Below, piece after piece: positions 1 through 64,000 of a stretch of 64,000 nt of DNA. A program made the position numbers and the translations under genes. This DNA comes from Octopus vulgaris (taxonomy: Eukaryota). The notes beneath the pieces were generated by a model that saw only the letters and a program-made list of their open reading frames with translations, ran no database searches and was not told the origin of the DNA. The stretch spans positions 71,548,001 through 71,612,000 of the forward strand of contig OX597814.1 of NCBI GenBank assembly GCA_951406725.2, written 5' to 3'. Numbering within the stretch: the stretch's first letter is position 1; every line of letters starts with the position of its first letter.

Positions 1-513
1 GATATTTTATTAAATAAATACAACAATTCTGTGTTTATATGTGGATACATATTTTATGGATATGTGCGTGTTTGTGAACAAATTTTATATTGATTTAAAC
101 TATCAAGTCACTACTTACCACTGCACTTGTTGATGACAAATGTCTTTGGACGTTGTCCAGCTTGTCAAGCTGTAATTGGGTAACTGTCTTTTCTGAAATT
201 ATGAATAAAAAAAAATGTATATCCTGTATATGTAAGCATATATATATATGTATACGTGTGTGTGTGTGTGTGTGAATACATTTCAGGTTATAAAGTAAAG
301 AAAGAATATTTCAACATGTAGAATAGTAAGCATATATAATGAATTTAAATGTATATATTTGACATTAGTAAATGAATCTGTGTGTCACTATGAGTAAATG
401 TACACACATATCCACACACTATATATATATTAATTACTATATACACTGTATAGGTTGTGTGTGTGTGTTACTGCCTGTTTGTTAGTGTATGCTTATATAT
501 ATATATATATATA

Positions 514-676
514 GGTGCAGGAGTGGCTGTGTGGTAAGTAGCTTGCTAACCAACCACATGGTTCCGGGTTCAGTCCCACTGCGTGGCATCTTGGGCAAGT
601 GTCTTCTGCTATAGCCCCGGGCCGACCAATGCCTTGTGAGTGGATTTGGTAGACGGAAACTGAAAGAAGCCTGTCG

Positions 677-741
<65 letters not shown>

Positions 742-945
742 TTCTGTGTCTGTCCCCCTAGCATTGCTTGACAACCGATGCTGGTGTGTTTACGTCCCCG
801 TCACTTAGCGGTTCGGCAAAAGAGACCGATAGAATAAGTACTGGGCTTACAAAGAATAAGTCCTGGGGTCGATGTGCTCGACTAAAGGCGGTGCTCCAGC
901 ATGGCCGCAGTCAAATGACTGAAACAAGTAAAAAGAAAAAAAAAA
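514..945 (+). mobile_element. tRNA-derived SINE, full length, with internal (TA)n/(TG)n tract
   Basis: Pol III A-box-like TGGCTGTGTGG (~523-533) and B-box-like GGTTCAGTCCC (~567-577); CTTGGGCAAG core-like segment; internal microsatellite ~676-745; 3' tail GGCGGTGCTCCAGCATGGCCGCAG...GACTGAAACAAGTAAAAAG. Homologous copies at 8975, 19272, 19911 and 48606. Confidence 0.9.
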
Positions 946-1022
946 GAGATATAGGTAAAAAATTAAGGAGTTCATGTGCTACATTAATATTTCCAGATTC
1001 AATAAAAAGAAGACAGCAAACA

Positions 1023-1069
<47 letters not shown>

Positions 1070-1582
1070 CAAAACAACGTATAGTAAATAAACAAATGAG
1101 CAAATACTAAATACCCAGGTGAACAGAAAATACAGAAGGTCACCAACTCCTCATTAGTTATCAGCCAGAGGGTCAAAACTAATTTCAGCCATTATCGATG
1201 ATACTGCTTCCAAAAGACAACAAATGGTAAATTTGACATACCTATCTATTAATGATAATGAGCTTGTTTGTAAGTTTGTCTAAAATCACGCAATTAGGGA
1301 GAAGCAGAGTTCAGTAAGAGTTAAAAAAGAGATGAGTCAAAATGGTAATAACAATGAGGGAGTGGTATCAAACAGCGCTTCTTGCTCTCTCTCTCTCTCA
1401 ACATCTCTCTCTCTTTCTCTCTTATCGGTTGTGTTATTCTTTGCTCCGCAGCGAAAGATTGTTTTTGTGCTGAAAATTGTGAACATTTGTTGTTTTGGTC
1501 ATCGAGACCACTTCTTTTCTGCTGTTGCAGCAGAGTTTTGCTGTTCTTTTCCCCTTCTTTCAAGGGGGAAGCAGCGAAAAAC

Positions 1583-3014
1583 ATGAATTTGGCACCAATT
1601 TCTTCCAAGTCGGAGGAAAACGTTGAGGAAGGTGAAAGTAAAGAGGCGTCTCATGCAAACATTACAAAAGCAGACAACAAGATATCTAGCGAGGCTACTA
1701 CACAACAGGAAAAGGCAAGAATAAATTTTGCGAGTGCAGCAACTCGCCCCTGTAAAAACATCGTTATAAACAAAGAAGAATAAAAGAAATACCAAGGTTT
1801 ACTAAGAAAGGTGATAATGTGAAGTTGCTCCCTCCCAGTGAATTAATTTACGTGACGGAGAGAAAAACTGTCATATACAAGACATATAATGTCAAAAATA
1901 AAAAAAATCGATTTTGTACTGAGGGAAGCAATCGAAAAATGTTTGAGACTGATATGGCAACAAACAAGTTATATAACGAGGGGTAGTTGCTTCGGCACTG
2001 TAGAGGTGCGTTTCCCTAGCGAAGAAAAAGCTAGGGAACATTCAACAAGGACATTGAAGTCGGAAGATGTAGTTCTCCTCCCGACTTATCTAGGAAAGAG
2101 AACTTCGAAAATAAAAGTCACAGATATTCCACCCGAAATAGATGTGGCCTTTGTCATAGCCGCTATTCTCTTAGGCAAAGAAGAAGAAATTCCAATTCTT
2201 CAGTCTAAGAGATACCGCCACATGAACTGGTTTGGACAAGATTTAGAGCTTGTGATCCAAGCAAACCCCTCAGACTTGCCCAGTTCCCTCACAACTGGAG
2301 AAAATACCAGCATGATGGTGGTAGTCGAGGGGAGAAAACCCAGGTGTTACAAATGTGGCGAGAAAGGCCACATAAGGTCGAGCTGTAAGAAGAAGACAGC
2401 CAAAGAAAATACTGCAGAAGAGGCAAGCATGACGCCGAAGACAACAACCAAACCGCTAGAAATAGCAGCCACGTCACGCACCCCAATTGCCGAAGCTCAG
2501 CCGACAGCGGGAGAAAACAACAACAACATCCAGGAGTGAGTCACCATAGAACCCTCAAAAAGAAGACGGAAACGGAAAAACCCACCCTCTTCGGATACAC
2601 AGGACTATGCTCCGAGACAGACAAGCACACCCACACCCACAAATACAGTCGCAAACACACACGTAGCCAAAAAAACACACACACTGGAAAAAGCACACAC
2701 ACACCTACAAACACCCACGCTTCTACAAGCACACACACACCCCTCCACAATCGCCTAACATAAAAAAGAGAAACACCTTCATGGCGATAAACAAAAATAA
2801 TAAACTATTAAGAGACAAAATTATTTTAATGAAATCGGCGAAAAAATATATCGCAACAGAAGTAAATAATACTATTTCTGAAAATGTCGAATTTTATACT
2901 ATAGATAACTCTGACTATTTTGAACTAAAAAAATCTTTTGCGGAGGACGTTGGCCCATTACAGATGAACTTTTCGAGCCATCTGTACAGGCAAATCACGA
3001 AAAAAATTACCTAG
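1583..3014 (+). pseudogene. Tx1 ORF1 (gag-like nucleic-acid-binding protein), fragmented by stops and frameshifts
   Basis: Fragments at 1583-1783, 1889-2539 and 2536-3014; zinc knuckle CYKCGEKGHIRSSC (CX2CX4HX4C) at 2345-2386; lies upstream of the EN-RT ORF. Confidence 0.8.
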
Positions 3015-3089
3015 CAAAACACAACATTCACAGACAGAAAAGAGGAGGGTGAAACTACACCTTCTCTTCCGTTAAAACAGTAAGTTTTA

Positions 3090-6000
3090 AACATTCGACT
3101 AATTTTTCACATTCTCGTTTAAACTCGGTTGTATAAATATTCGCGGCCTGGGGTCATATTGGAAGCAAGGCTACCTCCTTAACGACCTTAGGTCGCATCG
3201 TTTGGATGTAGTTGTAATCACCGAATCCAGACTGATTGGGCTGCAGGCTTTTTCGCCCCTTCTAAACGGCTACAAGAAATACATTTCTCCCTGTCAACCT
3301 GGAGGGGGTGGAGGAGTGGCAGTACTGGTCAGAAAAAATCTGGATTTAGAGATTAGAACTGTCTTTATAGATCTGGAAGGCAGGTTGGTCGTTTTGGATG
3401 TGATGCACAGCAGTGGTAAAGTGTTCAGGCTGGTCGCTGTCTATGCTCCCTGCGAAGGAAAAGCTGGGCAGAAAGATTACTTCAAAAGCCTAGAGAATTT
3501 TCTTGACACGTCGAACACGTTAGTATTGCTAGGTGACTTCAACATAATTTGCGATGCAAGCGTAGATTATGTTGGCTCGAGAAAGAATAGGAGGGGATTA
3601 CCTCACCTCAACAATCTGCTAAGTCGTTTCTAGTTGGCAGATCAATTCAGACTGGACCACCCAGACACTCCAGCGTGGACCTGGGCAAGAAACGACGGGT
3701 CGTCCAGATCTTACATACATAGAATCATAACTAGAAGGAAAGATAAGAAAATACTTAGCTGTCCACAACACCATATCGTCAGCTACAGCGATCACAAATT
3801 AGTGACCTGTACACTCAACATAGATAGCATGTGTAGACGAGGTACCGGTTACTGGAAGCTAAACAAGTCACTATTGGACTGTGAAGCCAACAGGAATCAG
3901 ATTAAACAATTAGTAATGAGGGCGTTAACCAGATCCATTATCAACAACAAATGGTGGTACGCCCTGAAAAGAGCCATCAAATTCGAGTCAATTAGGTTTA
4001 GCAAAGAATTAGCTAGTGCTAGAAACAAAGTAGAAAAGGAACTAGTTAAGGCAATAGATAAGGCAATGAGGTCAGGCAGTGCATTGAAAGTGTTAGCGGC
4101 GAGGTTGGCACTCGACCAACATCTCAAAGCTAAACATGAAGGGTGCATTGTCAGGGCTAAGATCCGTGCAATGAGACAGGAAGGGATCAACGAAGCCCGG
4201 GTGGTAGAGGGCCAGCAAGGCAACAACTCAACCATTCGATCTTTGACAGGCCCAAATGGTCGATTAGTAAACGAACCCGAGGAGATGTGCAAGGTGTTTC
4301 ACGATCATTTCGCCCAGCTATTCGGGAGGAGCAGCAGACTGGAGCGCAGGGAGAAGCTTGCAGACTTCCTAGCCAGTTCGCCGCGTCTATCGAGGCCGGA
4401 CGCGGAATCTTGTGAGGCGCCGATCACAGCCAAAGAAGTCGAGGATGTGTTGGCAGTCAGCGGCGGGGACAAATTGCTGGGACTCGATGGTTTGCCTTAC
4501 AAACTCTATAGTAGCATACCAGACTTGTTTGGGCACTTACTTGCATGCGTGTACACCAACTGGCAGCAGAACGGGAGAATTCCTAAGTCTGTGAGCTGAG
4601 GGGTGGTAGTGCTGTTAAGAAAGGACCCAAACAAGGGGGATTTAATTGATAATTTTCGGCCCATCACTCTGCTTAACGCAGAGTTGAAGATTTTGGCCAA
4701 GGTCTTAGCAAAAAGGTTGGCGCAGGTCGTGGGTAAACTTGCTGGCGAGGCGCAAACTTGCGCCATCCCTGGAAGGACCATCCACTACAATCTCCACTTT
4801 CTACACTATGCCTTAGAAAGGGTAAATAGGATTCCTGGCAAGGGTGGGGCTATGGTCCACTTGGACCAATCGAAAGCGTTTGATAGGGTGGACCATAAGT
4901 ATCTGGCGGCAGTCCTCACGGCAGCTGGCTTCGGCCCGACCATCCATGGATGGATCAACGCTTTATACAGCCACATCGAATCGGTAGTTTGGGTGAATGG
5001 TTTCTTTTTGGAGCTGTTCCGCATTGAACGTTCGGTACTTCAAGGGTGTCCTCCCTCCCTGCTTCTCTACGTTTTGGCCCTCGAGCTGTTGCTGAGGAGG
5101 TTGGAAACTATGAGGGCCACTCCGCAAGATCTAGGGTGCGGACGGCGTATGCGGACGACATCACCATCATCATATCCTGAGTCGAGCACCTACAGTGGGT
5201 GGGTGAGGCCTCAAGGGACTACGAAGCGGTGGCAGGAGCGAAAGTCAACCGGGATAAATCAGTCGGCTTGCAACTCGGCACCTGGAGGGGCAAGTCGATG
5301 TCTTCTGACAGCGTCGTAGGACGTTGGACGGAAGGGCTGCTGAAAATGCTTGGAATCTGGTTAGGTCCAGATCTCTAGATAGAGAAGAATTGGAGCGAGG
5401 TGGCGAGAAAGGTGGCTCTCCTATCTCAGGCCTGGTCTGAGCGGAAGCTGTCCTTGAAAGGGAGGGCAGTGGTTGCAGAGGTGTTTATCGCCTCTGTAAT
5501 CACTTACCGCCTGACCGTCATGCCTTGCCCCAATTCGTGGCTGAACAAACTGGAACGCATGTTTTTTCGCTTTTTGTGGAGGGGCAGCAGACCTCTTGTA
5601 AGGCGATCTATTTGCTGCCAAAAGCCACTGAAGGGTGGGTTAGGGATGCTGTGGCTAAAAATGCGCAGACATGTGCTCAGGTGTGGTCTCCGTTCGTCAA
5701 GCTGTTATTTCCACAGTTCACATCATTTGCCAAACTGAACCCATGGATCAAGTGTAGACCGAGGTTGGGCATGTGGCATGTAGAGTGCTATCAGGCACTC
5801 GTGCTTCTCTCCCAGCCGAGCAACGCCTTTGACGGGGGTACTACCTCGTTCTTCTATAGAGGGTTAGTAGAGTTTAAGTGTGATGACATCCTGGGAAAAA
5901 CCCTGGGCTTCGACGAAAATCAACTGGCCAGCCTGTTCCAAAGAACATTCGGTCCAGGGCCTTTGGATAATTACCAAAAGTCCCTGGCCTGGCAATGTTA

Positions 6001-6396
6001 CAGAGGAGCTTTACTGGTTGTGCACCTTCGCCGGTTTGTGCAAGATGTGAGAGGGACAGTGAAACTGTCCTGCACGCGATTGTGCAATGCCCCAAGGTGA
6101 CTGAACTCTGGGCTTATGTCGAACACCTGCTGTCACATTCGAGAAGAGTACAACTGTCGAGCGAATATGTAATTAAGATAGTTCCGCCAACCTCCCTGAA
6201 TAGGGAGGAGCGAGCCTGTTTCCTCTCGGTAGTTGCTATGGCGAAAGAAGTAGTATGGAAGACGAGAGTGAAAGGAATTGCAACAGGCATGTTAATCTCC
6301 AGTCTCGAGCTAATCAACTTTTTCATTTTCCACATGAAATGGAAAACAAGAAATGCCTGTCGCAAAGTGTGTTTCGTAAAAGATGGAAGTATATAG
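3090..6396 (+). pseudogene. Tx1 ORF2 (APE endonuclease + reverse transcriptase + C-terminal zinc finger), disrupted
   Basis: EN motifs CINIRGL, VVVITES, GGGVAVL, LLGDFN, SDHKLV, GYWKLN; RT motifs NFRPITLLNAELKILAKVLAKRL, LDQSKAFDRVDH, QGCPPS, AYADD (frameshifted near 5140); C-terminal CARCERDSETVLHAIVQC. In-frame stops at ~3631 and ~4597 plus several frameshifts. Confidence 0.92.
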
Positions 6397-7176
6397 CAAG
6401 TATGTTGCGAGTGAAAGAACCTGTTTAATCGAGAATGTAAAAAAGGAGAAAGCAAAGTCTTCAGTGTGAGTATGTAGTTTGTGGGGTCAACCACGTCCTC
6501 CGCTTCATTTTCTGTTATTCACTCATTCTCATTTAATTGTATATATTTTAATTGTTTGTTTATTCATTTGTTTCGTCTCATTCGATACCCTGACCCCAAC
6601 GTTTGTTTTGTCCCCTCTTTTTCTCAACCTTATGGTGAATAAAGAAATTCTCTCTCTCTCTCTCAACAAAAACCTTTCTGCTTCATTGATGAACGCTGCC
6701 TCTCTCTTTCTCTCTCTCTCTATCTATCTATACATACACACACTCACAACAACAATTTCATTTGAATATAAGATAAATAAATAAGTAGTAATTTTTAAGT
6801 CATAGGATTAAAATATTGTCTACTGAAAGAAAGCTTGATAATATTGACTGTTTAATGAAAGCTAAATATAAAAGGAAGGTAATTATAGATATTTACAAAT
6901 ACTTGCTGATACCGTGATATTTGTAAATATTTATGAATGAAGAATTTTGCTAAGGCGGTGAAGCTTGTCTTCAAGATCTTTGTCTGTTTCAGGCAGTAAA
7001 GAGAGAGAGAGAGAGAGAGAGAAACAAACAGACAGAGATAGAGAATATGTAGATGTTGCTGGAAAAAAAATCTCTGTGTGCATTCCATTAATGTAACCCT
7101 GTGTAATTTTGGGCTTTGCATGGTTACGTATCGAAATATAAACAAACTAATGTACACACACACTGCTATAGAGAAT

Positions 7177-7717
7177 GGGGGCTAATGCAGAATCGCACCT
7201 TTCCTTGAAACATGCATTTTTTCTGGAAATATTTTTTCCGGATTCCTATGTTTTAGATGTCGGAGATTATGAATATGCAAAAAACATTTTTTTAAATTTC
7301 CCCCAATTCTAAATTTTGAACTTTTTCAGCCATTTATTTATTTGTAAATTTATCCATTAATCCCTATCCGTTTATTCATAAAATATATATTTGTCAACTA
7401 AATGTGGCAGTCCTATAAAAGACAGGGTTACTGTTGTTTTTAGCCCAAGGAAGACATTCATATCTGTCTATCTCTTTATACACATATATCTATATGCTTA
7501 TTAAATTTAAAATTTTGAAAATGTGGTTTCTTGCATATTCATAATCTCCATCATCTAAAAAGCATAGGAAAAAAATTTCAAAAAAGTTCGAAATTTTAAA
7601 TTGGTGGTGGGGTGAAATAAAATTTGTAACCTCCGACATCTAAAACGTAGGAATGCAGAAAAAGTTTTTCAAAAATAGACATTTTTCTAGGAGAGGTGCT
7701 ATTCTACATTAGCCCCG
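7177..7717. mobile_element. MITE (non-autonomous DNA transposon) with 24-bp TIRs and candidate 6-bp TSD
   Basis: TIRs GGGGGCTAATGCAGAATCGCACCT (7177-7200) and AGGTGCTATTCTACATTAGCCCCG (7694-7717), 21/24 complementary; GAGAAT immediately outside both ends (7171-7176, 7718-7723); internal inverted repeats at 7245-7280, 7531-7568 and 7631-7651. Confidence 0.75.
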
Positions 7718-8532
7718 GAGAATAAATCAGACAGAACGTGATGGTTAGCCAGAGAGAGACAAAGGCGAAGAACAGCCAGTCTCACTCAGGAAGAACTGGA
7801 TTCAAGAAGATTAAACAATACATTAAGGTTATCAAATAAATCACAAAAAGTGAGACAAGCACAAGAAGACAGGCTCAAAGACGTCGAAATAAAAAGGAGC
7901 ACCTAACTGCACAAAGGAGGGATATCCAAAGAGAGAGAGAGAGAGAGAGAGCAGCACAAAAGTGCCAAGATGAAACAGAAGAGCAAACAGCAGTGAGGAG
8001 AGAATATCTAAGAACAAGAGCATCGCAAAGGTGACAAGATGAAATGGAAGAGGAAGCAGCACAAAGGAGAGAAATCGAAAGAGAACATCAAAGAGAAGAA
8101 AAGAAGAATAATGGTTAATAATGAAACAGGTTATCCAAAACAAAGCGAACTCATTGTTGGTAGGGTTTTCACGAGAAACATGGTGTTGAAGCAATTACTG
8201 AGATAAAGGTTGACATGTTTTTATTTTAATTTTATTTTCCATATCATTTTCATGCCATCATTTCTGAGGGTACCAGTACACTAGTAGATATACAATTTTA
8301 AAAAATATGAGAATATTATTTATGTAATGCACGCACTCCTTAATTTTTTACCCATCAGTAGAAATATGCTTCTTTAATTTTGATTGGTATGTTTTTTGAT
8401 CAAGTTTGTTTTGGTCAAAACTTTGAGAATTTTCAAATATATCTATAAGCTAATTTCACAAAAGAGAAATTAATTAAGGACATATCAATTGCAAATGACG
8501 TGAACAAAGCTGAGGGATTTTGATCTTAGTAA

Positions 8533-8890
8533 GTGGTTGCAGGAGATGCAGCCCAAAGTCATAAAGTCAAGCTGAAGAGTCAATGGAAACAGGCCTCTAT
8601 GAACCAGAACAAGATGGAAATTTTGAGGCTAAACACCTGTTACCAGGAACCAATTCAAATTGGTATTGAACCCTTTCCAGAAACTGAAAAGCTTGAGTAT
8701 ATAGACAGTAACATTTCAAAGAGAGCTGGAACAGAATTGGATGTGAGATCCAGGACTGCCAGAGCCTTCAGTACGCTTTCAATAGTATTTGACCAGTCTG
8801 GAACTCCAAGCCCACCCTATTCATAACAGAACTCTGCATCTTCAATGCTAACATCAAGGCCATCTTTGCTTATGGCTCAGAAATTTGGAA
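8533..8890 (+). pseudogene. RTE-clade LINE fragment (post-RT domain), highly decayed
   Basis: Translation KMEILRLNT..EPIQIG.EP..ETEKLEYIDSNISKRAGTELDVRSRTARAFSTL and, after a frameshift, CIFNANIKAIFAYGSEIWK match the RTE RT-thumb pattern (F.YLGS.I...GG...DV..RI.KA..AF; LLYG.ETW). Confidence 0.65.
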
Positions 8891-8974
8891 ATAATGCTTT
8901 AGGGTTATTTGTGTGTGTGTCCGCTACTCCACTGGATAGTGGATATATAGCAGTGGCGTGCGGTGACTTCCGGG

Positions 8975-9071
8975 GCTGGGCTTACAAAAGAATAAGTCCG
9001 GAGGTCGAGTTGCTCGATTAAAGGCGGTGCTCCAGCATGGCCGCAGTTGAATGACTGAAACAAGTAAAAGA
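8975..9071 (+). mobile_element. SINE 3' fragment inside the hAT element
   Basis: CTGGGCTTACAAAAGAATAAGTCC...GGCGGTGCTCCAGCATGGCCGCAG..GACTGAAACAAGTAAAAG, near-identical to 840-935. Confidence 0.85.
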
Positions 9072-9440
9072 GATTGAAAAATTATCAAGTTTGTTTTCAA
9101 GTACAGTTCTAGTTTTATCTATTTGATCTTTACAATACACTATGTCATGACTTTTACTCTGGAGGATGTTAAATAAGAAAAAAATCTCACTGAATACTTC
9201 TAACAAAAATAAGAAATCAGGAGCTTTTAAAGTGTGAAAGAATCCAATTGCTGAATTTATGGTGGTATCATCCCATGCTTCAGGATTTTCAATGATGTGC
9301 TCAAAAAGGCTGATTATGAAATTATAATTTTTCTTTATGGTAATAATAAGCCGTGAGGAGTAATTCCATTGCTGTTGACTTCGGAAATCGTTTTTTTAAC
9401 AATGTTATCTAATGCATTAGCCCTTTTCGGTGTTGGTCTC
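9072..9440 (-). pseudogene. hAT (ZMYM1-like/Tip100-type) transposase remnant
   Basis: Frameshifted translation KRANALDNIVKKRFPKV.. and EHIIENPEAWDDTTINSAIGFFHTLKAPDFLFLLEVFSEIFFLFNILQSKSHDIVYCKDQI resembles the ZMYM1-like hAT transposase core (recognised, not searched). Confidence 0.6.
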
Positions 9441-10757
9441 CCACCATTTATAATTAATTATTTTCCCTCGAATTCTCCTTTCGAAAAACTATTTCTCAAA
9501 ATATCGTTTATAACACACATTTCACTTATTTCGTAAAAGGCTGTTGCGCCTGCGTAAATTGTAAGTCAATTTCAACAAAACAGAAAGATACAGAAAGTGG
9601 GTATCATGCGGTCAGCTCATAGCATGACATGCCACTGAGAGAGAGAGGAAGGGGGTACAAAATATTATGAAGGACCTTTCCTCCTAGCATCTGTTTTATC
9701 AATTCACTAAGAGAGAGAGAGGAAGGAGGGACAAACTAAGAGACAGAGAGGGAGGTCATGCGGGTCTCCCCACAGCATGATGAGCCACTAAGAGAAAGAG
9801 GAAGGGGGTATAAATATTTCAAATGCCCTATCCTCTTAGCATGTCTTTTAAACAGTCACTAAGAGAGAGAGAGAGAGGAAGGAAGGACAAACTGAGACAG
9901 AAAGGGAGTGTCTGACATGCTGGTTTTGTCAATGCATGACTTCTAAAAGCAGAAGTAGAGTCACTGAGAGGGAAGGGGAGACAAAATACAACTGGACGGA
10001 TTTTTCTTTGAAACAAAGTAACTATTTTATCTAATTTTCCGATCATATGGATAAAAAAATCACAGGGCATGCAACGCATACCTTGCATACCTGAGAGTGC
10101 ACGCCCCTGATATATAGTACAAGATTAACCTTGTGATTTACAAATCTCACACAACAACAACAATAAAATAACAAATTACTGTCCAGTATATTACTGATAC
10201 CTTTATTATTATGTTTTGCTTTTTCTGTTTTACCAAGGAGACTACTGACTCAACCAATCAGCACACACATACAACCACATAAATACAGTGTGAGAGAATG
10301 AAGTGGGAGAGAGAAAGAGCTCTGATAAATTGTATAAACCAAGACCTTCTCATATTTAGACATCTTTTAAATCATAACAAAGTAAGCGTTGATTTTGTTT
10401 AAAAGAAGAACTTACAAAGAAAGCAGTAAGCTACAAATAGTTTAACTGTGTAACAATAAGGAATTCATAAGAACACTGGTGGCAAACTCAGCTGAAAATA
10501 TTATTATTGACAGCCAACATCAATAGTTTAGAGAGAATTATATTAAAATAATTTTATTACACATGACAACCAAAGTCAAAACAAGTCAGTGGCAAAAATT
10601 AAATTAAGATTCAGCATATAAGAAATGAACATTTCATAAATGAGTTGAGGAAGCAAAAACATTAAGGTTATTTTGGGGATAAAATAGTGCTTTTTTAAAA
10701 AATATAGACAAATTGTAAATACACAAAATAAGTAATGAAATTACAATGAGAAAGAAA

Positions 10758-13658
10758 ATCATCATCATCATCGTTTAACGTCCACTTTCCATGCTAGCAT
10801 GAGTTGGATGATTTTGACTGAGGGCTGGCAAACCAGATGGCTGCACCAGGCTCCAATCTTGATCTGGCAGAGTTTCTACAGCTGGGTGCCCTTCCTAATG
10901 CCAACCACTCCGAGAGTGTAGTGGGTGCTTTTTACATGCCACCGGCATGGGGGCCAGTCAGGCGGTACTGGCAACGACCTCGCTCGAATCTTTTTACACG
11001 TGCCAGTGAAGCGATGTTGGTAACGATCACGCTCGAATGGTGCCCTTTTACGTGCCACGGGTACGGAAGCCAGTTGGCTGCTCTGGCAACGATCACGCTT
11101 GGATTGGTACCCTACTAGCACATGCACAAGTGCCAGTAAGGCAACACTGGTAACGATCATACTCAAATGGTGCCCTTTTATGTGCCACTGGCATGGAAGC
11201 TGGTGTCAACGATCACACTTGTATGGTGCTTTTTGCACCCCGCTAGCACGGATGCCAGTCATCGAATTGATTTTGGTTTTGATTTCACTTGCCTCAACAG
11301 GTCTTCGCAAGCAGAGTTTAGTGACCAAAGAAAGAAAAGGTATGTATAAGCGGGCTGGTTACGCTCCTGGCAAAGGCCACAGGTTATGGTCTCATTTGGC
11401 TTGCCGAGTCTTCTCAAGCACAGCATATTTCCAAAAGTCTCGATCGCTAGTCATTTCCTTGGTGAGGGCTAATGTTTGAAGGTCATGCTTCACCACTTCA
11501 TCCCAGGTCTTCCTGGGTCTACATCTTCCACAGGTTCCCTCAACTGCTAGGATGTGGTACTTTTTCACACAGTTATCCTCATCTATTCTCACCACATGAC
11601 CATAATAGAGCAGTCGTCTCTCATGCACACCACATCTAATGCCTCTTAGGTCCAACTTTTCTCTCAAGGTACTTACACTAACATTACACATTCATAGGAT
11701 CATACTGGCTTCATTCTTTGCGAGCTTACGCATGTCCTCAGCAGTTACAGCCCATGTTTCACTGCCATGTAGCATGGCTGTTCGTACACATGCATCATGC
11801 AGCCTACCTTTTACTCTGAGCGACAGGCCCTTTGTCACCAGCAGAGGTAATAGCTCTCTGAACTTTGCCCAAGCTATTCTTATTCTAGCAGCTACACTTT
11901 CAGCGCACCCTCCTCCGCTACTGACTTGGCCACCGAGGTAATGTAAGCTATCAAATACTTCTAGTTTTTCTCTCTGGAATGTGGCGGAAGTTGGTATCTG
12001 TGCATTGTCAGTGTTTATTGCACCCGAGCATCTGCCACATACAAAAGCTATCTTCCCAGTTAGCCTTCCTTTGATATTACTGCACCTCTTATGTGTCCAT
12101 AGCTTACACTGGGTACATCTTATAGAGTTTCTACCTATGCCTCTACTACAGATCGAGCAGGGATTTGTGGATTGCCTGCCTTACTACTTATTAGGACTTT
12201 GGTTTTAGCTAGGTTGATTCTAAGGCCCTTCGATTCTAATCTTTGTTTCCACACTTGAAACTTCTCCTCTAGTTCTGATAGTGACTCAGCAATTAGAGCA
12301 AGGTCGTCAGCATTGAGGAGCTCCCAGGGGCACCCAGTCTTGAATTCCTCCGTTATTGCCTGGAGGACTATGATAAATAGGAAGGGGCTGAGGACTGAAC
12401 CCTGGTGGACCCCTACCTCTACCTTGAATTCTTCAGTGTACTCGTTGCCAACCCTTACCTTACTTACAGCATCCCTGTACATGGCTCGCACAGCTCTCAC
12501 TAACCATTTATCTATCCCTAGTTTCCTCATTGACCACCAGATAAGGGATCGGGGGACCCTGTCAAAGGCTTTCTCCATGTCAACGAAAGCCAGGTACAGG
12601 GGCTTATCTTTGGCTAAGTATTTCTCCTGCAGCTGTCTTACCAGAAATATGCCATCAGTGGTGCTTTTCCCTGGCATGAAACCAAACTGCATCTCATCCA
12701 AGCTAACTCTCTCCCTAATCAGTTGGGCTACGACTCTCTCTGTAACCTTCATTACCTGATGCAACAGCTTGAGACCTCTGTAATTATTTGTATCTAAAGC
12801 GTCACCTTTACCTTTGTAGCAGTTGACTATTATGCTGCTACACCAGTCATTGGGTATGACTCCTTCATGTATCACCTGGTTAACTATACGAGTGACTAGG
12901 CTATAGCCGACACTGCCAGATATTTTGAGCATATCTGCAGTAATTCCTGATGGGCCTGGGGCTTTCCCTGTCTTCATGCTTCTAATTGCTATAACTACCA
13001 AGGAACTGTCAACTCGGATAGCTGGTCCCTCTGTTGGGTCGACATTCAGCAGACTCTCTTTATCCCATTCATTTTCTTTATTCAGCAACCTTTCATAGTG
13101 GCGTCTCCAAACCTCTCTCTTTGCATCCTCATTTAGTGCAAATGAACCATCATCCATGCGAACACTTTTCTCTCCTACCACATCATGATTCTCTCTCACA
13201 CACTGTCTTGCAACACGAAATATGTCAAGTCTTTGGTCCTTAAGGTGCATAATATTGGCAAATTTTTTCTTATCTGCTTCCCCTCTGGCTAAATAAACCT
13301 GCCTCCTAGTTTCCCTTCTAGCAGTCTGATACACTTCCCTGCTACCACCATTCTTCCAGTCCTTCCAAGCCTGTTTCTATTGTCTAATAGCCTTGTCAAC
13401 AACATTGTTCCACCACTACGTTATTTTGGGTCGAGAGGGGACTTTGCACCATCCCCTCTCGAGTGAAAGCTGGTCAATGGCCCTAAGCAGGTTGTCCCGT
13501 AGGAACCTCCAGTTGTCTTCTATACCATGTGAAGCTATATCCCCTTCTATTTCATCAAAGGCTCTGAGTAATATGTCTCTAAATCTCTGTCCATTTGCAG
13601 GATCTATTAGTCTCCAGACCCTTCTTTTCCTTGCGGATCGTCTTCTGGGCATCCATTT
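10758..13658 (-). mobile_element. 5'-truncated RTE LINE with (GAT)n tail
   Basis: 3' end GCATGGAAAGTGGACGTTAAACGATGATGATGAT; 3' UTR with ~55-65-bp tandem units; RT coding region upstream. Confidence 0.93.
11392..13652 (-). pseudogene. RTE reverse transcriptase, frameshifted
   Basis: ORFs 13416-13652, 12135-13334 (KAPGPSGI, NYRGLKLL, QFGFMPGKSTTD, FVDMEKAFDRV, GVHQGSVLSPFLF, NADDLAL) and 11392-11691 (RRLLYYGHVVR, GRCRPRKTW). Confidence 0.92.
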
Positions 13659-14696
13659 AATGATAAATGGTGTATTTCTTAAAACTTCTAATTATCAAAA
13701 AAAACAAACAAAAAAAAACAGGTATGAAAATGGCATGGCTGATAAGCAAAACTACTGAATGGAGTATTGTAGTTATTTACAGGTATACCAAGGTAAGGAG
13801 ATTACTGACTCAACCAGCTGGCACACGCATACAACACACACACACAACACATACACTAAGTTGAAGGTTTTACTTATTTATTTTGCATTTATCCAGTAGA
13901 ACATAAAAAGATCAACTCAGGAAACCTTGAAATTTAATATATATATAAAATAAAAGTGAACACACAAGTAATATAACCACTGCTAAGTCTACTATATTAA
14001 ATTTTTGTCCAGTGTGTATAAAATAATTATAGTTCATTAGATAGTAAATAAAGTATTTGATAGAACATATCAGATTTCATGATCATGATGTCTACAACGA
14101 ATAACTTTGAGAAGAAATTGACAAATTATCTCTCAGTAGCTAGTTTTTGAGACCCTTACAAAGAAGACAACAGAGAAGAAGAATAGAAAACCAGCATTGA
14201 ACCATACAACATAATTCTGAAATAGTAAAGTATATCAATGATAGGGAAAAATATTGCAAACAGAATTATATTTATATTTTACTTGTATACATTTACTTGA
14301 ATATATTTATTGTTACTTATATAGGAACTATATTTATTATGGACAAAAAAACAAAAAAAAAACAAAAACATATGCATACACACATGCATTAACATTATTC
14401 ACCAAACAATATTAGTAGTTAGTTAACAGAAATATGTTAATATACTAGCTGAGAGAGATGGGGGAAAAATAAAATAAAATATGATTAAATATTGTTGCCA
14501 GTTTAATCATATGAACATAATATAACAGTTGCTATCAAAATATATTGGAAAAGAAAGACTGAAAGAAAATAATTGTCTTTCACAACTAATTGATGGAGTT
14601 TTAAACAAAAACAAAATTTAGAAACTATTTTCTTAAAAAAACAACTGAAGAAAGTAAAGAAGGTGTTATTACTGTGCAAAACACACTACTATAAAT

Positions 14697-15064
14697 AACA
14701 AGAGCACTCAAAGAGCATAAACCTCAGCCAAAGCAACACCAAAGTCCTCTCAACGATTAGCCAGAGATGATTTTTAAAATGAGAATATCTGAAATAAACT
14801 CAACTGCTCTCACAAACGAGAATACTAAAAATGAACCCAATGGCTCTCAAAAATTAAGTAAAAAAACTGGAAAAATGATCCATAATCCTTGTCCAGTACC
14901 AGATTGATCCCAAAATCTAATCAGTTCATGCCAGTCATGAGGCCAAACATCTCTGAAAGTTTCCTCCAAATCCATCCAGGGGTTCTTGAGATATAATGTC
15001 CATGAACAAACAAACAAACACAACTGAAAACAATACCTCCATTTCACTAAGGCAGAGGTAATAA
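14697..15064 (-). mobile_element. Helentron-associated non-autonomous element (HINE/DINE-1-like)
   Basis: On the minus strand: 5' TTATTACCTCTGCC, internal (TTTG)n, then a 3' sub-terminal inverted copy GGCTGAGGT followed by a small hairpin GCTCTTTGAGTGC and TCTTGTT. This is the asymmetric subTIR plus 3' hairpin architecture described for HINEs. Confidence 0.55.
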
Positions 15065-15541
15065 ACATGTAAATCTATCTAACAGAAAATCATTTGAATC
15101 TTTTTATGTTGTATAAGATTTAGAACTTGGCATTTCAAAGAAAAATTAAATCTGTCCCAAAATAGGAGAATATTTAAATAAATTTTCAGTTACTCTAACA
15201 TTATGTCCCTCTGAAATAAGGAAATCAAACACATTTGTGCAATTCTAAAATATCATTTCAAACGTTTTCCTAGTAATGTACATTTTTGTTAGAATTTTGC
15301 TGACTTTTGTTCAACAGTATCAGTAGGCTTTGTCACATAAATCAGAGAGATAGTGATTTAACAACAGAAAATAGAAAGATAAGCTGTAAATTTTAAAGAA
15401 CCTTAGAAAATATGTAGATTAGCTGAATAGGGAAAGTAAAAAGAAAACATACAAGAAACTTTTTTTTATAAAAAAAAAAATTGAGAGATAAAAGGAAAAG
15501 TAACAGAGAGAAAATATATACAGCCTCCATACTTTAAGGGG

Positions 15542-15652
15542 ATTTGGGGAAATGGACAGTTTTGCAGATCTCTGAACAGACTAATTCCTGACCAGAGGAC
15601 TGGTCAGGAATTAGTCTGTTCAGAGATCTGCAAATCTGACCATTTCCCAAAT
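15542..15652. repeat. Near-perfect palindrome (35-bp perfect stem, 4-nt loop, extends to ~54 bp)
   Basis: TTTGCAGATCTCTGAACAGACTAATTCCTGACCAG (15561-15595), loop AGGA, exact reverse complement at 15600-15634; flanks ATTTGGGGAAATGGACAG and CTGACCATTTCCCAAAT extend it imperfectly. Confidence 0.95.
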
Positions 15653-15724
15653 TACATATTTATGTGTATATAAGTGAAGTGGGGAAGTAAATATTTCATC
15701 ATCATCATCATTTAACGTCCGTTG

Positions 15725-16572
15725 TCATGGTTGTGAAATATGGGCCGTGACTGCTGAGGATATGCATAAGCTTGCAAGAAATGAAGCTAATATGCTCCAC
15801 TGGATGTGTAATATCAGTGTGCATGCACAGCAGAGTGTAAGTACCCTGAGGGAAAAGTTGGACAGAAGAAGCATCAGATGTGGTGTGCAAGAGAGATGAT
15901 TGCGCTGGTATGGTCATGTGTTGTGTATGGTTGAGGACAGCTGTGTGATAAAGTGTCACACCCTAGCAGGAGAGGGAACCTGTGGAAAAAGTAGACCCAG
16001 GAATACCTGCGATGAGGTGGTGAAGCATGACCTTTGAATGTTGGGCCCCATGGAGGCGATGACGAGATATGTTGTACTTGAGAAGACTCGGCAAGTCAAG
16101 TGAGACCGTAACTGTGACCTATGCCAGTGCAGCATAACCAGCCCATTTAAGAGTACCCTTCAATCATTGGGCAATAAACAGTGCTTGTGAAGACCTGTAG
16201 AGTCAAGTGAAGTCATTGTTGTGGCCGATGCCAGTATCACCTGACTGGCATCCATGCTGGTAGCACGTAAAAAGCATAATTTGAGCATGGTCATTGCCAG
16301 TGCTGCCTGACTGGCTCCCATACCGGTGGCACATAAAAAGCACCATTTAAGTGTGGTTGATGCCAGTATCACCTAACTGGCCCACATGCTGGTGGCATGT
16401 AAAAAGCACCCTCTACACTCCTGGAGTAATTGGTGTTAGAAAGGGCATCCAGCTGTACAAAATTTGCCAAATTAGATTGGAGCCTGGTACAGCCTTCTGG
16501 CTTGCCAGTCCTCAGTCAAACTGTCCAATCCATGCCAGCATGGAAAGCGGACATTAAATGATGATGATGCTG
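15725..16572 (+). mobile_element. RTE LINE 3' fragment
   Basis: Decayed HGCEIWAVTAEDMHKLARNEANMLHWMCN..LRWYGHV..RPRNT coding; 3' UTR repeats; tail GGAAAGCGGACATTAAATGATGATGATG. Homologous to 10758-11800. Confidence 0.88.
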
Positions 16573-16574
16573 AT

Positions 16575-16795
16575 GAGCTTCATCAAGGATTTGAGCTCTG
16601 AGATAGTTGTACAGTTCAACCTGTTTGAGCCTCTTGCTGTCCATTTTGATGTTACCATTCACTTTCTCTTTTCCTCTGACCATGACTTTTGTTTTCTTAT
16701 GGTTGATATAAAGACATGTGTATTTGATACCTTCTTGACTCTATCATTTCTCATAGACCAGCTTCAGAGTTGGCAAGTAGAGCAGTATCATCTGC
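16575..16795 (-). pseudogene. Old RTE-like RT fragment
   Basis: Minus-strand ADDTALLANSEAGL...IN.KKTKVMV...KRLKQVE with stops and frameshifts. Confidence 0.55.
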
Positions 16796-18658
16796 ATTAC
16801 TTCAGATTATGAATATGCAAACCATATATTTTGATGGCACCTTCCTGTATTGCTTTTCACATTATCCACTCAGTGAGTAATGAGAGAAGGAATATAATAT
16901 TCATAAAAATCTTTAAGCAGTGTTCTTCAAACAAAAAAGTTTATAAAAAAATGTTATTGAGGAGGTAGATAATAGCTATGTTTGTCATATTTTTCTCCAA
17001 TGGTTAAGTCAAAGGAAGAATGTAGGAAAGTAGTGTCCCTTTCAAGAAAATAGGGGAAAGAAAGAAGGAAGTATTGCTATTAGCCAGGATTCTGATCCTT
17101 ATAAATAGCTCAACTGTCCCTTCAAAAATCAGTGGTATTATACAAGGTGCAGCAGGAAGTACTATATCAAAATATTAAGTCATCCTCAGACGAGAAACAT
17201 CATAGTCCAAATGCTTGTGACAAAAGGAACTCAGCTAAAGGTACCCCAAAACTGAAGGGTGGTGTTAAATGGAGTGAGAATACTGTGTTTAAGTAGCAGG
17301 ATGTGAAAAAGGATGTTTAATGATAAATGGTAATATAGGAAATTTATGAATACTAAGGAAAAGAAAGATGTGTTTGTATGTATAAACATGCATATGTGCA
17401 GCTCGTGTCTTACAGCAATCTTAAAACCATATGTATTTAAATAAATACGATAAAATAGAAAGTGTTTTTTTATCATTATTATTGGTAATTAATTGCTACA
17501 TTACAATATAAAACATGAATTTAAAATATGGATGAAATGCATGCTATACATTAAGATATTACCACTTCACACAAGGTTCTTTATTTACCCAGATTTCAAG
17601 TAAACGGATCACAATAAAATCCTCCACTATAATATGAAAAGCTGCACTGATGTATAATATGTAACAGATTTAAGTTGATTCAACCAGTTTCCTAGAATGT
17701 ATTGATGAAGAAGAAAATAAAATCTATATGAATGTTCTTTTTCTTATCTATAATGTTCTGTTCTTTGATAATGATTTAAGTCTCAGTCTTCATCAGTTCA
17801 TTACATTTACCATTTCCATTAATATACTTTCATTGTTGTGGAGTGAATATTAATTTAAGTATCATATTCATAAATAATTTAAATAATGCAGTCTGTTATT
17901 TAAAGTAATTTAAAAGTTAAAACATTTTAATAATTAAATGGACACTGTTTCTATTGTTATTCTTCTAAATATTATCTTCATATCATTCTGTCTTCAGTAA
18001 AAATAATAGTCATATCTTGGAAATATAAACTATAAATATAATGGGACAGTGCAAGAAGGAGATAAAGAAAAGGATTCAGAATAGACAAACTAGTGCTTCA
18101 ATTAATGTAAAGAAATGGTGATAAAACCTGAATAATCAATTAAGTGCTTTCATTACAAGTGAAAAAAAAAAGTTGCTGTTAATTGTAAAGGAGTACAGAG
18201 ATAATGATGATGATGATGAAGGTGGTGGTGTTGGTGATTGTGATGTTAGATCTTATTAAATGGTTAGATATTTATATGAAAGTGAATTTAGATAATATAG
18301 ACAAAGAACAAAAGTTCTATTTCACTGTAGAAAATAAAATTTAGTATTAGTACTGATATTTAATCTATTAAAGGATTAAAATCTGCTTGCTCTTGTTTCT
18401 GCTAAACAATGTCTAATGACTTGCATACTCCATTAGAAAGTGTTTCTCTCCTAACTGAAGTATATAAAGTTTACAATGAACTGAAACCAGGGAACACACA
18501 CAAAAAAAGAAAATTACTCGATAAAAATAACACACACACAAAGAACACAATTGATGTCAAAATTGTTGAGTCATAAGGTATCCTACATTACTTATTTAAG
18601 TTAACATAGCTAAAAATGTATACTGATTCCAATTTATAATTAACTGTAAAACTATGTG

Positions 18659-18700
<42 letters not shown>

Positions 18701-19271
18701 CAATTTACCAAACCAACCAAACTTGCTAGCATGACAAAACAGATAGAAGACCAATATGAACTTTTGCCCAAATAGATTCAATTTTACTGATGCAACATTT
18801 TAACATAGATGAAAAAAATCTTGTCAGAATTTCCAACCATGAGTTTTTAGTTGTTTGAACTGAATTACCTGTTCGTTAAATTAGCTAGTGGCTGAGTATC
18901 TTACAGATATGTGAAATGGATAAACTATTAAATTACAGATCCAACCTACCCTAGAAGCCATCCACATAGTTTCCCTCCACTCATTTTCATTCACAAAGCT
19001 TGAAGTGGTGTGAGGTTTGGACACTTGCCCAAGATACCATGCAGCAGGAGTGAACCTAGGACCTCATAATTGCAAAACAAATAACTTAAACATTCAGCTA
19101 TATTGCATCTTATAAACATACAAAAATTGAAATCCTTTAGATGAACTCTAATCCAAGAAAATGTATACAAAGCTGGCCATGTAATTAAGAAGTTTGCTTC
19201 ACAACCACAGTCTTGGTTTAATCCCATTGTGCAAACTTCTATGTAAATGTTAAACCATTAAAATCAATTAT

Positions 19272-19489
19272 TCTTTTATTCTTTTAATTGTTTCATTCAT
19301 TTGATTGCAGCCATGCTGGAGCAACACCTTTAGTCAAACAAATCAACCTCAAGACTTATTCTTTGTAAGCCTAGTACTTATTCTATCAGTCCCTTTTACC
19401 AAACTGCTAAGTTACAGGCCATAAACACTAACATCGGTGGTCAAATGATGGTAGAGGGACAAACAGACACCCAAATACATACCTATCTA

Positions 19490-19533
<44 letters not shown>

Positions 19534-19668
19534 CAACGGGCTTCTTTCAGTTTCCGTCTACCAAATCCACCCACAAGGCTTTGGTCAGCCCAAGGCTATA
19601 ATAGATGACACTTGCCCAAGTGACATGCAGTGGGACTAAACCAAGCTTCTTACCACACAGTCACTCTG
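19272..19668 (-). mobile_element. tRNA-derived SINE, same family as 514-945, with internal (TA)n
   Basis: Reverse complement of head (TGACTGTGTGGTAAGAAGCTTG), core (CTTGGGCAAGTGTC), GGATTTGGTAGACGGAAACTGAAAGAAGCC, (TA)n and tail (GCTCCAGCATGGC). Confidence 0.85.
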
Positions 19669-19910
19669 TAATGACAGATTTAAATATGAAACAAAAACTA
19701 AGAAGGGAGATATTCTTTGTTCACTTATTTTATTATACACCATTTTTATTTTGTATGCTCTTGTGGGTGGAATAATAAGATGAATAAATTTGTAGCTTCT
19801 TGGGGTATAATTAATTCTACATCTGTGTTGATTCTACCTTTAATTATTTACTAAAAGTAAAAAGAGAATAAGTTCTTTTTCCAAGTCAACCATATTCAGA
19901 AAGTAGAATT

Positions 19911-20128
19911 GTGTGTGTCTTTGTGTCTGTTTGTCCCCCACCATTGCTTGACAACCAGTGTTGGTGTGTTAACCCCTCACCCCCATAACTTAGCAGTTTG
20001 GCAAAATAGGCTGATACAATAAGTACCAGGCTTAGATAAAAAGAAAAGAAGTACTGAGGTCAACTAAAAATTTCTTCAAGACTATGCTCCAGCATGGCCA
20101 CAATCTAATGACTGAAACAAGTAAAAAA
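19911..20128 (+). mobile_element. SINE 3' half
   Basis: GTCCCCCACCATTGCTTGACAACC...CTCCAGCATGGCCACAATCTAATGACTGAAACAAGTAAAAAA matches 745-935. Confidence 0.8.
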
Positions 20129-21235
20129 TACATTAAGTATATTAGCAGATTAAGATGCTTACAGATCTGAACATGTTAAGTACTTACAAAGTAAGCCTAA
20201 CATGACTTCATACAAGTTAGACAAATGGTTTCACTACAATATATGGCTGCGAGACAATATAATTTCTAACAAAATCTTAAATAAGTTATCTAAAAAAATA
20301 CTGAATCCAACAACTGAAACCAAATCCTGAATAGTGAAATATATACAGATGAAATACATGCCTTAAAAAGAAAAGTATTTTTAAAATATAAAAAAACCCA
20401 AAAGAAAACAATAATTGCACATGACCAAGAACAGCTAAAGGGAAGAGCTTTCAGAATTGTTGAGTAATATAGAAAATAACTACTTAATGCCTATGTTTAT
20501 GTCACTAAATGTTAGCATATTTTTCATCACCTGTAGTACATTATTATATGGACAAGCAACTTATAGAGAGTAAAATAAAGAAGTAGATTTTGTATATCTA
20601 CCAAAGGGGATTGCATTTTCTCAATATTTTTCAAACTTTGTATGATGACGATGATAACGATGGTGATAGTAGGAGTAGGAGGAAGAGGAGGAGGGAAAGA
20701 AAATTTGAGTCTCTTCTGAAGGTCTATTAGAAGTTGATTTCAATCAACTGTTGATACTGAAATTCTAAAAATCCCCAACAACTAAGGGTGGGGGGGTGGG
20801 GGAGTACAAAATTCCTAAGCAATTTTCTGTAACCAAAATCTTTACAGATATAATGGAATTTTTGGCTAATTTTTATAGTTTAAAAAGCCACTATCATACC
20901 CTACTTGTTATTGAAATGGAAATGACAATAAAATTAAATTCCTTGAATGTATTGACAAAATAGCAAAAAAGGGAAGGAAAATATAACTACATATACATAA
21001 CCAACTACCCTATGTTATACACTGTGAGAGTCTTCATACAGTGCACAGACACACACACACTCTAAGGGGTGACAGGCTGAAAAAAAGTTACATCTGGCCA
21101 CTTAGGATAAAGTATTTAACATAAGTCTGAGAGTAAATAAAAATATTTAGTCTATAATCATTAGTCTGATAAAATATATATTTTGTTTCACTTTTGGCTC
21201 ATCAGGAACTTTCACTCTTGTATGTATATAAATAT

Positions 21236-22806
21236 ATTACATGGAAAAATGTGAGCAAGAGAAATAATATTCTTAAGATTATAAACCTGGAAAATTACAG
21301 CATAAGTTATTACATTTGGAAAAGATCAGGACAGCTTCTCAAACGTGGCAGGCACTTCCTTTTACACCAGCTTTCTATTTTCTTCCAGTACTGTCTCAAC
21401 AATGGTGCTACTCCGGAGCAGTGGAAAACTGCCAGTGTCATTCCTCTGTTCAAAAAGGGTGACCGCACATCACCTGTCAACTATCGCCCAGTCAGTCTCA
21501 CTAGCTGTATTGCAAAACTGATGGAATCGTGTGTCAGAGAAACACTCTGGAACTTCTGGAGCTCTCACAGTCTCATCCGACCCTCACAATATGGATTTGT
21601 CCCTAACTCCAGCTGCAGTGACCAGCTTGTCGAGTTCCTTGAGGACATTACTCAGATCACTGACAGTGGCTCATGGGTGGATGTTGTCTACCTTGACTTT
21701 GCTAAGGCTTTCAACTCTGTGCCACACAAAAGGCTTATGGTGAAACTCTCTGCAATGGGTGTGGGGGATGACCTTTTTAACTGGTTGAAATCCTTCATCC
21801 TCAGCCGAAAGGAGGTAGTCACAGTTCTAGGACAGCACTCTACACCATATGAGATGTCATCGGGTGTACCACAGGGATCTGTCCTTGGTCCCCTCCTGTT
21901 TGTGGCATACATTAATGACATAGATGCCAATTTAAAGAATGCCACAGTATTGAAATATGCAGACGACATCAAGCTGTACCTTGAAATCAAGAGGACTGAT
22001 CCTGATGTCTACAACTCTTTCCTGCAATCAGACCTAGACACAATGCAGCAATGGATCACAGACTGGCAACTGAAACTGGCTGTGGACAAGTGTAACACCA
22101 TGCATTTTGGGAGAAAAAACCCTGCGTCCACATACTCCCTCCACAACACTGATATCAAGAAATCCTCTTGCGAGCGTGACCTAGGCATCACTGTCAGCAG
22201 TGATTTGCGTTGGACAAAGCATATCTCTAAAATTGTCAAGAAGGCCGAGGGTGTCTTGGCATCACTCAGCAAGACTTTTGTTAGCCGCTCTCCAGCCATC
22301 TATTTAAAACTGTATACAGCTATGGTACGACCACACTTGGAATTCGCATCATCAGTTTGGAATCCCTATCTTGCTCAGAACATTGACCTCCTGGAGACGT
22401 GCAACCAAACGCATACCCTCCATCAGACACCTACCATATTCTGAGCGCCTTGTTTCCCTGGGCATGGATTCACTGAAGCTCCGGCGTCTAGCGACGGACT
22501 TGGTAAACACCCACAAGGTTATCAACCACCTCACCAACAACAACACTGAACACCTTTTTGATCTCCATGTGTCTAACACATGTGGACATGCCTACAAAGT
22601 CAGAAAACAGCACAGCTCCCATGACTTTCGGAAACATTTTTTCACGCTCAGGGTTGCTGAAGCGTGGAATAAACTGCCTGCATCAGTTGTTGACTGCCAT
22701 GACACTGCATCCTTTAAGGCCCTCATGCTTCCCGAAATCCGTCGAAACTACACCTGATTATATATACACTTTAGATGAGTTGTAGTGCACCTGAGCACTG
22801 TACACA

Positions 22807-22838
<32 letters not shown>

Positions 22839-23390
22839 ATCTGGTAAAGTACAGAACAAGAAAATTTTTACTTAAAATATTGCAGCTAAGAATAAAATTT
22901 CAAATAAATATTTAGATTTAGAAAATATTAGCTTTTATTAAAACTAAAAACTTTTAAATCTACCTATATCAACAAATTCACAGTAAAATTTGCTTGAGTT
23001 ATTGCCCAAGTTATTGTCAAGTCTTCACATTTTTAGTTTTGACCCAATGCCTATTTTTGACATAATGAATTTGCCTACTTTGCATAAAACTTTAGCTATA
23101 TAGGTACTTCTGGCTCTCATTTTTAAGTATTCTAATGTGTCAATATTTTAACAAAATAATTGTACCTTTTTTTAATTATAATGTTACTTTGTAAATTAAA
23201 ATCAAATAATTTTTCATATTCAAATTTTATCCTTAGCTGCAATATGTTAAGTAAAAATTTTCTTGTTCTGTACTTTACCAGATGTAATAAGTTGTCCTGA
23301 ACTTTTCCAAGAGTAATAACTTGTCCTGTAATTCTCCAGGTTTATAATCTTAAGGATATTATTTCTCTTGCTTGCATTTTTCCATGTAAT
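21236..23390. mobile_element. Long-TIR foldback MITE interrupted by a CR1 insertion
   Basis: Left arm 21236-21337 joined to 22833-~22905 is the reverse complement of ~23220-23390; the arms are built of ~28-bp sub-repeats (TTATTACATCTGGAAAAGTTCAGGACAAC-like). Confidence 0.8.
21338..22835 (+). mobile_element. 5'-truncated CR1-group LINE with (TTA)n tail; RT nearly intact
   Basis: [74 protein letters not shown]; frameshift near 22395; C-terminus ends 22757; (ATT)n tail ~22806-22836. Confidence 0.93.
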
Positions 23391-24295
23391 CCATGGTTTT
23401 TCCAAGCTATGCTATTATGTTAATTAATAATGTGTCAATTAGCGGTGTTGTTGATAATTTTTTCGATACTCAATAATGCTGGTGACATATATTAAAAGTC
23501 CCCTTATAGAACTATATTCATAAAAAAGTATAGAACTATATTATCACCCTCAAATTTGAGAACCAAACACTCATAACTTTTTACTTTTAAAACTTCATAG
23601 CATGAGATTGATACCATGAAATTCTTCGAATTGAGCCCTATCATATAAGTTTAATCAAAATATAGTTTGTTTTTTAAAATAAAGAAGTTAATAATACTTA
23701 AATCTAATTTTTTGCTTTATATTTTTTCAAGATATTTTACCTCACAACTTTTTTGATACAAATTTTTGTTGCATGGGACCAAGACTATTAAATTCTTCAT
23801 GCTTTTCTTCTATCATTGAAGCTAAGATAGATAAATTTTGTTTTTAAAATAAAAAAAGTTATTTATATCTAAACTTGACTGGTGGCATTATTTACTCTCC
23901 AATAATGTTGCTACAAATTTTGATGTAAATTTTTTTTCTACTGGATCAAATCACAATTTTTTTATGCCAGAATGTAGCTAGGGACCAGTCTTCTTCAAAA
24001 ATATTAAGTTTTCAATTTGGTTAAGAACTGAATTAGCAACAAACTCTGAAAGATGCTGCATGTGAGTAAATTGCGGCCTTAAGAATAATATTCAACTACT
24101 GTTGTAGTTAAACGATACATACACAAACTCACATGCATTTAAATACAAACATATCATTACCATTTTACATCTGGTATGAGTAAGAGGAGTTGTAACTGCT
24201 CTCCTAATGAGTTGGAGGACTACATCTTGCTTCATGTCTTGTTTTTGGCATGTTTATTATGTAATATTTTTATGTAATATTTTTAAAGAAAAAAA

Positions 24296-24345
24296 CCCAT
24301 GCTAGCTTGGAAAGCGGACGTTAAACGATGATGATGTTGATGATG
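24296..24345 (+). mobile_element. Isolated RTE 3' tail
   Basis: CCCATGCTAGCTTGGAAAGCGGACGTTAAACGATGATGATG. Confidence 0.7.
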
Positions 24346-25139
24346 AAAATGAGTTGACAAACAGGTGAGGAATACATGCATTATACTGAAGTAACAAAGG
24401 CAGCAAAAAATTAAGAGAGTTAAATAGTTACTTCCAGAGTAATCTGTATCACTAAAAAATCCAAGTTATCAGTTTTGCTGTTTAATATGATCAAAGGATC
24501 TTGTCAAATGTTTTTAAACAGCAAAACTATGATGAAATGAAAATGTACAGAGGGAAAAAAAATAGGAGGGGCATCCAGGTGTAAAACAATGCCTTAGATA
24601 ATATTTTCATCTAACCCATGTTAGAATGGAAAAATAGACATAAATCACACATGTCCTTGTTTTATGCTATACTGGCTTTGCATGTTTTCACTTAAACAGT
24701 TTTGGTTGTGGCCAATTTTTTTTTTTACCTTATGATTAATCAATGAGTCCAAAATATATTGAGTATCCTCAAGAAGATTCATAACTTAAATAATAATAGT
24801 GTCATCATGATCAGTTTTATTTTCCAATAACAATTGTTTTCATTATCTTTCAAAATTTTTCTTTGATTGAAGACCTCCTAATAGTACACATGTCAATCAT
24901 ATATATTATCTCCATTTCAATAACTAATTCTTTTAATTTTCCATGATTTATTCAGTTTTCATTTGTACGGTGACTCGTGGAACCAATCTACTGTTTAACC
25001 AAGGAACGCTTGCACATTCAATGGCATAACAGCCAAGTTTGTGGAGGAATACCAATATGTAAAAGGAAAAGTATTGTAACAACCACTCTACAAAATACAA
25101 GTAACATTATTAGGTTAGTGTGTTGAGAATTTTCAGATA

Positions 25140-26038
25140 AGAGCGGTTACCCAAAAGAAACCAGAATTTTGAAATATTATTTTTATTCACTTAGTTTTAC
25201 ATGTTTACACTTTTACCACCTTCAAAGTATTCTCCATTTGAAGCAATGCATTGGTCCAGACACACTCTCCAATGTTGGAATTAGTGCTGGAACTCTTGTC
25301 AAGTGATACCTTTTAATGCCTCTGTCAATTTTTCCTTTATCTCTTCCACATCTGCAAATTCCATAGCACCAGCTTTCATCACCAGTGATGACTTCAAAAA
25401 AAGGTCAACTTCCAACTCTTCTTTCAGTTCATGACACACATTTAGTCGTGACTGCTTTTGATCTTCCCAGAGCAAGTGAGGCACAAATTTTGCTGCAACT
25501 CTTTTCCTTCACAACTCCTTGCTCAAAATTCATTGGTAGGAGCTCTAGGACACATCAGTTCTATCAACAAGTCAGTAAATTGTTCAGTGATGGTCCTCTA
25601 AGATCAGTTCATGAATTTTCATGATGTTTTCATTCATTCAGGAGGTTGACAGTTACCCTGAACAAAGTTGGTCCTCAAGCAACAAGTGACCATTCTTAAA
25701 GTGTGAAAACCACTCATTAACTTGTGTTTTGCTCATGGCAGCAGCCTTGTAAGCTGTTTGAAGCATGACAACTGCTTCAGCCATTGTTTTCCCAAGTAGA
25801 AAAAAGAATTTCACAGGAGCATGCTGTTCCTTTATTTCCACCATTGCAAAAATCGACAAACAGGGAAGAAGCGCTGCAAAACAAAGATGCACCACATAGC
25901 AGTATGACCGCACTGGACAATGCTGGTTGACAGTCTGATGTCAGAGGGTCGCATCAAGTGGTTTCTAGCAGCAGAAGCCTGAACTACAATAGGCTTGTCC
26001 CACAGAGAACGTTTCTGATTACTTTTGGGTGAAAGATC
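25140..26038 (-). mobile_element. Decayed mariner (Tc1/mariner) element
   Basis: Remnant TIRs ACCCAAAAGAAACCAGAA (~25149-25166) and TTCTGATTACTTTTGGGT (~26013-26030); minus-strand remnants EQHAPVKFFFLLGKTMAEAVVMLQTAYK..SKTQVNEWFSHFKNG..LED..SG (HTH), PHLLWEDQKQSRLNVC (WVPHxL region), and a C-terminal CIASNGEYFEG. Confidence 0.8.
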
Positions 26039-27183
26039 ACAATATTAGAGCAACAGAACAAGTTTCAAATCGCAGCAAACAACTGAGCTTTTAGCAAGAG
26101 CATACTTAAGAAAAATCAACTTCCTGTTTTAATGCAGGGTATTACAGCTTAAATGGCACAAATTACTAATATGATAATAAAACTCTTATACCGTTTTTAT
26201 GTCTTTATTTTGATTCTTGGTTGAAAGTTAATAGTTTATGCTGCAACTGAAATATATTTCAGAGCTCCATTCATAATCAGTGTATGTGTGTGCTTTCATA
26301 TAAATCTTTAATCATTATGGTTGATAATTAAACCAACTAAAAGCACATGCTCAAATGCATACAAGAGTTGAAATCATTAGGCATAATATTACTAACGATT
26401 ATAGCTATAGCTGTGTGTCAATTTTACATATTTAAATATAGGGAGTCATATTGAGACGAGAACTGTGATCCCTCAGTACACTAATGGAATTTAATGATAA
26501 TATCATACATGCCTCTCTTTGATCCTATATAGCTTTCAATTTGGTTCCTTATCAATTATGGAAACCTCATTTAATAATGCTTGCTGATATCTATCATCAC
26601 TTAATGTGCATGTATCTGTTACACCTAATTTTAAAGTCTCATCCTGTATCATTGCCTTATGATGTTCTTAAGTAAAATTATCGATAGAACTGCTAATTTT
26701 CATGCTATATGTTGCTCGCTTCCAATTTAATGAGGTGCCATAGAAACAGTTCACTGAGATGGCAGACAAATTAAAAGGAAATGTAAGAGAAGAGAGAAAA
26801 TACTGCAACAAAGAAAGGAAAGTGGGCAAATACAAACAGTAGTGGAAAAGAAAACAATGTGCACTGAATAGGAATTAAGACCATATGAAAGCAGAGGAGA
26901 CAAGATATGGCCATATAATGCAGCAAAGGAGAGAAGACATGAGGAGGAAAGAAATCAAATGAAGTTAAAAGTTAAAATATTCAAATCACCATCCAAATTA
27001 TTGATATAGTGATGTAAACTGTTTTGGCATATATATTTAACAGTATCCTATCTTGATGTGAAGTGAATTTTTAAAATTATGCTAAATCATATAAGAATTT
27101 AGTTCAAGTATATATAAATATATGTGTGTATACATATGTGTGCATATGTATGTAAATGTGCATATGTATGTGTGTGCATGTAT

Positions 27184-27550
27184 ATCATCATCATTTAATA
27201 TTCACTTTCCTATGCTTGTATGGGTCAGATAGAATTTAAGGCAGATTTTCTACAGCTGGATGCCCTTTTTTGTCAACAACCCAAGGCTGTTTCTAAGCAT
27301 GGTAATATTTTCCCCATGGTTAGACATGCTTTTTTTACAGAAGACTGGAAACAAATAATATTGCTTGTATGGCCATCATGTGATGTCTACACAAGGGTAC
27401 ACACACACACATTCAGTTTCCATCCACCAAATCCACTCACAGGGATTTGGTCAGCTCAGGATAATAGTTCAAACCCACTGTGAATTTCTGTGTAGGACTG
27501 AACCCCAGATCACATGGTTGGGAAGCAAGCTTTTTAACTGCACAGTCACA
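27184..27550 (-). mobile_element. Decayed SINE with tRNA-like head and RTE-type (GAT)n tail
   Basis: Head-like reverse complement ~27405-27550 (GGTTCAGTCC B-box, GGATTTGGTGGATGGAAAC); RTE tail-like GCATCCAGCTGTAGAAA...TTAAATGATGATGAT at 27184-27290. Confidence 0.6.
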
Positions 27551-30500
27551 CATGTGCCTGTACATATATGTACATAGCATTATATATAGAAGTCAAAAAC
27601 ACAGTTCTAATGTTATTTAGACCAGAAATAAATCTAGTTCTGCAAATATATTTGGACAGGAAAAAATCAAATTTTAATATCCATTCTTACATCTAATTTC
27701 CTGCAGTAATAGGGTTGATTGGGTCTGCCTCTACTTCTTCTTTATCTCTCTCCCTCCCATTTTCCATCTGGACTTAGTTGTTTCCTTTATCTTTTCCAAC
27801 TGATCTTTCATTAGCCCTGACAAACTGATTGTTTCAGGTTAAAGCTCAAGTTAATGACAACACATAATCAGAAAAAAGATTACTGCAATCTCGAATCTCA
27901 TAAAAGTCCCAGATCCATTCAGGCTTTGTAAATTTGACCTAAAATCTTAAACATACACAAACTGGTAATGAATTGATAAATATCAATAAAACATCAGCTT
28001 TCACCACACAAGCAGTTAGAATCTACTATATTTAACATTTACATCAAGACTAAACATATTTATAACTACATAATAGATTATTTTGTATCCTGTGTGGTAA
28101 ATAGAGTTTACAGAAATCTGAAATCCTGACAGTTTGCATTCTAGACCAAGTGTTTTCATCAACTGCAGCAAGATTTATTATGTTTACATACAAATATTGC
28201 ACACAGTACAAGATACAATGACTCTTTCATTTATCATTCCAATATCTTTCCTTCCAAGTAATTTTTTGACATTCAATGAATAATAATTATTTTAGTACTA
28301 TTTAACTATTTCCAGAAAAGAATAGATTTTATCCATCGATATTCCAATGTTCATTTTTTTTTTTAACATACTTCTAACATGAATAGTTATTATGCTTGAT
28401 TGTAAAAAGTTTGGCCAAGTCTCCATGTCTGTGATAATGTTGCAGTCATCTTTCTAGATGAAGTTTCAAGCTCCTAGCTCTAATTGATGAATGATACATC
28501 AAATGGTTTTCTACTTCCCTTAAATCACTTGTCATAAGAAAGCATCTGATCTACAATAACAGAATGAGCTCAGCCAGTTCATTTGAAGTAAGGTTTTATT
28601 ATGTGGTCATGACAAATGATATCTTTGGCAGACATTCTTAGCATTACATAAATATTTTTTTGTATAAACAATCTTAATTATACACAAATAACTTGAAGCA
28701 AAATAATTTATTCACATTATTTTACCTGATGATGATGATGATAACAACAATAATAACCAGTATGATCATTTTTGTCAAGTCTGTCTCTCTGTCGCACAAT
28801 TTCTAGCTTGGTTTGCACCTCTTCTCCTCTCTCACTTTCTCCTTCATTATGTATGTATGTATGTATGCATGTACGTACATACGTATGCATGTATGTACAC
28901 ACACCCACACTCTCTCAATGCAGTGACAGCGTTTTTCATGTAACTGCTTCCCTAATACACTCCTACCTCTCTCTCTCACTTTGTATTTATGCATTTATGG
29001 ATGTGTGTATGTGTACACAGGGCACACACAATTACTTCTCAACATTATCTAAGCAATTTTTGGCTTTAAATTTCACTTAAAGTAAACCAAAGAATAAACA
29101 TTTGTTCTTTACTTTGAAACCTTAATAAGTTTCTTTCTTCACAATAAGAAAGTCCATGTGTCTATGTACCTACCTATATATATCTACTTATCTATCTACC
29201 TATTTATCTGTCTACCTGTCAGTCTATCCATTAGTCTATATGTCTGTCTGCCTGTCTGTCAGCCTACCTATTTAATCTATCTGCCAATCTATCTGTCTGT
29301 TTTTACCTCAAGAGGATCACACAAGTATCTCAATCAGGAAAATGTTAAATTCACTATAAATATTGTATACACAGTGGTGTAGCTAGAGTGTGTACTAACC
29401 AGGGCAGTCCTTGAGTTTTGCTGCCAATGTTCCTTGCCTTTTCTACAGACTTTTACAGCAGACTCCATGTTCCCCATCCCCATGCTATTTTACACAAACA
29501 CTGATTGTCAAAATTTTATATAATATTGTATATAAACATTTTAAAAACCTTTAAAAAACTAAAATGTATATTGATCTGTTAAATGTTTCTTATATTTCAA
29601 TTATGTTTTACCTTCTTTTACATAATTATTTGTTGAAAGCATACCTATATTACAATGAAACAAAATATTTCTTATTCTAGGCATAAGACAACAGGTCATA
29701 TGGATGTAGTAGTAGTAGCAGCAGCAGCAATAGTAGTAGTAGCAGTGGTAGTAGTCTTTATTAACAACTCATTTTAGACATTTAGAAATTTACATTCATA
29801 TCTAACTGGATTATATTGTACCTCCTCTATTCCATCTTTAAAATATCATAGACAAATCAAAATCCTTGAAATTTAGTCTTATACAACAGGTCTTTTAAAG
29901 CTACACTGAAATTGTTGGTGTTCCTTCATAAAATTGCTCTAATTATTTAATCCTTCATGCAGTACTCATATGATGTTATCATATGTGTTCTCAGTATAAT
30001 CTTGAAAAGCATGTAAGGATGATTATTACACAAATGATAGCTTTAATAGGTTTGTTGTACTTCAAATCATAATGAATGATCACACCAAAATTTTTCTAAT
30101 CGTCAAATGTTTCCAAATGTTAAGCAGAATTGCCAGATTAGAATACAAATAGTGGATCACACCACTTTTTAGAACTGCCTCCATATCATTTAATTTGAGC
30201 CACAGGCTACTTTAGAATTTCAATTAATTCAAAAAAAATTTTTAAATAAGAATTGAATTCGATAACACATTAAATTATTCTCTATGTAAATTAGAACTGA
30301 CCTAATGTAATAATCCTTATAAGTATACTTCTCTTTTAGGTTACCTTCTAATACTGCTTTCTGAAAATATTTGTTGCTTTTTTATGAAACTGACACTCAA
30401 CAATATGTACAAAATATCTAATATGTACAAAATATGTACAAAATAATGTATAAAATATCTATAAAATCAAACACAAATACTCACTTAGACATTCAACTCG

Positions 30501-30916
30501 ATCCAAATACCCGAACAAGATAAAAGCAAATAGTAAATTTACTCAGTTACTTTGTGAAAGTGTTATTTTAGCTCTTCTAAGAACATACAAAACTATATTT
30601 GATTTTCATTTATTTCTTAATGTTAGAATCAATCTATAATGAAGTGTCAAAATGTTTTGTCATGCTTGTGTGATGTGTCTCTTAACACAGTTTGTTGCAA
30701 CTGTGTCACTGATCATGTTGAAAAAGTGACAAAACTTGACACTTTCTAAAAGATTGTACTATTAAAAATAGTACAATATTTTAATATACATTCACAAATT
30801 AAGTAACTTGCCAAACAAGTCAACTGACTACAGTTTCTTCATACAAAACAGAAAGTGTTTAATCTTTCATCAAAATAGATAAGTAAATAAACTAGTGATT
30901 GGGAAATGACCTACAT

Positions 30917-31823
30917 ATCATCATCATCGTTTAACGTCCGCTTTCCATGTTAGCATGGGTTGGACGGTTCAACTGGGGTCTGGCAAGCCCGAAGGCTGCA
31001 CCAGGCCAGTCAGATCTGGCAGTGTTTCTACAGCTGGATGCCCTTCCTAACGCCAACCACTCCGAGAGTGTAGTGGGTGATTTTATGTGCCACCGACACA
31101 GGTGCCAGACGAGGCTGGCAGACGGCCACGCTCGGATGGTGTTTTTTATGTGCCACCGACACAGGTGCCAGACGGGGCTGGCGGACGGCCACGCTCGGAT
31201 GGTGTTTGTTACGTGCCCTCAGCACGGAGGCCAGTCGTTGCGGTACTGGCTACGATCACGTTCGGATGGTTTTCTTATGTGCCACCGGCACTGGTTTCAC
31301 AAGGATACAAATTCCATTGATGTTCATCTATTTTGATTTGGTTCGATTTGATTTGATTTGATTCGATTCGATTCTCACTTGCCTCAACAGGTCTTCACAA
31401 GTGTCACAAGAAGGAAGGTATGCACAGGTGGACTGACTACGTCCCAGGTAGGGGCCACGGATTATGGCTTCACTAGTCTTGCCGGGTCTTCTCACGCACA
31501 GCATACTTCCATAGGTCTCGGTCTCTAGTCATTTCCATGGTGAGACCTAACGTCCGAAGGTCGTGCTTCACCACTTCGTCCCAGGTTTTCCTGGGTCTAC
31601 CTCTTCCACGGGTTCCCTCAACTGCTAGGGATTGGCACTTTCTCACACACCTATCTTCATCCATTCTCGCCACATGGCCATACCAGCGCAATCGTCTCTC
31701 TTGCACACAACAACTGATGCTTCTTAGGTACAACATTTCTCTCAAGGTACTAACGCTCTGTCGAGTAAGTACACTGACATTACACATCCATCGGAGCATA
31801 CTGGCTTCGTTCCTCACGAGCTT
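30917..31823 (-). mobile_element. RTE LINE 3' fragment, relatively young
   Basis: RNEASMLRWMCNV..RRLRWYGHVARM..GRGRPRKTW ORF 31473-31817; 3' UTR with ~62-bp tandem units and (ATTTG/ATTCG)n; tail GGAAAGCGGACGTTAAACGATGATGATGAT. Confidence 0.92.
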
Positions 31824-32091
31824 AACTTAAATCTAAAGGTCAAAATTGAATAAAATATGGGACCATTATTACATATATGATAGAGTACATTTAATGAGAA
31901 AGGAAGATGAAACAAGATAGAAAGAAAAGAAAAGAGACAATAGAAGAAAAGGAAAGAAAAGAAGTTTTCTGGTTCTCAGGTTATATATCTAAATGGAATA
32001 ATTTCTTCAAAACACTACTCAAATGATTTTAAATGCAATTTAACAAATAAAATTGATTTCTTCAGCCTAGGAGTTACACCAAACTTTAAAG

Positions 32092-32273
32092 CAGTGGTTT
32101 CAGAAACATAGACCTCCTTCTGAAGCAAATTCAAAGCAACTATATTTCACAAATAAAACTTAACCTAATGAACTCATTATTTTGTTGTTTTTACATGAAT
32201 TGCTACCTCATTATCACCCACTTTTCTTCAACATGCCCTTGGAACTTTCCACTGCCCATTTTGGGAACCACTG
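32092..32273. mobile_element. hAT (Charlie-like) MITE
   Basis: Termini CAGTGGTTTC and GGAACCACTG; 8-bp flanks CTTTAAAG (32084-32091) and CTTTTAAG (32274-32281), 7/8 identical. Confidence 0.7.
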
Positions 32274-35200
32274 CTTTTAAGTCTAGTTGATTGAAACAAT
32301 CAGTGTATTAATAGATTATTACTTGTGAATATTTTATAAGCTTCTCAGAGACTGAAAGCCAAGTTAATTGTAACAGGAATTATGCTCTCCTCTTGACTCA
32401 AGATTATTTAAAAATTTTCAACTTCAGTATATCTGACACAGAAATTTGATATAACATCAAAGAGATTTAAATAAAACAAATGGTAATTGATAAGACAGAA
32501 CACAGACAGAGACAATCATTAAGTTATGATATATGTGAAGACAAAAAGTTGTACTATCATCTCTTCTATCTGTATTCTGCCAATTATATTACAATAGTAA
32601 TGACTTCATGCCATTGGTAGTGCAGAGCCCTGTACTAGTTTTCTCTGGAAGCTTGACAGCATATTTTGATAGATAAAATTTCTTCACCTTGACCTTTTAG
32701 CAATGCGTTACTGTCTTCTAGGAACCAAAGATATCTATCTCAAGACACTTCCATCAAAGTGTCCTTACTGTCCTGAAGTACACACAAGCACACAGACTAA
32801 TGTCTATACACTCCAAGCAAGGAATTTGACTTTTTAAATTCGTAAACTTGCATATCTCATTGATCAGACAAAGATAAGCAAAAAGACTAACAAATAAAAG
32901 AAATAATAACAAGAAAATATCAAAAGATTGATATGGTAAAAAATTTACAAAATATGGAAGGCAGAAAAGTAATCAATAAACTGAACACACTTTTGTGTAT
33001 TTGTATGTAAACAAATATATTTTTATGTACACATACGTATATATACTCATGCCCTGAGTTCTATTTGTATAAGCAAGCTTATATATAGACATATAAATTA
33101 ATGAAAGGTTGATATATAAATACTGACAGACATATACATATGCATGCACATATTTATACACATCTGCAGACAAAAATGAATCCGTCCATGTATGTGCAGA
33201 ATACAATTTTATTTCCTTCAGCTGGAGGGAAATAGTTAAGCAGTAAACACAGATTACCGTTGGTATTTCTATGCAATTATTAGTAGATGCATAAATACTG
33301 TATTTTTAGGGTTGTTTTTTTTCTCTCTTTACATAATTAAATGAAATGAAAATAACAGGAATCACTATATGATGTTGATTGTTATATATAGTTACAAATA
33401 CCAACCATGGAAGTCACAAAAATATTAAATTGAAAAACAAAATTGAAGATAGGAAATTAGTAATCTTTAGAAACTGATGATTTGGAAGATGAATAGACTC
33501 AAACTAATGACTTTCAAGAAAAACCTTACATGAAGACAATACTTTTGAACTTTTAATCTATGGCTTTGACAGCAAATTGAAATTTTCAGAGAACAGCTGC
33601 AATTTGGTAGCTATCAAAGCAGAAAATTTTAAATCTTAACGCATAATGAAAATGACTGAAATTATGTTATAAGTAGTAATTATCAAGATTTAACTTCAAC
33701 ACTGATTTTTATTGAAATGCCAAAATAAACAGTTGTAACCCTATTGTGACCACATTTCTGATAAAAATATTTATTGTATTTCAGTTAATTTTGTAAATAA
33801 TCAAAAATTTTGATAAAATAGCAGTTTCACATAAGGTATACTAAACTGGTGTCTGGAACACAAAGGTTCTTTCATAAAATTTTGTGCAACAATGGAAACA
33901 CTTTAAAACAGATATTTTGTATCAAAATGATTAAGGAACTCAGGTTTCATTTAGATCTATATTTTACTTCTCATGAAAAAGTACTTAAACCAGATGATAT
34001 TGAGCTTCTTTCCATCAGGATACATATCCACTTGTGAAGTTGAGTTTTTCTCTTTTCAAATGGTCTGCTAATTATTTGGCTCTCAAACAAGGTTAATCCT
34101 GATAAAAGAATGTCTCTGGATTTGACATTGGTGAAACACTGGAATAATGATTCACTCATTTTTCTGGATTTTTGCCTTTTTGTTTTTGTTTGGACTGGCA
34201 TATCAAGATGATACAAAATCAATTTTCCTTTGCTCAGGACTGGTCTGAGATTTCAGATAGAGTAGTCTCCAATTTCTTTGCTACATAGAAATCCAACAAT
34301 TACATATCGTTTTAAGGTCCCACAAATATCCTGGTATTTTCATGCAATTACAAAGTTTGTTCTGTTTTTCTTTTCTTTTTGACTGCTGAAAAGTAACCCT
34401 CATTCTAGTTCAATGTGCTGGAGCACTATAACTTGAGTTGTGTTGAAAATCAGAGTGTTGAAGAGGAATGTTTTTGCTTTGTTTTAATATAAAAATTGAT
34501 GGGGATAGGTGAGATGATTATTATGAAATATAAAAGTTATAATTTTATTCTTAATTTTCACTTAGAAAAGAGCATATTTTCTTCAAGATTTTTATATTAT
34601 AACAAAAAAATTTTCTCGTGAATTCAATATGGTTATTCCTGATTCTGGCCACAATATGGCGAAAAAATGTAAAGTTAGTAAAGAGGGTGGTCTACTGATG
34701 CTACTTGCCTGACTGATGTATTCATGCATGGTGAAAGATCAAGCAGTATATGAATCCAAGGAGTTGAATATTGAGTTTGAGCCAGAATTTCAAAAAATGG
34801 ACAAACTAATCACCAAGGAAACATATTTCTACAAAAAAAAAAAAAAATGCTCTAAATTGAGCCCAAACTTAGTATGAAATTGTTGTATTGAGAATGTTGT
34901 TTATTTCCCCTTGCTATTTTAACAACAATGTGTGGAAAGCCGCTAGGTAAACCTAGCAGATATATTGAAAATTTACAAAAAAAACAAAAGATGAAGACAG
35001 GTGTGTGAACAACAAACAGATGTATTAGTTTAATGCTCAGGAAGTGAGAAATTCTTTTACGCTTCGAGCCTATGCTCTTTGATAGAAAGAAACCCAAAAA
35101 TAAACAGGGAGAGAAAATAGAAAAAGGTTTAGTGGCTAACAATCTATCATGGCAAATGCTGTACAGAGTCACACAGGTGAGCTAGGAAGAAAAGGAGATA

Positions 35201-37500
35201 ATAAAGTAGTGGTGATCCCAAAATGAAGGTGCTTGTGCGTGTGTATGTGAGAGCATGTATGTGCCTGTGGAAGGGGGCTGGGGACATTGACGTGTGCATT
35301 TGTAAGTGTGTGGATAATGGTGTAGGTGCTGGGAAGTGGTTAGTGCTAGTGTGTGCGGGGTGGTGTGATGTGCTGTGGTGGTGGGTTGGAATGTGTAGGA
35401 GTAGGGTAATAAGGGGGGGGTGATGATGAAGGGAGAGGGTGGAAGGGAGAAGGTGGGTAGAAGTGAAGAGAGGAAGTAGATATACTAGTGTAAATTTAAT
35501 TTTTTTTTTTATTAGAGAAATATTGGCCAAATTTCACCAATAAAAATTATATTGCGCAATGAATATAATTTTGTAGACTATTAAAATCAGGTGTGATGTT
35601 TGTATTTTTCCCTGATTTTAAATACAGTCAGTAGCATGTACATATTTGTTTTTGTTTTTTCTCTCCTCTCTCTCTTACTTAATGAATTTGCTGTAAGTTA
35701 CAGATGTTTTAAATGTCTTTAATTTATGCTTTTTAATGCTTAAAGCAAGGAATTAATTTTCACATATTGTTTGTTTTTTAATCTAGGTGTACATGCAATT
35801 CTGAGAAAAGTACCAGGTGGTCGTGGGACGGGCTAGTAACAAGAGTTAGATCTCCCTTAAATAACACACCTTTTCATTTGAAAATATTTTCAAAAATTTT
35901 TTATTCATTTTTAACCAAAAAGGGTTCTCCCATAATTTTTAAGTGTGTACTGTGAAAGAAAAAAAAAATTGGCCAAAATTGGTCCAGAGGGAAGTGGGTG
36001 GGAGAAAATCACAAATTTTCAAAAAAATTTTTCATGAAAAGATTACTCCCATTATTTTCAAGATCATGAGCCAAAGTAAAATTTTAAAAAGTAAGAAAAA
36101 GTCCCAGTCAAAACGGAGAAAATTCAACATATTCTGATCTGAAACTGCCATTTTTAATATTCCATTAAATTTTTATTGCATTTATGTCATACCCCAAAAT
36201 CTCAGGTGTTATTTAGTTCTATACCTACAACAAATAAGCAAAATTGACTGTGACATGTAACAAAATAGACTCTATATAAATATTTTAAAAATTACCAAAA
36301 TAAAGTTTTCAAGAACCTGAAAAAAAAAGGCAACCACTATCCCATGGTCACTATTAGTTTATGTAATTTGAAGATGATTATCACCTCAGTTTCAAAGATA
36401 TGACATCACAAACATGGCTAATTATTCATTTAAACCAATCAGGTATGATTTCCACCAATTCACTGACCATTCAAATTGTCATATTTCTTCAAATATTCAC
36501 CCAAATTTCACAAATGAGATATCAAAATGTTTTTCTTTTAATGCTCTCCAAGAAAAGATACAGTAAAGATTACTTTTAAACATTTTCAAAAATTCATACT
36601 GATACCTACTCCAAGCTCATTAACGTTAAGTTCAGTACTCTACAAAACAACAACTGTGAACACGATTTAATCACCTTCCACTCTGTTCAATCTACTTTTT
36701 AAATGATAATGGCAATTGCTTATAGGATTTTTCTTTAATATTCTTCAACCAGATTTCACACTTCTCAGCAATGTCCTCCACACATTTTGAATAACTGAAT
36801 AACAACTAGAGTTATACTGATTAGGGAACACTTAATTAGATCAATCACAAGACATAGTAGGGGGGTAAAAAAAAACAACTTCCATTCACTGCTTAAATAT
36901 TAAAGTTCTGTATCACAAGTAAATGCAGTTCTTGCCAAATTTTCAACTGAAATTCAAATAGTTTGGCAGTAGAGATAAAAAAAACAGGAACTAAGCACTC
37001 TTCTGTGTGAAAAACATGTTTAACCTCTTCTTAGAAAGAATTTCCTGTATACACAATGTCATTTTTTTTTTTTGGCAATTTATCTGTAAATTTCTTCAGA
37101 TTTGTTTTCCTTCACTGTTTTAAGCACCATGGCAAGTAATACCACAGTGATTTAAAATATAGAGAAATTATTTATTTATGATTTAACTTGAGAAACAGAG
37201 CTTAGATTTGAGGAAATAATGAAATGATATTCTATCTGTATACACTAGTGTAGAGTTTATATTAGGAAGTAGAATGGAGTGGAATGACCACATCATTTAA
37301 TGTTGCATTAATGCTTTTGCTAATGAATGGCAAAGATTAAAAGGAACCATTAATTTACTGATATATTTTAAATGTAGTATTTTTAAGGTTGTTTCAACAG
37401 ATATTCTATACAAACTATAGCCAGCAATGATTTTTGCTACAACATTTTGTATTGAGAAATCAGATGTAAACAAGCAATGCGATTGGAGACAAAAGTGGGT

Positions 37501-37554
37501 AATGAATGTATATGCCATATTTCTGGGGTTGTTGCCCCTTCATCAGCACCCATC
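37501..37554 (-). ncRNA. Type-I hammerhead-ribozyme-like motif (left arm)
   Basis: GAUGGGUG CUGAUGA A GGGG-CAACAA-CCCC A GAA A UAUG-G-CAUA U A / CAUUCAUU. Stem I pairs (with G.U), the core is intact, helix III is near-palindromic and the predicted site is AUA; there is an A.A opposition at the base of stem II. Confidence 0.55.
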
Positions 37555-37812
37555 TAACCCCCTTCTGTCTCCAAACACATTGCTTATATAGCCACTGCAT
37601 ACAGTGGTGTTAAGTTATTGGCTGTACCAATTTACATATTACACACATTCCTGGAACTGGTAGGCTTGTAGGTACGTTGCACTTTGTTATGCAAACACAC
37701 TATACTATGAAATATACAAAATGTTTTTATAAGTCAGTACCACGTCCAATAACTTAACACTGCTGTATGTGGTGGCTATATAAGCAGTGTGTTCGGAGAC
37801 AGAAGTGGGTTA

Positions 37813-37866
37813 GATGGGTGCTGATGAAGGAGCAACAACCCCCAAAATATGGCATATACACTCATT
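37813..37866 (+). ncRNA. Degenerate hammerhead-like motif (right arm)
   Basis: GAUGGGUG CUGAUGA AGGAGCAACAACCCCC AAAA UAUGGCAUAUA CACUCAUU; G12 is lost and stem II is weakened, so probably inactive. Confidence 0.4.
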
Positions 37867-38859
37867 ACCCACTTTTGTCTCTAATCTCATTGCTTATTTA
37901 CATCTGACGTCTCGATATGAAATGTTGTAGCAAAAGTCAGAGCTAGCTATAATTTTTATAGAATATCTGTAGAAACAACCTTAAAAATAATTTAACAAGC
38001 ACTGCTGATGCATATCTTGGAATACTTTTTCTAATGAGGGTTGTGTAGTTTGCTGCTCACAGAAACCATTGGGGTATAAATTCAGCCCTCAGACAAGAAA
38101 TTGATTGTATTTTCTAAATATGTGTGAAAACACTGATATGTAATTAACTTATTTGTATTTAACCTACTTGAGAAGTGAGAGTGATATGACAACAGATAAA
38201 AATTAGCAACAACAAGTAAAATGACAATTTCAACGAAGACCAATTTATATCCTATCACTAAATTTCATCCAAATTCATGCAAAAGTTGGATTTTTATGGT
38301 TTTAATACAAAAGTAACTACTTTTCATCAAAATCTGTAGTTTCTAACAGGATTGGGAATGCACTTGAGAAATTAAAGAGTTAATTCAAAATTATTTTCCT
38401 GCAATAGATATATATTGAAGAATAAGAAATAAGATTAAAACAGACTTAATTTTGTTAGTCTTTAATTCACTGAAATGCTAAAAATAATTTGAATATATTT
38501 GACTTATTTGACATCTGTTGTTTGCAAACACAAAGTGCTGACTGCTTTCATTTTAACTCACCACAAAAACAGAAACCTCCAGAATCAATTTATTCATATC
38601 AAATAAAATGCTACATTTCACTCAGAACTGAATAAAATTGTATGCAATTAACAAAAATTGACTCTATGTGTATATACAATAACCTGATAAATTTCCAATA
38701 GATTTGATGCTAAATAATTGAATTTTTGAAATGTTATGCATTTTACCAAAGTAAGCAATTAAATCAAGCTGTATTTTCAGGTGTGTGTGTGTGCATGCAT
38801 ACACACAAAGCTTATATATATATATATATCTGTAAATGTGACAACTATTCAGTAGCCAT

Positions 38860-38920
38860 GATAAAACTCCGAGTTTCAGATGTCGGGGTGGAAATCCAAG
38901 CCGCCATCTCTTCAGTTATC
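38860..38920 (-). ncRNA. Type-I hammerhead-ribozyme-like motif in the PLE pseudo-LTR
   Basis: GAUAA CUGAAGA GAUG-GCGGCUUGGAUUUCCACCCCGA-CAUC U GAA A CUC-G-GAG U U / UUAUC. Stem I is 5 bp, stem II closes G10.1-C11.1 and is extended, helix III is near-palindromic and the site is GUU; one extra U lies before G12. Confidence 0.65.
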
Positions 38921-39229
38921 CGGCCATCGGAAAAATGCTACGGAAATGAGCGTTAAATAAAGGGAAATTACTGTGTGATTGACCGTTATTAAGAAAAAAG
39001 AACTATTTGAATGACCGCTAAGTGAGGGGAGGGAGTAAAAGTAAGGGAGTAAAAATGTTCATAGTATTCGTGTAAGCACGCATGTCTATACCTACACGTG
39101 TGCCTGCACACTCATGTACATGCACCTGTAAGTATACACTCATCCACCCTCACTTGAAACACACACATTCTCACCCACACCATTCGCCAAAAAATATATA
39201 TTATACACAATCCCACACATACACACATG

Positions 39230-39680
39230 CACCAAAAAGGTTCACACACACATCTATATACGCACATGCACAAGAAAAAAACAGGGCTATGGGCAACAAT
39301 ACAGAAAAAAGTGTAAAGAAGTATAAATAAAACACGTCTATATACGCTCATATATGCACGCACATACTCATGTATATATATGCGCATACCCACACACACA
39401 TACATGCGCACACCAAAAAGGTTCATACACATGTCTATATACGCACATGCACAAGGAAAAAACAGGGCTAAAGGCAAAATGCAGGAAAATGTGTAAAAAA
39501 TGTACAAAAAACAATGAGTAAAACACATCTATATACACACATACTCGCATGCACACACACACATCCACACATGCGCACAAAAGATTCCATATACATGTCT
39601 ATATATGCACAGAGATAAAAGCAGGGTGGAAGGTAGAATACAGAAAAATTATGTGTAAAAAATATATGAGCATTAAAGCT
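39230..39680. repeat. Degenerate ~165-180-bp tandem repeat (about 2.5-3 copies)
   Basis: Recurrent GGTTCA(C/T)ACACA..TCTATATACGCACATGCACAAG..AAAACAGGGCTA at ~39239, ~39420 and ~39584. Confidence 0.7.
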
Positions 39681-39884
39681 ATAAAACAATTTCTCTATTA
39701 ATATGTAAAACATGTAAAACATATATGTATATATATATATAAATATAAGAAATATAAATAAAAAATATAAAGAGATAAAAAGCTTGAACGTGGACAAATT
39801 ATAGAAAGCAAGTCCTGTCTGTAATCTCGGGGGGACCAAAAACGTAACAAATATTTAGCCACATATGGGCACGATCCAAAAAGT

Positions 39885-40209
39885 TCAGTTCTTGAATTCA
39901 GGCATGTAGCAGGGGTCTAAGCTGCTTTTCCAGATGAGCCATCTTTCCATATCACAAAAACCGCACTTTCCACTGCCATTGGTGTAGGGCTTACAGTTGG
40001 TTAAGATCTTCAAATGGATGTTGTAACTGACACCTTTATCTTTTAAGGACCACATATGACTGGATAATTTGGTCGTTTTCCTTTTATCCCAGGGCCTGAA
40101 GCTCAAGGTGTGATTATTGAACCTGGCCTTGAAATTTACCCTCTGTAAGGCCCACGTATGTATTCATTGAAACCGTGTCTTTAGTGGATATAGAGTCCAC
40201 AGTGCTTCA
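39885..40209 (-). pseudogene. Penelope-like GIY-YIG endonuclease fragment
   Basis: NTYVGLTEGKF/KARFNNHTLSFRPWDKRKTTKLSSHMWSLKDKGVSYNIHLKILTNCKPYTNGSGKCGFCDMERWLI matches the PLE GIY-YIG pattern (YIGxTExxFKxRxxNHxxSF..T.LS.HIW.LK..CxLCxxE). Confidence 0.8.
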
Positions 40210-40349
40210 TAAACTCAGAGTTTTATCATGGCTACCGAATAACTGTCACATATTACATTTACAGATAAATTCCTCTATTTACATAATATCGAGGTCTCTT
40301 TCATTCTTTTGTTGTCTTACCATTTCGATCAATGTCAATATATATACAT

Positions 40350-40384
<35 letters not shown>

Positions 40385-40388
40385 CATA

Positions 40389-41943
40389 TCTCTTATTATA
40401 AAAGGCAGATTTTATCTGCCTCCCTTTGGGAGTTATACAAATCTACAATATAGGATTTCTTTAATTACAATTTACCTTGCATTTTTAAGAGTACAATGCA
40501 TTGCGTCATGCCAGGTCCAGTTTTTAAAATTTAAACTCCAATTAAGCAAAATTTACAGAAAACTCACATTCTGGTGTGTGTGTCAAATGCTTTTCTTAGT
40601 CTGGTTTACACCACACGCAAACGCACACACACAGTGGGCAACGAATAAAATGAAAGTAAATAGCGACAGAGTGATTTGAGGAAGCCTAAACTGAAAGTAA
40701 TTAAACCACTACTCAAAAAATAAAAAAACACAGCAAACAGAAACAAATAAATACATAACCATTTAGTCCTCACACAATTTCTTCAATTAGAATTTACCTA
40801 AGATTTTTCAAAGTACTCCATTCGCTCATGCCATAATATATTTCTTTCAATTTCACCCCCAATTAAGACAAAATTCGAGAAAACTCAATATTTTAACATA
40901 TCACTCCGAAAGCATTGATGTACATGTGTGCTTGCGAGAGTGTGTGTGTGTCATTCCTCACACACACGCATACACATACATATACAACTACATACAACTA
41001 CATACACATACAACTACATACAAACACGTGTGTGTTTGTTATTAGTAAAAAAGGCGCAAAAACACAACTCACTTATCATTCCAACACATTTGCAAAGACA
41101 CACGGAGGACAGAAAAGGTAAATTGGTTTTTATTTTACTCTGTATATATTTTATTATATAATATTATATATAGATATATGTATACATAATTGCAGTATGA
41201 AACAGTGTTTATGTATAAACAGACGACACTTATATATAGTTACCAAGCCGCCCGAATTTACCTATTCATATTTAAATGAGAATATCAGAGCAAATCTCTT
41301 TAGTACGTTCGTGAAAACACGTATTATACTTCGTAAACACTTCCAACTACAGTTTTGTACAAAAATCGAAGTGTAATTTTAATTCCGTGAATTATGGGAG
41401 ATTTTTTTCCGAAATTTGTTCCTATTGTGTTTTCAAAATTTGTAATTCTGACAAAAAATGGATACGAATTTCATTATATCAAGCAGCGAGTCAGAATTCG
41501 AAGGATTTTCTACTGAAGACCTTCATAAATCTAACTCTATGACTGAAAAAAAAAAAAAGCATCTTTATATAAGAGTGAAGTTGTGTGTCTGTCTCCTACG
41601 ATTTCGATTCCTAACTACTCCCACATTTTGCGGTGCAGTTTAACCAAAAGCGGGTATCTTATAGTCGTGATTCATATCGAGCCCTTCTGGGTATTAGCGT
41701 GCGTCTACGATGAGTCTACGATTTAAAAAAAATTTACCATCATATTTTTCCATTTTAATGCATTTTTTTCCTTTTATATAAGGAAGTAACTCTCTAAAAA
41801 TATCTACGATGTGTCAACGATTTAAAAAATATTTACCTTAATTTTTTTTCAATTTTTAATGCATTTTTTTGGCTATAACTCTCTAAAAATGCTTATATAG
41901 TTATTTCCCTTACAACCCCGAGCAACGCCGGGCGATACTGCTA
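40389..41943 (+). mobile_element. Non-autonomous Helitron (long form; shorter nested form 41562-41943)
   Basis: 3' hairpin CCCGAGCAACGCCGGG followed by CGATACTGCTA, cut by the gap where CTAG is expected; two candidate A^TC 5' ends, TCTCTTATTATAAAAGGCAG at 40389 and TCTTTATATAAGAG at 41562. Confidence 0.65.
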
Positions 41944-42043
41944 NNNNNNNNNNNNNNNNNNNNNNNNNNNNNNNNNNNNNNNNNNNNNNNNNNNNNNNNN
42001 NNNNNNNNNNNNNNNNNNNNNNNNNNNNNNNNNNNNNNNNNNN
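41944..42043. other. Assembly gap (100 N); further 100-N gaps at 48753-48852, 55806-55905, 58165-58264 and 61053-61152
   Basis: Runs of N in the sequence. Confidence 1.
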
Positions 42044-48605
<6,562 letters not shown>

Positions 48606-48606
<1 letters not shown>

Positions 48607-48660
48607 TTATTATCTTGTACTTGTTTCAGTCATTGGACTGAGGCCATACTGAGCACTACC
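48606..48660 (-). mobile_element. SINE 3' tail fragment
   Basis: CTTGTTTCAGTCATTGGACTGAGGCCATACTGAGCAC is the reverse complement of the SINE tail seen at 890-930. Confidence 0.7.
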
Positions 48661-48852
48661 CTGAAGAATTTTTATTCGAGTGAAGGGATGGGGCCTCGAA
48701 ACAAAAAGTTGCAGGGAGCCTCTAGTACTTATTTTTTTTTTAAAAGATTGATNNNNNNNNNNNNNNNNNNNNNNNNNNNNNNNNNNNNNNNNNNNNNNNN
48801 NNNNNNNNNNNNNNNNNNNNNNNNNNNNNNNNNNNNNNNNNNNNNNNNNNNN

Positions 48853-51800
48853 CAAAACAACATTTCTATCTTCAGCTCAGAAACTCCTTGGTTTGGATTT
48901 GGAAACACTGAAAGTAAGAACATACCCTTTCGAAGATCCGCTCGTAACTAACAGTGCCAACAAACCCAAAATAAGCAAGTGAAGAATTTCTGTTCTCCCC
49001 TTTCCACCAGCGTGGGTTAAAATCATCAAACGCTATGCTTATTTCGGTAAAATCCGAAGCATTAATTAGAGGGAGATTAATTATAATTTCAACAATTGAG
49101 GGTAAAATTAATTAATTATTAATCAATTTCACCAAGTGTTCAGTATGCAAAGGGACCATTTAAGGCGAATTCAAATTATTACATTATATAAAAGGGCTTA
49201 GTAAAATAAATTACTTCGCCGCATACTGAACTCATTAGAAATAGCAGCTAAAAAACTTTTTTAAAGCTATTTCTAATACTTAAAGAAAATCTCTCTCATA
49301 TATAGTGTTTGCTTAATTCAACTCACAAAAGTTTGGGGGTAAGGACATCAAAAAATCAAATGCTAAGGTTATTTGAGTACGTACGTTTCAAGATTAGTCA
49401 AAACAACATTTCTATCTTCAGCTCAGAAACTCCTTGGTTTGGATTTGGAAACACTGAAAGTAAGAACATACCCTTTCGAAGATCCGCTCGTAACTAACAG
49501 TGCCAACAAACCCAAAATAAGCAAGTGAAGAATTTCTGTTCTCCCCTTTCCACCAGCGTGGGTTAAAATCATCAAACGCTATGCTTATTTCGGTAAAATC
49601 CGAAGCATTAATTAGAGGGAGATTAATTATAATTTCAACAATTGAGGGTAAAATTAATTAATTATTAATCAATTTCACCAAGTGTTCAGTATGCAAAGGG
49701 ACCATTTAAGGCGAATTCAAATTATTACATTATATAAAAGGGCTTAGTAAAATAAATTACTTCGCCGCATACTGAACTCATTAGAAATAGCAGCTAAAAA
49801 ACTTTTTTAAAGCTATTTCTAATACTTAAAGAAAATCTCTCTCATATATAGTGTTTGCTTAATTCAACTCACAAAAGTTTGGGGGTAAGGACATCAAAAA
49901 ATCAAATGCTAAGGTTATTTGAGTACGTACGTTTCAAGATTAGTCAAAACAACATTTCTATCTTCAGCTCAGAAACTCCTTGGTTTGGATTTGGAAACAC
50001 TGAAAGTAAGAACATACCCTTTCGAAGATCCGCTCGTAACTAACAGTGCCAACAAACCCAAAATAAGCAAGTGAAGAATTTCTGTTCTCCCCTTTCCACC
50101 AGCGTGGGTTAAAATCATCAAACGCTATGCTTATTTCGGTAAAATCCGAAGCATTAATTAGAGGGAGATTAATTATAATTTCAACAATTGAGGGTAAAAT
50201 TAATTAATTATTAATCAATTTCACCAAGTGTTCAGTATGCAAAGGGACCATTTAAGGCGAATTCAAATTATTACATTATATAAAAGGGCTTAGTAAAATA
50301 AATTACTTCGCCGCATACTGAACTCATTAGAAATAGCAGCTAAAAAACTTTTTTAAAGCTATTTCTAATACTTAAAGAAAATCTCTCTCATATATAGTGT
50401 TTGCTTAATTCAACTCACAAAAGTTTGGGGGTAAGGACATCAAAAAATCAAATGCTAAGGTTATTTGAGTACGTACGTTTCAAGATTAGTCAAAACAACA
50501 TTTCTATCTTCAGCTCAGAAACTCCTTGGTTTGGATTTGGAAACACTGAAAGTAAGAACATACCCTTTCGAAGATCCGCTCGTAACTAACAGTGCCAACA
50601 AACCCAAAATAAGCAAGTGAAGAATTTCTGTTCTCCCCTTTCCACCAGCGTGGGTTAAAATCATCAAACGCTATGCTTATTTCGGTAAAATCCGAAGCAT
50701 TAATTAGAGGGAGATTAATTATAATTTCAACAATTGAGGGTAAAATTAATTAATTATTAATCAATTTCACCAAGTGTTCAGTATGCAAAGGGACCATTTA
50801 AGGCGAATTCAAATTATTACATTATATAAAAGGGCTTAGTAAAATAAATTACTTCGCCGCATACTGAACTCATTAGAAATAGCAGCTAAAAAACTTTTTT
50901 AAAGCTATTTCTAATACTTAAAGAAAATCTCTCTCATATATAGTGTTTGCTTAATTCAACTCACAAAAGTTTGGGGGTAAGGACATCAAAAAATCAAATG
51001 CTAAGGTTATTTGAGTACGTACGTTTCAAGATTAGTCAAAACAACATTTCTATCTTCAGCTCAGAAACTCCTTGGTTTGGATTTGGAAACACTGAAAGTA
51101 AGAACATACCCTTTCGAAGATCCGCTCGTAACTAACAGTGCCAACAAACCCAAAATAAGCAAGTGAAGAATTTCTGTTCTCCCCTTTCCACCAGCGTGGG
51201 TTAAAATCATCAAACGCTATGCTTATTTCGGTAAAATCCGAAGCATTAATTAGAGGGAGATTAATTATAATTTCAACAATTGAGGGTAAAATTAATTAAT
51301 TATTAATCAATTTCACCAAGTGTTCAGTATGCAAAGGGACCATTTAAGGCGAATTCAAATTATTACATTATATAAAAGGGCTTAGTAAAATAAATTACTT
51401 CGCCGCATACTGAACTCATTAGAAATAGCAGCTAAAAAACTTTTTTAAAGCTATTTCTAATACTTAAAGAAAATCTCTCTCATATATAGTGTTTGCTTAA
51501 TTCAACTCACAAAAGTTTGGGGGTAAGGACATCAAAAAATCAAATGCTAAGGTTATTTGAGTACGTACGTTTCAAGATTAGTCAAAACAACATTTCTATC
51601 TTCAGCTCAGAAACTCCTTGGTTTGGATTTGGAAACACTGAAAGTAAGAACATACCCTTTCGAAGATCCGCTCGTAACTAACAGTGCCAACAAACCCAAA
51701 ATAAGCAAGTGAAGAATTTCTGTTCTCCCCTTTCCACCAGCGTGGGTTAAAATCATCAAACGCTATGCTTATTTCGGTAAAATCCGAAGCATTAATTAGA

Positions 51801-54800
51801 GGGAGATTAATTATAATTTCAACAATTGAGGGTAAAATTAATTAATTATTAATCAATTTCACCAAGTGTTCAGTATGCAAAGGGACCATTTAAGGCGAAT
51901 TCAAATTATTACATTATATAAAAGGGCTTAGTAAAATAAATTACTTCGCCGCATACTGAACTCATTAGAAATAGCAGCTAAAAAACTTTTTTAAAGCTAT
52001 TTCTAATACTTAAAGAAAATCTCTCTCATATATAGTGTTTGCTTAATTCAACTCACAAAAGTTTGGGGGTAAGGACATCAAAAAATCAAATGCTAAGGTT
52101 ATTTGAGTACGTACGTTTCAAGATTAGTCAAAACAACATTTCTATCTTCAGCTCAGAAACTCCTTGGTTTGGATTTGGAAACACTGAAAGTAAGAACATA
52201 CCCTTTCGAAGATCCGCTCGTAACTAACAGTGCCAACAAACCCAAAATAAGCAAGTGAAGAATTTCTGTTCTCCCCTTTCCACCAGCGTGGGTTAAAATC
52301 ATCAAACGCTATGCTTATTTCGGTAAAATCCGAAGCATTAATTAGAGGGAGATTAATTATAATTTCAACAATTGAGGGTAAAATTAATTAATTATTAATC
52401 AATTTCACCAAGTGTTCAGTATGCAAAGGGACCATTTAAGGCGAATTCAAATTATTACATTATATAAAAGGGCTTAGTAAAATAAATTACTTCGCCGCAT
52501 ACTGAACTCATTAGAAATAGCAGCTAAAAAACTTTTTTAAAGCTATTTCTAATACTTAAAGAAAATCTCTCTCATATATAGTGTTTGCTTAATTCAACTC
52601 ACAAAAGTTTGGGGGTAAGGACATCAAAAAATCAAATGCTAAGGTTATTTGAGTACGTACGTTTCAAGATTAGTCAAAACAACATTTCTATCTTCAGCTC
52701 AGAAACTCCTTGGTTTGGATTTGGAAACACTGAAAGTAAGAACATACCCTTTCGAAGATCCGCTCGTAACTAACAGTGCCAACAAACCCAAAATAAGCAA
52801 GTGAAGAATTTCTGTTCTCCCCTTTCCACCAGCGTGGGTTAAAATCATCAAACGCTATGCTTATTTCGGTAAAATCCGAAGCATTAATTAGAGGGAGATT
52901 AATTATAATTTCAACAATTGAGGGTAAAATTAATTAATTATTAATCAATTTCACCAAGTGTTCAGTATGCAAAGGGACCATTTAAGGCGAATTCAAATTA
53001 TTACATTATATAAAAGGGCTTAGTAAAATAAATTACTTCGCCGCATACTGAACTCATTAGAAATAGCAGCTAAAAAACTTTTTTAAAGCTATTTCTAATA
53101 CTTAAAGAAAATCTCTCTCATATATAGTGTTTGCTTAATTCAACTCACAAAAGTTTGGGGGTAAGGACATCAAAAAATCAAATGCTAAGGTTATTTGAGT
53201 ACGTACGTTTCAAGATTAGTCAAAACAACATTTCTATCTTCAGCTCAGAAACTCCTTGGTTTGGATTTGGAAACACTGAAAGTAAGAACATACCCTTTCG
53301 AAGATCCGCTCGTAACTAACAGTGCCAACAAACCCAAAATAAGCAAGTGAAGAATTTCTGTTCTCCCCTTTCCACCAGCGTGGGTTAAAATCATCAAACG
53401 CTATGCTTATTTCGGTAAAATCCGAAGCATTAATTAGAGGGAGATTAATTATAATTTCAACAATTGAGGGTAAAATTAATTAATTATTAATCAATTTCAC
53501 CAAGTGTTCAGTATGCAAAGGGACCATTTAAGGCGAATTCAAATTATTACATTATATAAAAGGGCTTAGTAAAATAAATTACTTCGCCGCATACTGAACT
53601 CATTAGAAATAGCAGCTAAAAAACTTTTTTAAAGCTATTTCTAATACTTAAAGAAAATCTCTCTCATATATAGTGTTTGCTTAATTCAACTCACAAAAGT
53701 TTGGGGGTAAGGACATCAAAAAATCAAATGCTAAGGTTATTTGAGTACGTACGTTTCAAGATTAGTCAAAACAACATTTCTATCTTCAGCTCAGAAACTC
53801 CTTGGTTTGGATTTGGAAACACTGAAAGTAAGAACATACCCTTTCGAAGATCCGCTCGTAACTAACAGTGCCAACAAACCCAAAATAAGCAAGTGAAGAA
53901 TTTCTGTTCTCCCCTTTCCACCAGCGTGGGTTAAAATCATCAAACGCTATGCTTATTTCGGTAAAATCCGAAGCATTAATTAGAGGGAGATTAATTATAA
54001 TTTCAACAATTGAGGGTAAAATTAATTAATTATTAATCAATTTCACCAAGTGTTCAGTATGCAAAGGGACCATTTAAGGCGAATTCAAATTATTACATTA
54101 TATAAAAGGGCTTAGTAAAATAAATTACTTCGCCGCATACTGAACTCATTAGAAATAGCAGCTAAAAAACTTTTTTAAAGCTATTTCTAATACTTAAAGA
54201 AAATCTCTCTCATATATAGTGTTTGCTTAATTCAACTCACAAAAGTTTGGGGGTAAGGACATCAAAAAATCAAATGCTAAGGTTATTTGAGTACGTACGT
54301 TTCAAGATTAGTCAAAACAACATTTCTATCTTCAGCTCAGAAACTCCTTGGTTTGGATTTGGAAACACTGAAAGTAAGAACATACCCTTTCGAAGATCCG
54401 CTCGTAACTAACAGTGCCAACAAACCCAAAATAAGCAAGTGAAGAATTTCTGTTCTCCCCTTTCCACCAGCGTGGGTTAAAATCATCAAACGCTATGCTT
54501 ATTTCGGTAAAATCCGAAGCATTAATTAGAGGGAGATTAATTATAATTTCAACAATTGAGGGTAAAATTAATTAATTATTAATCAATTTCACCAAGTGTT
54601 CAGTATGCAAAGGGACCATTTAAGGCGAATTCAAATTATTACATTATATAAAAGGGCTTAGTAAAATAAATTACTTCGCCGCATACTGAACTCATTAGAA
54701 ATAGCAGCTAAAAAACTTTTTTAAAGCTATTTCTAATACTTAAAGAAAATCTCTCTCATATATAGTGTTTGCTTAATTCAACTCACAAAAGTTTGGGGGT

Positions 54801-55805
54801 AAGGACATCAAAAAATCAAATGCTAAGGTTATTTGAGTACGTACGTTTCAAGATTAGTCAAAACAACATTTCTATCTTCAGCTCAGAAACTCCTTGGTTT
54901 GGATTTGGAAACACTGAAAGTAAGAACATACCCTTTCGAAGATCCGCTCGTAACTAACAGTGCCAACAAACCCAAAATAAGCAAGTGAAGAATTTCTGTT
55001 CTCCCCTTTCCACCAGCGTGGGTTAAAATCATCAAACGCTATGCTTATTTCGGTAAAATCCGAAGCATTAATTAGAGGGAGATTAATTATAATTTCAACA
55101 ATTGAGGGTAAAATTAATTAATTATTAATCAATTTCACCAAGTGTTCAGTATGCAAAGGGACCATTTAAGGCGAATTCAAATTATTACATTATATAAAAG
55201 GGCTTAGTAAAATAAATTACTTCGCCGCATACTGAACTCATTAGAAATAGCAGCTAAAAAACTTTTTTAAAGCTATTTCTAATACTTAAAGAAAATCTCT
55301 CTCATATATAGTGTTTGCTTAATTCAACTCACAAAAGTTTGGGGGTAAGGACATCAAAAAATCAAATGCTAAGGTTATTTGAGTACGTACGTTTCAAGAT
55401 TAGTCAAAACAACATTTCTATCTTCAGCTCAGAAACTCCTTGGTTTGGATTTGGAAACACTGAAAGTAAGAACATACCCTTTCGAAGATCCGCTCGTAAC
55501 TAACAGTGCCAACAAACCCAAAATAAGCAAGTGAAGAATTTCTGTTCTCCCCTTTCCACCAGCGTGGGTTAAAATCATCAAACGCTATGCTTATTTCGGT
55601 AAAATCCGAAGCATTAATTAGAGGGAGATTAATTATAATTTCAACAATTGAGGGTAAAATTAATTAATTATTAATCAATTTCACCAAGTGTTCAGTATGC
55701 AAAGGGACCATTTAAGGCGAATTCAAATTATTACATTATATAAAAGGGCTTAGTAAAATAAATTACTTCGCCGCATACTGAACTCATTAGAAATAGCAGC
55801 TAAAA
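48853..55805. repeat. Tandem array of a 546-bp monomer, ~12.7 copies, no differences noticed between copies; candidate retrozyme or ribozyme-bearing satellite
   Basis: The ORF track repeats an identical 62-aa frame every 546 bp (49309...55315); 6953 bp / 546 = 12.7; N gaps on both sides. Confidence 0.97.
49374..49425 (-). ncRNA. Type-I hammerhead-ribozyme-like motif, first of 12 complete copies (add 546 for each next copy; last starts at 55380)
   Basis: Minus strand UGAG CUGAAGA UAGAAAUGUUGUUUUGACUAAUCUU GAAA C GUAC G UA / CUCA. Core CUGANGA and GAAA present; helix III is A-U plus C-G closed by palindromic GUAC; GUA cleavage triplet; stem I UGAG/CUCA. Stem II is imperfect (U.U base, AGA/UCU, 3x3 internal loop, GUU/GAC). 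Confidence 0.6.
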
Positions 55806-55908
55806 NNNNNNNNNNNNNNNNNNNNNNNNNNNNNNNNNNNNNNNNNNNNNNNNNNNNNNNNNNNNNNNNNNNNNNNNNNNNNNNNNNNNNNNNNNNNNNN
55901 NNNNNAAT

Positions 55909-56187
<279 letters not shown>

Positions 56188-56191
<4 letters not shown>

Positions 56192-57400
56192 GTCATCCCA
56201 TGAATAATGCGGTTTTTTTTTACTTTATTTTTCAAAACAAAGATAAAGTTCTTTTTTAATCTAAAATATACTCCCCTTTCATTTTCTATAATGCTCTTCC
56301 ACCCATCCATCTGGCAGACTTCAAAGCTCCTCGTCCAAAATTCACTTGTCCGTAACGAAAAATACTCCTCCAGTACTGTTCTGACCTCGTCTACAGAATT
56401 CATGTTTTTTCCGCCCAAATCATTTTCAAGACTGCGAAATAAACGATGATTAGATGGGGCAATGTTCGGCGAATATGGTGCGTGGGGCATCGTTTCCTAT
56501 TAAAACTGCTTCAGCATTTGGAATGTTATCTTGATGGAACAGCACCTTTCGTCTTGAAACCAAAGATGGTCGTTTTTCTTTTAGCATTGACTTAAGCCGC
56601 TCAAGCTACTCGCAGTAGATCTCCTTCGTTATCAGTTGGTTTGGCTTTAAAAGTTGAAAGTGGACTAAACCATTCATATTCCACCAAACAGATAACAACA
56701 CTTCGCGTGGGTGAAGACCTTCTTTAGCCTGGGGTGCTAGTATTTCTCCTTTCCCTACTCACTCTCTTCGTTACCAATAACTATTCGGTCCAAAAAAGGT
56801 TCATTCGTGAGACGTGACAGTAAAGAATGATACACTCACTCTCTGTTTGCAATTAGACTGGGAAAGTTTGTGAGGAACCCAATGACCCAATTTACTGACA
56901 TTTCTGACGACACGCAGGTGTCGATGAATGGTTGAATAACCAAAACCAAACTTCTCTGTTAGTTCCTCAACAGTTACGATGGGGCTTTGTTCCAACAGGT
57001 TTTGCAGGACGTCTTCGCCGAGCGCTACAGGTCTTCCAGGATAAAGCTCCTCTTCTAGGTTGTAGCTTCCAGCTCGGATTTCTGGAACCACCGTTGACAC
57101 TGGCTTATGTTTATTGTCCGATCCCCATATATTTCATTAATATTCCTCACACTTTCCGTTGCGTTGTTGCCTTTATTGAACTCATAAAGCAAAATACGTC
57201 GAATATGCTCCTTTGTCACTGCCATTATAACTGTTAAAACCGAAGTGCATTCTTCAAAACATGCACTAAGAAAAAGGACAAGATAAAATTACCACCTGTT
57301 TTTATAGCAAGTTAATGCAGTTAGTTTATCCCCCCACCCGCACCCCCAACTTTTAGTCCATGCAATTTCAAAAAGTGTATTATTTATGGGATGACCCAGA
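56188..57400 (-). mobile_element. Full-length decayed mariner element (~1.2 kb)
   Basis: TIRs TTGGGTCATCCCATGAATAATGC and GTATTATTTATGGGATGACCCAG; minus-strand transposase remnants GRPVALGEDVL..LGHWVPHKL, LFHQDN, PHAPYSPNIAPSNHRLFRSLEN (mariner WVPHEL and YSPDLAPxD motifs), broken by frameshifts. Confidence 0.92.
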
Positions 57401-57515
<115 letters not shown>

Positions 57516-57752
57516 TATCACGCGCGTGTGTGTGTGTAAATTCATGTAGTAGACATACAAGTACGTCGCCTTCACTTCGTTCGCAACCTTATTCGATTTT
57601 CGACTCTTGATTTTATGAAAGCCATCTACAGAACTTGACCATTGCCAGAGAAGTAGATACATTAAATTTAATAGCTACAGAGAATTGGAACTGTTAATTT
57701 TTGTATGCCATTAGTATTTATCACTTTATGTGTCTGTGTATGTAAGAATATG

Positions 57753-57821
<69 letters not shown>

Positions 57822-58264
57822 ATATATGTATGGATGCATGTATATATGTAAAATGCATGTATCTCTTACAAAGTAGCTAATTTTTTTATCATACTGTGCT
57901 TTCCTACTTTCTTTAAGTGGGTAGGAATTATATTTATATTGAGTCAAAATCCACTTGTTTTGCCCTTCATTTTCTACTATTTCTATCTCGTTTTCGTCTT
58001 CGCGTTTTCATTCTCTCTTCTTTTCTCATTGTTCTTCTGATTTCACCTTCTATTCACTTCTCTACATCTCTCTCACGCTCTTCTCCCCCTCTCACTGCCT
58101 TCTTTCCTTCTTTTTCTTCTTGTCCTCCTCCTTCTTTTGCTTCATTTTCTCTTTCTGCTGTCTTNNNNNNNNNNNNNNNNNNNNNNNNNNNNNNNNNNNN
58201 NNNNNNNNNNNNNNNNNNNNNNNNNNNNNNNNNNNNNNNNNNNNNNNNNNNNNNNNNNNNNNNN

Positions 58265-60684
58265 GGTGTTTATATGAGTGGCCCAGCTTACGTTGTTGTC
58301 CACAATTACTCCCAAGTCTCTGATGTTGTTGGACGCCGCGAGAGTTTCACCTGAAGGAAGGGAGTATGGGAGTTTCAGGGCATCCTCTTTTCCAAAGTGG
58401 ATTAGCTCAAATTTATCCTCGTTCAGCAGCATATTGTTTTTTTCCGCCCATTGGATAACAGCCAGTAGATCTGACTGAAGGCATGTCCGGTCACTCGCCT
58501 CATTTATGACCTTCTGTAGCTTGGAGTCATCTGCAAAGATTTTTATGTTGCTGTGCTTGATGATGTCATTAATGTCATTAATGTAAATGATGAAAAGAAG
58601 TGGGTCCAGCACAGTGCCTTGCGGAACGCCACTACTGACTTTGGCTGGGCTTGATTTTACCCCTTCAACTACAACATGTTGAGATCTGTCTGTCAGGAAA
58701 CACTTAATCCATTTCAGTAACTTTCCAGAGACACCAATGTTGGATAGTTTTTTCAATAGGATCTTGTGATCGACCCTGTCGAAGGCCTTACTGAAATCAA
58801 GGTAGATGACATCGGTGTTGGAGCCCTCTCCCAAAGCTCTCAAAATGTCCTCAAAGTGATGCAGGAGCTGCGTTAGGCAGTCCCTTCCATTACGGAACCC
58901 ATGTTGGTTGGAGATCAGCCGTCTGTTGCTTTCCAGAAATTGGGTTATTTGAGATCTCACCACCCTCTCAAATACCTTGATGATATGAGACGTGAGTGAG
59001 ATCGGACGGTAATTCACTGCAAGGGACTTGTTTCCCTTTTTGAAAACTGGGACAACAGACTGGGACAGAAGGTTTTTTGGAATATAGCCAGCATCCAGTG
59101 AGTTTCTCCACAGATTAGCAAGGGGAGATGCAAGTTGGTGTCGACACACCTTCAGGACACAAGCAGGGAACCTGTCGGGGCCTACTGCTGAATTGTGTTT
59201 TATTTCGTTTATCGCCGCTAAAACATCAGGGGCACTAAACGTTATGTCCGATATAGTGTGTTGGGGGTTGACATCACTGATACAGCCCAGATCGGCCATA
59301 TCAGGATTGCTGAAAACAGAGCAGTATTGTTTCTGCAGTATCTCGGCCATGGATTTGGCATTATCTTGGAGAGTGCCAGTTTCGTCAATTAGAGGGCCTA
59401 CAGTGGAGACAGTGACCCTGCGTTTCCTCGCAAATGAAAAGAACACTTTGGGGTTGAGTTTGATTTTTTCAATGGCCCACTTCTCCTCAGCTGATCTTTG
59501 GTTATTGATGAGGGTCTTCATGCATTGTTGGAGGTTATATTTTTTGGATTCAAGCAGTGCGATAGCCGTCGAATGTGTGTGTTGCTGTTGGCAGTACTTT
59601 AGTTTGTTAATTTTTTTGTTTGTTCTTTTTATTTTTCTGATAATGTTTTTCTGTTTTGGGGGATTCTGCACTTTTTGTTCACAGGTCTTGGTGGGGAGTG
59701 TTTTGCACATATGTCTGTGACGGTGTCTACAAAGATCTGCCAAGATGTTTTATGGTTGGTGGAGATGTGTGTATGTGTAAAGGACCAGTCAACATTTGAT
59801 AGCTCGTTCCTGATTGCATTCCAGTTGGCTTTATGGAGATCCATGTTGTCAAATGGGTGGGCTGGAGGAAGGTCACTAGGATTAGCTTTCGGCTGGTGGA
59901 ATTTCATGTTACAGAGAACCATGTCATGGTCTGAAAGAAGGGTTTTTTCCACTGTAACGTTATGTATAGTGTTAGTGTGGTTACTAAACACTAGGTCCAA
60001 AATGTTCTGATGTCTTGTTGGTGCAAGGACAAGTTGGGACAAGAAAAACTCATTCGTAAAGTCGAAAAGTGACTCTGCTGCTTCTTTGTCAGCGGTTGAG
60101 GCGGGAGTGCTTGGTTTCAAACAGTTTGTAGTCCAGTCAACACAGGGTAGATTGAAGTCTCCCATCATGAGTATGTTGCTAGAATGGCACTGTTGAATAA
60201 AGCACTTAATGCTGTTGAGGCATTCTTTAAAGCACAGTATGGGTGTTTGGGGCGGCCTATAGAGCCCAATTACTGTCAGGTCATTGGCTTTGTTGTGCAC
60301 GGTGACTGATTCACAGTAGCCATTGGAGAATATACTATTTCCATCTGCCGTAAATGAATCATGCAGGAAAATGGCAGTTCCACCCTTCCTCCTGCCGATA
60401 CGATCCGCGCGGATGGTTGTGAAATTCTTCACTCTCACTTCGGCTTCCAAGTGGGAGTTGTCAAGGTGGGTCTCAGTGAGAATGAAGAAAGGGATGTGGT
60501 GTGAATGGTTACCAACCCAGTCTTCAATGAATTGGACCTTCCATTTTTGTGCATTGATGGAAGGGCTGACACCTTGTGCATTGAGTAGGAATGTGGAGGT
60601 TAGTGTAGTGGCTGGTTTTGACTGTTGCAGGGGGCTTGGATTTTTTGTGTGTGTTAGTGGCAGCAATGTGGGGAATTGGTGCAC
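58265..60684 (-). pseudogene. CR1-group ORF2 (APE endonuclease + RT) with one frameshift near 59640
   Basis: EN: LNAQG, LTETHL, GGTAIF, GLYRPP, MGDFN, NILDLVF, LSDHDMV. RT: [62 protein letters not shown]. Confidence 0.9.
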
Positions 60685-61052
60685 TGGGGTAATAGCATAG
60701 GATGGTGTTGAGTGATGGCTAGAATGTTTTTGTGTATCTCTTTTGCCATGTTCAACATGGCTAAAAAAGAATTTTCCTGCTTAGGGAGCAGTTTTTGGCT
60801 GGAGGTGTGGTTGCACTGTTGGATAGGGTTGTAGTTTCCACTTTTGTTGTTGTTGTTTTTGTGTCTTCCTGAAAAGACTGGACCAGCATTACTGCAGCAT
60901 GGTGTGTTTCTATTTTTATTGTTATTCAGGTTTGTGTGTTGGCTTGAGGCCCCGTTTCTGTTTGTGCGTCGGGTCCCTGGAAGATGAGTGAAGGGACAGT
61001 CACTCAGTAGACATGTTCTCTCACGTTGGGAATACCGGCAGATTTTGGGACT
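58265..61052 (-). mobile_element. CR1-group LINE: ORF1 3' end plus ORF2; both ends hidden in gaps
   Basis: Minus-strand ORF1-like frame ending 60654, EN frame 59629-60684 and RT frame 58265-59743. Confidence 0.9.
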
Positions 61053-61152
61053 NNNNNNNNNNNNNNNNNNNNNNNNNNNNNNNNNNNNNNNNNNNNNNNN
61101 NNNNNNNNNNNNNNNNNNNNNNNNNNNNNNNNNNNNNNNNNNNNNNNNNNNN

Positions 61153-61188
61153 TAGATAGATAGATAGATAGATAGATAGGTAGATAGA
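61153..61188. repeat. (TAGA)n microsatellite at the 3' end of the second Tx1 element
   Basis: Direct reading; truncated by the gap. Confidence 0.9.
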
Positions 61189-61261
61189 TATGTTTCTTTA
61201 TTAGCCACACAGGGCTGCACACAGATAGAACAAATTACAAGGTAGAGCTTTTCTTTTGAAG

Positions 61262-61295
<34 letters not shown>

Positions 61296-64000
61296 AGGGG
61301 AGTTTCGATCAAAAGGGATCGTAAAAGGAGAGAAAGAGGACAAAAAAAAGGGGGGTTAAAAAAAAGGGGAGAGGAAAAAAAAATTGATCAATAGGGATCG
61401 TTATCACAGAAATGTCAATATGAAGTGTAAAGGGGAGGACAGGTGAGGTTTACCCGTGGAAAGAAAAGCCTACGGAAAAGACCACGGTAACCTCGGTCAA
61501 TGAAGTCACATTTTATATTTCTTTTTTTTTTTTTTTTGCAAATAAGCAACTCTCTGTTTTCGATTTCTGGGTTCATAGGACTATGCTCAAGGTGGCTTCG
61601 TCATTCATACGTGCCATTCTTGCTACATTCACCCATCTTTTTTTAAAACATTCGCTAGACAAAACTTGCCTCTCTACTCTCACTTTCCTTTTCAAGTGGT
61701 ACTTGAAGAAGTTGATGAGAGATTGACCAGAGAGGAAAGTGTTTGTCTCCAATCCTTTCAGACGCGTCCACCAGATACATTCTTTCGCCATAGCCACAAG
61801 GATGATGAAAATAGCTCTTCCTTCCCGTTTGAAGGAAGGAGGCGTGACAATATTGACGATAGACCCAGCTGATAAACCGACTCGTCCCACACGTGACAGC
61901 AGTTGTTCGACATAAGCCCACAGGTCGGAAATTGTTGGACACTGAACGAGTGCGTGCAGAACGGTTTCGTCGCTCTGACCGCATCTCGGGCAGGTCGGCC
62001 CCGTGTTTCTCGAGCCGTGTCTGTAGAGCTTATCCCGAACGGGTAGCGCTTCTCGGTAGCACTGCCAGGCCAGGGATCTCTGGAAGTTGTCCATGGGCCC
62101 TGGCCCGAAAGTCGTCCTGAACAGGCGGGTCAGGTACTCCTCGTCGACGTCCAGGTTCGCCCCGAGCTCGTCGTCGTACCTCCCCTCCACTAAACCCCTA
62201 TAGAATGCTTTGGTTGTGTTGAAGTCACTTAAGGTCGACCCAGGACGGCAGAGTTGCTTGAGAGCAACGCGACACTCGCGGTGCCATTCGCCCTTCCTCG
62301 GCCTCTTTTTGATCCACGACTGCAGTTCGGTCATGGAGACGAGCTGCGGGAAAGCGTGCCTCACAAACGGCGACCACACCTGTTCACCGTCGTCTACATA
62401 GAGCCAGAGATGCCGCAGTCTCAGCGCGTGTCTGCGCATCATCAACCACGGCATGCCCAGCCCTCCGTTTAACGGGTGTTGACAGCAAATGGATCGCCTG
62501 ACCATCGGGACGCATCCTTTCCACAAGAAGCGAAAGAGGATGCGTTGTAGTTTGGTGATGGTAGGGTCGGGACAAGGTACGACGGTCAGGCGGTAGTAGA
62601 TGACGGACGCGATGTACGTGTTCGCCACCTCCGCTCGACCTTTTAGGGACAGTTTCCTCTCGGCCCATTGCCGGGCGAGAGTGACCACCCTACTCGTTAT
62701 CTCGTTCCAGTTCTTCTCCACTTGGAGGTCCGGACCAAACCAGACCCCGAGCAACTCAACCGGGCCGTCGGTCCAGCGTCCCACGACGGAGGCGCTGGTG
62801 GACGGCATGGGCTTGCTTCTCCAGGTGCCTAGTCGCAAGCCCACTGACTTTTCCCGGTTGATTTTCGCTCCTGTCACCGCTTCGTAGTTTTTCAGTGTCT
62901 CGCCGACCAGCTCGATGTGCTCGTGGCTAGACACTATGACGGTGACGTCGTCCGCGTATGCAGACACGCTCGTCCCGTATCCCAATTCTCGCGGGATGCC
63001 CCTTAGAGTCGCCAGCTTCCGCAGTAGTGGCTCAAGAGTCAATACGTATAGAAGCGCCGAGAGGGGGCATCCCTGACGGACCGAACGTGCAATGTCGAAA
63101 GGTCTCGATAGATGTCCATTTACGCGAATTACCGAACGGATGCCTCTGTACAAGGCAGCTATCCATCCGCGGAAAACGGGACCGAAACCAGCCGCTCTCA
63201 GGACTGCCCCCAAGTATCGATGGTCCACCCTATCAAAGGCTTTCGATTGATCCAAGTTGATCAGGGCCCCACCCATGCCAGGTTCGTTAACTACCCTGTC
63301 TATGATGTAGCGCATCAGATGGAGGTTGTCATGGATGGTCCGGCCTGGCACGGCGCATGTTTGCGCCTTGTCGACCAGTTTCTCGATGACAAGCGCCAAC
63401 CTCTTGGCTAGCACCTTGGCCAAAATTTTCAAGTCTGCATTAAGCAGAGTGATGGGCCTAAAGTTATCTATTACATTTCCCTTGTTTAGATCTTTCTTCA
63501 GCAGTGTTACGGCTCCTCGGCTCACAAAACCAGGAATGCTCCCGTTTTGCTGCCAGTTGCAGTACACCGCCGCCAAGAGATCTCCAAACAAGTCTGGCAT
63601 ACAATTGTAAAGCTCGTAGGGTAGACCATCCAAACCCGGTGATTTGTCCCTCGAGCATTCTGCCATCGCTTCCCGCACTTCCGCCGCCGTGATGGCACCT
63701 TCGCAGCACCCTGCCTTTCTTGTCGAGAGTCGTGGTAGGCTATGTAGGTAGGCACTGAAGTCCACCCTACGTTCTTGCCCTCCACTCGTTCCGAACAGTC
63801 GGGCAAAATGCTGCTGAAAGGCTTCACACATTTTACTTGGCTCGAGCAATTCGCGCCCCTGTTCATCTACCAGTGACCGAATGGTGGCTTTGTTGCCCTG
63901 TTGCGCCTCTGCCACCCGGGCCTCTCTCGCGGCTCCAACACCTTCGTTCCTTAGAGCACGCATCCTAGCTCTGACAGCACATCCTTCGTGTTTGGCGTTG
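61189..64000 (-). mobile_element. Young Tx1/L1-clade LINE, 3' half (continues beyond the window)
   Basis: Intact ORF2, a ~380-bp 3' UTR with U-tracts, and AATAAAGAAACATA directly followed by (TCTA)n. Confidence 0.93.
61573..64000 (-). CDS. Tx1 ORF2 (RT and C-terminal zinc finger), open frame, partial at the window edge
   Basis: At least 796 aa without a stop: KSPGLDGLPYE, NFRPITLLNADLKILAKVLAKRL, LDQSKAFDRVDH, RQGCPLSALLY, SAYADDVT, CPRCGQSDETVLHALVQC. Clear homology to the decayed ORF2 at 3090-6396. Confidence 0.93.
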   Translation of the reverse strand, partial: NAKHEGCAVRARMRALRNEGVGAAREARVAEAQQGNKATIRSLVDEQGRELLEPSKMCEAFQQHFARLFGTSGGQERRVDFSAYLHSLPRLSTRKAGCCEGAITAAEVREAMAECSRDKSPGLDGLPYELYNCMPDLFGDLLAAVYCNWQQNGSIPGFVSRGAVTLLKKDLNKGNVIDNFRPITLLNADLKILAKVLAKRLALVIEKLVDKAQTCAVPGRTIHDNLHLMRYIIDRVVNEPGMGGALINLDQSKAFDRVDHRYLGAVLRAAGFGPVFRGWIAALYRGIRSVIRVNGHLSRPFDIARSVRQGCPLSALLYVLTLEPLLRKLATLRGIPRELGYGTSVSAYADDVTVIVSSHEHIELVGETLKNYEAVTGAKINREKSVGLRLGTWRSKPMPSTSASVVGRWTDGPVELLGVWFGPDLQVEKNWNEITSRVVTLARQWAERKLSLKGRAEVANTYIASVIYYRLTVVPCPDPTITKLQRILFRFLWKGCVPMVRRSICCQHPLNGGLGMPWLMMRRHALRLRHLWLYVDDGEQVWSPFVRHAFPQLVSMTELQSWIKKRPRKGEWHRECRVALKQLCRPGSTLSDFNTTKAFYRGLVEGRYDDELGANLDVDEEYLTRLFRTTFGPGPMDNFQRSLAWQCYREALPVRDKLYRHGSRNTGPTCPRCGQSDETVLHALVQCPTISDLWAYVEQLLSRVGRVGLSAGSIVNIVTPPSFKREGRAIFIILVAMAKECIWWTRLKGLETNTFLSGQSLINFFKYHLKRKVRVERQVLSSECFKKRWVNVARMARMNDEATLSIVL

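What the first reader, a model, noticed from the sequence alone, without database searches (positions are those of the whole stretch)
48853..55805. 546-bp tandem array with one hammerhead-ribozyme-like motif per monomer: candidate cephalopod non-LTR retrozyme or self-cleaving satellite
Seen: about 12.7 head-to-tail 546-bp monomers. The minus strand of each reads UGAG-CUGAAGA-[25 nt]-GAAA-C-GUAC-GUA/CUCA (49425 to 49374, then every 546 bp; 12 complete copies). The catalytic-core consensus (CUGANGA, GAAA, NUH), a pairing stem I and a very short helix III closed by a palindromic tetranucleotide occur in the right order. Established: minimal type-I hammerheads with palindromic helix III are typical of Penelope-like elements and are reported to cleave as dimers. 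Tandem monomers with one hammerhead each define newt satellite 2, Schistosoma Sm-alpha, Dolichopoda pDo500 and metazoan non-LTR retrozymes, which give monomeric linear and circular RNAs. Inference: minus-strand read-through transcription would be processed into 546-nt monomers or circles cut between 49378 and 49377, possibly mobilised by the PLE machinery whose remnants lie 9-11 kb away. I know of no description of this monomer, but cannot search. Caveat: stem II is weak, begins with U.U, and an alternative AAGAU/AUCUU pairing could sequester the core.
Basis: partly seen in the sequence, partly recalled or inferred. Interest (0 to 1): 0.9.

Follow-up and report, generated by a model that had tools for sequence, protein, structure and literature searches.

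The report
Tandem repeat with doubtful hammerhead ribozyme
A 546-bp DNA unit repeated 12.7 times carries one sequence per unit that looks like a self-cutting hammerhead RNA, rarer than chance predicts but with one of its three helices too weak to trust, so it is a plausible and unproven cephalopod example of a known kind of mobile RNA circle.

Summary
Window 48853-55805 holds 12.73 head-to-tail copies of a 546-bp unit. The minus strand of each full unit reads UGAG-CUGAAGA-N25-GAAA-CGUACG-UA/CUCA.

- All copies are 100% identical, so the 12 motifs are one independent observation.
- The array is exactly one contig between two 100-N scaffold gaps. Its neighbourhood, copy number and lack of variation are therefore assembly-dependent.

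For a hammerhead:
- The catalytic core is complete, helix I has 4 bp, and the ACGUACGU helix III is fully palindromic.
- A motif this good arose in 7 of 160,000 shuffled monomers.
- The monomer RNA is unusually self-paired (z -5.5 to -6.6).

Against:
- Helix II is a U.U mismatch, 3 AU-rich pairs and an internal loop (-0.5 kcal/mol).
- The hammerhead-compatible fold is +0.3 kcal/mol, 2e-5 of the ensemble. A 7-bp hairpin that buries GAAA is preferred.

Untestable or uninformative:
- No homologue was found anywhere, so conservation could not be tested.
- Rfam finds nothing, but it also misses better hammerhead-like motifs at 37.5 kb.

Verdict: partly supported. I give about 0.45 to a retrozyme-like, hammerhead-derived repeat (active only as a dimer, or decayed) and about 0.4 to an ordinary satellite with a chance motif. 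If real, it is a new member of a known kind.

The parts
48853..55805 (.). Tandem array: 12.73 copies of a 546-bp unit, all 100% identical. It is one whole contig.
48753..48852 (.). 100-N scaffold gap directly left of the array.
55806..55905 (.). 100-N scaffold gap directly right of the array.
49378..49923 (-). Representative monomer in the phase of the putative cleavage site. The RNA would start CUCAAAU... at 49923 and end ...GAAACGUACGUA at 49378. MFE is -146.6 kcal/mol and 64% of bases are paired when folded as a circle.
49374..49425 (-). Hammerhead-like motif, first of 12 identical copies spaced 546 bp apart (the last is 55380-55431). Helix I is UGAG/CUCA. The core is CUGAAGA ... GAAA. Helix III is A-U and C-G closed by GUAC. 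The cleavage triplet is GUA, with the cut between 49378 and 49377.
49389..49413 (-). The 25-nt helix II region UAGAAAUGUUGUUUUGACUAAUCUU: a U.U mismatch, then A-U/G-C/A-U, a 3x3 internal loop, and G-C/U-A/U.G. Stability is -0.5 kcal/mol at 37 C. Its GUUUUGA segment pairs instead with UUGAAAC (core G12-A15.1 plus C15.2) in the minimum-energy fold.
49780..49823 (.). 44-nt near-perfect palindrome inside the monomer, the strongest of several inverted repeats. Others are 49684-49694/49767-49777, 49621-49670 and 49512-49523/49582-49593.
48853..48879 (-). Truncated 13th motif at the contig edge. Helix I 5' strand, CUGAAGA and part of helix II are present. GAAA and helix III are lost in the gap.
   Evidence: first 60 bases of the array.

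Best explanation
This is a non-coding, AT-rich 546-bp tandem repeat of the hammerhead-bearing kind: metazoan non-LTR retrozymes, newt/axolotl satellite 2, and Penelope-like-element (PLE) derived repeats.

Inferred mechanism:
1. Read-through transcription of the minus strand yields multimeric RNA.
2. A single motif cannot fold productively.
3. Neighbouring motifs pair through the self-complementary ACGUACGU to give an 8-bp helix III (a double hammerhead).
4. The RNA is cut after GUA, between 49378 and 49377 and every 546 nt.
5. This releases 546-nt, highly self-paired monomers with 5'-OH and 2',3'-cyclic phosphate ends.
6. A host RtcB-type ligase could circularise the monomers, and a PLE or other reverse transcriptase could copy them back as tandem DNA.

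The ribozyme is atypical. Helix II is marginal, so activity is expected to be low, dimer-dependent, or already lost (a relic).

Shown here: the array, the motif anatomy, its rarity by chance, and the self-complementarity of the monomer. Inferred: transcription, cleavage, circles and mobilisation.

Of the 0.45 confidence, roughly 0.25-0.3 is for an active ribozyme and the rest for a decayed one.
For: - All 11 conserved core positions, the A15.1-U16.1 pair and H17=A are present in the correct order on one strand. It is the only CUGANGA box in the monomer.
- A motif with helix I of at least 4 bp, a palindromic helix III and helix II of at least 3 bp arose in 7 of 160,000 shuffles. The loosest version arose in 0.25%.
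- The same descriptor gave 0 hits in a reversed decoy. In the other 57 kb it gave only 2 hits, both in a hammerhead-like repeat region at 37.5-38.9 kb.
- A short helix III with a palindromic loop is a named hallmark of metazoan type-I hammerheads that act as dimers (PMC4209133).
- A U.U mismatch at the base of helix II occurs in the active axolotl HHR_Amex2 (PMC7229834).
- Minus-strand monomer RNA has z = -6.6 and -5.5, beyond all 44 background 546-nt segments of the window (mean -0.75, minimum -4.76).
- GC 32.8%, no ORF longer than 79 codons, no protein homologues, and a size within 51-972 bp.
Against: - Helix II lacks G10.1-C11.1 and has only 3 AU-rich pairs before a 3x3 internal loop (-0.5 kcal/mol). 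18% of chance hits do as well.
- The best hammerhead-compatible fold is +0.3 kcal/mol, 2e-5 of the ensemble. Two hammerhead-like motifs elsewhere in the window reach -9.2 and -12.0 kcal/mol.
- The minimum-energy fold (-5.5 kcal/mol) buries G12-A15.1 in a GUUUUGA/UUGAAAC hairpin. The AAGAU/AUCUU register buries A6-A9.
- The motif region folds no better than its shuffles (z +0.4 to +0.8).
- Helix I is only 4 bp, and loop1-loop2 contacts were not looked for.
- No Rfam hammerhead hit appears even at E<=10 in 141 nt.
- An unbiased count of wobble pairs gives no significant preference for the minus strand (9 vs 5), so the self-complementarity could be a DNA-level property.
- There is no variation among copies and no homologue, so there is no evolutionary evidence.
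- The monomer shows no similarity to the putative PLE repeat in the window.
Confidence: 0.45

Rival explanations
1. This is an ordinary satellite DNA whose monomer happens to contain a hammerhead-like string. The CUGAAGA...GAAA...GUA arrangement has no function. The array expands and homogenises by unequal crossing-over or replication slippage, and the internal palindromes are DNA-level features.
For: - Helix II is at chance level and the catalytic fold has no predicted stability.
- The motif region folds no better than its shuffles.
- There is no Rfam hit.
- There is only one independent sequence.
- The descriptor was written after seeing the motif, and the first stage read an unknown number of windows. 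The loose version occurs in 0.25% of shuffles.
- Strand asymmetry of wobble pairs is not significant.
- Hammerhead 'cores' that fit no stem descriptor are reported in Naiad PLEs without any claim of activity (PMC8557442).
Against: - The full observed feature set is rare by chance (7 of 160,000). A decoy gave none, and the only other hits in the window lie in a hammerhead-like repeat.
- The palindromic helix III is exactly the feature expected of dimer-acting hammerheads.
- The motif lies in a tandem repeat with the GC content, size and self-pairing described for retrozymes.
Confidence: 0.4
2. The array as printed is largely a product of assembly. It could be a repeat-only long-read contig polished to a consensus, or a concatemer derived from a small circular DNA, dropped into this scaffold by scaffolding. 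The 546-bp unit exists, but the copy number, the perfect identity and the location are not biological facts.
For: - The array begins and ends exactly at 100-N gaps.
- There are zero mismatches over 6,953 bp.
- The surrounding scaffold is made of 2-7 kb contigs separated by further 100-N gaps at 41944, 58165 and 61053.
- The monomer has no similarity to anything else in the window.
Against: - Head-to-tail order over 12 units needs reads that span units, so a tandem or circular template is real.
- Other repeats in the window are not homogenised. The inverted copies at 37.5 kb differ at 3 of 38 positions.
- This explanation does not bear on whether the motif is a ribozyme.
Confidence: 0.1
3. The working parts of the monomer are its long hairpins, for example as a small-RNA precursor cluster or a protein-binding or fork-stalling DNA structure. 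The hammerhead-like string is incidental.
For: - Both strands fold far better than shuffles (z -4.2 and -5.5 to -6.6).
- A 44-nt near-perfect palindrome and several 11-17-nt inverted repeats are present.
Against: - No Rfam miRNA or other family reaches any meaningful score inside the monomer.
- Nothing points to a specific pathway.
- Self-pairing is equally expected of retrozyme circles.
Confidence: 0.05

Closest known systems
Metazoan non-LTR retrozymes (Cervera & de la Pena 2020, PMC7229834; review PMC7761336; bioRxiv 10.64898/2026.07.22.740005)
   Same: Head-to-tail repeats with one type-I hammerhead per unit. GC is low. There are no ORFs, LTRs or PBS. The monomer RNA is predicted to be highly self-paired. 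Helix III is weak and palindromic. The size lies within the 51-972 bp reported for consensus families.
   Different: Canonical retrozyme hammerheads have about 6 bp in helix I, about 4 bp of stable helix II with G10.1-C11.1, and usually loop1-loop2 contacts. Here helix I has 4 bp and helix II is marginal. At 546 bp the unit is larger than the 150-450 bp typical of invertebrates. Expression and circles are unknown. I found no report from cephalopods in the paper library.
Newt satellite 2 / axolotl HHR_Amex1 and HHR_Amex2 (PMC7229834)
   Same: Like Amex2, helix III has 2 bp capped by a tetraloop and there is a U.U mismatch at the base of helix II. Cleavage is poor as a monomer and efficient as a dimer. 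The genomic organisation is a tandem satellite.
   Different: Monomers are 330-350 bp. The rest of the axolotl helix II and the loop contacts are conserved across about 60,000 copies. Here only one sequence is known, and 3 weak pairs follow the mismatch.
Minimal hammerheads of Penelope-like elements (Cervera & de la Pena 2014, PMC4209133)
   Same: Helix I is short (4-5 bp). Positions 15.2-16.2 and loop 3 are palindromic. The motifs are presumed to act as dimers and show low activity in vitro.
   Different: PLE motifs have a long helix II (6-8 bp), a conserved G10.1-C11.1 pair and an extra nucleotide between A9 and 10.1. They sit in pseudo-LTRs flanking an RT/GIY-YIG ORF. None of these holds for the array motif.
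Dolichopoda pDo500 and Schistosoma Sm-alpha hammerhead satellites (recalled from memory, not checked here)
   Same: Satellite or SINE-like tandem units with one type-I hammerhead each. pDo500 units are about 500 bp.
   Different: Both have demonstrated self-cleavage and stable helices I and II.
'HHR_core' strings in Naiad PLEs (Craig et al. 2021, PMC8557442)
   Same: CUGANGA ... GAAA are present, but the stems do not fit hammerhead descriptors.
   Different: Those strings lack helix III and the cleavage triplet context, which are present here. They lie in retrotransposon UTRs, not in a satellite.

Membership tests
Type-I hammerhead ribozyme | Conserved core: C3 U4 G5 A6 N7 G8 A9, G12 A13 A14, the A15.1-U16.1 pair, and H17 (not G), in this order | tested here: met
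   CUGAAGA ... GAAA-C-GUAC-G-U-A on the minus strand, 12 identical copies.
Type-I hammerhead ribozyme | Helix I flanking the motif (canonical about 6 bp; 4-5 bp in minimal variants) | tested here: inconclusive
   UGAG/CUCA gives 4 Watson-Crick pairs, followed by a C.A mismatch and scattered A-U pairs. This meets the minimal size but not the canonical one.
Type-I hammerhead ribozyme | Stable helix II (at least 4 bp) starting with G10.1-C11.1 | tested here: not met
   U.U, then A-U/G-C/A-U, then a 3x3 internal loop. Stability is -0.5 kcal/mol at 37 C and -3.5 at 15 C. 18% of chance hits do as well. The U.U mismatch alone has a precedent in HHR_Amex2.
Type-I hammerhead ribozyme | Short helix III with a palindromic loop, allowing a double hammerhead | tested here: met
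   ACGUACGU is fully self-complementary. The intermolecular duplex is -11.8 kcal/mol. 11% of chance hits are palindromic.
Type-I hammerhead ribozyme | Loop1-loop2 tertiary contacts | not tested
   Helix I is open with no defined loop 1. Loop 2 is a 17-nt AU-rich stretch. I did not compare these with the published contact nucleotides.
Type-I hammerhead ribozyme | The catalytic fold is thermodynamically accessible | tested here: not met
   The best compatible fold is +0.3 kcal/mol, 2e-5 of the ensemble (3e-4 if only helices I and II are required). Controls in the same window reach -9.2 and -12.0 kcal/mol, 1.5-2.7e-3 of the ensemble. Nearest-neighbour models ignore tertiary and dimer effects.
Type-I hammerhead ribozyme | Match to the Rfam hammerhead covariance models | tested here: inconclusive
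   No hit at gathering score, none at E<=10 in 7.7 kb, and none at E<=10 in 141 nt. The far better hammerhead-like motif at 37.5 kb is also missed, so the test has little power for minimal variants.
Type-I hammerhead ribozyme | Conservation or covariation of the stems among homologues | not testable with these tools
   Copies are identical. No homologue was found through two monomer ORFs or through DNA scans of metagenome, viral and prokaryotic collections. No eukaryotic genome collection was available.
Type-I hammerhead ribozyme | Site-specific self-cleavage | not testable with these tools
   Needs a bench assay.
Metazoan non-LTR retrozyme | Head-to-tail repeats, at least 2 consecutive units each with a complete hammerhead motif | tested here: inconclusive
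   There are 12 consecutive units with the motif. Whether the motif counts as 'complete' depends on helix II. The array is an isolated contig.
Metazoan non-LTR retrozyme | Small non-coding unit of low GC, without LTR, PBS or PPT | tested here: met
   546 bp, GC 32.8%, longest stop-to-stop frame 79 codons, no protein relatives, no tRNA-like element. The published size range is 51-972 bp.
Metazoan non-LTR retrozyme | Monomer RNA predicted to be highly self-paired | tested here: met
   z = -6.6 and -5.5 on the motif strand, beyond all 44 background segments. 64% of bases pair when folded as a circle. The strand preference is not significant.
Metazoan non-LTR retrozyme | Co-occurrence with, and sequence relation to, PLE pseudo-LTRs | tested here: inconclusive
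   Hammerhead-like motifs in an inverted repeat at 37.47-37.90 kb, and one at 38.87-38.92 kb, suggest PLE-type elements in this genome. No Pfam RT or GIY-YIG domain was found nearby. The monomer shows no similarity to that region.
Metazoan non-LTR retrozyme | Expression as linear and circular monomer RNA | not testable with these tools
   No read data were available.
PLE minimal hammerhead | Long helix II (6-8 bp), G10.1-C11.1, an extra nucleotide after A9, and a location in a pseudo-LTR next to an RT/GIY-YIG ORF | tested here: not met
   For helix II see above. The motif sits in a satellite unit with no ORF. The features are listed in PMC4209133.

The most novel reading that the evidence does not exclude
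This is the first retrozyme-type element of a cephalopod. It would be a 546-nt, highly structured RNA monomer or circle released from tandem DNA by an unusually stripped-down hammerhead that has almost no helix II and works only as a double hammerhead held together by an 8-bp palindromic helix III. That would extend the known limits of what a natural hammerhead needs.
Probability: 0.27. Interest if true: 0.55.

Novelty: new member of a known kind. Interest (0 to 1): 0.38.

Why it matters
If the motif cleaves, cephalopods would join the animals that make abundant ribozyme-derived circular RNAs from tandem DNA. This example would also show that a natural hammerhead can work with a nearly absent helix II when dimerisation supplies helix III. 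That is useful for setting ribozyme search descriptors and for designing circular RNAs. If it does not cleave, it is a cautionary case: a complete core, a plausible helix I and a palindromic helix III can occur in a satellite without a functional ribozyme. Pipelines that accept any motif with an unconstrained MFE below -5 kcal/mol would then miscall it, because this motif scores -5.5 kcal/mol in a non-hammerhead fold. Either way the interest is moderate, because hammerhead-bearing tandem repeats are already known from many animal phyla.

Tried and rejected
- Tandem Repeats Finder does not report the array, because the run is limited to periods of 500 or less. A lag comparison and the repeat finder were used instead.
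- Rfam gave no hammerhead or other ribozyme family at gathering score, at E<=10 on the array, or at E<=10 on 141 nt. The listed hits (mir-297 and similar in AT microsatellites, CRISPR-DR50 at E=4 on the 44-nt palindrome, snoU54 at E=0.67) are chance or low-complexity. Control searches showed Rfam also misses the hammerhead-like motifs at 37.5 kb, so I treat this negative as uninformative.
- A coding repeat was considered, because 546 = 3 x 182. I rejected it. Every frame has stops, the longest open frame is 79 codons, and two frames searched against 5.8 billion proteins share no words with anything.
- A tRNA or SINE-like origin: no tRNA-like element was found.
- Derivation from another repeat in the window: no shared 20-mer and no blastn match better than E=0.1.
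- Homologues elsewhere: exact-pattern scans of metagenome contigs (two patterns), viral contigs and prokaryotic genomes found nothing. No eukaryotic genome or read collection was available.
- RNA-level strand preference: the minus strand folds better (z and 23 vs 9 G.U pairs). An unbiased count in DNA-level inverted repeats gives 9 vs 5, which is not significant. I do not use it as evidence.
- PLE protein remnants 9-11 kb away: no Pfam hit in ORFs or stop-to-stop frames of 36.5-41.9 kb.
- Literature: no paper in the library links hammerhead ribozymes or retrozymes to a cephalopod repeat.


Full report
**1. The observation**

The array is real in the sequence.
- A self-comparison at a lag of 546 gives no mismatch from 48853 to 55259, so 48853-55805 is 6,953 bp, or 12.73 copies.
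- Tandem Repeats Finder does not list the array only because the run is limited to periods of 500 or less.
- The string CTGAAGA-N25-GAAACGTACGTA occurs 12 times on the minus strand at exact 546-bp spacing. About 0.01 matches are expected by chance in the window.
- The proposed cut between 49378 and 49377 is the correct hammerhead site (3' of H17).

**2.

All copies are identical. The 12 motifs are therefore one independent sequence, and no conservation or covariation can be read from the array.

The array starts and ends exactly at 100-N runs, 48753-48852 and 55806-55905. It is a whole stand-alone contig placed by scaffolding in a stretch made of 2-7 kb contigs, with further gaps at 41944, 58165 and 61053.
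- Its neighbours, its copy number and probably its perfect homogeneity are properties of the assembly. Consensus polishing of a repeat-only contig would erase copy-to-copy variants. This last point is my inference.
- The unit shares no 20-mer and no meaningful blastn match with the rest of the window.

**3. What the unit is not**

- It is not coding. Although 546 = 3 x 182, every frame has stops and the longest open frame is 79 codons. Two frames searched against 5.8 billion proteins share no words with anything.
- It has no tRNA-like part.
- No Rfam family reaches a meaningful score.

**4. Is the motif more than chance?**

I wrote a type-I descriptor with these requirements:
- helix I of at least 4 bp, G.U allowed;
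- CUGANGA, then 6-60 nt, then GAAA;
- a helix III that includes A15.1-U16.1, with either at least one further pair and a short loop or a fully palindromic insert;
- H17, followed by the 3' strand of helix I.

I ran it on dinucleotide-preserving shuffles of the circular monomer, both strands.

| Requirement | Shuffles with a hit (of 160,000) |
|---|---|
| Loose descriptor | 405 (0.25%) |
| Plus fully palindromic helix III | 44 |
| Plus helix II of at least 3 bp (one unpaired nucleotide allowed each side) | 73 |
| Both (the observed level) | 7 (4e-5) |

A reversed-sequence decoy of the other 57 kb gave no hit. The real 57 kb gave two, both in a hammerhead-like repeat region at 37.5-38.9 kb.

The descriptor was written after seeing the motif, and the first stage read an unknown number of windows. 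Allowing for both, chance is still an uncomfortable explanation for the core, helix I and palindromic helix III. Helix II adds almost nothing, because 18% of chance hits have a helix II at least as good.

**5. Does it fold as a hammerhead?**

Not by nearest-neighbour energetics.
- The 52-nt motif has an MFE of -5.5 kcal/mol in a different fold. GUUUUGA, inside the supposed loop 2, pairs with UUGAAAC and buries G12-A15.1.
It would bury A6-A9.
- The best hammerhead-compatible structure is +0.3 kcal/mol, 2e-5 of the ensemble. It is 3e-4 if only helices I and II are required.
- The motif and its surroundings fold no better than shuffles (z +0.4 to +0.8).
- Helix II alone is -0.5 kcal/mol at 37 C and -3.5 at 15 C.
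- The two hammerhead-like motifs at 37.5 and 38.9 kb have compatible folds of -9.2 and -12.0 kcal/mol.
- In the motif's favour, ACGUACGU is fully self-complementary. Two units can form an 8-bp helix III worth -11.8 kcal/mol. This is the double-hammerhead arrangement described for newt, axolotl and PLE motifs (PMC4209133; PMC7229834).

**6. The monomer as a whole**

- The minus-strand monomer RNA folds to -146.6 kcal/mol, with z = -6.6 (100 shuffles) and -5.5 (20 shuffles). The plus strand gives z = -4.2.
- Forty-four background 546-nt segments of the window have a mean z of -0.75, sd 1.41 and minimum -4.76. The unit is therefore unusually self-complementary.
- It contains a 44-nt near-perfect palindrome and several 11-17-nt inverted repeats.
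- This fits the 'highly self-paired' retrozyme RNAs (PMC7761336).
- It could equally be a DNA-level property. The minus strand has more G.U pairs in its MFE (23 vs 9). An unbiased count of transition mismatches in DNA-level inverted repeats gives 9 vs 5, which is not significant.

**7. Rfam**

No hammerhead model matches, even at E<=10 in a 141-nt search. The same is true for the much better motif at 37.5 kb. I therefore treat this negative as uninformative for minimal variants.

**8. Context and origin**

- The window is rich in LINE-type reverse transcriptase and endonuclease ORFs.
- The ORF at 61573-63960 (minus strand) has its best named relative in Argonauta hians, at 65% identity. Unnamed relatives reach 71-74%. 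A cephalopod origin, probably octopod-related, is plausible.
Each arm carries a hammerhead-like motif, and the plus-strand copy has GAAA changed to AAAA. There is another motif at 38.87-38.92 kb.
- No Pfam RT or GIY-YIG domain is detectable at 36.5-41.9 kb.
- Two scaffold gaps separate that region from the array, so proximity means little.

**9. Comparison with known systems**

Defining features come from PMC4209133, PMC7229834, PMC7761336 and bioRxiv 10.64898/2026.07.22.740005.

The unit matches non-LTR retrozymes in these respects:
- tandem organisation;
- low GC;
- no coding capacity;
- self-pairing;
- size, since 546 bp lies within the 51-972 bp range of consensus families;
- a weak palindromic helix III.

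The U.U mismatch at the base of helix II has a precedent in axolotl HHR_Amex2. That motif cleaved 22% in one hour as a monomer and much better as a dimer.

It fails the canonical and PLE-minimal definitions on helix II. There is no G10.1-C11.1 pair, only 3 weak pairs, and none of the 6-8 bp typical of PLE motifs. Loop-loop contacts were not examined. I therefore do not file it as a confirmed hammerhead or retrozyme. It works like one only on paper.

One published pipeline calls a motif 'active' if its unconstrained MFE is below -5 kcal/mol. This motif would pass at -5.5 kcal/mol, but in a non-hammerhead fold.

**10. Weighing**

For a real, hammerhead-derived element:
- the feature set is rare by chance;
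- the setting is the right kind of repeat;
- the palindrome is the hallmark of dimer-acting hammerheads;
- the RNA is unusually structured.

Against:
- helix II is at chance level;
- competing folds are preferred;
- helix I is short;
- there is no evolutionary evidence.

My estimates:

| Explanation | Confidence |
|---|---|
| Retrozyme-like, hammerhead-derived repeat | about 0.45 (0.25-0.3 still active as a dimer, the rest decayed) |
| Ordinary satellite with a chance motif | about 0.4 |
| Assembly artefact or hairpin-centred function | the remainder |

**11. Novelty and interest**

I found no report linking hammerheads or retrozymes to a cephalopod repeat. If real, this is a new member of a known kind with an atypically weak helix II. 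Hammerhead-bearing tandem repeats are already known from cnidarians to amphibians, including a mollusc, so a specialist would be interested but not surprised. With the unresolved doubt about the ribozyme, I score interest at 0.38.

Noticed in passing
window 37470-37900: A large inverted repeat whose arms each carry a much more convincing type-I hammerhead-like motif. The minus-strand copy (37509-37546) reads CUGAUGA-A-GGGG-CAACAA-CCCC-A-GAAA-UAU-GGC-AUA-U-A with a long helix I. The plus-strand copy (37821-37858) is degenerate, with GAAA changed to AAAA. The best compatible fold is -9.2 kcal/mol. Rfam does not report it. It is probably a Penelope-like pseudo-LTR pair.
   Followed up: partly
window 38865-38915 (minus strand): A second hammerhead-like motif: CUGAAGA, a 4+3 bp helix II (GAUG..CAUC), an extra U before GAAA, a 3-bp helix III and a 5-bp helix I. 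The best compatible fold is -12.0 kcal/mol.
   Followed up: partly
window 39888-40163 (minus strand): A 92-codon open frame (…FKARFNNHTLSFR…KLSSHMWSLKDKG…) that looked to me like the tail of a GIY-YIG endonuclease.
   Followed up: partly
window 41944-42043, 48753-48852, 55806-55905, 58165-58264, 61053-61152: Five runs of exactly 100 N. The 42-64 kb part of the window is a chain of 2-7 kb contigs, so gene order and distances there depend on scaffolding.
   Followed up: yes
window 43000-46060, 47957-48610, 55913-56188, 57401-57514: Very long (AT)n microsatellites (GC 2% over 44-46 kb) and an (ATAG)28 run. These produce long spurious ORFs and spurious miRNA-family hits in Rfam. (TA)n is a reported preferred target of Naiad PLEs (PMC8557442).
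   Followed up: no
window 4603-5319, 12135-13334, 21194-22444, 46127-47950, 58265-60684, 61573-63963: At least six LINE-type reverse-transcriptase ORFs or fragments. One has an APE endonuclease (59629-60684) and one has zf-RVT. There is also a zf-CCHC gag-like ORF at 1889-2539. The window is mostly retrotransposon debris.
   Followed up: partly
protein P0016 (hit of window 61573-63960, minus strand): A protein annotated as coming from a Herbaspirillum sp. MAG is 64% identical to this animal LINE ORF. That record is probably host (cephalopod-like) DNA binned into a bacterial genome. JGI metagenome 3300045642 also holds 72-74% identical LINE fragments.
   Followed up: no
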